This document shows, piece by piece, positions 1 to 54,955 of a stretch of 54,955 nt of DNA. The position numbers and the translations under genes were made by a program. The stretch is from a virus (Duplodnaviria; Caudoviricetes), in IMG/VR virus record IMGVR_UViG_3300021335_000021, positions 1 through 54,955 of that record; one strand, 5' to 3'. The notes beneath the pieces are model-generated. The model did no database searches and was not told the origin of the DNA. It saw nothing but the letters and a program-made list of their open reading frames with translations. Position 1 is the first letter of the stretch. Every line of letters begins with the position of its first letter.

Positions 1-346
1 TAATTTCTCCGAAATTTTCGTCAACTTCTTCGTCTGTTGCTTCGTCTACTTCTTCATCAGAGGCTTCGTCAACTTCTTCGTCTGTTGCTTCGTTAGTTTC
101 TTCGTCGTCTGAAGACTCATCTACTTCTTCATCTGAAGCTTCGTTAGTTTCTTCGTCATTTGACGCTTCATCTACTTCTTCATCTTTTGCTTCATCGACT
201 TCAAGATCTTCTAAATCTGTTTCTAGCATCTTTTCATAGATACCACGTGACTTTTCAATAACAAATTCGTGGAACAGTTCATCTGCGCCAGCACGGTCGT
301 TATTGACAAGTTTTTCGAGCATTTGCTCTAATTTATTGTCTGCCAT
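1..346 (-). CDS. Acidic prohead core/scaffold-like protein (partial, runs off window start)
   Basis: Not in ORF track. Read by hand from ATG at 346: MADNKLEQMLEKLVNNDRAGADELFHEFVIEKSRGIYEKMLETDLEDLEVDEAKDEEVDEAS... It has an AGGAGA SD and TAAATA upstream, is extremely D/E-rich, and lies downstream of the portal as T4 core genes do. Confidence 0.65.
   Translation of the reverse strand, partial: MADNKLEQMLEKLVNNDRAGADELFHEFVIEKSRGIYEKMLETDLEDLEVDEAKDEEVDEASNDEETNEASDEEVDESSDDEETNEATDEEVDEASDEEVDEATDEEVDENFGEI
17..200 (-). repeat. Degenerate ~24-nt coding tandem repeat (DEEVDEA[S/T] / DEETNEA)
   Basis: Exact 29-nt direct repeat ttcgtcaacttcttcgtctgttgcttcgt at 17-45 and 65-93, with further degenerate copies to ~200. 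Confidence 0.85.
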
Positions 347-391
347 TGTTTTCTCCTATATGTTTAATTAATATGTAAGGCTGTCTAGTAT

Positions 392-397
392 TATTTA
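392..397 (-). promoter_or_regulatory. gp55-type late promoter (TAAATA)
   Basis: TAAATA core of the T4 late promoter TATAAATA, intergenic, upstream of the ORF starting at 346. Confidence 0.6.
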
Positions 398-420
398 CAC
401 TATGTTTAATAAATGTACGG

Positions 421-458
421 AAAACGGCGTCAAAACGAATCGTTTAGTCGCAAACCGT
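421..458 (-). terminator. Possible intrinsic terminator/hairpin after the 199-aa gene
   Basis: Nested inverted repeats acgg/ccgt and aaacg-aat-cgttt, followed by a short T tract on the minus strand. Confidence 0.3.
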
Positions 459-1058
459 CTAAAAATCATAATATCTTTTAAACTCACTTACTGTTATGTG
501 AGATAAATTCGTACATTTCTTTAACTGTTTTGGTACAAAGTCGTCATTATCAGCTACAATCCTAATATATCTCTTACCTTGGTGTGCATCGCATGTTGAT
601 GCTGTTTGCCTTTCCCAGTTGCCGAAGTATGTTGCAGGTTCGCCTTGTTTCTTATAGTTATGTGTTCCTGCGTACAAGTTATTTACCTTACTACGGTTAC
701 CTTGTGAGTCTAATAATCCGTGAAAATCAAATCCTAGTATATAAATTGTATCGTGCGGGTGTGTACTTGCTAACCATAATGCTGTAGGGCCACTGCTCCA
801 ACCCTTGCTAGGTTGAAAATAATTAAATCCTTGAAAGGAATGAAACTGTTTGTTTGGATTTGTCCAAACTTCGTGTTCCATTTGCCATTTGCTTTGATTA
901 ATTTCAAGTATCATTTTTACATCAACAGCAACTAGGTAATGCGGTTCAAAATGTCTGAACATTGCATTACATGCATATACTTTACCGTAATTTTTAAGTG
1001 GATATAGGTCTATGTCTTTGCGGCTTTCGCCATTACCTATAACAAACGCTACAGTCAT
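459..1058 (-). CDS. CstII/Maf (DUF115)-like glycosyltransferase-fold protein
   Basis: N-terminal AFVIGNGES and later IYILGFDF resemble the IAGNGPS and IYLxGIDF motifs of GT42 sialyltransferase/Maf-type proteins. Confidence 0.55.
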   Translation of the reverse strand: MTVAFVIGNGESRKDIDLYPLKNYGKVYACNAMFRHFEPHYLVAVDVKMILEINQSKWQMEHEVWTNPNKQFHSFQGFNYFQPSKGWSSGPTALWLASTHPHDTIYILGFDFHGLLDSQGNRSKVNNLYAGTHNYKKQGEPATYFGNWERQTASTCDAHQGKRYIRIVADNDDFVPKQLKKCTNLSHITVSEFKRYYDF

Positions 1059-1069
1059 TAGTAGACATC

Positions 1070-1309
1070 CTATACTTGAGGTTGTGCTTGGATACCGTAC
1101 ATCTGACGGATGAATCCTAATTCTTTTTGCTTTTCTTCTTGGTGTAACTCTGATGCTTTGCGAGCTTTGTTTATTTGACGTAATGTTAATCGTGTTTTAC
1201 GTGTGTCATCACGATTTACAATGCTTTTATCATCTGTAGCATCGTAAGTCTTATCCTCAATGGGATCAATAGTTTCTTTATCAAAATAAAATAATTCTCT
1301 TAGTATCAT
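1070..1309 (-). CDS. Small head-module protein (79 aa), possibly prohead core component
   Basis: Start moved to ATG 1309 (MILRELFYF...) because a TAAATA lies 5 nt upstream and the longer ORF overlaps the portal. Located directly after the portal. Confidence 0.6.
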   Translation of the reverse strand: MILRELFYFDKETIDPIEDKTYDATDDKSIVNRDDTRKTRLTLRQINKARKASELHQEEKQKELGFIRQMYGIQAQPQV

Positions 1310-1314
1310 GTTAA

Positions 1315-1320
1315 TATTTA
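1315..1320 (-). promoter_or_regulatory. Late promoter TAAATA, 5 nt before ATG
   Basis: GATAAATA-TTAAC-ATG on the minus strand. Confidence 0.6.
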
Positions 1321-1322
1321 TC

Positions 1323-3062
1323 CTATTCGGTTGGAGGAGTTTCGCCTGCGCCACCTGCATCTGGTGTTGTTACTGATTCTGGTCCTCCAGTTTCGCCTGT
1401 GGCAACACCTTCTTCACCTTCGGGTGCAACATCTGCATCTGCTCCTAGATCACCTTCAATACCTGCTCCACTAATACCTGCTCCACGCATTTCTGCACTA
1501 GCATCAGTTGGTGCTGTTGACAATGTTTCGTCATTTTCTTCTTTCCAATAGCGTTCGTTATCTGCAATTTCTGAATCACTCATTCCTAAGAAACGTTTCA
1601 TTGCATATCTATTACTGATAAACGGTACAGCTTGTATCTGTGCAAAAGTACCGATACGCTGATTGTCTAATTCACTTTGTCTATAACTTGCAAAGTTTTG
1701 TGGCGGTTGAAATAACAAATCAAACATTGCAATGTCAATGTTAATACCTTTTTCTAATAGATAACGTTTGAATTCTTGGTTGAATACTTCAGCTATAAGG
1801 TTCTGTAAACGTTCGCAATACTTGTTAAAGCGTAGCTCTTGTATGTATGCAGTACCTACTCTGCCGTCGTTAAATGAGCTTTGACCTTCATCTTGTGCCG
1901 CGGCTGGTAAGTATGAACTTGGAATACGTAAACCTCTTACTAGTTTATTTGTAAAGTATTTTAAGTCATCAATCTCACCTAAGTTAGTACCACCAGGTAG
2001 TGTTTCAACTTTAGATCCACGTCCTTCTGCTGTTTGCGGAAAGAAATAATCTTCGTTAGTTGACAGAGGATTGTAAGCACTGTCAATAACACTTGTGCCG
2101 CCACCTGTTTTACTTGGAATACGTCTTTGATGTATTTCTGTTTTTACTCGCTCAACAAATTGCATAGCTAAGTGACTTGGCATGTTACCAACATCAACAT
2201 AAAATACTCTACGCTCTGGAGCTCTTTGTGTTCTGTAAATAATAATAGCATCTTCAAGTAATTCTTTTTGTTTATATACTTTGAATATGCCTTCTAATAG
2301 TGAATTACCAAACGGTGCATTGTTGTCTAAGCCTTCGCTCAAACTCATATGTACCATATGTTTTGCATCAATGGCATGTTCTTTCATTTTATCATGGCCA
2401 AAGCGTCCTGCACTTGCACCAGATGTTTGTGTGTTACCAACCATACCACGAACACCGCCAGTTAGATAACCATCTCCACCGCCTGTAGCATTTCCATTTG
2501 TAGTATATGGTGTTGTTGCAACGTTGTCAATAAAATTTAAATTAAGATCTTTAACAATATATTGTTCTGGTTTTTTACCTTCTGATTCGTTAACAATAAT
2601 ACTGCCAACTTTTGCTGGATCAACATGATGCCATTTAGTAGTTTCTGGATCTCTAATAAAGAAAGCATCACCATATTTAAAAACGTTACGCACAATTTTA
2701 AACATGCGTGTGCCAAAGTTATTAAGTTTAGTCCATTGTTGTAGATACTGTTCAAGAACTTTAATTTCTGAATTAGTAGCCGTCTTTTTAAAGTCGATAC
2801 TAAAACTTGTTTTGTTAATAGGATTTTGTTGCGAACAAAATTCAGCAAGGATATCAAGTGCGGCATTTACCTCACTGTCATTATCCATTGTGTTGTATTG
2901 TCCGTAACGCTCAACTCTATTAGGAGCGCCTGTGTATACATCAGGAAGAAAACTTGAATAGTTTGAACGTGCCGGTCCTGGCTGTGTGCCTTGACCCATA
3001 CTTAATGGACTGCTTGTTCCTGCTTGTCCTTCTACTGGTGTAAAATATCTTTTCCAACTCAT
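1323..3062 (-). CDS. gp20: Portal vertex protein (T4 gp20-like)
   Basis: EDAIIIYRTQRAPERRVFYVDVGNMP, EDYFFP and ETLPGG-LGEIDD match conserved T4 gp20 motifs. Confidence 0.95.
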   Translation of the reverse strand: MSWKRYFTPVEGQAGTSSPLSMGQGTQPGPARSNYSSFLPDVYTGAPNRVERYGQYNTMDNDSEVNAALDILAEFCSQQNPINKTSFSIDFKKTATNSEIKVLEQYLQQWTKLNNFGTRMFKIVRNVFKYGDAFFIRDPETTKWHHVDPAKVGSIIVNESEGKKPEQYIVKDLNLNFIDNVATTPYTTNGNATGGGDGYLTGGVRGMVGNTQTSGASAGRFGHDKMKEHAIDAKHMVHMSLSEGLDNNAPFGNSLLEGIFKVYKQKELLEDAIIIYRTQRAPERRVFYVDVGNMPSHLAMQFVERVKTEIHQRRIPSKTGGGTSVIDSAYNPLSTNEDYFFPQTAEGRGSKVETLPGGTNLGEIDDLKYFTNKLVRGLRIPSSYLPAAAQDEGQSSFNDGRVGTAYIQELRFNKYCERLQNLIAEVFNQEFKRYLLEKGINIDIAMFDLLFQPPQNFASYRQSELDNQRIGTFAQIQAVPFISNRYAMKRFLGMSDSEIADNERYWKEENDETLSTAPTDASAEMRGAGISGAGIEGDLGADADVAPEGEEGVATGETGGPESVTTPDAGGAGETPPTE

Positions 3063-3072
3063 ATTGTGTTCC

Positions 3073-5382
3073 TTATCCAGCCATTATATTGCCGTTCAAT
3101 GCTTTTACGGCTGTTGTGTTCTTTTTTGTTAATTCGATAAGCTGGACCATATTAGTATTTAACATCGCAAGCTCTGTTGCACTTGAAGAATTGGCTGGTG
3201 TTGTAGGTACTGTTGGTTTAATAGGTGTAACCTGTGACTGTTTTTCAACCTCTGCTTCGTCATCGCTAGAAAACGGATTCAATTTATTCCAAAAACCTCC
3301 ACCGTCTTTCTTCTTTGGTGTGGCCGTACCGCTTGTGGCACCTTCATCATCACCACCAAACCAATTAAATGGATTGAATACGCTGTTTTTGAACCAATCT
3401 TTTAAGTATGTCCACATATCAGATATTGCAGTTGTAACAGATTTTGTTAGAGCTCCTTCAAAGAATGCAAAATCAATTGCTACTACAGCCCCTAAGATTG
3501 CTCCAGCAATTAATGCTGGTAGAGATAATAGTGCTCCGCCGACTGCTGTTAACGCTGTACCAAGTGCTCCGGCTATAAAGCCTGTTGCCGCTGTTAATGC
3601 CGTAGTAGCGGCGGCCAATATTGTTGCACCAATAGTTGTAGCCATCCCAAGAATAGATGCTGTAATGCCCGCAATGAACGGGCCGCCTCCTAGTGCCGCT
3701 GTAATAGCAATTCCAAGTGACGCTACTGCCGCAATACCCCAATTTATTACCGTCTGACTTATATCACCAAACGCACTTGCAGGATCTGCCAAAAACTCTT
3801 CTGCAAACTTTTTAACTTTAGGTAAAATATTATCTACTAAGTATGTGCTAAACTCTAACAGTTTTGGCCACATTTTCTTAAATTGATCTCCGACATCTTG
3901 TAGAATCTGTTTCCCGTCAGTTTTCATCCAATTCCAAGCATCATTCATTGCTTTTTCAATAGTGCCTTTGTTGTCTTCAAATAATTGTGTTGCTGTTTCG
4001 TATGATGGAATTAAGTCTGCAATAGCATCTGTTGCTTCTTTAAATGCTGTTGTGTTTGTAACAAAAGCCTGTGATGCTCCAGACAACTCTTCTAGTGTAG
4101 TAACACTATTTCCAATAGCCGTTGTAAGTTTGTCATATTCTGTTTGTTGTTTTGTAACTGAACCTTCAGTAGCTTCAACAGCCATTGCTAATTGTCCGCC
4201 CATTGTCAACAAACTACCAAATGATCCGCCAGCGGAAAGTGCGGCGTCAACACCACCTAGTTTAAATTTCTGTGCTAAGCCTCCTAATTCATCACCAACA
4301 TCTTTAACAAAGTTGTTCATCTGTTCAGGACTCATATTTTCGATATCTTTAGCAAAAGCCTTAAACACATCACTGTTAGCCATTAACTGTCGTGTCACCG
4401 GATCGTTTGCTATGCCGTCTGCCATATCTACAAGTGCCGCTTCAAACTCAGGTGATATTTTGTTTGCTAGTGATAAGTTATTTCTAAATTGATTCAATTG
4501 ATCGCCAGTCATTGAAGACATTGCTACTTGTCTACGTATGTCTGTATTCTTAGCTCTTTGTTCTTCTTCAATTTGTTTACGACTTTTACCTGTTAATTTT
4601 GATATCTTATCAAGTTCTAGTGAATACTTCGCTGATCCTTCCGCTATTTGAGAATCAGTCATATATCTATCTCTACCTGTAGATACTAATAATTCGTTGT
4701 AGCTGATTAGGTTTTCGTTTAATTCTTCTGTAGTTAAACCCATTCCTAATAGTTGTCTACCTAGATTGCCTGTACGCATCTCTTTTGAAAGCCTACCAAA
4801 TCTACGTGTACCTTCTTGTACATTTCCACCGAACATTCTTAGTCCTTCGGATTCACTTGCAATAACTTTAGCAAGAGTCTGCATAGATAATCCTGATGCG
4901 CCTGCAACCTGTGTAATCTCAAACATACTATTACCAAAGCCTGCACCAACTGATGACAGTTCTTTGTACATAGTCATTTGATTTTCAATTATTCCAGTAA
5001 TAATATTAAGTCCAGGAACATTTTGAGTAAACTCGTGTATACTAGTTTTACCTTGGAGTAATCCAGTTGCCATTCCGGTAACTGCACCAACTGCTCCGCT
5101 AACTGCCGCTACTAATCCGTTAATAAGGCCGCCAGCTACAGATGCCGCCGCTGATCCTAATTTACCTACTGATCCTGCTGTTTTTTCAGATGTTTTACCT
5201 ACGGCGTCAAGTCCTTTGTTGGCTTTGTCGGTATTCAGGTTACCGCCATTATTGCCGCCTTGTCCTGTTATTGATCCAGTTCTACCACCTAGTGCTTTAA
5301 GTATCTGTCGTAGAGTTGCTTCTGAAGCCGCATTTTGTGCTTCGACTTCACCAATTCCGGGGATGTCTATTCTTACTGCCAT
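3073..5382 (-). CDS. Tape measure / baseplate hub-like protein (gp29 analogue)
   Basis: 769 aa, Ala/Gly-rich and helical, with a long uncharged hydrophobic segment near the C-terminus. Adjacent to a gp26-like chaperone gene. Confidence 0.7.
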   Translation of the reverse strand: MAVRIDIPGIGEVEAQNAASEATLRQILKALGGRTGSITGQGGNNGGNLNTDKANKGLDAVGKTSEKTAGSVGKLGSAAASVAGGLINGLVAAVSGAVGAVTGMATGLLQGKTSIHEFTQNVPGLNIITGIIENQMTMYKELSSVGAGFGNSMFEITQVAGASGLSMQTLAKVIASESEGLRMFGGNVQEGTRRFGRLSKEMRTGNLGRQLLGMGLTTEELNENLISYNELLVSTGRDRYMTDSQIAEGSAKYSLELDKISKLTGKSRKQIEEEQRAKNTDIRRQVAMSSMTGDQLNQFRNNLSLANKISPEFEAALVDMADGIANDPVTRQLMANSDVFKAFAKDIENMSPEQMNNFVKDVGDELGGLAQKFKLGGVDAALSAGGSFGSLLTMGGQLAMAVEATEGSVTKQQTEYDKLTTAIGNSVTTLEELSGASQAFVTNTTAFKEATDAIADLIPSYETATQLFEDNKGTIEKAMNDAWNWMKTDGKQILQDVGDQFKKMWPKLLEFSTYLVDNILPKVKKFAEEFLADPASAFGDISQTVINWGIAAVASLGIAITAALGGGPFIAGITASILGMATTIGATILAAATTALTAATGFIAGALGTALTAVGGALLSLPALIAGAILGAVVAIDFAFFEGALTKSVTTAISDMWTYLKDWFKNSVFNPFNWFGGDDEGATSGTATPKKKDGGGFWNKLNPFSSDDEAEVEKQSQVTPIKPTVPTTPANSSSATELAMLNTNMVQLIELTKKNTTAVKALNGNIMAG

Positions 5383-5411
5383 TTATTATATACTCACTTT
5401 ATAAAATACCA

Positions 5412-5417
5412 TAAATA
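5412..5417 (+). promoter_or_regulatory. Late promoter for the gp26-like gene
   Basis: CATAAATA upstream of the AGGAG SD and ATG 5461. Confidence 0.65.
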
Positions 5418-5439
5418 CTATTACGAAATATGTTAATAC

Positions 5440-5445
5440 TATTTA
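5440..5445 (-). promoter_or_regulatory. Late promoter for the tape-measure/portal operon
   Basis: CTAAATA on the minus strand, facing the 5412 promoter. Confidence 0.6.
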
Positions 5446-5460
5446 GCAGGAGATATAAAC

Positions 5461-6369
5461 ATGGTAGATAATAACTTCCCACCAATGGGGGGACAGCAAG
5501 GTATTCCTATGGCACAACCGCAAGGTAATCCATTAGCGAAGCACCTTAGACAACCAAAGATCTACATCAAGTTGCCAAGCAATGGAGAATATTGGCCAGG
5601 AAAGTCTTTGGAAAAGACGGAAAACGGTGAATACCCAGTTTACGCAATGACGGCAAAGGATGAGATTACGTTTAAAACTCCCGATGCGTTATTAAACGGA
5701 CAAGCAACAGTTGATGTTATTCAAAGTTGTTTGCCAAACATTAAAGATGCATGGCAAACACCATCTATTGATATAGATACAATCTTAATTGCAATTAGAC
5801 GTGCAAGTTATGGTGAAAAAATGGCAATGACTGCATCTATTCCAAAAACAGACATTACTAAAGACTTTGAATTGAATTTACAAACACTCTTTGACAATTA
5901 CATGTCAAAAGAATTTGTTCATACTTTTCAGATTGATGGATTTAAAGTTCAGATACAACCACTAAACTATAAAACTATTACTGAAGGAATGATCAAAGCG
6001 TTTGAAGAACAGAGAATTTTTGCTGTTATTGATGATAATACTATTCAAAATCAAGAAAAGTTACAGAAGTTCCAATCAAGTTTTTCTAGACTAACTGAGT
6101 TAAACGTACAAACACTTATTAAAAGTGTTGTAGCAATTCAACCAGATGGCTCTGATCAAGCTGTTGTTAATCCAGCTCATATCAAAGAGTTCATTGAAAA
6201 CACTGATGCAAAGATTTTTAATCAAATTAAAGAGCATATTGAATCTCAGAAAAAACAATTTGAACAACAACCACTTTCAGTAGAAGCTACTGAAGAGGAA
6301 ATCGAAGCAGGTGCTGATAAGACTTATTCTATACCTATTGTATTCGATCAAGGCAATTTTTTCGACTAA
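5461..6369 (+). CDS. gp26: Baseplate hub assembly chaperone (gp26-like)
   Basis: PKIYIKLPSNG...MTAKDE...IDIDTILIAIRRASYGE pattern typical of gp26-family proteins; ends in NFFD. Confidence 0.75.
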   Translation: MVDNNFPPMGGQQGIPMAQPQGNPLAKHLRQPKIYIKLPSNGEYWPGKSLEKTENGEYPVYAMTAKDEITFKTPDALLNGQATVDVIQSCLPNIKDAWQTPSIDIDTILIAIRRASYGEKMAMTASIPKTDITKDFELNLQTLFDNYMSKEFVHTFQIDGFKVQIQPLNYKTITEGMIKAFEEQRIFAVIDDNTIQNQEKLQKFQSSFSRLTELNVQTLIKSVVAIQPDGSDQAVVNPAHIKEFIENTDAKIFNQIKEHIESQKKQFEQQPLSVEATEEEIEAGADKTYSIPIVFDQGNFFD

Positions 6370-6417
6370 GGATCTTAACGTGGAGCCTCGAAAAAATCCA
6401 AGACGAGGTTAAGGTCC
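6357..6417 (+). promoter_or_regulatory. Putative -1 programmed ribosomal frameshift signal
   Basis: In-frame slippery heptamer T TTT TTC (6357-6363), 6-nt spacer, then a 10-bp stem GGATCTTAAC (6370-6379) / GTTAAGGTCC (6408-6417) with one G-U pair. Confidence 0.7.
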
Positions 6418-6593
6418 TAGAGGGTGAGGTCAAAGAAATTAAGAATGAAATGATTCGTATCTCATGGTGGATGCGTGGCAGTATTCAACTCAATGATGCT
6501 TATGATTTAGATATCGACGACCGTGAAATTATTGCTAATTTAATTAAAGAAAATATGGAGTCTGCTAAAAAGTCAGGTATGCCGTTTTGGTAG
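6360..6593 (+). CDS. gp51-like / frameshift extension ORF (-1 frame of gp26-like gene)
   Basis: Not in ORF track. Open from the slippery site: FRLRILTWSLEKIQDEVKVLEGEVKEIKNEMIRISWWMRGSIQLNDAYDLDIDDREIIANLIKENMESAKKSGMPFW*. The first ATG is at 6450. Confidence 0.7.
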   Translation, partial: FRLRILTWSLEKIQDEVKVLEGEVKEIKNEMIRISWWMRGSIQLNDAYDLDIDDREIIANLIKENMESAKKSGMPFW

Positions 6594-6596
6594 GAT

Positions 6597-7502
6597 TTAC
6601 TTTTTAGAATTTGCTCTTATTCGATCCATGCCAGCGGAGTAGTTTGCTCTGCTTCTTTCATCTGGACTTACTTTTCCATCGTTGTTTACATCTGCTGGAT
6701 CTTTTTTAGCTTTTTTCTTAGTTACAGTATAACCGTTTGCTTCTAGATATTTTTTTGCTGATTCGACATCCATTGTAGGCGTAGCCATATCTTTAGCATC
6801 TGCTTTGCTAGTATCTTTTGCTTTGCTAGTATCTTTTGCTTTGCTAGTTTTTTTAGTAGCAACTGTTGTATCTGCATCTGCAGGAGCATCACCGTATGAA
6901 CTTTTTGATACTCTACTACCCATTTGTTTTTGAAAACCTTGTTGTACAAAACGTTTAATTACTTTTTGAACTTGACCTTTTGATAGCTCAACATCAGCTT
7001 CCATTATCTGTGCTTCACTATATATACTACTATTCATTTTTCCACCTGACAGATCTAAATTGCCTTGTGCGTCTGCTCCAGTAAGTCCTGATGCTTGTGG
7101 AGATAATTTAGCTTTAAGTTTACTTGCCGCGCCTGTAACAGCGGCCGCCCCAGATTTTGCCGCGCCTTTTCCAGATTTATAACTTTTAGATGCTGTTTTT
7201 TTCAGTGAACGCATTATGCCTGGTTCAGCATTAATATATGACATTACTGCACTTGGCTTACTTACAAATCCTTTTGCAACTAAAAACTTTGCTAAACCTT
7301 TTGCAGTCATACCTTTCATTTTAGGATCTTGTTTGCTTACAGCATAAAAGTCCTTATAAATGTTTGATACTTCTTTATCTAATTCAACGTCTAGCTGTGC
7401 GGCTTTGCCTCCAGCTGTGTTTTTACCTAGTGTTCTTTTTAAAAATCTAATAGGACCTTCATCAACTTGCTTAGATTCTGTTAAAATGTCGTATACTTTC
7501 AT
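6597..7502 (-). CDS. Basic, Lys/Ala-rich putative internal head protein
   Basis: N-terminus MKVYDILTE resembles T4 capsid-targeting leaders (MKTYQEFIAE). Perfect TATAAATA upstream; C-terminal DVNNDGKVSPDE motif. Confidence 0.55.
   Translation of the reverse strand: MKVYDILTESKQVDEGPIRFLKRTLGKNTAGGKAAQLDVELDKEVSNIYKDFYAVSKQDPKMKGMTAKGLAKFLVAKGFVSKPSAVMSYINAEPGIMRSLKKTASKSYKSGKGAAKSGAAAVTGAASKLKAKLSPQASGLTGADAQGNLDLSGGKMNSSIYSEAQIMEADVELSKGQVQKVIKRFVQQGFQKQMGSRVSKSSYGDAPADADTTVATKKTSKAKDTSKAKDTSKADAKDMATPTMDVESAKKYLEANGYTVTKKKAKKDPADVNNDGKVSPDERSRANYSAGMDRIRANSKK
6801..6848 (-). repeat. 18-nt tandem repeat encoding KDTSKA
   Basis: tgctttgctagtatcttt twice (6801-6836) plus a partial third copy. 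Confidence 0.9.
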
Positions 7503-7523
7503 AGTTTAGCTCCCGATTAATTA

Positions 7524-7531
7524 TATTTATA
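7524..7531 (-). promoter_or_regulatory. Late promoter TATAAATA (perfect T4 consensus)
   Basis: tatttata on the plus strand, upstream of the GGAG SD and ATG 7502. Confidence 0.8.
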
Positions 7532-7568
7532 CTTTTGAACACAGAAATACTTAGTAAATAGACTACAC

Positions 7569-7754
7569 ATGATAACAAGATATCGAATACTAGACAATCT
7601 CGATAATGAGATTGACGTTGTAAACAGTATTGACGAAGTACAGCAATATATAGAAACAATGCGTGATACAAACCCTCATCTACAACTCAGATACGAATCA
7701 TTCGAAGTTAGTAGTGTTAAGTCAGGTTTTGGAAGAGATCCTGATCTTCACTAA
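7569..7754 (+). CDS. Small hypothetical protein (61 aa)
   Basis: ORF preceded by TAAATA (7555-7560), with plausible codon usage. Confidence 0.6.
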   Translation: MITRYRILDNLDNEIDVVNSIDEVQQYIETMRDTNPHLQLRYESFEVSSVKSGFGRDPDLH

Positions 7755-7763
7755 ATAACTTCT

Positions 7764-7835
7764 ATGTGTTCGCCCATATTCTATTTTTTAGTTTTAACAG
7801 TAGTATTAATGTGGATGATATATAAGAACAACTAA
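7764..7835 (+). CDS. Putative 23-aa hydrophobic membrane peptide
   Basis: MCSPIFYFLVLTVVLMWMIYKNN*, with TAAATA (7752-7757) 6 nt upstream. Confidence 0.4.
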   Translation: MCSPIFYFLVLTVVLMWMIYKNN

Positions 7836-8302
7836 GATTTGTTACTTCGTAACAAATTGTTTTCGCTTACGCTCAAACTATAGCACTTCGTTTGTTGATA
7901 GAAGTAATAGATATGAATTAAAGCAATATTACGTAGTAATATTGTAATTGCTTCATGTAGATTGTTTCAGTCAGACGGAACCTACTAACTGGTTCCATCT
8001 AATCTTGGTCTTCATGTGAGTTCGTCACAGCCGAGATTCGGAAGTAGGTATTTTCACTGTTCAATGGGCTCTGACCTTTCCCAACCTACGTCGACGTCAC
8101 GTATTTCTACGCTATCCCCCGCTTCGTTCCTATTGCTAAGGGGTTTTTTTGAACATTGTGGTTCTTGGCTAACAGCATCTAGCCTATATTGATCGTTATG
8201 GTTCGTATGAATCAATATGTTTCGTGTGTGGTTCTCACGCCACCCTTTACACAGCGGAATTATCGATCTGGCCCGCTATCCTTATGTGCTGTATTGGCTT
8301 GC
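7836..8302 (-). ncRNA. Candidate structured non-coding RNA (unassigned family)
   Basis: The only long ORF-free stretch in the window. About 45% GC over 7961-8300 (hand count) versus AT-rich flanks, and at least 8 stem-loops. Stem 7971-7982/7991-8002 has two G-U pairs only on the minus strand. Strand is not certain. Confidence 0.55.
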
Positions 8303-8725
8303 CTATAATGTTTTTAAGTGTTCTTTTAGAATTTTTGAACCGCCTACACGTACATTAATGATACCGTTGTAGTAATCATCTGTTTCTAGTACTCTGCGTT
8401 CAAACTGTTCTCGTGCCTCTAAGTAACTTGCAATGCCTCTGCTTGGACAATAATGTAATATTTCTCTAGTAAACTTGTCTTCGCCTAGTTGTGTAACATC
8501 AGCCTGTAGTCTATCGCTGGATCCCCAGTAATCTCTCCAGTCTGATTCTTTTGTTCCACGTCTTTTATTTTTTTTGCCTTTTAGCGGTGGCTTCGTTGTT
8601 TTGAATTTTGCTAGTTTCTTGCCTACGTACTTCATGCCATTGACTTTATTTGTTATCAAGTAGACAAATGCTTCTACACCGTCAGGTATTTCTTCTACAT
8701 TTTCACCTTGATAAGTCCATTGCAT
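8303..8725 (-). CDS. Minimal GIY-YIG family (Seg-like) endonuclease
   Basis: AFVYLITNKVNGMKYVGKK (GIY...YIG equivalent), YWGSS, conserved E (YLEARE) and YYNG. Only 140 aa. Confidence 0.8.
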   Translation of the reverse strand: MQWTYQGENVEEIPDGVEAFVYLITNKVNGMKYVGKKLAKFKTTKPPLKGKKNKRRGTKESDWRDYWGSSDRLQADVTQLGEDKFTREILHYCPSRGIASYLEAREQFERRVLETDDYYNGIINVRVGGSKILKEHLKTL

Positions 8726-8730
8726 ATTGG

Positions 8731-8736
8731 TACTTA
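8731..8736 (-). promoter_or_regulatory. Late promoter variant TAAGTA, 5 nt before the GIY-YIG ATG
   Basis: GGTAAGTA-CCAAT-ATG has the same spacing as the TAAATA sites at 1315 and 20281. TATAAGTA also occurs at 45499. Confidence 0.45.
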
Positions 8737-8743
8737 CCGTTGC

Positions 8744-8944
8744 CTATGTATCTGGGGCCTCTTTCTTGGAATTATGCTTGTGATGTATTTCGTCCATACG
8801 CTGTTTAGCTAGGCTACGTATCTCTCGTAACCATTTTCTGCTTTCTCTATGTGTTCGTACAGAATTACGGGCCTCAAACTTCTCGTTTGCCTTAAAGTAT
8901 GCCATATATGCCTTGGTCAATTTATCGTGTGTATCGTCATTCAT
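8744..8944 (-). CDS. Small basic helical protein (possibly Hc1/histone-like DNA-binding)
   Basis: 66 aa, RESRKWLREIRSLAKQR. Start overlaps the end of gp46. Confidence 0.55.
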   Translation of the reverse strand: MNDDTHDKLTKAYMAYFKANEKFEARNSVRTHRESRKWLREIRSLAKQRMDEIHHKHNSKKEAPDT

Positions 8945-10712
8945 TGTGTATTTCTACATCGTTCTCATATGAGGTAAAGCCATTTTCCTTTATTACTTTG
9001 AGAACGTGTGTTACTCTTCCTACTAGTTCATCTTTATGGGATATGAGATATACATTTTTCTGTCTTTCTCTACCCATTTTCTTTAGAATAGCCAAACTGT
9101 TTTCAACTCCGCTAGTATCCATACCTGAATCAATCAACTCATCAATAAACAATAGATTGATATTTTGATATAAACTTTCCCAAACATCACGGAATGCAAA
9201 GCTCATACCAAGTATAAGTCTGTTACGCTCACCTCTTGACAAATTGTCAAAATCTAAATCTTGTCCTAATTGTGTAATTTCAACTGACAAGTCGTTTTGG
9301 AATACAACACTATGTGGTAATCCAAGTTTATCAAGATAGTTAGTAAGCCTATTGTTTAGATATGCTAAATTCTGATCAATAATCTTTTTACGAATAAAAC
9401 TGTCTTTGTTTGTAAGCAGTTTTAACATAAAGTCCTGATGGTCTTTTAAACTTGTTAAGTTGTTTACTGTATCCCAGTTAATTTCTTGAATAGCAGTTGT
9501 GTTTAATTCATCAATCTGTTCTTGATAAGGATCAACTTCTGTCTTTGCACGACTTAATGCTTCTTGTAGTTGTGATACATTTTGTTTATGATCGTATACT
9601 TCTTTAAGAGTTTCATAGAACGTTGTAGGCTTGCCGTTGATATCCCCAATGTCACTAAGTGACGTTGTTACATCTAAAACTTTATCCCCTACTTCTTTTT
9701 GATATGCTATAGCATCTTCAAGTTCTTTTTTCTTTTTAACTGCAAGTTCTTGTTTTTTCTCGTCATGTAGCTCTTGTCCACAAGTATGACATGTTCCTTG
9801 ATCTAAGTTTTCTGCGTCTTTTTTTGCTTTTTCTACAGAATTGTCTGCACGTACTAGTGCTGGCTCTAGTGTGCTTAATTCTTTTTTAAGAGCCGAAATA
9901 GCATTATTTTTTTCTTCCCAACTAGACAGTTGTTCGTGTTTGTCTAATTCATTTTCTACATCTAAGTGTTCTAACTCGTCAATTGATCGTTCTAGTTTAG
10001 CAATGTCTTCTTTTTGTTTTGTATTCCATACACTTTGTTTTGTTTGCAAACTACGTACAGTTTCACCAATACGTGAATTACTAGATTCGATAGCATTTAT
10101 ACGAGCAGTTTCGTCTGTAATTGCTTCTCGTGTTTGCCTTACTTTATCTTTTAGTACTTCTGCTTTTTCAGAAAGTATTGTAATACCAAGTAACTGCTCA
10201 ATAATATCCTTTTGATCGTTTACACGCATACTTAAGAACGGTTCTGTGTATGTGTTTAGTGCAACAATATGCTTAAACATATTGTGTGACATACCTAATA
10301 GACTTATAATGTCTTCTTGTGTTTTACGTGAATCGCCTTGCGACTCATCTGTCATTTCTTGTTCTTGTCCATCTACATAAAACTTTAATACATTAGGACC
10401 ACGTCCTCTTTCAATCTTATAATCTCGTCCATCTTTTTCAAAAGAGAGCGTAACTAACATACCTTTGTTGTTAGTTTTATTAATTAAGTTATTACGCTTA
10501 ATATTTGTTAAAGCAAGCCCGTAAAGGGCATAACTTAGTGCATTTATAATAGTAGTCTTACCTGTACCATTACGTGATCCACTGTCGTCACCACCTTGGT
10601 CAAGGTTTTCTCCTAACACAAGTGTTAATTGTTGCTTATCAAAATCAACTGCTTGGGTTTGATTACCCACACTCATGAAGTTCTTAACGGTTAAACTTTT
10701 TATCTTAATCAT
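8937..10712 (-). CDS. gp46: Recombination endonuclease ATPase subunit (gp46/SbcC/Rad50)
   Basis: Walker A GSRNGTGKTT, coiled coil, CHTC zinc hook, LSRGE signature, Walker B LLFIDE and ISHK. Confidence 0.95.
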   Translation of the reverse strand: MIKIKSLTVKNFMSVGNQTQAVDFDKQQLTLVLGENLDQGGDDSGSRNGTGKTTIINALSYALYGLALTNIKRNNLINKTNNKGMLVTLSFEKDGRDYKIERGRGPNVLKFYVDGQEQEMTDESQGDSRKTQEDIISLLGMSHNMFKHIVALNTYTEPFLSMRVNDQKDIIEQLLGITILSEKAEVLKDKVRQTREAITDETARINAIESSNSRIGETVRSLQTKQSVWNTKQKEDIAKLERSIDELEHLDVENELDKHEQLSSWEEKNNAISALKKELSTLEPALVRADNSVEKAKKDAENLDQGTCHTCGQELHDEKKQELAVKKKKELEDAIAYQKEVGDKVLDVTTSLSDIGDINGKPTTFYETLKEVYDHKQNVSQLQEALSRAKTEVDPYQEQIDELNTTAIQEINWDTVNNLTSLKDHQDFMLKLLTNKDSFIRKKIIDQNLAYLNNRLTNYLDKLGLPHSVVFQNDLSVEITQLGQDLDFDNLSRGERNRLILGMSFAFRDVWESLYQNINLLFIDELIDSGMDTSGVENSLAILKKMGRERQKNVYLISHKDELVGRVTHVLKVIKENGFTSYENDVEIHNE

Positions 10713-11719
10713 AGTTCGTCATATATTCCTAATAGTAACTTCTTGTCGTAGTTTTGTGTATCCAATGCAGTAATTTCTTTAGTAACAATTTCATCTACAC
10801 TTTCAAATGTACTAATATCGATGTCTGTGTGTATTTCTTCGTCTTGCTGACTAGGAATTAGTGTAATTTCTCTGCAATCATATTCATTGATAAATGTTTC
10901 TTTAATAAAACTTGCTTCTTCATAACTAATTGGAAGATCAAGAGTTACTCTAAGATACATTTTGTTTTTAAGTAGTTTGTCTTTTTCGTCTAGTAATTGA
11001 CTCAGTTTAACTGTTCGATACTTAGGACAGTCTAACCAATCAATATATTGTGGTTCTTTGTTATTTTCTTTATCAAGTATCATCATTCCACGTTTATCAT
11101 CCCATGCATCTGCATAGTTGTGTGGAAAAGCATTACCCATATAGTGTACTGCACCTTGTACTTGACGTTTGTGGAAATGTCCACTAAACACATAATCTTG
11201 ATGTTTGAAATGTTCAGCTTTTAGTTCACCGTGATCAGGCATTTGCACCATTGCGTTCATATAGAAACTAGGCAGTTCAAAGTGACCAAACATATATTTT
11301 GTTTTTATGCTACTAATCTTCTTCCATTCTTCACCGACAAGCCAAGGAACTAATGCAACATCATCTTCAACTAATATTTCGTCTACATATGTAATACCTG
11401 GAATATGTTTACCAAACTCTACACTGTAAACATCGCGTTTGTCTTTGTAGTACAAATCGTGATTACCTGCAAAGAAGTAAAACTTATCAAATGCCGCACC
11501 TAACTTTTCTAGACAACGTGTAGTTGCATCTAGTGTTTGTACATTAATTGTATTTCTATTGTGATGCCAGTCACCACAAAAGATACCGGTTTCACAACCG
11601 TTAGCTTTTGCTTGTTCAATAAACCAATCTACAAAGTCTTCACAATCTTGTAGGTGTAGTCTACTATTCGACTTCAGTCCTAGGTGAATATCTGTAAACA
11701 CCGCCGCTTTTTTAAACAT
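10709..11719 (-). CDS. gp47: Recombination endonuclease nuclease subunit (gp47/SbcD/Mre11)
   Basis: Metallophosphoesterase motifs DIH, GDWHH, GNHD and GHFH; ATGA overlap with gp46. Confidence 0.95.
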   Translation of the reverse strand: MFKKAAVFTDIHLGLKSNSRLHLQDCEDFVDWFIEQAKANGCETGIFCGDWHHNRNTINVQTLDATTRCLEKLGAAFDKFYFFAGNHDLYYKDKRDVYSVEFGKHIPGITYVDEILVEDDVALVPWLVGEEWKKISSIKTKYMFGHFELPSFYMNAMVQMPDHGELKAEHFKHQDYVFSGHFHKRQVQGAVHYMGNAFPHNYADAWDDKRGMMILDKENNKEPQYIDWLDCPKYRTVKLSQLLDEKDKLLKNKMYLRVTLDLPISYEEASFIKETFINEYDCREITLIPSQQDEEIHTDIDISTFESVDEIVTKEITALDTQNYDKKLLLGIYDEL

Positions 11720-11738
11720 TCGTACTCCTGTTTTGTAT

Positions 11739-11767
11739 ATTATACTTTATATTTTGATGTAAGTCAA
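11739..11767 (-). promoter_or_regulatory. Sigma70-type promoter for gp47-gp46
   Basis: TTGACT (11767-11762), 17-nt spacer, TATAAT (11744-11739), then an AGGAG SD. Confidence 0.85.
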
Positions 11768-12612
11768 GTGTTTTTGGACGGATTTGGTACAGGTGCTTTA
11801 GCGTCTTGTGTTTTAACACGATCCCATTCGCCTTGTGCTTGTCTAGTATAACTAGGATTCATATTATTCATTTCTAAAATATCATCTCTAATATTTTGAT
11901 TGCGTTTTTCAATATTAATAACTCTTACAAATGAATTTGTTACTGCCGCAGTATAATAAGCAAACGGATTGTTTGATTTTGATTCATCAAACTGTAGTCC
12001 AATTTGTGCTAACTGTAATATTGCTTGTCCACGCATTTCGTCATTGTATGTGTATCCACGAACATTACCTCTTGTTGCATATCTATCACATAACTTCATC
12101 CACATCAAAGCAAGTTTGTTAGTTGCTTTACCATGTGCTTTATTAAAGCAACCATTTTCCATTCCACCTTCCCAGTGACTTTTGCCTACACAAAGTAATG
12201 CATCTTTTTCATCAAATTTGTAATGTTGAAACGGAGGAAAGTTTAACTTAACTTTATAGTCTGCAGGTGTTTTAGGATTCTTTTTTCGACCAGGTTCTTC
12301 TGGAATATGATCAAATGTCATAATTCTAAATACTAATTCATCTTTTTGTATCTTTCGATAGTCAATTTCGAATTCAGCAAGTTTTACTCTTTTGCCTGCT
12401 AATTTTGCGGCTTCAAAGGCTTGTTGCTGTAAGCGTTTTGCTTTATTGCGTTTTGCTTCAGCTATTGTTCTAATATTAATTTTACCAATTTCTGGTAGGA
12501 TTATATCATATTGGCCATACTCAGGATCAACATAACTACAGAATGTAGTCTTTGATTTGTGTATTTCCTTTAAAATATCCTTGTTGTTTAGATAATTTAC
12601 ACGTTTATTCAT
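11764..12612 (-). CDS. gp55: Late transcription sigma factor (gp55-like)
   Basis: NYLNNKD N-terminus; GYTYNDEM...FDESKSNNPFAYYT...F.R.I..EK matches the gp55 family. TATAAATA-type promoters are present in the window. Confidence 0.88.
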   Translation of the reverse strand: MNKRVNYLNNKDILKEIHKSKTTFCSYVDPEYGQYDIILPEIGKINIRTIAEAKRNKAKRLQQQAFEAAKLAGKRVKLAEFEIDYRKIQKDELVFRIMTFDHIPEEPGRKKNPKTPADYKVKLNFPPFQHYKFDEKDALLCVGKSHWEGGMENGCFNKAHGKATNKLALMWMKLCDRYATRGNVRGYTYNDEMRGQAILQLAQIGLQFDESKSNNPFAYYTAAVTNSFVRVINIEKRNQNIRDDILEMNNMNPSYTRQAQGEWDRVKTQDAKAPVPNPSKNT

Positions 12613-12634
12613 ATTTTCTCCGATTGTTTGTTAT

Positions 12635-12663
12635 ATTATAAACTACTCTGTTAATAAAGTCAA
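12635..12663 (-). promoter_or_regulatory. Sigma70-type promoter for gp55
   Basis: TTGACT (12663-12658), 17-nt spacer, TATAAT (12640-12635). Confidence 0.85.
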
Positions 12664-12664
12664 C

Positions 12665-12670
12665 TAAATA
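12665..12670 (+). promoter_or_regulatory. Late promoter for the baseplate operon
   Basis: CTAAATA followed by the AGGAG SD and ATG 12694. Confidence 0.65.
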
Positions 12671-12693
12671 ATGCATATAGGAGACAATTAATT

Positions 12694-13614
12694 ATGACCA
12701 CATATTTTAAAGACGGAATCGTATCTAAAGGTGGTGTTAACATGGGAACTAAGGTTCCTCCAAAAGGATTTAACGCACCAGGACAAAATGCTAGTAGTGG
12801 TAATGCACCAGAATTTGTTTCAGATATGGTTAAAGGTGCTAAAGACATCGGCCAAGATATATTTGATGGTATTTCAGGAGGCGCAGAAGATCTTGTAAGT
12901 GGATTACGTGGTAAGAATTTACCAAATAAAAATAAGAATAATTTCGAAGCAAAAGCCCCAGCATCATTCGCAGTAGAAGTCGAAGACAAAGACTGGCGTG
13001 TTAAACTGTCAGTGCCAAAATCATTAGACCAAAACGTATCAGGCTTGCTTAGTCCGTTGTTTTCAAAATATGAAGGACATATGGTTTTTCCGTATACTCC
13101 GTCAATCATCGTAAGCCATTCAGCCGCATATAATACAGTTTCCCCTATACATAATAATTATCCGTTCTTTGCATATCAGAACTCACAAGTGGACGCATTG
13201 ACTATAGTAGGACAATTTTATTGTCAAGATAGTTTAGATGCACAGTACTGGACAGCATGTTTACATTACCTAAGAGCTATGACCAAAATGGACTATGGTA
13301 CGGATGGAACAGGTGCACCACCACCTATTGCAAAATTAAATGGTTATGGAGATTACGTTTTTAATAATGTTCCGGTAATTATTCAAAACTTTACAGTTGA
13401 TATGCCTAACGAAGTTGATTATATTGCTTGCAAATTTTCTCCGGGTGCGATTAATCCTATGGATTTCGGCGGCGGCCCTGTTAAGTTTGGTTGGGCACCT
13501 TCAGAATCACAGTTTAGTATTACAGTACAACCAATTTACAGTAGAGATAAACAAACCAACTTTAGTTATAGAAACTTTGTTAATGGAAGTGATTTAGGAA
13601 AAGGATATATTTAA
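12694..13614 (+). CDS. Tail tube initiator/baseplate-tube junction protein (gp48/gp54-like)
   Basis: FPYTP...GAPPP..L.GYG.YVFNNVPV.I.NFTVD pattern of contractile-tail tube-cap proteins; sits before gp53. Confidence 0.6.
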   Translation: MTTYFKDGIVSKGGVNMGTKVPPKGFNAPGQNASSGNAPEFVSDMVKGAKDIGQDIFDGISGGAEDLVSGLRGKNLPNKNKNNFEAKAPASFAVEVEDKDWRVKLSVPKSLDQNVSGLLSPLFSKYEGHMVFPYTPSIIVSHSAAYNTVSPIHNNYPFFAYQNSQVDALTIVGQFYCQDSLDAQYWTACLHYLRAMTKMDYGTDGTGAPPPIAKLNGYGDYVFNNVPVIIQNFTVDMPNEVDYIACKFSPGAINPMDFGGGPVKFGWAPSESQFSITVQPIYSRDKQTNFSYRNFVNGSDLGKGYI

Positions 13615-13904
13615 TGAGTTCAAGCCCATACGGAAAAACATCAATTGGCAATTCAGGAACCTTAGACGTTTTAACTATCAGACCAGTGCCAGCATACGCT
13701 GATGATCCGCTATATACTGTTGAGCCTCAGTATCTACACAGACCAGATTTACTTGCGTATGATATGTATGGCGATAACAGGCTTTGGTGGATATTTACTC
13801 AAAGGAATTTAGACGTACTTGAAGATCCTATTTACGATTTAGTTCCAGGAATACAAATTTTCTTACCAAGTCCAGAGCGTGTTCTAGAAACACTAGGAGA
13901 GTAA
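13614..13904 (+). CDS. gp53: Baseplate wedge LysM-like protein (gp53-like)
   Basis: RPDLLAYDMYGDNRLWWIF motif. Confidence 0.8.
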   Translation: MSSSPYGKTSIGNSGTLDVLTIRPVPAYADDPLYTVEPQYLHRPDLLAYDMYGDNRLWWIFTQRNLDVLEDPIYDLVPGIQIFLPSPERVLETLGE

Positions 13905-13905
13905 C

Positions 13906-16900
13906 TTGCCAAGAGATCCATACGGTGAATCAGACGTAGCTAGAAAGTTTAATCAGAAAAAACCTAAACCTCAAGAAGGCGATCCTAAAGTAGCCGCGGC
14001 CTATATGCGTAAATTTGGTATGGGCAATCTTGCTGATTTTTACGAAGAGCAAGGAGGTCAAGCAGAAAAGGGGCAAGTTCCATCTATGTTCGGCGGCATG
14101 ATGGATAACAAAGGCAACCTTACAGGAATCAAACCTCCTGCAGGATTTGGCAATTTAGGCTCAATGATGAACAATATAGCTATTCAATCAGCAGAAGGTA
14201 AAGCCCAAGTACAAAAGCAATCAAAACCTAAAAACAATGCAACTGTTGGAAACGCTACTAACCCATATGAATATCCTCAAGCACAAAACTATGGGTCACG
14301 AACTGGCCCGGCCGGCGGACCTACTGCACAAGATTTTATTAATGCCGCACCTGAAGCAATGAGGGTTGATCCTGATGAACAACCAGATAACAGTGCTTTA
14401 CCTCTAGCAAATGAATTAGAACTATTCGCAACTTACAGTAATATTTTTAGCTTCGGTTGTTTGTCACCTGATGAAGTAAATTATCCTGATGACACTTATA
14501 TAAAAAATGGATTAAAAGACGGACAATTAGTTTTTAGATCAGGAAAAGGACTTACAGCTCCTAGGAAGCCAAGAACAGCCGCTGAAGTAAGATACAATAT
14601 TGATACACAATATTTTATTAATAATGTAGAAATTGATACATGGATTGCTCCTAACAAAAAAAGTAGACAAACTAATTTCCATCAAATTAAATTCGAAGTT
14701 AGAGAACCATATAGTATGGGAATGTTATTACAAACAATGCAACTTGCCGCGGACAATGGCGGGTATAAAAATTATTTAGAAGCACCCTGGCTTTTAGAGA
14801 TGATGTTTATTGGTTGGAAGGATATAGAAAAATCAAACCCTTCAGCACCAATTACAAGAAGATTATTACCGCTAAAAATTGTAACTGTAGAATTTAATGT
14901 AGATGCTGAAGGAGCAGTTTACCAGTTCTTATGTAGTGCATTTAATGATGAAGCGTTTGCTGATAATGCTCAAAGCATACCAACTGACATTCAGGTTTCT
15001 GGTAGAACACTAGAAGAAATTTGTCAATCAGGCATTAATAGTATAGCAACTCATGTCAATACTCATAAGATTAAATCACAACTTAAAGACGACAAAGGTA
15101 AAACTATTAGTCTTAAAGAGGCTGGGAAAATTGAAGTAGATGAATACATTATTGCATTCCCCTCAAAAAGAGCAAGCAAAGATCAAGCCGCACTTTATAG
15201 AAGTAATAAAGAAGGAAGAGATACAGCAACTACAGGCGAATTACAATACAAAACATTTTCAGACAAAGAAACATTAGAGATTGTTGAATCAGGCGATGTA
15301 TCATTATCAACTCTATTTAATGATGCAAAAAGAGAGTATGCAACGGAATTTGCTCGAAGAAAACTAATTGAAGGTCGATTAGGATTTAGTGTTAAGCGAG
15401 GAAATTTAAGTGAGTCTATCAAAACAGTTATTACTGACAAAAGTATGGGTATTAATCCGATTGGATTATCTGATATAGCACCTGAAGAACCTACAGGAGC
15501 AGGGCACCCTGATTTTGGAAAGCCGACCTTTAGTTATGATACAAAATCTGAGACTTTTAAACGAGGCGCTATAGCAATTGATCCTGCTAAACGTACAGTA
15601 CAGTTTAGAGCAGGAACAAAGATACAACGTATACTAGAAGAATTAGTTTTAATAAGTAGCTACGGTCAAAGACTATTAAAAGCTGAACAAGACCAGAACG
15701 GAATGATCGATTGGTTTAAAATTGAATCTCAAATGTATCTTATTCATGACTCAAAAGCAGAAGCTAAAAATGGTAGAATGCCAAGAATATATGTCTACAA
15801 TGTAGTCCCTTACAAAGCTCATATTAGTGCCTTTCAAAAACCAAATGCTCCACCGCCAGGCTACGACAAGTTAGTTAAGCAAGCCGCAAAAGCATACAAC
15901 TACATGTACACAGGACAAAATAAAGATATCTTAGATTTTGAAATTAAATTAGACAACACATTTTTCTCAGCAATAAACAAATTGGGAAAGAAAGAAAATG
16001 ACGACACTGCAAGTAAAGGAACTGATACACCGCCAAGTAAGGTAGATGAGTCAAGCGGAGCTGATGGCATCCCTGGTAATGATGGCGGAAGAAAATCACA
16101 ACAAGAAGTAGCTCAGAACACTACTCCTTTGTCTGCAGGTGCAGTAGCTGAATCAGCTGAGATACAAGTAGCTAGAGCATTTAATGAAGCTATAGTTAAT
16201 AGCGAAGCTGATTTAATTACTCTAAATATGAGAATATTAGGAGATCCTTACTATATTGCAGATAGTGGAATGGGAAACTTTAATTCGCATAGTACAGAGT
16301 ATATTAATGTCAATGCTAACGGCAGTATAGATCATCAAAGTGGACAAGTAGATGTTATAATAAACTTTGAAACACCTATTGATATTGATCCTGAAAGAGG
16401 AGACTATAAAATGCAAGCAATGCCGCTCAGTAAAGTTAATAATTTTAGCGGATTGTATCAAGTTATTACTGTTGCTAATAGAATAGAAAATAATACGTTT
16501 ACCCAAGAGCTTAGTATGGTTAAGCGTCCTAACTTTGAGAAGAAAAATGTAGCTGAAAAAACTAAAGAAAAAGCCTTTGAATATTCTGAAGTACAACAAA
16601 AACAACTAGATACAATAATTGCAGTAAAAGGTAAAGAGTCAGAAGAATATATTGTTCAAAAATTAATCATACAAGGTAAACTAGACAATATATCGATTGC
16701 TCAAAAGGGCATTAACTGGGGTAAAGTTAGTGATATACAAAAGAGTATCGCAAAGATATTATCCGCGGATCAAACAGCACGAGAAAAAGCAAATGCACAG
16801 AATAAAGCAAGTGATGACAGACTTATAGCCTTAGCAAAATCAAGATCAGCGGCAAACCCAACAGGCAATCCAGTAGCAGTGCCACCAGGACAGCAAACAC

Positions 16901-17019
16901 GTGGGTCAGATAGTGCGTTTGCAAATGATGCACAAGCTACTGATCCTGTGGTAACAACTGGAACTGGGCAAGGTTATATAGATAAAAATGGCCTTTGGGT
17001 TCCTTATGGGATAGATTAA
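13906..17019 (+). CDS. Baseplate hub protein (gp27-like, enlarged)
   Basis: TTG start with AGGAG SD. ILGDPY and FSGLYQVITVAN...FTQEL motifs of hub proteins; lies between gp53 and gp5. Confidence 0.6.
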   Translation: MPRDPYGESDVARKFNQKKPKPQEGDPKVAAAYMRKFGMGNLADFYEEQGGQAEKGQVPSMFGGMMDNKGNLTGIKPPAGFGNLGSMMNNIAIQSAEGKAQVQKQSKPKNNATVGNATNPYEYPQAQNYGSRTGPAGGPTAQDFINAAPEAMRVDPDEQPDNSALPLANELELFATYSNIFSFGCLSPDEVNYPDDTYIKNGLKDGQLVFRSGKGLTAPRKPRTAAEVRYNIDTQYFINNVEIDTWIAPNKKSRQTNFHQIKFEVREPYSMGMLLQTMQLAADNGGYKNYLEAPWLLEMMFIGWKDIEKSNPSAPITRRLLPLKIVTVEFNVDAEGAVYQFLCSAFNDEAFADNAQSIPTDIQVSGRTLEEICQSGINSIATHVNTHKIKSQLKDDKGKTISLKEAGKIEVDEYIIAFPSKRASKDQAALYRSNKEGRDTATTGELQYKTFSDKETLEIVESGDVSLSTLFNDAKREYATEFARRKLIEGRLGFSVKRGNLSESIKTVITDKSMGINPIGLSDIAPEEPTGAGHPDFGKPTFSYDTKSETFKRGAIAIDPAKRTVQFRAGTKIQRILEELVLISSYGQRLLKAEQDQNGMIDWFKIESQMYLIHDSKAEAKNGRMPRIYVYNVVPYKAHISAFQKPNAPPPGYDKLVKQAAKAYNYMYTGQNKDILDFEIKLDNTFFSAINKLGKKENDDTASKGTDTPPSKVDESSGADGIPGNDGGRKSQQEVAQNTTPLSAGAVAESAEIQVARAFNEAIVNSEADLITLNMRILGDPYYIADSGMGNFNSHSTEYINVNANGSIDHQSGQVDVIINFETPIDIDPERGDYKMQAMPLSKVNNFSGLYQVITVANRIENNTFTQELSMVKRPNFEKKNVAEKTKEKAFEYSEVQQKQLDTIIAVKGKESEEYIVQKLIIQGKLDNISIAQKGINWGKVSDIQKSIAKILSADQTAREKANAQNKASDDRLIALAKSRSAANPTGNPVAVPPGQQTRGSDSAFANDAQATDPVVTTGTGQGYIDKNGLWVPYGID

Positions 17020-19790
17020 TGGAACACGAATTACCGTCAGGCTCACAAAACAAAAGATCAGCAGGAGCTGGAGTCAAAAGAATGTCTCCTGGACCTTATT
17101 TGGCTAAAGTTGTTAGTCATCTAGATTCTAAACGACAAGGTGGTTTAAAAGTACAACTTCTATCTAATGTAGTATCTTCTAATGAAGATGAGCAAGAAGG
17201 ACAACTTTTTAATGTAAGATATTGTATGCCATTTTATGGTGTTAATAATGTTGATAGTAACACTAAAAATACTGACTACTACCATACACAACAGAGTTAC
17301 GGGTTTTGGGCAGTTCCACCTGATCCAGGCGTTAAAGTTTTAGTTATTTTTGCTGAAGGATTACCTAACCAAGGATTTTGGATTGGTTGTGTTCAAGACG
17401 ACTACATGAATTGGATGGTTCCTGGAGGATATCCTTCAGACAAAGGAAGCAACATAATTCAAAAAGATGTTCCTAACGATTTTAAAAATTTACCTCTACC
17501 AGTAGGAGAATTCAACAAGCGTGTTACAGTAATTGATGGAAAGAATTTAAAAGCTGGTATGAATCCAGATAAATTTGCTAGACCTCACAATCCTATGATG
17601 ACAGCAGTTCTTGGACAACAAGGTTTAGAGCAAGATATAATTAGAGGATTAACATCTACAACTTCAAGAAGAGATGTTCCAAATACTGTTTACGGGTGGA
17701 ATACTCCTGGGCCTTTAGATAAGCGTACTGGTAAACCTAAAGGAAGATATGGAGAAGCACAAAATAAAGTTAATTATTTTAGAAGTAGACTTGGCGGATC
17801 TGCATTTACGATGGATGACGGCGATCCTACTTTATTAAGAGAAGGACCGGCTACACAAGTAGGTGCAAAATATTATGACATTGAAACTACACCCGGTGAT
17901 GTTGTTAAAGCTGATGTAACATTACCTTTTAACGAACATATTAAATTAAAAACTAGAACAGGACATCAAATATTATTACACAATACAGAAGATTTAATTT
18001 ATATTGGTAATGCAAAAGGTAGTGCTTGGATCGAACTTACAGGTAATGGTAAGATTGATATCTATTCACAAGATAGTATTAATATTAGAACAGAAACAGA
18101 TTTAAACATTACTGCTGATAGAGATATTAATATGCAGTCAGGTAGAGATACAAACTTTACAACTGGTCGTGATTTCAAACACAGAGTAAATCAAGACAGT
18201 GACGTAAGCGTTGCAAAAGATTCTAAAGAATTTGTCGGAGCAGACAGAGATGTTTGGGTTGGTGCGTTAAACACAAGAGCCGTAGGTGAAGATGAAGATG
18301 TGCAAATTAAAGGAACACAGCGTACAACAATTAACGGTGATTACAATTTACAAGTCAGCCAAGATGGACACATTGCTATAAATGCAAACTTCCACAGTAA
18401 AGTAGTTGGCGATTATAGGCAGACTGTAAATGGTGCGTTTAATCTAAACACACTTGGTGATAACAAATTAACCAGCTATGGAAGTACACAAATTAGAAGT
18501 TTTCTAAACAATAAATTTGATGCTAATACAGGAAATACAGAAATTAAATCAGGAGTTAATCATCTTGAAACAGCAGGTAACCATATACACATGAATAGTA
18601 CAATACCAGCAACATCAGCAGATACAGCAGATTCAATTGGTGATACATTTACTTTGCCAGTAACTAATTTATCAATGGATAACAACGATCAAGTACTTGA
18701 TAAAGATAATCAAGTTATTAATGATGCTGATGGAAACCCATTAAGAGTTACAGCAGATGCAAATAGAGCAGATGAAGCAAAAGTTGCATTACGTCCAAGA
18801 CGTATTCCAAGACACGAACCTTGGGACGCACACGAAAATTATAATCCTAAAGGACATACACCTGGAGTTACTGTAAGTATTGAATCACCATCTCCTGAAG
18901 TAAGAGTTCAATCTCCGTTAATTGATAAAGATGCAGATCAACCTGACTACACAGAAACATCAGGTATCTACAATGCACAAGATCCTTTTATTGAAAAAGA
19001 CGGCAAGAGAGTTAGAGAAGAAATAGAAGTAGTGCCAAGTAGAGATACAGACGGTACTACAGGAATACAACCTGCAGATCCTGTTCCTGTAATTGAACAG
19101 CAAAGATATTTCTTAGGAGCATTAATTAAGAAATTAGGTCTTAGTGCTACAACTTGGCAATCACAAAATGCAACAGCACTTGCAATGGCAATGGCACAGG
19201 TACAAAAAGAATGTGCATTTGAACCTAAGTGCGAAAATATGAGATATAGTGCAGACAGATTAATCGCTGTATGGCCAAATAGATTTAATTCAACACAAGG
19301 TAGAATAAAAGCTCGACAACTAGCAGATGCTGGTCCGTCTGCGATTGCAAATTCTGTATATGGGAATAGAATGGGTAACGGCGCGGCATCAACCGGCGAC
19401 GGATATAGATATAGAGGTCGAGGCCTTATACAAATTACAGGAAAAAACAACTATAAGAAATACGGTGGCCTTGCAGGAGTTGATATTATTAAGAATCCAG
19501 ACCTAGCAAACGATCCAAAAAAATCAACAGATATAGCATGTGCATATCTTGCTAGTAAAAGTATTACTTGGACAAGCACTGACTTTAATTCGTTAGGGTC
19601 AGAATTCCAAAAAGCAGTTGGATATGCCGGTGGACAATCAAACACTAATAGCAGAATTAAATTAGGTAAAGGATTTTACCAACGTATTATTAATAATGAA
19701 TTAACACCAATTTATTCATTGTCAACAACAACTCCAATTGATGTTGGCGAAGGAACAGCAACAGTAAAAACAAAAGATGGACCATTTTAA
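17019..19790 (+). CDS. gp5: Baseplate central spike (gp5/VgrG-like) with C-terminal GH19 muramidase
   Basis: N-terminal OB-fold (PPDPGVKVLVIF...WIGC), RTGHQI and beta-helix repeats, then GH19 motifs AQVQKEC...EN and GDGYRYRGRGLIQITGKNNY. Start placed at the TAATG overlap at 17019. Confidence 0.8.
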   Translation: MEHELPSGSQNKRSAGAGVKRMSPGPYLAKVVSHLDSKRQGGLKVQLLSNVVSSNEDEQEGQLFNVRYCMPFYGVNNVDSNTKNTDYYHTQQSYGFWAVPPDPGVKVLVIFAEGLPNQGFWIGCVQDDYMNWMVPGGYPSDKGSNIIQKDVPNDFKNLPLPVGEFNKRVTVIDGKNLKAGMNPDKFARPHNPMMTAVLGQQGLEQDIIRGLTSTTSRRDVPNTVYGWNTPGPLDKRTGKPKGRYGEAQNKVNYFRSRLGGSAFTMDDGDPTLLREGPATQVGAKYYDIETTPGDVVKADVTLPFNEHIKLKTRTGHQILLHNTEDLIYIGNAKGSAWIELTGNGKIDIYSQDSINIRTETDLNITADRDINMQSGRDTNFTTGRDFKHRVNQDSDVSVAKDSKEFVGADRDVWVGALNTRAVGEDEDVQIKGTQRTTINGDYNLQVSQDGHIAINANFHSKVVGDYRQTVNGAFNLNTLGDNKLTSYGSTQIRSFLNNKFDANTGNTEIKSGVNHLETAGNHIHMNSTIPATSADTADSIGDTFTLPVTNLSMDNNDQVLDKDNQVINDADGNPLRVTADANRADEAKVALRPRRIPRHEPWDAHENYNPKGHTPGVTVSIESPSPEVRVQSPLIDKDADQPDYTETSGIYNAQDPFIEKDGKRVREEIEVVPSRDTDGTTGIQPADPVPVIEQQRYFLGALIKKLGLSATTWQSQNATALAMAMAQVQKECAFEPKCENMRYSADRLIAVWPNRFNSTQGRIKARQLADAGPSAIANSVYGNRMGNGAASTGDGYRYRGRGLIQITGKNNYKKYGGLAGVDIIKNPDLANDPKKSTDIACAYLASKSITWTSTDFNSLGSEFQKAVGYAGGQSNTNSRIKLGKGFYQRIINNELTPIYSLSTTTPIDVGEGTATVKTKDGPF

Positions 19791-19993
19791 TGCATAAATT
19801 TGTAATAATGAAAAACAATGAACTTTTTACATACACAAATTTTGAGGATATTCCTTCAGACTTTGATCACATGATTGAATTTTTGCCTGAAATACCACCA
19901 GAGCCTCATACAGAAGAACAACACCAAGAAATACAACAATGGAATGGAAAATTACAACAACTAATGGAGATTGAACGTGCCCGCAGTTTGTAG
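19790..19993 (+). CDS. Small hypothetical protein between spike and PAAR
   Basis: 67 aa, coupled by TAATG; contains PEPHTEEQH. Confidence 0.65.
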   Translation: MHKFVIMKNNELFTYTNFEDIPSDFDHMIEFLPEIPPEPHTEEQHQEIQQWNGKLQQLMEIERARSL

Positions 19994-20273
19994 AGGTAAT
20001 AGTGTAGATTCTGATGTAGCACACTGTTCTACGCCACTAAGAGATCAATGTAGTGGTGACGTTTTTGTAGACGGAACAGGAGTATCACGGCAAGGTGATA
20101 ATAATACATCACATTTACTTCCACCAATACCGTGTCCAAGTCATGCCGCACCAATTGCAGTAGGTTCAACTACTGTGTTTATAAATGGCAAAGGTTGTGG
20201 ACGTATTGGTGATGCTATTGAAGGGTGTACGAGTGTAGCAACAGGCTTTAACAGGGTTTTCGCCGGCGGATAA
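19977..20273 (+). CDS. PAAR-repeat spike tip protein (gp5.4-like)
   Basis: GTG start after GGAG. MPAVCR, VFVDG..VSRQGD...H, GSTTVFINGKGCGRIGD...C and G...VFAG, with Cys/His metal ligands. Confidence 0.88.
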   Translation: MPAVCRGNSVDSDVAHCSTPLRDQCSGDVFVDGTGVSRQGDNNTSHLLPPIPCPSHAAPIAVGSTTVFINGKGCGRIGDAIEGCTSVATGFNRVFAGG

Positions 20274-20280
20274 AATAAGG

Positions 20281-20286
20281 TAAATA
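20281..20286 (+). promoter_or_regulatory. Late promoter, 5 nt before the gp25 ATG
   Basis: GGTAAATA-TTAGT-ATG. Confidence 0.6.
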
Positions 20287-20291
20287 TTAGT

Positions 20292-20726
20292 ATGGCAACA
20301 GATTTATATAAACAGATTAAAATTACACCTAGGAAAGAGAAGAAAAATCCTATTAGGTCAAAAACATATAGAGGATTTAGCACAGTTAACGCTGAAAATA
20401 GCTCATTCCAGCAGTTTGATATTTCTTTGATTAAACAGAATTTGCTTAATCATCTTAATATTAGACAAGGAGAAAAGTTATCCGATCCTACATTTGGTTG
20501 TATTATCTGGGAAGCACTATACGAACCATTAACAACCCAATTAAAAGAAGCAATCACTGCTAACGTTACAAATATTGTTAATTATGACCCAAGAACACGA
20601 GCAACAGGCGTACAAGTTTCAGAGTACGAAAGCGGACTACAGATTGAATGTACACTAATGTATCTAGACTATAATATTAGTGAACAATTAAGATTACAGT
20701 TTGATAAAAGTGTTGGGCTATTGTGA
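20292..20726 (+). CDS. gp25: Baseplate wedge subunit (gp25-like)
   Basis: D..LIKQNLLNHLNIRQGEK..DPTFGC.IW..LYEP...YDPR, the GPW/gp25 pattern. Confidence 0.9.
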   Translation: MATDLYKQIKITPRKEKKNPIRSKTYRGFSTVNAENSSFQQFDISLIKQNLLNHLNIRQGEKLSDPTFGCIIWEALYEPLTTQLKEAITANVTNIVNYDPRTRATGVQVSEYESGLQIECTLMYLDYNISEQLRLQFDKSVGLL

Positions 20727-20757
20727 CACAATTAACTACTAGTATTATTGTTTATAA

Positions 20758-20763
20758 TAAATA
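20758..20763 (+). promoter_or_regulatory. Late promoter for gp6
   Basis: AATAAATA upstream of the AAGGA SD and ATG 20790. Confidence 0.6.
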
Positions 20764-20789
20764 CTGTAGCGTTAAAAGAAGGATAACCA

Positions 20790-23700
20790 ATGTCATCAAC
20801 CGACAGACAAAATAGACTGCTACTAGCAGAAGACTGGCAAAAAGTATACCAGAGCTACCGTAATGCGGAGTTCCGTAGCTACGATTTTGATACTCTTAGA
20901 AGGACAATGATCGCCTATCTAAGAAATAATTACCCAGAAGATTTTAACGATTATATTGATACATCAGAATATATTGCTCTAATTGATATGATTGCGTTCT
21001 TAGGACAAAATATCAGTTATAGAGTCGATTTAAACGCAAGAGAAAACTTTTTAGAATTAGCAGAACGTAGAGAATCAGTTCTTCGTTTAGCTCGCATGCT
21101 GTCATATAATCCTAGACGTAATCAAGCGGCAAATGGGCTTATTAAATTTGAAACAGTAAGTACTACAGAATCATTAGTTGATAGTAATGGTAGTAATTTA
21201 TCAGGACAAACAGTTATCTGGAATGATCCTAGTAATGCTAATTGGGCAGAACAGTTTAGACGTGTCCTTAATGCGGCATTACCACAAAACGGAACAATAG
21301 GCAGGCCGTCCAAAACAGTACCAATTAATGGTGTTTTAACACAACAGTATAGATTTAATAGTGAAGGGTCAGATGTTCCTATTTTTTCTTTTACTAAACC
21401 AGTTAACGGACAGCCAACACAGTTTGAAATGGTGTCAACTGGTATTGATGAAGAACGTAAAGTAATCCAAGAAGAAAATCCGGTACCTGGAACAAGTTTA
21501 GCATTTTTATATAGAGAAGATGGTAGAGGTTCAGGAAGTGCAAACACTGGATACTTCTTACACTTTAGACAAGGAAGTCTAAAGTCTAATGTATTCAATG
21601 TTGGAAGCCCTAGTGCAAATCAAAAAATTGCAATTGAAGCACAAAATATTAATGATACAGATGTATGGCTATATTCATTAGACGATTTAGGAATACCAGA
21701 TAGAATTTGGTCTAAGGTTGATTCTTTAGAAGGTAATAATGCAATTTACAATAGTTTGAATAAGCGTGTAAGAGATTTTTATGCTGTACAAACTAGAGCA
21801 GATGACGAAGTTAGTTTAGTATTTGCAGATGGAATCTTCGGCAATCTACCATCAGGACAATTTAGAGTGTATTATAGAACTAGTGCTAATAGATTAATAT
21901 CTATTGCACCAACAGAGTTAACTAATATTACATTTACGTTAAATTATTTAAGTCAAGCAGGTACAACCGAGACACTAACTATTGGCGTTGAACTTAAAAC
22001 ACCAGTAACTAATGCTACAACTAGCGAATCATCTGCAAGTATTAGACAGAATGCTCCGCAGACTTATTACACACAAAACAGAATGATTACTGGAGAGGAT
22101 TATAACATTGTTCCTTTAACTAGTAACCAAGAAATTATAAAAGTCAAATCAACAAATAGAACTACAAGTGGCATTAGTAGATATTTTGATCTCAAAGATG
22201 CTACCGGAAAATATTCAAGCACTAATTTATTTGGCTCAGATGGTGTACTATATAGAGAACCATACGAAAGCAAGACTTCATTTACTTTTAATACACAAAC
22301 AGATATTGAAGGCACTATTGAAAATACCATATTACCTATTATTAAAAGTAGAGCAATTAGTAATTTTTATTTTAGCAACTATGCTAAAATTATTGTTAGT
22401 GATCTAAACGCTAGATGGAAACAGTCAACAAAAACTACAAACAGTTCAACAGGTTTGCTTCAAAATATTAGTGATGTTGCATATCAAGTAGGTACATTTA
22501 CCGGAGGTTCTTTAAAATATGTAGAAGCAGGCGCTTTGCTTAAATTTAAATCACCTGCAGGATTTTATTTTATTGGAAATGGCGAACTTACAAGCGATGC
22601 ATCAGCTAAAGGTGCTAGTGATTATAAATGGGTAAAAGTTATTAGCGTTAATGGTGCAGGCACAAGCGTAGATAGTGTTACAGGCACTGGACCTATTGTG
22701 TTTAATGAAATACTTCCTGCTAACAGTGTTCTTGAAGAAGTTAAACCTAAGATAGTAAAAGATATTACTCCTGATATTAGATCACAAATCATCGATCAAG
22801 TTTTTGCATATAAAACATTTGGACTACGTTATGATCAAGTTAATCGTAACTGGAGAGTAATTATTAACGAAAACTTGAATACAGTAGATGTGTTTAGTAA
22901 CGGTAAAACAGGTGACGTAACTCAAAACCAACTAGATTCAAGTTGGATTATACTTTTTGAAACTAATGGAGAAAAGTATACTGTTACAAATAGAGGATTA
23001 AGATATGTATTTGAAAGTGATACAGAATTAAGTTTTTACTTTGACGGACAAAATAAAATTTACGATTCTCAAACAGGGCAACTAGTTAAAGATAAAATTG
23101 CTATTATGAATTTTAATACTAAGCCTGATTCATTGAATGCTTTTAATAATGATATTAATTGGGAAATTGTTAACGAGTTTAGAAATACAGACGGATATAT
23201 TAATAGTAAAAAAGTTGAAGTAAGTTTCTTTGATCTTAATGACGACGGAAGTGTAGACGATCCAGATATCTTTGACAATGTTGTAGATCCCTTAACTAAC
23301 TCATCTAAAAAATATATATTCTTAAAGAAAGAATCTACTGATGAAGGGTTTAGCAAATACAACTATTATAACCAAGGTAGTACAATCAACATTGTTTCTA
23401 CAGAAACAGAAATTGGAGCATACAGCCAGTATACTGCCGGGCAAGTGTTTTATATCATTGATACAGATAACTTTAAAGTTTTAAACAACAATATACTTTC
23501 AGTAACAGCAGACTATAAAGCACACGTTGGAAGATCAGATTTAAGATTTCAATATGTACATAGTGCAGATGAAGGGAATAGAATTGATCCTAGTGCAAGT
23601 AATATTATTGACATTTATATGTTGACTAAAACTTACGATACAAACTTTAGAAAATATCTTGCAGGAAGCATATCTAATATGCCATTACCTCCAAGCTCAG

Positions 23701-24344
23701 ATGAATTATTTCAAAACTATGGTTCGGCTATAGCATTATACAAATCAATAAGTGATGAAGTAATATATCATCCAGTTACTTATAAACCGTTGTTCGGTGT
23801 ACATGCACAAGAAAATTTACAAGCAACTATCAAAGTTGTAAAAAATACCGGAGAAGTAGTTAATAATAACGAGGTGAAGGTAAGTGTTATTAGTGCTATT
23901 AACAGATTCTTTGCATTACAGAATTGGGACTTTGGTGACACATTCCACTTTACTGAACTAGCAACTTATGTAATGAATGAAGTAGCACCAGATGTTGTTA
24001 ATATACTTCTTGTACCTAAACAAGCTACACAGGGCTTTGGTAGCTTATATGAAGTAAAAGCAGAAAGCAACGAAATTTTTGTCAACGATGCAACAGTTGA
24101 CGATGTTGAAATTATTAACTCTGTAACAGCATCAAGAATACAAGCATCTGGCAAAATTATCACATCAACAGGCACAACTAATGCTGGCATTAGAAGTCAA
24201 CCATTAACAACAGTAAGTGCATCAAATACAACTACTACTAGCACAACTAGTACGTCAAGTTCAAGTAGCTCAAGTAGCTCAAGTAGCTCAAGCGGCTCAA
24301 GCGGCTCAGGCGGTTCAGGATCAAGCGGAGGCTACGGATACTAA
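20790..24344 (+). CDS. gp6: Baseplate wedge protein (gp6-like, enlarged)
   Basis: DFDTLR..MIAYL...DFND, ENFLELAERRESV..LARMLSYNP, FADG.FG..P and ES..SIRQNAP..Y.TQNRMIT.EDY. Confidence 0.88.
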   Translation: MSSTDRQNRLLLAEDWQKVYQSYRNAEFRSYDFDTLRRTMIAYLRNNYPEDFNDYIDTSEYIALIDMIAFLGQNISYRVDLNARENFLELAERRESVLRLARMLSYNPRRNQAANGLIKFETVSTTESLVDSNGSNLSGQTVIWNDPSNANWAEQFRRVLNAALPQNGTIGRPSKTVPINGVLTQQYRFNSEGSDVPIFSFTKPVNGQPTQFEMVSTGIDEERKVIQEENPVPGTSLAFLYREDGRGSGSANTGYFLHFRQGSLKSNVFNVGSPSANQKIAIEAQNINDTDVWLYSLDDLGIPDRIWSKVDSLEGNNAIYNSLNKRVRDFYAVQTRADDEVSLVFADGIFGNLPSGQFRVYYRTSANRLISIAPTELTNITFTLNYLSQAGTTETLTIGVELKTPVTNATTSESSASIRQNAPQTYYTQNRMITGEDYNIVPLTSNQEIIKVKSTNRTTSGISRYFDLKDATGKYSSTNLFGSDGVLYREPYESKTSFTFNTQTDIEGTIENTILPIIKSRAISNFYFSNYAKIIVSDLNARWKQSTKTTNSSTGLLQNISDVAYQVGTFTGGSLKYVEAGALLKFKSPAGFYFIGNGELTSDASAKGASDYKWVKVISVNGAGTSVDSVTGTGPIVFNEILPANSVLEEVKPKIVKDITPDIRSQIIDQVFAYKTFGLRYDQVNRNWRVIINENLNTVDVFSNGKTGDVTQNQLDSSWIILFETNGEKYTVTNRGLRYVFESDTELSFYFDGQNKIYDSQTGQLVKDKIAIMNFNTKPDSLNAFNNDINWEIVNEFRNTDGYINSKKVEVSFFDLNDDGSVDDPDIFDNVVDPLTNSSKKYIFLKKESTDEGFSKYNYYNQGSTINIVSTETEIGAYSQYTAGQVFYIIDTDNFKVLNNNILSVTADYKAHVGRSDLRFQYVHSADEGNRIDPSASNIIDIYMLTKTYDTNFRKYLAGSISNMPLPPSSDELFQNYGSAIALYKSISDEVIYHPVTYKPLFGVHAQENLQATIKVVKNTGEVVNNNEVKVSVISAINRFFALQNWDFGDTFHFTELATYVMNEVAPDVVNILLVPKQATQGFGSLYEVKAESNEIFVNDATVDDVEIINSVTASRIQASGKIITSTGTTNAGIRSQPLTTVSASNTTTTSTTSTSSSSSSSSSSSSSGSSGSGGSGSSGGYGY
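24271..24315 (+). repeat. 9-nt tandem repeats encoding a poly-Ser/Gly tail
   Basis: tcaagtagc three times, then tcaagcggc twice. Confidence 0.85.
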
Positions 24345-27300
24345 TGGCGCAAGATGAAAGTCCAATTCCAGTAGAAGGTGACACTTCAAAAAGAAAAACA
24401 GCAAATTTACTTCCAAAGTATTTTAGAACAACAGCAAATAAAAAGTTTCTAAGTAGTACAATTGACCAGTTAATGCAACCTGGTGTTATTGAAAAGGTTG
24501 ATGGATTTGTTGGACGTAAAGATTCAAAAGCATTTAAGGCCTCTGATAATTATTTGTCAGATGTATCATCAGATAGAGAGAACTATCAGTTAGAACCTGT
24601 TGCTACAATTACAGATAATTTAGGTAACACAACTTTTTATAGAGATTATAGAGATTATGTAAACAGTGCAAAAATTAGAAATGCAAACAACATAGATCAT
24701 AGCCTATATAACTCACAAGAATATTATGCGTGGCAACCACACATTGATTGGGACAAGTTCGTAAACTTTAGAGAATACTATTGGCTACCATCAGGACCAG
24801 ATGAAATTCCAGTCTTTGGAACTGCAAAAGAAGTTAAAAGTACGTTCAATGTAAAGCGCCAAGACAATGTAGATAATAATTCGTATATATTTGGCCAAGA
24901 GAATAAAGTAAGTAATCCTACATTAACACTCTACAGAGGACAAGAATATACATTTGATATTGATTGTATAGACATGCCTTTTAGTATTAGAACTAGCAAC
25001 AGTATAGATGACGATTCAAACTTATATAATGTAGGTGTAAGTCAACAAAAAGTTGAACAAGGTTCTATTACTTGGAAAATTGATTTAGAATCTCCTGATA
25101 CTTTATATTATACAAACGGAAATGATATAGAAGCATCTGGACTTTTTATTATAAAAGATATTAGAGACAATACACAGTTAGATGTCGGCAATGAGATACT
25201 TGGCAAGAAAAGTTATACTATGCAAGATGGTTATAAATTAACCAATGGTATGAAAGTAAAGTTTTACGGAACAATTACACCAGCCAAATACGGTGAAGGT
25301 AATTGGTATGTTGAAGGTGTTGGAGAATCAATTAGTTTAATATCAGAAAGTGATTTGGTTATTACTGCTGATTATTTGACAGATGTTTCTACCGAATTTG
25401 ATGCACAAGGTTTTAGTTCATTACCGTTTGACGATGCTACTTCTTATGCTATTCTAAAAGACTACATTGTTATTAACAGAGCATCCAACGACGGAAATCA
25501 ATGGTCACGTTACAATAAATGGACACATAAAAGTGTAATTGAAAATATTGCAAAAATTAATAATGTTCCTGTAGTTTTAGATCAGAACTATAGGGCTACA
25601 AGACCAATTATTGAATTTGAAGCAGGGTTAAAACTTTATAATTTTGGAACTAATTCTAAAACTTCAGTCGACTTAGTTGATACAGTTACTAAAGATGTGT
25701 TTTCAGATATTGAAGGACAAGTTGGTTATTTTGTTGACGGAGTAGAATTAGTAAAAGGTATGCGTGTGTTGTTCACAGCAGATCCTGATAGCTTTGTTGC
25801 AGGTAAAATTTACGAAGTTAATTTTATTAGTCAAAACGGAACATTACAACTTGCATTAAAAGAAACTACTGATACAACACCATTAGAAAATGAAACAGTA
25901 TTGGTTAAATCAGGTACAAATTATAAAGGTAAAATCTTTTATTACAATGGTACTACTTGGAAACAAACACAAGACAAGATTAAAGTCAATCAGCAACCTT
26001 TATTTGATTTATATAACGATGCAGGTACACAGCTATCTACATTAGAGTCTAGTACATTTTCAGGAAACAAAATTTTTAGTTATAAAGTTGGCACAGGTAC
26101 TAATGATACAGAACTAGGATTTCCATTAAGCTATAGAACTATTGAAAACAGTGGCGATATTGTTTTTGATTTTAATCTATTGTCAGACACTTATCAATAT
26201 GATGAACTAACCGATGTTTTTACTGTTAGCACAGACACTGCGTTATTAAGAAGGTATACTGATAGAACAACATTTACAAATGTTTCAGGTTGGACAAAAG
26301 CACCAACAAAGTCTACACAGCCTGTTGTTAAACAAGAAACAGTTGGCGCTAGAACAAACAATTTTATTATTGATGTTTATGTAAATAGTGGCGATTTAAA
26401 TGACTTAGAGATTAAGGTTTACGTAAACAGTGTTCGTAAGCGTGAGACTGTTGATTATACAATTAATAGAATTAATAATTATGCATACGTTACATTTAAT
26501 AAAGAGTTAACTAAAAACGACAAATTAGTTTTAAAAACAAAGTCAAGTTCTAAAAAGAGAGATAATGTTGGATTTTATGAATTTCCTATTAACTTTGAAA
26601 AGAATCCACAAAACGAAAATGTTACAACATTTACACTAGGTGAAGTATTAGATCATGTTGATAGCATTGTTGATAATGTACAAGGCTTCGAAGGCATCTT
26701 CCCTGGTGTTAGTAATTTACGCGACTTAGGAAATGCATCAAAATATGGTTTGAAATTTGTACAACATAGTGGTCCGATAAACCTTGCATTGTATAACTTA
26801 ACAGATAAAGATTTTAATAGCATTGAAGCTATGAAATATTCTGGATTTGCTTATATTAAATTCAAAAGAGAATTTTTAAGAACAGCAGATGAGCTTGGGT
26901 TTGAAGGATATGACAAAGTACATGTAGATAGGATTTTATCAAAACTGCATGCAAACAATACAAATACAGATGCATTTTATTTTAGTGATATGATTCCACA
27001 TGGTGGAGACACTAAAGTTAGACATATGATTGAAGACGAGTCGCAAACTATTTTTAGTTTGACACGTGGTATTGATTATACTGTTTTATCTGAAACAGCA
27101 ATATTAGCATACCTAAATGAAAAACAACTATTAATTAATAAAGACTACACAGTTAGTACAGATGGGTTTTTAACATTGTTAAACCCACCAACAGGTGGCG
27201 ACACATTAGATATTTACGAGTATGTTACTACAGACGGATGTTGGGTACCACCAACACCTACAAAGTTAGGACTATATCCAAAATTTACACCTGAGATTTT

Positions 27301-30300
27301 TCTAGACGATACCTATATTAACATATCAACAGACATAACAGGTCCGTGGAAAGTATACGGTAGAGATGAAACAACAACAGCATCTTACAAAGGTAATGTT
27401 GGATGGTTTTATCCGTTGTATACAGATGAACTATCAGCACAGCAAGCAGATACAGTAAATGGCGGTAGTGGTGTTGCACATACACATGTATTTGCAGGTA
27501 GTAATCAAGTATTTTATATGCCAAGTAGCAAAATGAATCATGCTACTATTGATAGCCAATTACACGAAGAATATCCAAATGCTCGAGCAATGATACAGGG
27601 ACATGATGGTAGTTTGTGGAGATGCTTTGGTGACTTTAGAGACAACCTATTATTAGATATTGAAAAAAGAATTTACAACAATCTTAAATTACCATACGAT
27701 GAAAACGTTTTAAACATTGCTGATTACATTCCTAGCAAAAATAGAGTTACAGGATTTACAAGAAAGCAAATTTCAAAAACAATGATTTCAGAATTTAACA
27801 GTTGGTTAGAAACTGTTGGAACACCTGATTACGTAACTAATAATGTTTATAAAGCTGGAGACGGATTTACATATAATTACTCGTCAGCAGGAGATCCTAA
27901 TAACCAAACGCTAACAGGATTTTGGAGATCAATATACAAAGACTTTTATAATACAGATAGACCTCACAGTCATCCTTGGGAGATACTTGGCTTTAAAGAA
28001 AAACCAACTTGGTTTGATGACGAGTATGGTCAATCGCCGTATACACGCAACAACCTACTGCTTTGGGAAGACCTAAGTAAAGGTATTGTTAGAGGTGCTG
28101 AAGGATCAAAAGTAACATACAGAAATAAATTTAAAAACGAAGATATTTATAATTATATTCCAGTTGATGATGAGGGTAATTTGATACCCCCAAACCAAAC
28201 TGGTTACGCTGTAGGAAATGTTCCTACTACAAACGCTAACGAATTTGCATTCGGCGATGAAGGCCCTGTAGAAACAGCTTGGCGCAGAAGTTCACACTAT
28301 CCATTTAGTTTAATGATATCGTGGGCATTAAATCAACCAGCACAATTTTTTGGATTAGCATTTGATAGAAGTAGAATTTTACGTAACGGCGCAGATCAAT
28401 TAGTTTACAAGGATACAAGTAAACGTATTGAATTAGATCAATTAATATTTCCAAATAGTGCTACAGATGACAACAGAGTATTCACTGCTGGAATAGTTAA
28501 TTATATGCAAGGATATCTTTCAGACAACGATACTCTTAGATTTTCTGAATACAAGACAAACTTAAAATCTATTGAAAATAAATTAGGATGCAAAATTGGA
28601 GGCTTTACACAAAAGTCTAAGTTTAGATTAATTTTAGATGCAAGAACACCAACTAACGAAGGTAATGTTTTTGTTCCAGAAGAAAATTATAAAATACAAT
28701 TAACTAAAAGTGTTCCTACACAAGTATATTCTTATAGTGGAATGATTATTGAAATTACTCCATCTGGATATATTGTAAAAGGTTATGATAAAGACAATCC
28801 TGTATTTAAATACTATCCTGTTAGAAGAAAAAATAGCGACCAAGTAATTAATGTAGGCGGAATAAGTGAAAACTTCTTAACTTGGACTGAAGGCAAAACT
28901 TACGAAGCAGGACAGATTGTTGAACTATCCGATAATTATTATAGAGTAAAAATATCACACACATCAGGTGATGGGTTTAATCAAGATAATTTTCAGAAAC
29001 TAGCAGAGCTTCCTGAAGAAGGAGGAGCATCAGCATATATTTCTACTAACTTTAGTGCTGTACTTGAAGAACTGCCATACGGCACATTATTTAGAGACAA
29101 ACAAGACGTAGTTGACCTTATGATGGGATATCAGAAGTATCTTACTTCAGTAGGTTTTAATTTTGAAACTTTTAATAAAGATATCGAAGAAATTGAAAAC
29201 TGGAGACTAAGTGCAAAAGAATTTTTATTCTGGACTACACAGAATTGGGAATCTGGCACAATTTTAACAGTTAGTCCAAGTGCAAGAGAAATTACATTTT
29301 CTCAAGAATATTCAGTTATTGACGACATATATGATAACTTTTATGATTATAGTTTGCTTAAAGCTGACGGGAAGCGTTTGCTTGCAGATTTTGCAACAAC
29401 AGAAAGAGATAATACAAATGACTTTGGTATATTTGTTAAGAATACCGAAGACGGAATATTTCATCTCAAGTTACCGTTAATACAACACGAACATGCAATT
29501 ATTATTGATAATAAAACTGTATTTGGTGATGTAATTTATAATAGAGCTCAAGGTTATAGACAAGAAAGAATTAAAGTAAAAGGATATCGTTCAGACGAAT
29601 GGAATGGCTCTTATAATATTCCAGGATTTATTTTTGATGATGCAAACCCAACAGAATGGCTTGCCTGGCAAGATTACTCAATTGGAGCATTAGTAAAGTA
29701 CAAACAATACTTTTATGTTGCAAAAAATAAAGTTACAGGATCTGATATTTTCCAAGATGGTAATTTTTTAAGACTTAACGAAAAACCTGAACAGCAGTTA
29801 TTACCTAACTTTGATTATAAAGCAAAACAATTTGCAGACTTTTATGATCTAGATTCAGATAACTTTGATATAGAGCAACAGAAGTTAGCTCAACATGCAA
29901 CAGGATATCAAAAACGTAAATATCTTGAAAACATTATTAATGATGAAGTTAGTCAATACAAATTTTTTCAAGGTGCTATACAAGATAAAGGAACAAAAAA
30001 TGTTCTTACTAAATTATTTGATAAATTAGGAAGTGCTAATAAAGATAGTTTAGAGTTTTTTGAAGAATGGGCAGTACGTGTTGGACGTTATGGTGCAACT
30101 GAAGGTGATGACCAATTTGATATTGTCTTAGATGAAACAAAATATAGACAAGAACCACAACAAGTTGAATTAGTAAACGAAATTGATCCGCAGGACACTA
30201 GTTTAATTTATAGACTAGCAAGAAATGATGTCTACGTTAAGAGTAAAGACTATAATCATAAACCGTTTCCAACAAAATACTTTAACGAAGAAACGAGTTA

Positions 30301-33300
30301 TACAAAAACAGCAGGTTTTGTAAATCCATCAGATGTTAGTTTGTCTTTATTAACTTACGATGATCTTTTACAACAAACAAATATTGCAACAAACAGTTAT
30401 ATTTGGACAGCTTTAGATAAAAGTACACAGACTTGGGGAGTTTATAAATTAGAATCAACTGATTTTAGAATCTCAAATGTAACAGCAAGTGATCAAAATA
30501 AATTTACAATAACAGTAGATAGATCACCAAATTATGCAAAAGGTGATATCATTGGAATTAATGATGTTTCAGATGCAACTGACGGATATTATAAAGTAGA
30601 CAGTGTTTCTTTAAATATTATTACATTAGAAAGTATTGATGGCGAAGATGTAGAAGCAACAGAGGACGATGCTGTAGTAAACGGATATGTTACAGAATTT
30701 AAAACTGCTAGATTGCCAACGCTATCTAAAGCAAATGATAGTTTAGGAATTTCAAATTTAAACAATAGACTTTGGGTAGACGATGACGATACAGGTAAAT
30801 GGTTAGTATTAGAAAACAAAGAAGTATTTGAGCTTAAACCTAATATTATTAATACTTCTGCTGGGTTACTTGACTCTACAGAAAAAGATTTCGGTAGTGC
30901 GTTTAGTGTATCAAGTAATAATAACCGTATTGCAATTACTGCGCCTAAAGACTTGAATGGTAGCGTTTATGTTTTCCAAAGACCTAGTGATAATACAGAC
31001 TTCGGATTCTTACAACAAATAGACGAACAATTATTCTTGTTTGATTCAAATGGAGGGTTTGGACAAAGTGTTGCAATGAGTCCAGATGGAAAATATCTTG
31101 CAATTGGTTCTCCACATGCTTCAAATGTAAAAAGTAAATTAAGAGGTGACTTTAATCCTAGAGAAGCATATGCTGTTGGAGATATTGTTTTATACTCTGA
31201 ACAGTTATGGAAAGCTGATAGATCTATTGATGCAGATGCATTACAAGTTTATAGTAATCATTCATCTAATGCACAATCTAAAGAAAATGATTATGATTCA
31301 AACACTCAAACATATCCAGATATTGAGTATATAGTTAGAGGTGATTATACATTAGGTACAGACGAGTCAACTGATCATATTTTAGTTAGAGCTGAGAAAG
31401 AACAATTTGAAGGAACTAAGTCGGGTGATATACTAACTCTTAAATGGAACAAGTATACAACAACATCTTCAGCTGGAGTGCTACCGTTTAATGGTGATGC
31501 TACGTTAACTGAATCTTTTATTAACGGTAGTCATACTATTATTGATAGAGTTCAACATATTATTCATATTCAAAGTGCATTAAGTGTACCTGATGCCGGA
31601 ACTGAAATTACAACAGATACCTGTAGAGCAACAATACAATACAGAAAAGTTAACAACGAAAATGAAATGACAGTTTACATTAAAGATGTAAACGGAGCAT
31701 TCCAAGGATCAGGTAAAATTTATGCCGGCGGCATTCTAATTGGTGACTATGTAGAATCATTACAAATTACTGACGACTATCATACAGGTTGGTGGCATAT
31801 AGGAGTAGGAAGTTCGTTTTTATCAAGTAATTTAGTAGAAACTAAAGCAAATCTTGTAATACAAAACATTACAGTTGAAGGCGACACAGTTAATAATCCG
31901 TATTTTAGTAATATTTTAGATACTAAACAATTACAAAACATTTTAAATCCAACTAAAGTTTCAGAGTTTGGTATACTTTCTCATACACAAGGACAGAGTA
32001 ATATTGAAGTCTTAGATAGTAAGTGGTGGATTAGAACACCATTAGCTCATGGAAGCAGTATTACAGTAGGCGATAAAACAAGACTTTGGCTAAACACCAT
32101 ACGTGTAAACGGATTAGTACAAGATCCTTCAGCTATAGGATTGACTTCAACTTATATTAATAATACTGAACATACAGTTGCAGATATATGGAATGGTTAC
32201 GTAGAAGTTAGATTAACTAACTTTGATTTGAACGGTGATCCTTTTATTCCGAATGTTGGAGACACATTAACAGATACTGCAACAGGTTCAACAGGCGAAA
32301 TTGCATTTATCGAAAGATCGTTTAGTACAGCAAAAATTTATATAAAAAATAGAAATGGTACTTGGGCTGTAGGATCAGATTTTGGTGTTAATTCAAATGC
32401 AACATTTATTGAAGTAGATCCAACTCTTGGACCTGCTACAAGAACTATTGGACCTATTAATTCTGCACATATGGAAAATACTATTTCAGGACCTATTATA
32501 GTTATTGACAGTGCAGTTAATATTCCGGTTGTTGTTAGCGGCGCAAACTATTTACGAGATTTAGAATATTGGATCTATTCAGATAACACGATTCAAGGTA
32601 TTACAGATGTTGCTAATCCTCCATCTAGCATTAACTTAGATTGGAAACGGCAATATAATATTCCAGTTGTTTCTGAAGGATACGGTACAGGACTTGAAGA
32701 GCAAGGTACATTTGCAATTTACGAAATGAAAGGTGTAACATACCAATTAATTAATTATTATACTGTTCCTAATAGTGCAAATAATCGAAAGCTAGGAACA
32801 AAATTAAAATTTGTACAACCAGATTCTAGTAGTTACAAACTTTATATTCATGCAGAAGGTGATGGAACTGAAGCTAACCAAGGTAGAATATATTTTGTAA
32901 ACAAGAATAGCATTGACGACTGGGCATTATCTGTACAGAAAAATTATAGAGGAGACTTTAGAGTTTCTGCAACTTATTTTGAAAACGAATATGTAAAATT
33001 TGGTGAAACAATTTATAAAGCAAACACTAATATAGTTCCTGGTGTATTTGATGTTAGTCAGTGGACTGTACAAACTAGTGGATTAGATTTATTAGGTTAT
33101 GTTCCTAATGATACAAACTTTTCATTAGTTGAAAGCACACTAGAGCAAATAAACTTAGAAGCATTTGGATCTGATTTTGATGTAAGTCAGAAAGGCGAAG
33201 TGTTAATTTCTAATTCTATGTATACAAGTGTTTATGAAATCGAATCAGGCGATGTAGTATTAGGATTAGACAGTAGTATCGCAAATAGAAAAGTTGTAGT

Positions 33301-36300
33301 TTACAGACAAAATGGAACAAACTATGAATATTCACAAATACTAGAACCATTTAATGAAACCGAAGATTTTGGTTTAAGTATTGCAGTATCTAATGATGGC
33401 AGAAAAATTGCTGTAGGTGCTCCACACAACAGCGATGTATCAAACAATGGCGGCGCAGTTTACATTTATATACAAAGCGGGGATACGTTTGTTTACAATC
33501 AAACATTACGCCCAATAGACAAATCAGTAAACATACAATTTGGTACTAAACTTGACTTTGATGGTGATACACTTGCAGTTGCATCTCGTGGTGGCAGTAT
33601 GGTTGAAAGTGTTACTTTTGATATACATAGAGACAGAAAAAATTCAGATCTAACTACTGTAGATAGATACATTTTAGATAATAAATCACAGATTAATCCA
33701 TTTGCAACTTCCTTTGATAACAATTCAACAATATTCCAAACAATTGATCAAGGAAGCGGTGTTGTAAGTTTATATGAAACTGTTAATAATACATTATTAT
33801 ACAGTCAAAACTTTGCATATGATTTAGATACACAAGACTTTGGTAATAGAATGGCTGTAAACAGTAATCACGTTTATATTGGATTACCTAAACAGCAAGT
33901 ACCAAATAGTAGTATACTTGATAAAGGTTTGGTTGCAGAATACCGTAAACCGGCTAATACAACATCTTGGTCAATTACTAGAAAACCTATAATACCAGTA
34001 GACACTAGTAAGTTTAAGGGTGTATACTTGTATAACAAGAAAACAAACGGCTTACTTACATATCTTGACTACATTGATCCTATCCAAGGAAAGATTGCAG
34101 GACCGGCAGAACAAGAAATATCTTTTAAAACAAGTTATGATCCAGCAAAGTATTCAACGTCAACAGATGCTACTATTACAGCAGATACATTAGATTATAC
34201 AAGCAATGAATGGATTGGTAAGTTATGGTGGGATATAGATAGTGCTAAATTTATTAATTATCATCAAGGTGATATATCAGAGTCAACAGCAAACTTTAAT
34301 ACGTTGTTTGCAGGAACTAACGCAAAAGTTCATGAATGGGTTGAATCAACATTACTACCAAGCGAATGGGACGCTCAATCATCTACAGCTGACGGCGTAG
34401 AGAACGGCATATCAGGTACATCACTATATGGAGATAGTGTATACAGTACTAGAAGAACATATGACGAATCATCACAAACATTCGAAACTTATTACTATTA
34501 TTGGGTAACAAATAAAGCTACATTACCAAACGTAGAAAATAGAGTAACAACAGCATTTGACGTAGCTCGTTATATTGCAAATCCTACACAAATGGGTTAT
34601 AGATTTGTTGCAATGCTAAGTGCTGATAGATTTGCATTATATAATTGTTCTCCGTTTATTACAGATCAAGACACAGCAATTAGTTTTAATTGGTGGACTA
34701 TAGAAAATCAAGAACAACCTACACACATTCAGTATCAATTAATAAGCGACGGTTTAGAAACAAGTATACCTAATAATGAAATTGAGCAAAAATGGTTTGA
34801 TAGTTTGGTAGGATTTGATAAAAATGACAGACCTGTTCCGGATATTAATTTGCCAATTAAGAGTCGATATGGTGCTTTAAATGACCCAAGGCAGAGTTGG
34901 TTTATTAATAGAGCAGAAGCACGTAAACAATTCTTTGAAAGAGTTAATAACACACTTTCTAAAAATTTAATTGTTGACGAGTTTGATTTAACTAAACTAA
35001 CAGGATTTGATCCAAGTCCAACATTAGCAACAGGGCTTTATGATACAACTAGTGACAGCAACGCTGAACTAAGATTTGTTAGTGTTGCTAGAGTCAAGCC
35101 AGCTAGTTTAACATTAGAAGTTGAAAACGGTGTTATTATTAATGTACTAATTAATGATCCTGGACAAGGTTATATCAACACTCCTACATATAAAATTACA
35201 GACACTGAAGGCTCTGGAGCAGAGTTAGAATTTGCACTTGACGCCAACGGTGCAATATCATCTGTTACTATTGTTAATGGTGGTAGAGATTATACAAGTA
35301 GTGTAAACATTACAGTTAGAAAATTTGCAGTACTTGTTAAAAGTGACGAAACTGTTAGTGGTAAGTGGAGTGTTTATGAATGGAATGGTACAGAGTACTT
35401 AAGAACACTCACACAAAGTTATGATATAAATCTTTACTGGCAGTATAGAGATTGGTATGCAACTGGTTACAATAAATTTACATTTGTTAATTATACTGTA
35501 GATTCAAGTTACCAAATTTATGCACTAGATGACCAAATTGGTGACATTGTTAAAATTAACAGTGTTGGTACAGGCGGTTGGTTGTTACTAAGAAAGATTT
35601 CTAACTTAGATACACAAGACTATACTTTAAGTTACGAAACTATAGGTAGACAAAGCGGAACAATAGAATTTAAGAATAGCTTATATGATACTAATTCAAG
35701 TAATACAGCATTTGACGGTGCAAGTTTTGATAAGATATTTTATGATACAGAACCAGATACTGAATTTAGAAAAATACTTGAAATTTTGAAATCTGATATC
35801 TTTATTGATAACCTTGCAGTTCATTGGAATGAATTATTCTTTGCAAGTATTCGTTATGTATTATCAGAACAACCTAATGTTGATTGGTTATTTAAAACTA
35901 GTTTTGTAAAAGCAAAACATAACATTGGTGAACTAGAACAAAAAGTAACTTTCCAAAATGATAATCTTCCAAGTTATCAAGATTACGTTGAAGAAATGAA
36001 ACCTTACAAAACTAAGATTAGAGAATATCTAAGTTCTTATGAAAAGATTGATCCAGCAAGTAACGTAATTACTGATTTTGATCTTTCACCGTATTATGAT
36101 GAACAAGAAGGAAAGATTATTCCGCAAAGTGTTCAGGTTATTAATGACCAAGTAGTACCTGGAGTTTCGGATATACAAAATTATCCTAGTAAACATTGGT
36201 TAGATAATTTAGGTTTTGAAGTTATATCATTTAGTATTGCTGATCCAGGTTCAGGATATGAAGTTCCGCCTAAGATTATTATTAGTGGCGGCGGCGGCAC

Positions 36301-39300
36301 AGGTGCAACAGCAGAAGCATTTATTGGTACAGGCGGCAAAGTAACAAGTATTAAAGTTACAAATACAGGTAGTGGATACTTAACAAGACCAACTATACAA
36401 GTTGTTGGATCCTTTGGCGACACAGGATCTATTGCTAGACTAAGTCCAATTATAGGAAAAGGCAAAGCAAGATCTGCACACATTAGGTGTAAGTTTGATA
36501 GAGTTACAGGAACATATTTGTTCCAAACATTAAATGAAACACAAACATTTACATCAACTGTTGATCAACAGATCTTTAATTTAAAATGGCCTATGCAGTT
36601 AAAGTCAACACAAATTACAGTTACAGTTGATGGTTTAGAAGCATTGCGTAGCGAATACACGTTTAGTAATGTAACTGATACAGCTAAAGGGTTTACAAGA
36701 AGTTACGGACGTATTACATTTAGTAATGCACTTTCTGTTAATAAGACAATAGTTATAACGTATAATAAAGCACCAGAGTTGTTACAAGCACAAGATAGAA
36801 TTAACCTTTATTACAATCCAACTACTGGCATGTACGGAAATGATCTTGCACAGTTAATAGAAGGTGTCGATTATGGTGGGGTTGAAGTAAGTAGTTTCGA
36901 CTTTGGAACAGGTACTGGTTGGGATTCAGATGGTTGGTTTACAACAACCTATGATACATTTGATACTACATTTGAAGATGAAATTTTCCAAATTGGTGAT
37001 GATAGTACAAGAGTATTAAATTTTGCTAGTCCATTAGTAGCAAACACAGTGTATAATGTATACAAAAACGGTGTTAGGTTAGACGATCCAAACTTTGGTA
37101 CAGCAAATCCAGTTACAAACACAGCGGCAGTTATGCAAAGTGTTACAGGTGCAGGACAAACAGGAGTTGCATTGTATGACGATGCCGGAGATTTAGCAAG
37201 TAGTATAATTGTATTTGATGAAGACAATATTCCATTAGGTTCGGGAGATATACTTGTATTTAGAAAAACTACTTCCGACGGTTCTTTCCTACCAGATCCA
37301 AGATCATACGATACTGTACTAACAGGTGGCGATTTTGCATTTAGTACAGCAAGAGGTATTAACCCAGAAGAAATTATTGTGGATGGTGATGACTTTATAA
37401 GTCCAACAACATCAAAAGGTCCAGAGGAACAAGTTCCAGGACAAGTATTAGATGCAGTAAATATTAGAGTATTCCATAGACCTAAAGATGGAGGTAGTAT
37501 ATTATCAAGTAATTCTTATAGAACAACTGGTATCGATAGAACATTTGAGTTTGGTATTCAGCCACAGAACAAAGAAGGTTTGATTGTTAGACTTAATGAC
37601 ACAATATTAGCACAATCTTTGTATAAAGTAGATTACAGATTAAAAACAGTTACATTAAATACAACACCTACTGCAAATCAAGATGTTAATATTATTTGCA
37701 TTAGTGGTAATGGTAAGAATGCAATTGAACAAAGTGAATTCAGAGGTGACGGAAGTACAACTGCTTATGTAACAAAAATACATTACACTAAAGATTTAGA
37801 TTATTATGCTACAGTTAATGGCGAAGCAGTTGAGTCAGTAATTACTTCTTCTGGTGATAGTACAGACGAAGACCCGAAAGCAATGATTGTGTTTGGTGTT
37901 GCTCCACCAGACAACAGTGTAATTAATTTTGCAATATACACATCAGTAGATTCATTTAGTAAAATAGAAACATCAGAATTTACAGGTGACGGAAGTACAA
38001 AAGTATTCACATTAAATAAAACACCATACAGTGCAAAACCAAACAGTCATAACGTAATTGTTAAACAAGGAAACAAAATTCTAAATCCTGGATACAATCA
38101 GCAGTTTCCAGTAACAGCATTACAAAGAGAATATTACTTAGAAATATGGCAAACACCAATTGGTAGTTTTGATAACTCAGACTTGCTAGTCCTACTCAAT
38201 GGTAAAGAACTTACGATTGCAGTTGAATATAATATTCGTCCTGCGAATAGTAGTGTTATACTTGAGCCAGGTATTGGAGCCGAAGGTGATATTTTAGAAG
38301 TTTACTTACGTACTGACGGTGAGTATGCTTTTGGTAGTATACAAATTATCAATAATCAGAATACTTGGGTTGACAGTGGAGCAAGTTTACAGTTAACCAC
38401 AGCACCTACAGACGGCGAAAAACTTACAGTGTACACATTTAATAAACATGATAGTATGGACTTTGAAAGACAAAACTTTGATATTGTTACTAGATCTACT
38501 ATTGCAGTTGGTACAGACGATCACATACAGTTTAATCATATTAAAGCAGGCCTAGTAAAACTTAGATACCCTGCTATTGATGCACAGTACGTTTGGCTAA
38601 CAATTAACGGTATATTACAAACACCTAGTGTTGATTATAAATTAACAGATGATAAAAACTTCTTAAAGTACAAAGGATCTTTTGCAGATGACGATGTTGT
38701 TGAAGTAATACAATTTAGTGCTACAGGCGAAATTACACCTAAGTTTGGATTTAGTCAGTTTAAAGATATTCTAAATAGAAACATTTATAAAAGACTTGGC
38801 GATGTTGCACCACTTAAACTTGCTAAAGATTTAGCAACATTTGATAAAGAAATACTTTTAGATGATGCATCAGCACTAAGTACACCTGATAAAAACAGTA
38901 GTCAACCAGGTATATTGTTTATAAATGGTGAGCGTATTGAATATTTAATCAAACAAGGTAATGTATTGCGTCAAATCCAAAGAGGAACACTTGGAACAGG
39001 AGTTGCAAGTTTACATGAAGCAGGTAGCGATGTATATAATCAAGGACCTAATCAAACAGCACCATATGCAGATCAAACTCTTATAGATGAACAAATAGGT
39101 GACGGTTCTACAACAGTATTTCCTCTAGCATTTACGCCTACAAGCGTAAATGAGTTTGAAGTGTTTGTTGCAGGCAAGAGATTACGTAAAAACGCTGTAC
39201 AGATGTTTAATCCGGTACTAGATCAAGACTCTCCAGAAGCAGACGAGACTGCTCCAGCAGAGTTTTCAGTGGACGGAACAACAGCAAGTGTAACTTTGTT

Positions 39301-39442
39301 AAATACACCAGCAGTTGGTGCAAAGATAAAAATTGTCAGAAGACAAGGAAAACGCTGGTCAGACCCAGGAATTTCACTTAATGATGCGGAAAGTTTGGTA
39401 GCACGTTTCTTTAAGGCGGAAAAGGTGGAGCTACCCAAATAA
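24344..39442 (+). CDS. Giant multidomain baseplate/virion protein (5032 aa; gp7-position)
   Basis: Uninterrupted ORF coupled to gp6 by TAATG. N-terminal LLPKYF..KFL, FG-GAP-like, CBM5/12-like, GSGY and GDGST repeats. Confidence 0.8.
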   Translation: MAQDESPIPVEGDTSKRKTANLLPKYFRTTANKKFLSSTIDQLMQPGVIEKVDGFVGRKDSKAFKASDNYLSDVSSDRENYQLEPVATITDNLGNTTFYRDYRDYVNSAKIRNANNIDHSLYNSQEYYAWQPHIDWDKFVNFREYYWLPSGPDEIPVFGTAKEVKSTFNVKRQDNVDNNSYIFGQENKVSNPTLTLYRGQEYTFDIDCIDMPFSIRTSNSIDDDSNLYNVGVSQQKVEQGSITWKIDLESPDTLYYTNGNDIEASGLFIIKDIRDNTQLDVGNEILGKKSYTMQDGYKLTNGMKVKFYGTITPAKYGEGNWYVEGVGESISLISESDLVITADYLTDVSTEFDAQGFSSLPFDDATSYAILKDYIVINRASNDGNQWSRYNKWTHKSVIENIAKINNVPVVLDQNYRATRPIIEFEAGLKLYNFGTNSKTSVDLVDTVTKDVFSDIEGQVGYFVDGVELVKGMRVLFTADPDSFVAGKIYEVNFISQNGTLQLALKETTDTTPLENETVLVKSGTNYKGKIFYYNGTTWKQTQDKIKVNQQPLFDLYNDAGTQLSTLESSTFSGNKIFSYKVGTGTNDTELGFPLSYRTIENSGDIVFDFNLLSDTYQYDELTDVFTVSTDTALLRRYTDRTTFTNVSGWTKAPTKSTQPVVKQETVGARTNNFIIDVYVNSGDLNDLEIKVYVNSVRKRETVDYTINRINNYAYVTFNKELTKNDKLVLKTKSSSKKRDNVGFYEFPINFEKNPQNENVTTFTLGEVLDHVDSIVDNVQGFEGIFPGVSNLRDLGNASKYGLKFVQHSGPINLALYNLTDKDFNSIEAMKYSGFAYIKFKREFLRTADELGFEGYDKVHVDRILSKLHANNTNTDAFYFSDMIPHGGDTKVRHMIEDESQTIFSLTRGIDYTVLSETAILAYLNEKQLLINKDYTVSTDGFLTLLNPPTGGDTLDIYEYVTTDGCWVPPTPTKLGLYPKFTPEIFLDDTYINISTDITGPWKVYGRDETTTASYKGNVGWFYPLYTDELSAQQADTVNGGSGVAHTHVFAGSNQVFYMPSSKMNHATIDSQLHEEYPNARAMIQGHDGSLWRCFGDFRDNLLLDIEKRIYNNLKLPYDENVLNIADYIPSKNRVTGFTRKQISKTMISEFNSWLETVGTPDYVTNNVYKAGDGFTYNYSSAGDPNNQTLTGFWRSIYKDFYNTDRPHSHPWEILGFKEKPTWFDDEYGQSPYTRNNLLLWEDLSKGIVRGAEGSKVTYRNKFKNEDIYNYIPVDDEGNLIPPNQTGYAVGNVPTTNANEFAFGDEGPVETAWRRSSHYPFSLMISWALNQPAQFFGLAFDRSRILRNGADQLVYKDTSKRIELDQLIFPNSATDDNRVFTAGIVNYMQGYLSDNDTLRFSEYKTNLKSIENKLGCKIGGFTQKSKFRLILDARTPTNEGNVFVPEENYKIQLTKSVPTQVYSYSGMIIEITPSGYIVKGYDKDNPVFKYYPVRRKNSDQVINVGGISENFLTWTEGKTYEAGQIVELSDNYYRVKISHTSGDGFNQDNFQKLAELPEEGGASAYISTNFSAVLEELPYGTLFRDKQDVVDLMMGYQKYLTSVGFNFETFNKDIEEIENWRLSAKEFLFWTTQNWESGTILTVSPSAREITFSQEYSVIDDIYDNFYDYSLLKADGKRLLADFATTERDNTNDFGIFVKNTEDGIFHLKLPLIQHEHAIIIDNKTVFGDVIYNRAQGYRQERIKVKGYRSDEWNGSYNIPGFIFDDANPTEWLAWQDYSIGALVKYKQYFYVAKNKVTGSDIFQDGNFLRLNEKPEQQLLPNFDYKAKQFADFYDLDSDNFDIEQQKLAQHATGYQKRKYLENIINDEVSQYKFFQGAIQDKGTKNVLTKLFDKLGSANKDSLEFFEEWAVRVGRYGATEGDDQFDIVLDETKYRQEPQQVELVNEIDPQDTSLIYRLARNDVYVKSKDYNHKPFPTKYFNEETSYTKTAGFVNPSDVSLSLLTYDDLLQQTNIATNSYIWTALDKSTQTWGVYKLESTDFRISNVTASDQNKFTITVDRSPNYAKGDIIGINDVSDATDGYYKVDSVSLNIITLESIDGEDVEATEDDAVVNGYVTEFKTARLPTLSKANDSLGISNLNNRLWVDDDDTGKWLVLENKEVFELKPNIINTSAGLLDSTEKDFGSAFSVSSNNNRIAITAPKDLNGSVYVFQRPSDNTDFGFLQQIDEQLFLFDSNGGFGQSVAMSPDGKYLAIGSPHASNVKSKLRGDFNPREAYAVGDIVLYSEQLWKADRSIDADALQVYSNHSSNAQSKENDYDSNTQTYPDIEYIVRGDYTLGTDESTDHILVRAEKEQFEGTKSGDILTLKWNKYTTTSSAGVLPFNGDATLTESFINGSHTIIDRVQHIIHIQSALSVPDAGTEITTDTCRATIQYRKVNNENEMTVYIKDVNGAFQGSGKIYAGGILIGDYVESLQITDDYHTGWWHIGVGSSFLSSNLVETKANLVIQNITVEGDTVNNPYFSNILDTKQLQNILNPTKVSEFGILSHTQGQSNIEVLDSKWWIRTPLAHGSSITVGDKTRLWLNTIRVNGLVQDPSAIGLTSTYINNTEHTVADIWNGYVEVRLTNFDLNGDPFIPNVGDTLTDTATGSTGEIAFIERSFSTAKIYIKNRNGTWAVGSDFGVNSNATFIEVDPTLGPATRTIGPINSAHMENTISGPIIVIDSAVNIPVVVSGANYLRDLEYWIYSDNTIQGITDVANPPSSINLDWKRQYNIPVVSEGYGTGLEEQGTFAIYEMKGVTYQLINYYTVPNSANNRKLGTKLKFVQPDSSSYKLYIHAEGDGTEANQGRIYFVNKNSIDDWALSVQKNYRGDFRVSATYFENEYVKFGETIYKANTNIVPGVFDVSQWTVQTSGLDLLGYVPNDTNFSLVESTLEQINLEAFGSDFDVSQKGEVLISNSMYTSVYEIESGDVVLGLDSSIANRKVVVYRQNGTNYEYSQILEPFNETEDFGLSIAVSNDGRKIAVGAPHNSDVSNNGGAVYIYIQSGDTFVYNQTLRPIDKSVNIQFGTKLDFDGDTLAVASRGGSMVESVTFDIHRDRKNSDLTTVDRYILDNKSQINPFATSFDNNSTIFQTIDQGSGVVSLYETVNNTLLYSQNFAYDLDTQDFGNRMAVNSNHVYIGLPKQQVPNSSILDKGLVAEYRKPANTTSWSITRKPIIPVDTSKFKGVYLYNKKTNGLLTYLDYIDPIQGKIAGPAEQEISFKTSYDPAKYSTSTDATITADTLDYTSNEWIGKLWWDIDSAKFINYHQGDISESTANFNTLFAGTNAKVHEWVESTLLPSEWDAQSSTADGVENGISGTSLYGDSVYSTRRTYDESSQTFETYYYYWVTNKATLPNVENRVTTAFDVARYIANPTQMGYRFVAMLSADRFALYNCSPFITDQDTAISFNWWTIENQEQPTHIQYQLISDGLETSIPNNEIEQKWFDSLVGFDKNDRPVPDINLPIKSRYGALNDPRQSWFINRAEARKQFFERVNNTLSKNLIVDEFDLTKLTGFDPSPTLATGLYDTTSDSNAELRFVSVARVKPASLTLEVENGVIINVLINDPGQGYINTPTYKITDTEGSGAELEFALDANGAISSVTIVNGGRDYTSSVNITVRKFAVLVKSDETVSGKWSVYEWNGTEYLRTLTQSYDINLYWQYRDWYATGYNKFTFVNYTVDSSYQIYALDDQIGDIVKINSVGTGGWLLLRKISNLDTQDYTLSYETIGRQSGTIEFKNSLYDTNSSNTAFDGASFDKIFYDTEPDTEFRKILEILKSDIFIDNLAVHWNELFFASIRYVLSEQPNVDWLFKTSFVKAKHNIGELEQKVTFQNDNLPSYQDYVEEMKPYKTKIREYLSSYEKIDPASNVITDFDLSPYYDEQEGKIIPQSVQVINDQVVPGVSDIQNYPSKHWLDNLGFEVISFSIADPGSGYEVPPKIIISGGGGTGATAEAFIGTGGKVTSIKVTNTGSGYLTRPTIQVVGSFGDTGSIARLSPIIGKGKARSAHIRCKFDRVTGTYLFQTLNETQTFTSTVDQQIFNLKWPMQLKSTQITVTVDGLEALRSEYTFSNVTDTAKGFTRSYGRITFSNALSVNKTIVITYNKAPELLQAQDRINLYYNPTTGMYGNDLAQLIEGVDYGGVEVSSFDFGTGTGWDSDGWFTTTYDTFDTTFEDEIFQIGDDSTRVLNFASPLVANTVYNVYKNGVRLDDPNFGTANPVTNTAAVMQSVTGAGQTGVALYDDAGDLASSIIVFDEDNIPLGSGDILVFRKTTSDGSFLPDPRSYDTVLTGGDFAFSTARGINPEEIIVDGDDFISPTTSKGPEEQVPGQVLDAVNIRVFHRPKDGGSILSSNSYRTTGIDRTFEFGIQPQNKEGLIVRLNDTILAQSLYKVDYRLKTVTLNTTPTANQDVNIICISGNGKNAIEQSEFRGDGSTTAYVTKIHYTKDLDYYATVNGEAVESVITSSGDSTDEDPKAMIVFGVAPPDNSVINFAIYTSVDSFSKIETSEFTGDGSTKVFTLNKTPYSAKPNSHNVIVKQGNKILNPGYNQQFPVTALQREYYLEIWQTPIGSFDNSDLLVLLNGKELTIAVEYNIRPANSSVILEPGIGAEGDILEVYLRTDGEYAFGSIQIINNQNTWVDSGASLQLTTAPTDGEKLTVYTFNKHDSMDFERQNFDIVTRSTIAVGTDDHIQFNHIKAGLVKLRYPAIDAQYVWLTINGILQTPSVDYKLTDDKNFLKYKGSFADDDVVEVIQFSATGEITPKFGFSQFKDILNRNIYKRLGDVAPLKLAKDLATFDKEILLDDASALSTPDKNSSQPGILFINGERIEYLIKQGNVLRQIQRGTLGTGVASLHEAGSDVYNQGPNQTAPYADQTLIDEQIGDGSTTVFPLAFTPTSVNEFEVFVAGKRLRKNAVQMFNPVLDQDSPEADETAPAEFSVDGTTASVTLLNTPAVGAKIKIVRRQGKRWSDPGISLNDAESLVARFFKAEKVELPK

Positions 39443-39445
39443 ATA
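39440..39445 (+). promoter_or_regulatory. Late promoter
   Basis: AATAAATA overlapping the stop codon of the giant ORF, followed by an AGGA SD. Confidence 0.55.
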
Positions 39446-39462
39446 CAGTATAGGACAAAGGT

Positions 39463-40074
39463 ATGATTGACAACATAAAAGAAGAAAACGGAGTAATGCT
39501 CCAAGGACATATTAAAATTTCTAACCCTGAAACGGGCGAAATTATAGTCGATAAACGTAATGCTATCCACTATGAAAACATGAGTATTTCGCTTGCAGAA
39601 AGTTTAGCTAATGCAGGACAAGGTACTATCTATCAAATGGCGTTTGGCAACGGAGGAACTAGTATTGACCCTACTGGAATTATTACATACCTAACACCTA
39701 ACAGTACAGGTACTAATGCTAGTCTTTATAACCAAACATTTATTAAGGTTGTTGACGATAGAAGTGTTAATAACACAGACCCAGCAAGAAACAAGATTGA
39801 ATCAAGACACGTAAGTGGTACTAACTATACAGATATTGTTGTTAGTTGTTTGCTTGATTATGGTGAACCTTCAGGTCAGGATGCAGTTGATAACGCAACT
39901 GCCGCTGATAGTTTATATGTATTTGATGAACTAGGCTTAGTAAGTTATAGCCCATCAGGTCAAGGTAGACTGTTAACACATGTAATTTTCCACCCAGTAC
40001 AAAAGAGTTTGAATAGACTTATTCAAATTGATTATACTGTGCGTGTACAAAGTTTATCGGGGTTTAACGAATAA
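39463..40074 (+). CDS. Baseplate/tail-fibre attachment structural protein
   Basis: MAFGNGG...FDELGL...LLTHVIFHPVQKS..IQIDY resembles fibre-proximal baseplate domains; positional context agrees. Confidence 0.6.
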   Translation: MIDNIKEENGVMLQGHIKISNPETGEIIVDKRNAIHYENMSISLAESLANAGQGTIYQMAFGNGGTSIDPTGIITYLTPNSTGTNASLYNQTFIKVVDDRSVNNTDPARNKIESRHVSGTNYTDIVVSCLLDYGEPSGQDAVDNATAADSLYVFDELGLVSYSPSGQGRLLTHVIFHPVQKSLNRLIQIDYTVRVQSLSGFNE

Positions 40075-42155
40075 TGGCATATACAATTAACTACTCAGAC
40101 ACTAACAAGGGAACTATCTCTATTGAAGATAGTACAATTAATCAGCAAACAAGTCTAGATATTCCTGGACGTAACACTACTAGTTATGGGTCAGTTATTG
40201 CAAACAGTTTTTTAAATTTACTAGAAAATTTTGCTAATACATCAGCACCAAGAAATCCAATCCAAGGACAGTTATGGTACGATAGTTCAACAGGTATTGA
40301 TACACTTAAACTATACGACGGTACAGGTTGGGTTAATGCTAGTGGACTTAAAAAAGGAAACACAGCACCAGATGTTGCTAATGCACTACAAGGTGACCTT
40401 TGGTCAGATACTGATAATAATCAGTTATATATTTTTACAGGTAGTGGATGGACACTAGTTGGACCAGAATATAGTGATGGTTTGTTAACAGGTGCAAAGC
40501 CAGTTGTTGTTACAGGTAAAGACGAAGTGCTTTATACTATTCTACAATTAGAAGTGGGTGGTGCGCCGATAGCAATTTATTCAACAAGATCATTCCAACC
40601 TAAAACAACAATCCCAGGATTTACAATTATTCAGCCTGGATTAAACTTATCTTCAGCAAATATCGGCGGCGACGGCGTAGGAAAATATTTTGGTACAAGT
40701 GAAAAAGCAGAAAGTTTAGTTGTTTCAGGCGCGGCAGTTAGAGCATCTAACTTTTTAAGAAGTGATGTTGCAAGTACATCATCACAAAAATTAACAATTA
40801 GTAATAACTCAGGTATACAAGTAGGACAGGATGCTATTGTTACATTTGACGTACAAGGTACATCAGGAGTTGTAACTAACTTAACATCAGGTGCACCTAT
40901 TGACTTTAAGGTTAATAACTTAGGTGTACAGAAAAACGTTATTAGAATCGACTCAACTGAAAAAGTTGGTATTAATACACTATCACCTGCAGAGGCATTA
41001 GATGTTGCAGGATCAATACAAACAAGTACAAACTTAATTGTACAAGGTACAACAGATAGTGCAAGTATTGGAACTGGAGCAGTTAAAATTAGCGGCGGAG
41101 TTGGTATTGCTAAGAAACTATTTGTAGGTACAGATTTAAGTGTTGCAGGATCAAGCACAGTTGGAGCAATAACACCTATATCGACACAACAATATTCATT
41201 AGGAACTAGTGATAAACGTTGGTCAACTGTACATGCTGTAGAATTTAGAGGTAACTTAATTGGTAATATTACAGGTACAGTTACAGGTGGAGCGGCAAAT
41301 GCTAATAAACTTACAAGTGCATCAACATTCCAACTATCCGGAGATGTAAGTTCTAATCAAATTACATTTGATGGACAAGTTGGTGGAACTACAAAAACAT
41401 TTAACACAGCAATTAGTAATACATTTATTGCAAATAAAACACTTGCTACAACACCTAACAGTGATGATGAAATTATTATTAACAGAATTTCAGGTGATGA
41501 TACAGGTGTATTTAAAATTTCACAAGCGGCACTAGTTAGTAGTGTTCCTGTTATACCAATTGGTACTATTGTACCGTTTGGCGGAGTTAACACTCCAGCA
41601 GGTTGGTTATTGTGTGATGGTACAGAAGTTAGAATTTCTGATTACTTGAGCTTATATAATAGTATACAATATCAATTTAAAGATCAAAGCCAAGTTACAT
41701 CAGGGTTCTTTGGTCTACCAGATTTTAGAGGTAGATTCCCACTAGGTGCAGATAACATGGGCGGTTCAAGTGCAAACAGAGTTACAGACGTTAACGCTGA
41801 TACAGTAGGACTAGCATCAGGTGTTGAAAGCAGAGCAATTGATGTTAAAAACCTACCAGAACACGAACATGATTTGAGATCACCAAAAGGTGCTCAGTTC
41901 TATGTAATACTTGATGATAGTGGCGCACAACAAGATGCTGACACTATTCCATATGATGCACCAACAGGATCAGGCGCAGGTCAAGCAAGAACTTCAAGTG
42001 GTGGACTACTTAACAGAAGAAACATTGTTTATAATAGTAATACAGGACTAGAAGAATTTGAAACGTTTGATATTACAGAACTTGGAACTCCGTATAATGT
42101 TATGAATCCGTTCTTAACAGTCAAATATATTATCTATACAGGAGTAGGGGGCTAA
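40074..42155 (+). CDS. Tail fibre protein with tail-collar domain
   Basis: PIGTIVPFGG..TPAGWLLCDG...LPDFRGRF and NLPEHEH...MNPFLTVKYII collar motifs. Confidence 0.85.
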   Translation: MAYTINYSDTNKGTISIEDSTINQQTSLDIPGRNTTSYGSVIANSFLNLLENFANTSAPRNPIQGQLWYDSSTGIDTLKLYDGTGWVNASGLKKGNTAPDVANALQGDLWSDTDNNQLYIFTGSGWTLVGPEYSDGLLTGAKPVVVTGKDEVLYTILQLEVGGAPIAIYSTRSFQPKTTIPGFTIIQPGLNLSSANIGGDGVGKYFGTSEKAESLVVSGAAVRASNFLRSDVASTSSQKLTISNNSGIQVGQDAIVTFDVQGTSGVVTNLTSGAPIDFKVNNLGVQKNVIRIDSTEKVGINTLSPAEALDVAGSIQTSTNLIVQGTTDSASIGTGAVKISGGVGIAKKLFVGTDLSVAGSSTVGAITPISTQQYSLGTSDKRWSTVHAVEFRGNLIGNITGTVTGGAANANKLTSASTFQLSGDVSSNQITFDGQVGGTTKTFNTAISNTFIANKTLATTPNSDDEIIINRISGDDTGVFKISQAALVSSVPVIPIGTIVPFGGVNTPAGWLLCDGTEVRISDYLSLYNSIQYQFKDQSQVTSGFFGLPDFRGRFPLGADNMGGSSANRVTDVNADTVGLASGVESRAIDVKNLPEHEHDLRSPKGAQFYVILDDSGAQQDADTIPYDAPTGSGAGQARTSSGGLLNRRNIVYNSNTGLEEFETFDITELGTPYNVMNPFLTVKYIIYTGVGG

Positions 42156-42156
42156 T

Positions 42157-43998
42157 ATGGCATATCAAATTAATAAGACTAGCGGTGCATTACTTGTTAA
42201 CCTAGCAGATGGGCAGATTGACGTAGCAACTACTGATATCACACTAATTGGTAAAAACTATACAGGATTTGGCGAAAGCATAAACGAAAACTTTGTTAAG
42301 ATGTTGGAAAATTTTGCTAACGTTTCTTCTCCGGCTAATCCGCTTGCAGGACAAATTTGGTGGGATACATCAAATAGTAGACTAAAAGTTTACACAGGCA
42401 CTGACTGGACAACAGGTGGTGGACCTATTGTGCAACCTACTCAACCTACAATGGTTGCAGGTGATATGTGGATTAACAATGATGCTAATCAACTTTACTT
42501 CTTTGACGGCACAGATTTAGAATTAGCAGGCCCGATTTACAATGCTTTCCAAGGAAAGTCAGGACCTGAAGTTATTACTGTACTAGATAATACAGGTACA
42601 AGTAGAACTATTGTAAAATATTGGGTAGGCGGAACATTTGTTGGATTATGGAGTAAGGTTGCATTTACACCACAAAACGTGGATACTATTGCAGGGTTTA
42701 CAGGCAATGTTGTTAAAGGATTTAATACAGTTGATGAAGATTTTATTTTTGCTGGTACAGCATCAAAAACATCAGCACTAGTTGATAGTAATAATGTATC
42801 AAGAACAGCGGCACAGTTTCTTGCAAGTGACTCAGACGATGCAACATCGGGTGCATTAACAGTTAGAAACAATAACGGACTTACAGTAGGACTTACAGAT
42901 AACAACGTTGTTAAAGTAACATCAGAAGGTGTTATTAACGAAAACAATGTTAGTAATCAAAACTATACATTTAGAATGACTACAAGTGTCGGCAAGACTG
43001 ATGCAATGACAATTGATTCTGCAAACAGTAGGATTGGTATTTACAATACAAGCCCAACACAAACATTAGACGTAGGTGGTAACTTACGTGTTGCAGGAAA
43101 TTTAATTGTTGATGGAGATACAACTAGTATTGACGTACAAAAATTATTAGTTAGAGATAAAAGCATTGAATTAGCAAAAGGCGATGACAGTACACTATTA
43201 GATGATGCAGGAGTAGACGAAGCTGGTATTACAGTAGCATCTTCCAATGGTTCAAAAGAGTTTTTATGGCGTAATGCAACAAATGCATGGACATCTAATG
43301 TAAGTCTTAACTTAACAGGTGCAAGTTCACTTAAATTTAATGGTGTAGATATTATTACTGGATCAGCAGGTGTTGGTATTACTAGTATTGGCGCATTAAC
43401 ATCAGCTAATATTGGTAGTTTTAGTTTTACAGGCGGTAACAATCTAACTACAACAACAGTTGATGGTAGTGGTAACGGCATGAATATTACAGCGGCTGGT
43501 AATATCAACTTAGTAACAGCAAGACAGATTAGAAATGTAAGTGATCCAACAGCAGATCAAGACGTAGCAACTAAAGCCTATGTTGATAGTAGTATTAATT
43601 TAGAAGTAATAGCACTAGCATTAGACGTTACAGGGCTAGGAACAGGTGGATCTGTACAACAGCATACAAATATTGCTACAATTTTGAATGATATTGCTCC
43701 TGCATCTACAAAACAGAACGGAACAGAAGCTAGAGTACACTGTTCAACAACAACAGGTGCTACAGCTACGCTAACAGGATCAGCTTTGAACACAGCGTTT
43801 AACGAAAGTACAGTATTAGTTCAACAAAAAGACAACAGCGGCAACGATGATGGGTCGGTAAGTGTAATTCAAAGTGCTACATTTAATGATGCTACTGGTA
43901 ATATTACATCTACAGTAACAAGAACACTTAAATTATTTAGGGTAAGTTCGGGATCATGGGGTTATGTACAAGACTTGACTCCAGGCGCTTTGGTATAA
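42157..43998 (+). CDS. Tail fibre-like protein (paralogue 2)
   Basis: Shares the N-terminal MAYxIN...GKNY.G.GE..NENF..LENFA...GQIWWD domain; contains DPTADQDVATKAYVD. Confidence 0.75.
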   Translation: MAYQINKTSGALLVNLADGQIDVATTDITLIGKNYTGFGESINENFVKMLENFANVSSPANPLAGQIWWDTSNSRLKVYTGTDWTTGGGPIVQPTQPTMVAGDMWINNDANQLYFFDGTDLELAGPIYNAFQGKSGPEVITVLDNTGTSRTIVKYWVGGTFVGLWSKVAFTPQNVDTIAGFTGNVVKGFNTVDEDFIFAGTASKTSALVDSNNVSRTAAQFLASDSDDATSGALTVRNNNGLTVGLTDNNVVKVTSEGVINENNVSNQNYTFRMTTSVGKTDAMTIDSANSRIGIYNTSPTQTLDVGGNLRVAGNLIVDGDTTSIDVQKLLVRDKSIELAKGDDSTLLDDAGVDEAGITVASSNGSKEFLWRNATNAWTSNVSLNLTGASSLKFNGVDIITGSAGVGITSIGALTSANIGSFSFTGGNNLTTTTVDGSGNGMNITAAGNINLVTARQIRNVSDPTADQDVATKAYVDSSINLEVIALALDVTGLGTGGSVQQHTNIATILNDIAPASTKQNGTEARVHCSTTTGATATLTGSALNTAFNESTVLVQQKDNSGNDDGSVSVIQSATFNDATGNITSTVTRTLKLFRVSSGSWGYVQDLTPGALV

Positions 43999-44001
43999 AT
44001 A
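43994..44001 (+). promoter_or_regulatory. Late promoter TATAAATA (perfect)
   Basis: Exact T4 late consensus upstream of ATG 44028. Confidence 0.8.
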
Positions 44002-44027
44002 CATATAACACAATTAGGGGTTAATAA

Positions 44028-45503
44028 ATGGCATACGTAATAAATTTAACAAATGGAGGGTCGTTAGTTACTGTTGAAGACGGCACCATTGACCAGAGTA
44101 CTTCACTTAAATTAGTAGGTAAGAACTATGCTGGTTATGGTGAGATACAGAACGAAAACTTTATCCATTTACTAGAGAGTTTTTCTAGTGGTAATCAACC
44201 AGCAGGTCCACTATCTGGACAGATTTGGTTTGATAGTTCAGTAAAAAAACTAAAGTTCTACGATGGAACAAAATTCAGAACAACAGGTGGCGCAGAAGTT
44301 GCTACTACACAACCAGTTGGATTAACGACAGGTGATTTTTGGTGGGATAGCGGAAACAATCAGTTATATGCACAAAACGCAGACGGTGGATTTGTCCTAA
44401 TTGGTCCACAGTCAATCGGCGAAACAGTAAGTGCTATGGTAACTGCACAAGTACGTGATTCCAGCCAAGTAAACAGAACTATAATTAAGGGTACTGTTGA
44501 TGACGGTGTTGTGTTTATTGTTAGTAATTCAGAATTTACAATAGATACTACAGATCCAGCTAATGCCATTACTGGATTTGACGTAGTAAGACAAGGTGTA
44601 ACATTAAGAAATACAACTAGTGCGGCAAATGGTATCACAAGTTCAGCACACAGGTTCCATGGTACAGCAACAAACGCAGAAAAACTTGGCGGCGTAGCGG
44701 CGGCAGATTATGCTCTTGCAGGCGCGGCAAACTTTTCAAGCATTGTTAGATTTGCTGATTCTGGATTCACAGTAGGCGCGGCAAATGACTTAGCAGTGTA
44801 TATTGATCCTCTAGGAGCAGGTAACGAAGGTGTTATTGATAATACGGTAGGACAAAAGATTAGGTTTAAAGTTGCATCACCAGGTGGCGTTTCAACAGAA
44901 CCATTCCATATTCAGTCAGCAGGATTAATTCCAACTACAACAGCAACTTATGATATTGGTGATTCAAACTACAAATGGAGAAACATGTATGCAACTTCAT
45001 TTAATGGGTTAGCAACACAAGCGATTGCACTTCAAGTTGGCAGTAATTATAGAACAGGTGACGTAAACGCAACAAACAACACAGTTGCAGTACGTGACTC
45101 AAGCGGTAATATTGCCGCAAATGTGTTTAACGGTGTATCAACAAGTGCAAGATATGCTGACTTAGCAGAAAAATATACAACAGACCAAGAGTATCCAGTA
45201 GGTACAGCAATGGCAGTAGGCGGAGAAGCCGAAACTACAGCGGCTAAATCAAGTTCAATGGCAATTGGTGTTATATCAGCAGAACCTGCATACTTAATGA
45301 ACAGCGAAGCAGAAGGTCAAGCAATTGGTTTAAAAGGTCGTGTTCCAGTAAGAGTAAAAGGTACTGTATCAAAAGGTGAAGCAGTTTATGCTTGGGAAGA
45401 CGGAGTATGTTCAACAGTACAAACTACAGCATTAGTTGGTATTGCACTAGAAGCTAGTGATGATGAGTCAGAAAAGTTAATCGAGTGTGTACTTAAAGTA
45501 TAA
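44028..45503 (+). CDS. Tail fibre-like protein (paralogue 3) with C-terminal autocleaving chaperone-like domain
   Basis: Same N-terminal domain. C-terminal YADLAEKY...GVIS..PAYLMN...GLKGRVPVRV resembles peptidase G2-type intramolecular chaperones. Confidence 0.7.
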   Translation: MAYVINLTNGGSLVTVEDGTIDQSTSLKLVGKNYAGYGEIQNENFIHLLESFSSGNQPAGPLSGQIWFDSSVKKLKFYDGTKFRTTGGAEVATTQPVGLTTGDFWWDSGNNQLYAQNADGGFVLIGPQSIGETVSAMVTAQVRDSSQVNRTIIKGTVDDGVVFIVSNSEFTIDTTDPANAITGFDVVRQGVTLRNTTSAANGITSSAHRFHGTATNAEKLGGVAAADYALAGAANFSSIVRFADSGFTVGAANDLAVYIDPLGAGNEGVIDNTVGQKIRFKVASPGGVSTEPFHIQSAGLIPTTTATYDIGDSNYKWRNMYATSFNGLATQAIALQVGSNYRTGDVNATNNTVAVRDSSGNIAANVFNGVSTSARYADLAEKYTTDQEYPVGTAMAVGGEAETTAAKSSSMAIGVISAEPAYLMNSEAEGQAIGLKGRVPVRVKGTVSKGEAVYAWEDGVCSTVQTTALVGIALEASDDESEKLIECVLKV

Positions 45504-45522
45504 GTATTAAAAAGGAAGTATT

Positions 45523-46437
45523 ATGGCAGTAGGCGATACAATTACCGCGGCGCGGTACAACATTATTCAAGCAAGAATAGCGGCAGTTATTGGATTAGGT
45601 TCTGGTGATGAAGGATATGGACAAGCTAGAGCAAGTAGTACAGCGGCAGTAGGTGCAACAATTACAGCACAAGATATGACTAATTTGTTTACTGATATGA
45701 CAAAAATTAGACTACACCAAACAGGAAGTGTACCATCAGAAATTGCACAACCTAGTGTCGGTGATACAGTTGAAGATTCAAACTCAACTTCAAAAGAAGG
45801 CTATGTACAGTACGAAAGTTTAAGTACAACATGCCAAGCATCAAGATTAACAGCGGCCGCAAGTCAATTAGGACTACAAGCAGGTACAAGCAGTCAAAGA
45901 ACAGCAAGTTGGTCAACAGATATTAACCATATTTTTACAGTTACCTTTGGTGGATACTCTGTAACTAACGGAGATGGTTCAACAACTACAGTTAGCGGCG
46001 CAGATCATATGCGTGTATTTTTTAATGCAGGCGGAACAATTAATTTAAGCGGCACTATTGGGTCGGGTAGTACAACTATTAATAATGACTGGCGTAATTT
46101 AATGACATCAGTAGGAACAGTAATTTTTGGAAGATCAACTACAAGCAACGGATCAGTAGGTACAAACTACGGTTATTCAAACTTACCAACAGGATATACT
46201 ACTATCTTTAATAAAACAGCATCAGCTTATTCAGCAAACGATTATCTAATCGAAGCCCAGAAGAACGGTAACGTTTTAACCTTTAGAGTAACATTTAACG
46301 AAGATAAAGGTCCTAATCCAAACTTTGACGAAGCTGTTACAGCAACTACAACAAGTACAGTACAGTTAAATAGACCAAACAACGCAAGCAGTGTAAACAT
46401 TGCGGCGCCAACTTTCGCCAACACAAACAACCTATAA
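45523..46437 (+). CDS. Virion structural protein (Ser/Thr/Gly-rich beta protein)
   Basis: TATAAGTA (45499-45506) upstream; RVFFNAGG motif; follows the fibre genes. Confidence 0.65.
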   Translation: MAVGDTITAARYNIIQARIAAVIGLGSGDEGYGQARASSTAAVGATITAQDMTNLFTDMTKIRLHQTGSVPSEIAQPSVGDTVEDSNSTSKEGYVQYESLSTTCQASRLTAAASQLGLQAGTSSQRTASWSTDINHIFTVTFGGYSVTNGDGSTTTVSGADHMRVFFNAGGTINLSGTIGSGSTTINNDWRNLMTSVGTVIFGRSTTSNGSVGTNYGYSNLPTGYTTIFNKTASAYSANDYLIEAQKNGNVLTFRVTFNEDKGPNPNFDEAVTATTTSTVQLNRPNNASSVNIAAPTFANTNNL

Positions 46438-46440
46438 GAT

Positions 46441-46446
46441 TAAATA
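46441..46446 (+). promoter_or_regulatory. Late promoter heading the glycosylation-like cluster
   Basis: TTAAATA followed by the AGGAG SD and ATG 46474. Confidence 0.55.
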
Positions 46447-46473
46447 GTTATACTATAAACTAGGAGTATAATT

Positions 46474-46821
46474 ATGGAAGAAGCACTAGGAAAAGCATTA
46501 GAATTTTCTAATTTTACTGCTACGCTAAATGCACAAAAACGTATATTGCATGAAAAATATTTAGGTGATCTTGTGATCTACTCCAATAGTGGTAAGTTTA
46601 CAGTATCAAAAGAACTTTTAAATTTTTGTTTTATGTTAACTTCTACAAGCATAAACAAAACTGTATTAATAGATGATAACAGAACACCTATACAAATAGA
46701 TGATGTTAAAGAATTTATGCTAAAAGCAACTCAACATTACACAGATGCTACAAATAAGTACCTTGACGAATACAAGATTTTAAGTACAAAGCGTAGCGTA
46801 GAAGGTTTAGTTGATGTCTAA
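46474..46821 (+). CDS. Hypothetical protein (possible fibre assembly factor)
   Basis: 115-aa ORF with a strong SD. Confidence 0.65.
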   Translation: MEEALGKALEFSNFTATLNAQKRILHEKYLGDLVIYSNSGKFTVSKELLNFCFMLTSTSINKTVLIDDNRTPIQIDDVKEFMLKATQHYTDATNKYLDEYKILSTKRSVEGLVDV

Positions 46822-47638
46822 TGGCGTATTATGTTTTGCACACAATAACGGAAAAGTAAATTATTTACAGCAAGCAGAAGAACTTGCAAAGCGTGTTAAG
46901 CAACATTTAAACTTACCTACAACTTTAGTAACAAGCACTTCTAGTGAATTGCAAAATCCTACATTATTTGATAAAGTTATAGAAATTGCAGATAATAACG
47001 AAAACGTAAAACGTTACTACAACGGCACTCTTAGCCATCAAAGATTGTCTTTTAAAAATAATGACAGAGTTAAGAGTTACGAACTTTCGCCTTATGATAC
47101 AACTCTTGTATTAGATACAGATTATATAATTTGTAACGATGTATTCAACAATGCATTTAATAGTGTACACGATTTTCAAATATATAGAGATGGTGTTGAT
47201 TTATGTAACTGGCGCAAGTATGCAGAATTTGAATATATAAACGATACTGGAATTCCTTTTTATTGGGCAACTTGTTTTTGTTTTAAAAAAACAACAGAAA
47301 CTAAAATATTTTTTGATTTATTACAGCACCTTGTAAAAAATTGGAAACATTATGAACAAGTATACAATTTAGGAAGTAGAAACTTTAGAAATGATCATGT
47401 CTTTAGTATTGCTATACATATGATGAATGGGTTTGAGGACAATGACTGGGCAAAAATACTACCTGGTAAAATGTTTTATACCTTAGACAGAGATATCATT
47501 ACAAAGATAAAAAATAATACGCTTACCTTTTTATTACAAAAAGAAAAATATAACGGTGAATATGTCCTAGCATCTACAAAAGATATAAATGTACATGTAA
47601 TGAATAAGTTTAGTCTAGGAGAACTTATAAATGAGTAA
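46814..47638 (+). CDS. GT-A fold glycosyltransferase-like protein
   Basis: SPYDTTLVLDTDY (DxD) and RND..FSIA; ATG at 46814. Confidence 0.7.
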   Translation: MSNGVLCFAHNNGKVNYLQQAEELAKRVKQHLNLPTTLVTSTSSELQNPTLFDKVIEIADNNENVKRYYNGTLSHQRLSFKNNDRVKSYELSPYDTTLVLDTDYIICNDVFNNAFNSVHDFQIYRDGVDLCNWRKYAEFEYINDTGIPFYWATCFCFKKTTETKIFFDLLQHLVKNWKHYEQVYNLGSRNFRNDHVFSIAIHMMNGFEDNDWAKILPGKMFYTLDRDIITKIKNNTLTFLLQKEKYNGEYVLASTKDINVHVMNKFSLGELINE

Positions 47639-48437
47639 AGGGTATATAATGATGGCAATGGGCGATGATTATGTATTACAAGCATGTCTTTGTGCATTGA
47701 GTATTAAGAAGACGCAAAAAATTAATAATGTATCGTTAGTAACAAATAATATTGTTCCGGAAAAATATATAAATTTATTTGATAAAATTATTAGTATTCC
47801 TTTTACAGAAGAAACAAAAACTTATTATAAGACAGAACAGCGTTGGAAAGTTTTTCATGTAACGCCATACGAAGAAACAGTTTTATTAGATACTGATATG
47901 ATATTTTTATCAGATGTATCTTATTGGTGGAAATACTTTCAACAAAAAAGCATCGGTTTTGTAAGTAAAGTAAGAGATTATAGAAACCATCTTATAGATA
48001 ATGATTACTACAGGAAAGCGTTTACTGCAAATAATTTGCCTAATATATATTGTGCATTTCATTATTTTAAAAAAGACGATACAGCATTAGAATATTATAA
48101 AATATTGAATAGCGTATGTAAGAATTACGAAAAGTATTATGAGATTTATGCTCCAAAACAATCTCCTAGTCTAAGTAGTATGGATGTAAATCATGCAGTT
48201 GCTTTGTTAGATAGTGGCATTAAAGATTATACATTATCATTTGCATCATTTGTACATATGAAAAGTAAGATACAAGGTTGGTCAAGCCCATCAGATAATT
48301 GGAGAGATAATGTTCCTTATTACTTAGATGAAGATTTTAATTTGAAAATAGGTAATTTTATGCAACACGGACTATTTCATTACACTGAAAATAGTTTTTG
48401 TGAAGATGTTATAGGAGAATATAATGCATCACATTAA
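47631..48437 (+). CDS. GT-A fold glycosyltransferase-like protein (paralogue)
   Basis: TPYEETVLLDTDM (DxD) and FVHMK; similar to the preceding ORF. Confidence 0.7.
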   Translation: MSKGYIMMAMGDDYVLQACLCALSIKKTQKINNVSLVTNNIVPEKYINLFDKIISIPFTEETKTYYKTEQRWKVFHVTPYEETVLLDTDMIFLSDVSYWWKYFQQKSIGFVSKVRDYRNHLIDNDYYRKAFTANNLPNIYCAFHYFKKDDTALEYYKILNSVCKNYEKYYEIYAPKQSPSLSSMDVNHAVALLDSGIKDYTLSFASFVHMKSKIQGWSSPSDNWRDNVPYYLDEDFNLKIGNFMQHGLFHYTENSFCEDVIGEYNASH

Positions 48438-48963
48438 TATACATACTCCGCAGTACGTTTGTTTTGATCAAAAGTCTGGTGAAATTTTTAGTATAGGACC
48501 TAGCGTTGAAGAAGGTTATCAATATTTTGAAGTTGCAGAAAAAGAAATTGAACCTATTAAAACTTTCAAAGAAAAAATGACTGATTATATTGTTGCATAC
48601 AATAGAACTGCAAAAAAGTTTGTTTTGAAAAAGAATATTTTTATTGAGCATGAATCAAAGTTTATACAATTACAAAAAGCGAACGATAGTATGATGTATG
48701 ATTTGCTTTTAATAGTTGACAAAGAAACTAAAAGATGCTATATTAATACAGATATAGAACTTATTGATACTATGAAAACAACAAACGTTGACCTACAAAA
48801 AGAAGTAACCTTTAGTTTTACAAAAAAAGGTGACCCTCATGTATTATATGATTATGTAACATTTAATATTACGTCAACTGAAACGAAGCCTATTAATATT
48901 AAAGATACGTATAGTGTTTATGCTAACAGTGATATGGCAACTTGTATGTATAAGGAGTTATAA
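48424..48963 (+). CDS. Hypothetical protein
   Basis: 179-aa ORF overlapping its neighbours; no motif recognised. Confidence 0.6.
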   Translation: MHHINIHTPQYVCFDQKSGEIFSIGPSVEEGYQYFEVAEKEIEPIKTFKEKMTDYIVAYNRTAKKFVLKKNIFIEHESKFIQLQKANDSMMYDLLLIVDKETKRCYINTDIELIDTMKTTNVDLQKEVTFSFTKKGDPHVLYDYVTFNITSTETKPINIKDTYSVYANSDMATCMYKEL

Positions 48964-49883
48964 TGAAAGTAAAAATTGCAGAACTTGATATAATTTATCT
49001 AAGTTATGATGAACCTAATGCTGAGAAGAACTATGCAGATCTCTTAACTAAAGTTCCGTGGGCAAAACGTGTACACGGGGTAGACGGTAGTGACGCGGCA
49101 CACAAAGCCTGTGCAGAATTATCAGAAACAGATAGGTTTGTAACAGTAGATGGTGACAACACGATACGTCAAGACTTTATTAATCAAGTTTTAGACTTTG
49201 ATGAACATACAGATTTAGCAAATAGTGTTATAAGTTGGTGCGGAAAAAATAGTATTAATGGACTAATGTACGGTAACGGTGGACTTAAATGTTGGCCTAA
49301 AGAATATGTACTAAACATGCGTACACACGAAAATGCAGATGCAAATAATTTAGCCGCACAAGTAGATTTTTGTTGGGACATACAATACATTCAACAAAAT
49401 AGTTGTTATTCAGATGTACATAATAATGAAACCCCACAGCAAGCATGGAGAGCAGGCTTTAGAGAAGGAGTAAAACTTGCACTTGATCGAGGAAACAAAG
49501 TAAGCAAAGAAGATTTTTTACTAGGTCATACAAAAAATTTAAACATGTTATATATTTGGATGATGGTTGGATCAGATATTACAAATGGTAATTGGGCAAT
49601 ACTAGGAGCCAGAGAAGGACTTGCAATGACAATGCTCACAGATTGGAATTACACAGATGTTAAAGATTTTAAAAAATTAAATGAGTTATGGGCCGGAAGA
49701 GATGAAATGCCTGCAGATGTTTTACACGATGAAATTTTTAATTATGGAAGTGATTTAATTAATCAATTAGAGATACCTATTGCTGTGCAACCTTTAAACG
49801 AAGAACAAAGTCAATTTTTTAAAACTGTAAATGAAAATTATGGAAGAAAAATTAATAATAGGGTAATTGATAGAGAAAATTAA
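48963..49883 (+). CDS. Glycosyltransferase family 2-like protein
   Basis: DIIYLSYDEPNAE.N...RVHGV.G...AH...VDGDN (DxD), YGNGGLK and AWRAGFREGVKL. Confidence 0.65.
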   Translation: MKVKIAELDIIYLSYDEPNAEKNYADLLTKVPWAKRVHGVDGSDAAHKACAELSETDRFVTVDGDNTIRQDFINQVLDFDEHTDLANSVISWCGKNSINGLMYGNGGLKCWPKEYVLNMRTHENADANNLAAQVDFCWDIQYIQQNSCYSDVHNNETPQQAWRAGFREGVKLALDRGNKVSKEDFLLGHTKNLNMLYIWMMVGSDITNGNWAILGAREGLAMTMLTDWNYTDVKDFKKLNELWAGRDEMPADVLHDEIFNYGSDLINQLEIPIAVQPLNEEQSQFFKTVNENYGRKINNRVIDREN

Positions 49884-51262
49884 TGAAATCAGCATACAAA
49901 AAAGAAAAAGATTATCCTAAAGTAAAGCAAAAATTAGACAATGTAGGTTGTGGTTTTTGTCTTGCAAAATGGACACAAGTTACTATACACTTAGGTACAG
50001 GTATTAACCACAGTTGTCATCACGTAAAAGCACATAGAATTGACTTAGAAGAATTAAAAAATAATCCAAATGCATTACACAATACAGGTTTTAAAAAATC
50101 TATAAGAAAGCAAATGTTAAACAATGAACGTCCTAATGAATGTGATTATTGTTGGAGAATTGAAGATAACACAAATGAGTTTAGTGATAGAGTTTACAAA
50201 AGTGCAGATCATTTTAGTTGGGACGATTACCATACTATTTCAAATTCAACAGGCGATGAAGACTTTTATCCTCGATATGTTGAAATAAGTTTTAGTAACG
50301 TATGTAATTTTAAATGTGCATATTGTGGCCCAGCATTTAGTAGTATGTGGGCAGAAGAAGTAAAGCAAAAAGGTCCGTATGATATAAAAACTTGGTCATA
50401 TAATATGATTGACCCTCAAGAGGTTCCTATTCCAGAACGTGAAGAAAATCCTTACATAGAAGCATTTTGGAAATGGTTTCCTGAAGCAGTAAAACATATG
50501 AAAGTGTTTAGAATTACAGGTGGCGAGCCACTATTAAGTAAACACACTCAGAAAGTTATACAATATCTTAAAGACAATCCGCAACCACATTTAGATTTTG
50601 CAATTAATAGTAATGGATGCCCACCAAAAGATTTATGGCAAAGGTTTACACAAAGTATTAAAGAGCTCGAGCAAAGCAATGCTATACGTGAATTTACTTT
50701 ATTCACAAGTGCAGAAAGTATGGGACCTCAAGCAGAATATGCAAGGTATGGTATGGACTGGAATCTTTTTGCAGACAACATTGAACACTTTGCAAGAAAC
50801 ACAATTGGCAAAATTAGTTTTATGAGTGCATTTAACATTTACAGTTTGCCTACATTCAAAGATTTTCTTATCTGGGTGCTATATCTGAAAGCACGATATC
50901 ACGGAGAAAGCAGATGGAATCATAGAATACAAATCGATATTCCTTATGTACGTAATCCTGCTTTCCTTGATGTTAAAATTGCAAACCAACAATTAGTTGA
51001 TGACTATTTAAAACCTGCTTTACAATTTATGGAAGAAAATACTAATCCAACTGGTTATACAAAGGTCGAAACAAGCAAGTTAAAAAGGATTGTAGCAGAC
51101 GTACAACATAGATTAGATACAAAAGGATTTAAAAAAGAGCAAGAAGAAGCACAACATATGTTTGTTAAGTTTATGTTGCAGTACGATAGAAGACGTGGTA
51201 CAAACTTTTTGAATACTTTTCCTGAGTACGAAGGCTTTTATGAGATTATAAAAAATGTATGA
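49883..51262 (+). CDS. Radical SAM protein with auxiliary Cys cluster (SPASM/twitch-like)
   Basis: CNFKCAYC (CxxxCxxC) and ITGGEPLL, plus N-terminal FCLAKW...SCHH...CDYCW. Confidence 0.9.
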   Translation: MKSAYKKEKDYPKVKQKLDNVGCGFCLAKWTQVTIHLGTGINHSCHHVKAHRIDLEELKNNPNALHNTGFKKSIRKQMLNNERPNECDYCWRIEDNTNEFSDRVYKSADHFSWDDYHTISNSTGDEDFYPRYVEISFSNVCNFKCAYCGPAFSSMWAEEVKQKGPYDIKTWSYNMIDPQEVPIPEREENPYIEAFWKWFPEAVKHMKVFRITGGEPLLSKHTQKVIQYLKDNPQPHLDFAINSNGCPPKDLWQRFTQSIKELEQSNAIREFTLFTSAESMGPQAEYARYGMDWNLFADNIEHFARNTIGKISFMSAFNIYSLPTFKDFLIWVLYLKARYHGESRWNHRIQIDIPYVRNPAFLDVKIANQQLVDDYLKPALQFMEENTNPTGYTKVETSKLKRIVADVQHRLDTKGFKKEQEEAQHMFVKFMLQYDRRRGTNFLNTFPEYEGFYEIIKNV

Positions 51263-51941
51263 TATTATTTTTATAAGCTATTACGAGCCAAATGCGGAAC
51301 AAAATTTTGACGATTTGTACAATAGATTTAATACTGTTGGAGTGTTTGGTGACAGAGTAAAGCGTGTTACTAATATCAAAGGCATACACAATGCACATAT
51401 TGAAGCGGCTAAACTTGCAAAAACTAGTTACTTCTATGTAGTTGATGGCGATGCAAAGGTCGTACAAGACTTCAAATTTGCTCATACAGCAGAGGAACAA
51501 GATGTAGTACACGTTTACCATAGTAAGAATCCTATTAACGATTTAACATATGGTTACGGCGGTGTTAAACTATTGCCTACTACACTTACACGTAATATGG
51601 ATACAACAACTACAGATATGACAACAAGTATTAGTGATAAATTTAAAGTAATGAATGAAGTTAGTAACATTACAGCATTTGATACAGATGCTTTTAGTAC
51701 TTGGAAAAGTGCTTTTAGAGAATGTGCTAAATTAGCAAGTAAAACAATAGACAGACAAGATGAAGGAGAAACAAATGAAAGACTCAAAATATGGACTACT
51801 AAGGCTAATGGAAGATTTTGTGAGCATGCGATTCGAGGTGCTAATGCTGGCATGCAGTTTGGCCTTTCTAACAGCTCTGATCTTAACCTAATAAATAACT
51901 TTGATTGGCTAAGGAGAGAATATGAAGAAACAACAGTTTGA
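51255..51941 (+). CDS. Glycosyltransferase family 2-like protein (paralogue of 48963..49883)
   Basis: DIIFISYYEPNAEQN...GIHNAH...VVDGDA, YGYGGVKL and WKSAFRECAKL. Confidence 0.65.
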   Translation: MYDIIFISYYEPNAEQNFDDLYNRFNTVGVFGDRVKRVTNIKGIHNAHIEAAKLAKTSYFYVVDGDAKVVQDFKFAHTAEEQDVVHVYHSKNPINDLTYGYGGVKLLPTTLTRNMDTTTTDMTTSISDKFKVMNEVSNITAFDTDAFSTWKSAFRECAKLASKTIDRQDEGETNERLKIWTTKANGRFCEHAIRGANAGMQFGLSNSSDLNLINNFDWLRREYEETTV

Positions 51942-52821
51942 AAATTTAATTGCATCTAGTCCTGATAGAGAAAAGTTTAGAGAAAATCTAATTAAATTTA
52001 GTAACTATGAACGTAGCGATACAATGGATATTATTAGAAATATGCAAAAGTGCCAACGTAACTGGGATTACTCTAGAAAAATTTCAGAAGAAGCTATTGA
52101 TTATTTGTTATGGATAGCACAAAATAGTCCTTCTAAACAGTATGAAGCATATTACGATGTGTACTGGAGTGCTAATAGAGATATAATACAAAAAATGTCT
52201 CGATATACATGGGGATGTACTCATAGCAGAAACCCACCTAGTACGTGGAGGAATAGTCAAGCCAATGCTAACATGTATATGTTATTTGTTGCTAAAGAGC
52301 CAGAAACTCAAGAAAATTGTCATGCAGATGGCACACTTAAAGAAAATAATACTCCTGCTAGATGGGAAAATGCTTATGTAAGCATCGGTATTGCTATGGG
52401 GTTGGTTATGCATGCCGCACAGAGGATGAATCTAGTGACAGGTTGTAATAAAAGTCATGGTGATATAAATGGTGATAAATTTTGGGAAAAAACTTTAGGT
52501 ATTGAAGAAGATGTAAAAGCAGGCCGTAAAAAAATAGCATATGGAATTGGTATTGGTTATCCTCAAGAAGATAGACCTAGATGGGAGTCTGATGAAAAAG
52601 AATTAGCTATTGGAGCAGGTAATGGGAGTAATTTAGCCACAGATTTAACATTAGATAAAAACGAAAACGGCAAACCATTTAGAAAAATTAAGATTGTAGA
52701 CATTAACAAACATACTGAATCTGAGGATCCGTATGGAAATACCCATCAAATACCTCATACTAGTGATATTAAAATCAATACACAAAAAAATAGAGTAATT
52801 AATATTATAGAAATTAAATGA
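51922..52821 (+). CDS. Nitroreductase-fold (FMN-binding) protein
   Basis: KCQRNWD...IAQNSPSKQ and SIGIAMGLVMHAAQRMNLVTG...IGIGYP follow the nitroreductase pattern. Confidence 0.65.
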   Translation: MKKQQFENLIASSPDREKFRENLIKFSNYERSDTMDIIRNMQKCQRNWDYSRKISEEAIDYLLWIAQNSPSKQYEAYYDVYWSANRDIIQKMSRYTWGCTHSRNPPSTWRNSQANANMYMLFVAKEPETQENCHADGTLKENNTPARWENAYVSIGIAMGLVMHAAQRMNLVTGCNKSHGDINGDKFWEKTLGIEEDVKAGRKKIAYGIGIGYPQEDRPRWESDEKELAIGAGNGSNLATDLTLDKNENGKPFRKIKIVDINKHTESEDPYGNTHQIPHTSDIKINTQKNRVINIIEIK

Positions 52822-53663
52822 TAAACATTGTGGTAACAAGCAAACCTGTAGATGGTTTACTTTATTATAGTTATGAATACTGCGATATGCTAAACAAAGC
52901 AGGGTATTCTGCTCAAGTATTAATTATATCTCATCGAAAATTTGAGCATAGAGATTACATTGATACTATTAAGAACAAATACATACATTGTAAAAATGTA
53001 ATTATAGATTATTACGAATCAAACAAAAATGATGTAACATTAATATTAGGTCGTAGTATGATGACACTATCATGGCAAAACTTTGATGACTATACAACAG
53101 AGCAACAACAAATTTTAAAAAACGTATTTGGCGGCAAAGTAATTAGTGTTTATTCTGAAAATCATCCTGAAGGTTATCCTAAAGCACTAGAATTTTATAA
53201 ACCAAAAAATATTATAGACTTATGTGATACTGAAGTATACCCAAATGGCACCGGAAAACATTTTCAAAAGACAATTAATTTTTCTATATATAAACCTTAC
53301 GTTGAAGATATAAAATTTAAATATCTATTTTTAGGAACTAATGACAAGTATTATGCTACTGTAGAGCAAGTTTTAGATAATTTTCCTGACCATGGGGTCT
53401 TGACATATGATGAAAAATATGTTAATATAAAGAATAACAATGTATTTGTACCGGTTGAAAATCTTATGGGTATGTTTGAAACATATGTATATACAAAAGA
53501 AACATTTGATCCTGCTCCTAGGATTTTTCAAGAATGCAAATATTATAAAAAAGATGTAATTTACTTACGAGATAAAGATATGAAAGACGGAGGAAGTGTT
53601 TATTGGAAACGTGATAATAATGTTCCAGACATTAATCCAATACTGGAGGCATTAGATGATTAG
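52818..53663 (+). CDS. Hypothetical protein (possibly divergent GT-B-like)
   Basis: 281-aa ORF with ATGA coupling. C-terminal FDPAPRIFQEC is weakly GT-B-like. Confidence 0.55.
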   Translation: MINIVVTSKPVDGLLYYSYEYCDMLNKAGYSAQVLIISHRKFEHRDYIDTIKNKYIHCKNVIIDYYESNKNDVTLILGRSMMTLSWQNFDDYTTEQQQILKNVFGGKVISVYSENHPEGYPKALEFYKPKNIIDLCDTEVYPNGTGKHFQKTINFSIYKPYVEDIKFKYLFLGTNDKYYATVEQVLDNFPDHGVLTYDEKYVNIKNNNVFVPVENLMGMFETYVYTKETFDPAPRIFQECKYYKKDVIYLRDKDMKDGGSVYWKRDNNVPDINPILEALDD

Positions 53664-54729
53664 TTATGACGGATGGGATAGAGAGTATCTCAAAAATAAG
53701 GCGGCGTACTTAGATATATTTGATTCATTTATGAGTCAACTTAATTATGAAAACAACGAAAAGTTTGAAGATAAAATTAAACACTATACAGGCAGAGAGC
53801 ATGTAGTAAGTGTAGCAAGTGCTACAGATGCCCTAGGATTTAGTTTAGCATGTCACGGAGTAGGACCAGGAGATGAAGTATTAGTTACTGACTTTAGTTG
53901 GATCTCAAGTTCATCTTGTATTAGTATGGTAGGTGCTACACCTGTATTTTGTGATATTAATTTAGACACATATCATGTAAGCCTTGATAGTATCAAAAGA
54001 ATGACTACTGAAAAAACTAAAGCAATCATTTATACACACCTGTTTGGTAATATGGTTGATGTTACAGATATAATTGAATATTGTAAAGAAAATAAAATTT
54101 GGTTTATTGAAGATGCCGCACAGTCAATTGGATCAAGTTATGATGGTACAAAAGCAGGTAGTATAGGACATTGTAGTTCTTATAGTTTTAATTCAAATAA
54201 GGTAATTGCTGGAATAAACGGTGGCGGTGTCTTTATGACAGATAATGAAAGTACTGCTGACACAGTAAGGAAACTAAGAAGACACGGCAAAGATAAAGAT
54301 TTTAATATACTAGGACATAACAGTAGAATGTATGTTTTAAATGCAATGATAATTGAACAGCGTATGAAAAATCTTGTCGAAACACAAACTACTAGACAAG
54401 AAATCGCAAAAAGATATAATGATGCCTTTTCAAATTTGCCTATTGTAACGCAACAACCAAATGAATTGTTGAATCACAACTGGCACAAATATACAATAAG
54501 ATTAAAAGACAAAGAAACTCGTAAAAAAGTAAAAGATAAATTAGGACTTTCTATACACTATGAAAAGCCGTTATCAAATAATACAATGTATTTGAACATA
54601 CCGCACAAGAAAGATAAGTGTGTAAATTCTAAATTAGTTTCAGATACAATAGTATCACTACCGATTCATGCTTGGTTAACTGATGACGAGATTGAAAGTA
54701 TTATTACTACAGTAAGGAATAGTGTGTGA
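53656..54729 (+). CDS. DegT/DnrJ/EryC1/StrS PLP-dependent sugar aminotransferase
   Basis: SATDAL, GVGPGDEV, GATPVFCD, HLFG, IEDAAQS and SFNSNK (PLP lysine) followed by GG. Confidence 0.93.
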   Translation: MISYDGWDREYLKNKAAYLDIFDSFMSQLNYENNEKFEDKIKHYTGREHVVSVASATDALGFSLACHGVGPGDEVLVTDFSWISSSSCISMVGATPVFCDINLDTYHVSLDSIKRMTTEKTKAIIYTHLFGNMVDVTDIIEYCKENKIWFIEDAAQSIGSSYDGTKAGSIGHCSSYSFNSNKVIAGINGGGVFMTDNESTADTVRKLRRHGKDKDFNILGHNSRMYVLNAMIIEQRMKNLVETQTTRQEIAKRYNDAFSNLPIVTQQPNELLNHNWHKYTIRLKDKETRKKVKDKLGLSIHYEKPLSNNTMYLNIPHKKDKCVNSKLVSDTIVSLPIHAWLTDDEIESIITTVRNSV

Positions 54730-54955
54730 AAACATTTATAGATAGAAGGCACCTTGATGCTTATGACAATAACGTTGATATTGAGAAAGATTTTTTTACG
54801 TCATTAGAAGAGGCTTGGAAAGTTACACCTTCTAAACAAAACTTCATGCCTTACAAAGTTCATATAATAGGTCCAGATGCCCAAGAATATAAAGATAAAC
54901 TATACGCTATGTGTCTTAGAAATGAAGGCAAAGTTGACACCTTATCAGATGAACA
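54726..54955 (+). CDS. Second nitroreductase-like protein (partial, runs off window end)
   Basis: Not in ORF track. GTG in a GTGA overlap: MKTFIDRRHLDAYD...EAWKVTPSKQNFMPYKVHIIG, with RRx and PSxxN motifs. Confidence 0.65.
   Translation, partial: MKTFIDRRHLDAYDNNVDIEKDFFTSLEEAWKVTPSKQNFMPYKVHIIGPDAQEYKDKLYAMCLRNEGKVDTLSDE

What the first reader, a model, noticed from the sequence alone, without database searches (positions are those of the whole stretch)
7836..8736. Minimal GIY-YIG nuclease followed directly by a ~465-nt structured non-coding element: candidate nuclease-RNA system
Seen: the only long ORF-free stretch in a gene-packed window starts at the GIY-YIG stop codon and is ~45% GC over 7961-8300 (hand count). 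It is tiled by stems: 7971-7982/7991-8002 (two G-U pairs on the minus strand), 8001-8008/8031-8038 enclosing 8015-8019/8025-8029, 8044-8049/8084-8089 enclosing 8065-8068/8080-8083, 8117-8120/8140-8143, 8167-8171/8180-8184, 8186-8193/8211-8218 and 8253-8257/8273-8277. The protein is a 140-aa catalytic domain with a very basic insert (KFKTTKPPLKGKKNKRRGTK) and its own late-type promoter. Known: GIY-YIG homing endonucleases such as I-TevI and Seg proteins normally carry C-terminal DNA-binding modules, which are absent here. Inference: the co-transcribed RNA could provide scaffold or specificity (an RNP, possibly RNA-guided), or it is an unclassified large phage ncRNA. I do not recognise it as a known family. 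One stem (8001/8031) favours the plus strand.
Basis: partly seen in the sequence, partly recalled or inferred. Interest (0 to 1): 0.88.

Follow-up and report, generated by a model that had tools for sequence, protein, structure and literature searches.

The report
New structured RNA beside phage nuclease
The gene-free stretch after a small GIY-YIG nuclease gene in this marine giant-phage fragment encodes a large folded RNA that matches no catalogued RNA family, and the RNA appears to be a gene of its own rather than a partner of the nuclease.

Summary
Window 7755-8302 is the longest ORF-free stretch. On the minus strand it carries a conserved RNA of about 390 nt (8302 to about 7915), with conserved elements continuing to 7837.

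Ninety-five distinct relatives support the fold by covariation: a long-range helix H1 that crosses other pairings, and hairpins H2, H3, H8 and H9. G-U pairs fix the strand. Rfam 15, ARAGORN and the phage record collection give no match.

The 140-aa protein is a full SegE-type GIY-YIG catalytic domain with no DNA-binding tail.

The nuclease-RNA reading is not supported:
- Sister RNA types at the same locus occur without the nuclease gene in 11 of 109 informative loci, and with it inverted in 4.
- The nuclease family mostly occurs elsewhere without the RNA.
- RNA divergence tracks the phage backbone gene gp46 (rho 0.53), not the nuclease (rho 0.20).
- No variable guide-like segment exists.

One feature is unexplained. 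Two exposed 7-nt motifs are identical to each other in 122 of 124 loci, across nine different versions.

Best reading: an undescribed trans-acting structured RNA of uncultured marine phages of about 355 kb, with a mobile Seg-like nuclease gene parked beside it.

The parts
8303..8725 (-). 140-aa stand-alone GIY-YIG nuclease gene (SegE-type catalytic domain only); stop codon TAG at 8303-8305
   Evidence: Pfam PF19835, profile 1-123/123, E 3e-33. PHROG phrog_447 over full length. Y22, Y33, G35, E103 and N120 are invariant in 49 relatives.
8155..8302 (-). RNA 5' domain ('A1' form): four hairpins, starting directly after the nuclease stop codon. This module is swapped for a shorter one in some close relatives.
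   Evidence: alifold plus pair counts on 25 relatives show compensatory changes in all four hairpins. 85 of 104 distinct 5' regions are of this form. L003-L005 carry the other form.
7951..8154 (-). Conserved RNA core (covariance model R1, 212 positions)
   Evidence: R1 scores 221.5 bits here. 95 distinct homologues; 94-97% of cells paired; covariation score 0.30-0.32 against 0.12-0.14 in shuffles and 0.07 or less when slid.
8150..8154 (-). H1, 5' strand (GTTCA) of the long-range helix
   Evidence: All 5 pairs show changes on both sides, with 3-5 pair types each; 99.6% paired.
8059..8063 (-). H1, 3' strand (TGAAC). It lies between the two strands of H4, so H1 and H4 (or the alternative pairing B1) cross as a pseudoknot.
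   Evidence: An outer extension (CAC/GTG here) was seen by eye.
8116..8143 (-). H2 hairpin (CCCCT..GC / GC.GGGGG) with a conserved 12-nt loop holding the invariant GGAACGA
   Evidence: 6 of 7 pairs change on both sides. Invariant loop columns are listed.
8099..8112 (-). H3, a hairpin of variable length (GAAA loop here). Relatives have GNRA-type loops or inserts of up to about 125 nt.
   Evidence: 3 of 3 base pairs change on both sides. Length variation is shown.
8044..8089 (-). Invariant centre: GTAGGT (8084-8089) ... TGGG/CCCA (H5) ... ACCTAC (8044-8049). GTAGGTTG can pair either with ACCTAC (H4) or with CAATCTAC at 7957-7964 (B1).
   Evidence: A 25-mer is exact in 119 or more IMG/VR stretches. 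H4 is 100% paired but varies on one side only. B1 is 99.6% and B2 100% paired, again with one-sided changes only.
8001..8038 (-). Hairpin H9 (outer) plus H6 (inner, variable), presenting motif copy 1 in its apical region
   Evidence: H9 is 89% paired, with C-G/U-A exchange at one pair.
8010..8021 (-). Twin motif, copy 1 (ACTCACATGAAG)
7974..7999 (-). H8 hairpin (GATGGAACC / GGTTCCGTC) with a variable loop
   Evidence: About 99% paired; U.G and G.U pairs fit the minus strand only.
7951..7962 (-). Twin motif, copy 2 (ATCTACATGAAG), single-stranded, just 5' of the last hairpin
   Evidence: Its 7-mer equals that of copy 1 in 122 of 124 loci, over 9 variants. It is the top mutual-information partner of copy 1.
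7924..7944 (-). AT-rich 9-bp hairpin followed by CTTTAATT: a terminator-like 3' end (inferred, not shown)
   Evidence: A hairpin is present at this place in relatives with different sequences. Only 46 of 97 pass a crude hairpin-plus-U-tail test. The terminator scan does not call it.
7837..7877 (-). Further conserved elements after the hairpin: TTTGAGCG-TAA-GCGAAAAC (7859-7877) and a 9-bp palindromic hairpin (7837-7857). Whether they belong to the RNA is open.
   Evidence: Conserved in types A and B, with a compensatory change in the mini-stem (GC..GC versus GT..AC), by eye.

Best explanation
The stretch is a gene for a large non-coding RNA with several folded domains. The RNA is about 390 nt (8302 to about 7915, minus strand), with conserved elements continuing to 7837. 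It belongs to an uncultured clade of marine phages whose genomes are estimated at about 355 kb.

Shown:
- The sequence is more conserved than the neighbouring protein genes.
- It folds into covarying helices on the minus strand, including a long-range helix that crosses other pairings.
- It is single-copy in three large records.
- It sits at the end of the gp47-gp46-(66-aa gene)-GIY-YIG gene row, facing a convergent baseplate-hub gene block.

Inferred:
- In this window it is transcribed by read-through from the nuclease gene, since I found no promoter or terminator between them. It probably ends at the AT-rich hairpin at 7924-7944.
- It acts in trans as a folded RNA. Its two identical exposed motifs (8010-8021 and 7951-7962) probably bind two sites or two copies of one co-evolving partner, which is still unknown.
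- The GIY-YIG gene is a Seg-type nuclease gene with only the catalytic domain and its own horizontal history. It occupies the variable slot between gp46 and the RNA gene and is not an obligate partner of the RNA.
For: - Conservation: the RNA is 84-90% identical where the nuclease gene DNA is 75-77% identical. A 25-mer is exact in 119 or more IMG/VR stretches, and in 3 MAG contigs that carry the same phage genes.
- Structure: 19 of 43 pairs and 17 of 45 pairs change on both sides. 0 of 500 shuffles reach the observed covariation score. Slid controls give 0.071 or less, against 0.30-0.32 observed.
- Strand: there are many G.U and U.G pairs, for example 65 and 95 of 95 sequences at single pairs. 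These would be mismatches on the other strand.
- The 5' domain also covaries.
- No frame is conserved: the longest open stretch falls in all six frames across the 95 sequences.
- It matches no known family: Rfam and ARAGORN.
- Independence from the nuclease:
  - 11 of 109 informative loci with the related loop motif lack the GIY-YIG gene, and 4 have it inverted. Two of these (L251, L219) were read and carry the full element with twin motifs.
  - Spearman correlations of identity to the window (n=73): RNA versus gp46 0.53, RNA versus GIY 0.20, GIY versus gp46 0.06.
  - Model R1 is single-copy in 3 large records and absent from two records that carry other RNA types.
- Twin motifs.
- Presence in RNA libraries: contigs of 3 of 4 metatranscriptome runs lie on the element and bridge the nuclease stop codon. 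This shows presence only.
Against: - No transcript ends, strand or abundance could be read. All runs were contigs, so expression as a discrete RNA is not shown.
- In the window's own RNA type the nuclease gene is upstream in every locus that can be judged: 135 of 143, with the other 8 cut off. A functional tie in this type is therefore not excluded.
- The loci without GIY-YIG were found with a 20-nt loop motif of the sister types, not with the window's type. Homology between types rests on shared modules seen by BLAST clustering and by eye, not on a common model.
- The correlations compare every locus with one reference and are not phylogenetically independent.
- A strong sigma-70-like promoter in front of the RNA is present in only 5 of 104 distinct 5' regions. 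That is not clearly above shuffles (mean 2.6, maximum 7), so most copies have no recognised promoter of their own.
- The partner of the twin motifs is unknown. No complementary sequence was found nearby.
Confidence: 0.6

Rival explanations
1. Nuclease-RNA particle. The RNA binds the catalytic-domain-only GIY-YIG protein and supplies the missing target recognition, with the twin motifs perhaps acting as a short double guide.
For: - The protein lacks any DNA-binding module, while longer relatives carry NUMOD3.
- The RNA begins at the stop codon and would be co-transcribed.
- The nuclease gene is upstream in 135 of 143 type-A loci, with the rest cut off, and in 94 of 109 informative loci of the sister types.
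- The twin motifs change in concert, as specificity elements might.
- There is a precedent for an orphan RNA motif downstream of a nuclease gene turning out to be a guide: RAGATH-18 and IS607 TnpB (PMC11061315; search listing and abstract only).
Against: - The RNA superfamily occurs without the gene (11 loci) or with it inverted (4 loci).
- The same nuclease, at 75-83% identity, occurs in other contexts without the RNA (clusters 4-6). So do Melnitz at 72% and phiN3 at 47% identity.
- The family has 2035 representatives, mostly 130-170 aa.
- The RNA does not co-diverge with the nuclease.
- There is no hypervariable unpaired segment. The motifs are 7-12 nt, and their complement is not enriched in the window.
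Confidence: 0.1
2. Homing neighbour. The GIY-YIG gene is a free-standing homing-type selfish gene that spreads by cutting near, or in, the very conserved RNA gene of phages that lack it. The adjacency would then be a by-product of homing and co-conversion, and the RNA has its own unrelated function.
For: - GIY-YIG identity to the window is uncoupled from the backbone. Examples: GIY 91% with gp46 60% in L169; GIY 77-81% with gp46 52-54% in L148, L152 and L168; rho 0.06 overall.
- There is presence/absence and orientation polymorphism.
- Mosaic joints lie at the stop codon and inside the RNA gene: L003 is 94% identical up to 8299, unalignable over 8149-8298, then 92% identical again.
- Other nuclease-type genes occupy the same slot, for example a PD-(D/E)XK gene in L251.
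- Relatives with NUMOD3 tails look like classical Seg enzymes.
Against: - The gene is fixed in every judgeable locus of the window's RNA type, which is unusual for a selfish gene.
- The protein has no recognisable DNA-binding domain for site choice.
- No empty allele in an otherwise identical context was found.
Confidence: 0.2
3. A cis-acting end of the operon. The structure would be a 3' untranslated region that stabilises, terminates or processes the gp47-gp46-GIY transcript, possibly by self-cleavage.
For: - Its position is at the end of a gene row, facing convergent genes.
- It ends in a hairpin.
- Most copies have no promoter of their own.
Against: - It has about 75 invariant positions, a pseudoknot, GNRA loops and several domains. 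That is far more than a terminator or stabiliser needs.
- Some relatives carry a near-consensus promoter directly in front of it: TTGACA-17-TATACT in L010 and L011, and others seen by eye in L012, L022, L082 and L251.
- No known self-cleaving ribozyme family matches.
Confidence: 0.06
4. A decayed or unusual group I-type ribozyme linked to a homing endonuclease gene, or a DNA-level element (an origin, with the repeats as iterons) rather than an RNA.
For: - The order of elements faintly recalls a group I core as I remember it: H1 5' strand, an A-rich joiner, H2, H3, H4 5' strand, a small hairpin, H1 3' strand, H4 3' strand.
- Phage group I introns often carry GIY-YIG genes (recalled).
- The twin direct repeats could be protein-binding DNA sites.
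Against: - Rfam's group I model gives no match, even at E up to 10.
- There are no flanking exons, and no hairpin where I remember P8 to be.
- G.U-specific covariation argues for RNA-level, not DNA-level, selection.
Confidence: 0.04

Closest known systems
Guide RNAs encoded next to transposon nucleases (TnpB reRNA including RAGATH-18, IscB omega-RNA/HEARO)
   Same: A conserved structured RNA lies directly beside a small nuclease gene and would be co-transcribed with it. An orphan RNA motif of this kind later proved to be a guide (PMC11061315, abstract only).
   Different: - The nuclease here is GIY-YIG, not RuvC/HNH.
- There is no Rfam match to HEARO or any related family.
- No variable guide segment and no transposon ends were seen.
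- The RNA occurs without the nuclease and the nuclease without the RNA.
Free-standing Seg-type GIY-YIG homing endonucleases of T4-like phages, such as SegB beside the tRNA genes (recalled, not checked in a call)
   Same: - The protein has a SegE-type GIY-YIG domain.
- The gene sits between conserved genes, next to a conserved RNA gene.
- Its history is discordant with the backbone.
   Different: - It has no C-terminal DNA-binding module, whereas relatives have NUMOD3.
- The gene is fixed in the window's RNA type.
Large orphan structured RNAs of bacteria and phages (GOLLD, ROOL, OLE, raiA)
   Same: It is several hundred nucleotides long, with many invariant positions, pseudoknotted helices, GNRA loops and variable peripheral stems. 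It is phage-borne and its function is unknown.
   Different: It matches none of these families in Rfam 15. It is smaller than GOLLD and ROOL (recalled sizes). It carries twin motifs that change in concert.
Group I introns that carry GIY-YIG genes (e.g. I-TevI in T4 td; recalled)
   Same: A GIY-YIG gene lies next to an RNA with crossing long-range helices and an A-rich joiner.
   Different: Rfam RF00028 does not match. There are no exons. The nuclease gene lies outside the fold. There is no hairpin where I remember P8 to be.
Candidate structured RNAs predicted from IMG/VR (DNAVirus_X set, PMC10690425)
   Same: The source collection is the same. Single hairpins of this element may be among the 8495 candidates.
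   Different: Those candidates are 29-151 nt long, with a median of 65 (passages read). The main text does not use the term GIY-YIG at all (search listing), so it describes no such element beside a GIY-YIG gene. The supplements that list the motifs were closed, so overlap cannot be excluded.

Membership tests
GIY-YIG nuclease, SegE-type catalytic domain (Pfam PF19835) | Full-length match to the family profile above its curated cut-off | tested here: met
   115.1 bits against a cut-off of 25; profile 1-123 of 123.
GIY-YIG nuclease, SegE-type catalytic domain (Pfam PF19835) | Conserved Tyr (GIY), Tyr-x-Gly (YIG), Glu and Asn of the active site. The roles of these residues are recalled from I-TevI. 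| tested here: met
   Y22, Y33, G35, E103 and N120 are invariant and R87 nearly so, in 49 sequences.
Seg-type homing endonuclease (complete enzyme) | C-terminal DNA-binding module (NUMOD3 or a helix-turn-helix type) | tested here: not met
   The protein is 140 aa and Pfam finds nothing beyond residue 123. Longer relatives P0116 and P0124 carry NUMOD3.
Seg-type homing endonuclease (complete enzyme) | Site-specific cleavage of alleles that lack the gene | not testable with these tools
   This needs cleavage or mixed-infection assays.
RNA-guided nuclease system (OMEGA/TnpB/IscB type) | The RNA and the nuclease gene co-occur obligatorily | tested here: not met
   11 of 109 informative loci lack the gene and 4 have it inverted. 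9 of 75 nuclease loci lack the RNA.
RNA-guided nuclease system (OMEGA/TnpB/IscB type) | A variable, unpaired guide segment at one end of a constant scaffold | tested here: not met
   Variable parts are paired stems and loops. The 3' end is a hairpin. The only changing single-stranded parts are the 7-nt twin motifs.
RNA-guided nuclease system (OMEGA/TnpB/IscB type) | Protein-RNA binding and RNA-dependent cleavage | not testable with these tools
   The complex predictor takes proteins only. No job was sent.
Group I intron | Match to the family's covariance model (Rfam RF00028) | tested here: not met
   No match at E up to 10 on 7500-8800, nor at E up to 1 on 7 related loci.
Group I intron | Interrupts a host gene, with splice sites and exons | tested here: not met
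   No ORF of 60 aa or more lies on either side in continuity. No tRNA was found.
tRNA / tmRNA | Detected by ARAGORN | tested here: not met
   0 genes in the window.
Any Rfam 15 family (including GOLLD, ROOL, OLE, raiA, HEARO, ribozymes, riboswitches) | Score at or above the gathering threshold | tested here: not met
   0 matches in the whole window. Only chance-level snoRNA-type matches at E 0.95-9.8.
Structured non-coding RNA (generic) | Compensatory base changes beyond controls, strand-specific G-U pairs, and no conserved reading frame | tested here: met
Structured non-coding RNA (generic) | A discrete transcript with defined ends | tested here: inconclusive
   Only assembled contigs of RNA libraries were available. 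They lie on the element but show no ends or strand.

The most novel reading that the evidence does not exclude
The RNA is the missing specificity subunit of the catalytic-domain-only GIY-YIG enzyme. Its two identical, concertedly changing 7-12-nt motifs would act as a double guide or address, making this the first RNA-directed GIY-YIG nuclease. The loci without the nuclease gene would then be decayed copies or copies served in trans.
Probability: 0.07. Interest if true: 0.95.

Novelty: new variant of a known kind. Interest (0 to 1): 0.7.

Why it matters
Large RNAs with complex folds are rare, and past examples have proved to be ribozymes, guides or cage-forming assemblies. This one stands out on several counts:
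- It is widespread.
- Parts of it are invariant across phages whose gp46 is only 52-60% identical to the window's.
- It is confined to uncultured marine phages of about 355 kb.
- It is absent from Rfam 15.

Its twin exposed motifs are kept identical to each other through nine sequence versions. That signature is unusual and implies a co-evolving partner, which gives a concrete handle for experiments.

The finding also marks the slot between gp46 and the RNA gene as a hot spot for nuclease-type selfish genes. Finally, it corrects a tempting 'RNA-guided GIY-YIG' reading.

Tried and rejected
- tRNA/tmRNA: none found.
- Known RNA family: none in the window at gathering scores, none relevant up to E 10 on 7500-8800, and none on 7 loci with the other RNA types.
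- DNA similarity to 50,697 phage records: no match in near or distant mode.
- Closest cultured relatives found:
  - Melnitz, by the GIY-YIG protein (72%). It has a 148-nt gap after its gene; the gap does not align to the element by BLAST or nhmmer and shows no R1 hit.
  - PA5oct, by gp46 (48%). Its gene row ends after gp46, with neither the nuclease nor the RNA annotated.
- Decayed C-terminal domain or small protein gene: rejected. No frame is conserved, and indels are not multiples of three.
- T4 endonuclease II-like identity of the protein (my recollection that it is a roughly 136-aa stand-alone GIY-YIG enzyme): no PDB chain matches by sequence or by profile, so this is not supported by sequence.
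- Third segment complementary to the twin motifs: none at a consistent place within -1.5/+1.2 kb of 105 loci. In the window, the 9-mer is not enriched (3 found against 1.6 expected) and no gene start carries the complement.
- Own promoter in front of the RNA: only 5 of 104 distinct 5' regions, within the range of shuffles.
- T4-type late promoter upstream of the nuclease gene: absent.
- Terminator: the consensus scan does not call the last hairpin, and my crude test passes 46 of 97.
- My first hairpin for 8031-8041 (CCGA/TCGG): dropped. 57 of 95 sequences are unpaired at its third pair.
- Choice between H4 and the long-range pairing B1/B2: cannot be made, because all these columns vary on one side only.
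- RNA libraries: 4 runs laid, all as contigs. Parts of the stretch without cover in some runs say nothing. The high summed depth at 7936-8002 in run X8 may come from many related phages.
- Complex prediction: not used, because it takes no RNA.
- The metagenome-contig scan was not spent.
- Supplements of PMC10690425, which list its RNA candidates, were closed. Overlap with that catalogue is untested.
Full report
WHAT IS THERE

The window is a 54,955-base fragment of a virus record that CheckV rates 15% complete.

Around the finding, the minus strand carries homologues of T4 gp47 (10709-11719) and gp46 (8937-10712), then a 66-aa basic ORF (8744-8944), then a 140-aa ORF (8303-8725). The plus strand carries a convergent block with a baseplate-hub homologue (5461-6369).

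Between the 140-aa ORF and a 61-aa plus-strand ORF lies 7755-8302. At 548 nt it is the longest stretch of the window with no ORF of 60 aa or more. Its GC content is 0.445 over 8000-8299, against about 0.3-0.37 around it.

THE PROTEIN

The 140-aa protein matches Pfam SegE_GIY-YIG over the whole profile (positions 1-123 of 123, E 3e-33). It also matches PHROG 447 over its full length. The PHROG label 'NAD synthetase' does not fit the Pfam assignment.

The family is large. There are 2035 representatives at E 1e-3 or better, and most of the best 150 are 130-170 aa long. In 49 aligned members, Y22, Y33, G35, S61, W63, Y66, S69, E103 and N120 are invariant.

A few longer relatives carry a NUMOD3 DNA-binding motif. 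One is fused to an Acb1 anti-CBASS domain.

The basic stretch, however, belongs to the family profile and is not an insert. No PDB chain matches by sequence or by profile.

THE RNA IS REAL

Eighty IMG/VR loci that encode relatives of the protein were fetched. In 27 of them the DNA downstream is homologous to 7900-8310. That DNA is more conserved than the gene itself. In L014, for example, the RNA region is 86.5% identical and the gene 76.4%.

In 185,579 prokaryote genomes it occurs on only 3 MAG contigs, and those carry the same phage genes.

I built a covariance model, R1, from 31 short-form sequences. It aligned 99 copies, 95 of them distinct. On that alignment:
- 94.4% of cells pair under my first structure, and 97.2% under the revised one.
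- The covariation score is 0.30-0.32. Shuffles give 0.12-0.14, and 0 of 500 reach the observed value. Sliding the partners gives at most 0.07.
- Two caveats apply: the alignment was fitted to the model, and the sequences are related. The slid controls and the many pair types are the stronger arguments.

Helix by helix:
- H1 (8150-8154 with 8059-8063): all 5 pairs change on both sides, with 3-5 pair types each.
- H2 (8116-8143): 6 of 7 pairs change on both sides.
- H3 (8099-8112): 3 of 3 pairs change on both sides. Its length ranges from a GNRA-capped mini-hairpin to inserts of about 125 nt.
- H9 (8031-8038 with 8001-8008): shows a C-G/U-A exchange.
- H8 (7974-7999): kept through G-U intermediates.

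The four hairpins of the 5' domain (8155-8302) also covary in 25 relatives.

The many G.U pairs fix the RNA to the minus strand, the same strand as the nuclease gene. No reading frame is conserved.

H1 encloses the 5' strand of the invariant GTAGGT. Its partner lies outside H1, so the fold is pseudoknotted. That partner is either ACCTAC (H4, 8044-8049) or CAATCTAC (B1, 7957-7964). The choice cannot be made, because these columns vary on one side only.

KNOWN FAMILIES

ARAGORN finds nothing. Rfam 15 gives no match in the window at gathering scores. On 7500-8800 it gives only chance-level matches up to E 10, and nothing relevant on loci with the other RNA types. The phage record collection has no similar DNA.

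Four literature searches turned up no description of such an RNA. The IMG/VR-based catalogue PMC10690425 lists candidates of 29-151 nt (passages read). Its supplements were closed, so pieces of this element may be listed there.

CONTEXT AND RELATIVES

Every type-A locus has the same order: gp47, gp46, usually the 66-aa gene, the GIY-YIG gene, the RNA, a variable stretch that puts the 47-aa ORF 0.2-4.4 kb beyond the RNA's invariant 25-mer, then the convergent 47-aa ORF and the baseplate-hub gene.

R1 is single-copy in three large records. CheckV completeness values (236 kb is 66%; 268 kb is 75%) imply genomes of about 355 kb. The nearest cultured phage by gp46 is the jumbo phage PA5oct, at 48% identity. 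There the gene row ends right after gp46.

Of the 75 nuclease loci with enough downstream sequence:
- 66 carry a long conserved ORF-poor element after the gene. They fall into three BLAST clusters of 42, 16 and 8 loci.
- These clusters share modules: a 5' hairpin module, a TTCCG joiner, twin motifs and a closing hairpin (by eye).
- The remaining 9 loci have the nuclease in other contexts, without gp46 upstream. They form three further clusters; in representatives of each, read by eye, I saw no such element.

IS THE RNA TIED TO THE NUCLEASE?

For a tie: searching by the RNA's 25-mer alone, 135 of 143 loci have the nuclease gene upstream on the same strand, with 146-586 nt between its end and the 25-mer. 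The other 8 loci have at most 368 nt of upstream sequence. Some contigs were fetched twice, so the 143 are not all independent.

Against a tie:
- A 20-nt loop motif of the sister types retrieves 120 loci. Of these, 94 have the gene upstream, 11 are too short to judge, 4 have it inverted, and 11 have none.
- Two of the gene-less loci were read. They carry the whole element, including twin motifs. The genes upstream in such loci are unrelated: unknowns, a methyltransferase-like protein, a PD-(D/E)XK endonuclease and an exoribonuclease-like protein.
- Across 73 loci, identity to the window gives Spearman rho 0.53 for RNA versus gp46, 0.20 for RNA versus nuclease, and 0.06 for nuclease versus gp46. 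This is a one-reference comparison, so it is crude.
- Close relatives of the window (L003-L005; nuclease 94-99%, gp46 91-92%) carry a different 5' domain. The joints lie at the stop codon and near 8148.

Together these results indicate an RNA gene that travels with the phage backbone. The nuclease gene beside it has its own horizontal history.

THE UNEXPLAINED PART

Two 12-nt motifs are involved: ACTCACATGAAG in the apical region of hairpin H9/H6 (8010-8021), and ATCTACATGAAG in the single strand before the last hairpin (7951-7962).

Their 7-nt cores are identical to each other in 122 of 124 loci, and this holds across nine different cores. For each variable column of one copy, the best mutual-information partner in the whole alignment is the same column of the other copy. 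The sister RNA types show the same behaviour, by eye.

No complementary segment exists nearby or in the window.

The simplest reading is two equivalent sites for one partner that co-evolves with them. That partner could be an RNA or a dimeric protein, encoded elsewhere in the phage or in the host. Short-tract gene conversion or a DNA-level role cannot be excluded.

EXPRESSION

Twenty-three public runs hold part of the stretch. Fifteen are on record as RNA, and the 23 come from 14 studies.

Four RNA runs were laid, all as contigs. In three of them, contigs lie on the element and cross the nuclease stop codon: X1 8066-8386, X3 8118-8311 and X8 108-8453 read as 8108-8453. This shows presence in RNA libraries. 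It does not show transcription, strand, ends or level.

In the window no promoter-like or terminator-like site separates the gene from the RNA, so read-through is inferred. The lineage of L010 and L011 has TTGACA-17-TATACT in front of the RNA. That is too rare in type A (5 of 104 distinct 5' regions) to generalise.

VERDICT

The 'unclassified large phage ncRNA' reading is supported. The 'nuclease-RNA system' reading is not supported, though it is not excluded for the window's own RNA type.

My best explanation, at confidence 0.6, is a trans-acting, pseudoknotted phage RNA with a bivalent recognition motif, beside a mobile Seg-like nuclease gene. Function remains inferred.

The element matches no Rfam family, and my searches found no description of it.

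Noticed in passing
window 24344-39442 (+): A single ORF of 5032 aa, by far the largest in the window. It lies in a run of long plus-strand ORFs that look like a structural module.
   Followed up: no
window 7837-7877 (-); also after the RNA in L027, L033, L035 and L037: After the RNA's closing hairpin comes a conserved TTTGAGCG-NNN-GCGAAAAC mini-hairpin with GNRA-like loops and one compensatory variant (GT..AC). A perfect 9-bp hairpin follows it. This could be the 3' end of the RNA, a second small element, or the terminator of the convergent genes.
   Followed up: partly
window, whole; 7524-7531 (-): The T4 late-promoter consensus TATAAATA is depleted: 3 copies against 10.7 expected. One copy sits 22 nt upstream of the 301-aa gene at 6597-7502.
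   Followed up: partly
protein P0107 (294 aa, from the representative library): A SegE-type GIY-YIG domain is fused to an Acb1 anti-CBASS domain (Pfam PF23474, E 1.7e-25).
   Followed up: no
L083 (Crocinitomicaceae MAG contig, 72.8 kb); L084 and L085 (Neomarinimicrobiota MAG contigs, 335 and 153 kb): The only prokaryote-genome hits of the RNA's 25-mer lie on MAG contigs that carry the phage genes gp46, gp47 and GIY-YIG (L083, L085) or GIY-YIG alone (L084). These are probably phage contigs binned into MAGs. At 335 kb, one may be a near-complete phage genome.
   Followed up: partly
L068:4240-4340; L022 and L012, the first 200 nt or so after the nuclease stop: Some relatives have tandem CA-rich repeats of about 20 nt (CAGACACNAAGTCAAAC; ACTTAAACTAAAAACTTAAAC) between the nuclease gene and the RNA. 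In L012 and L022 these come after a near-consensus sigma-70 promoter.
   Followed up: no
L235, L282, L311, L312 (oriented loci): In four loci a GIY-YIG homologue (58-61% identical) lies directly upstream of the sister-type RNA but on the opposite strand. This suggests an independent insertion.
   Followed up: partly
window 7936-8002, run X8: The summed contig depth in one marine metatranscriptome peaks at 164 over the 3' part of the RNA, against 8-45 elsewhere. The peak may reflect many related phages sharing this invariant part rather than high expression.
   Followed up: no
window 8744-8944 (-): A 66-aa Lys/Arg-rich ORF sits between gp46 and the nuclease gene and has no Pfam or PHROG match. 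tblastn found it upstream in nearly all type A and B loci that reach far enough, and in none of the type C and D loci. It is a possible nucleic-acid-binding protein.
   Followed up: partly
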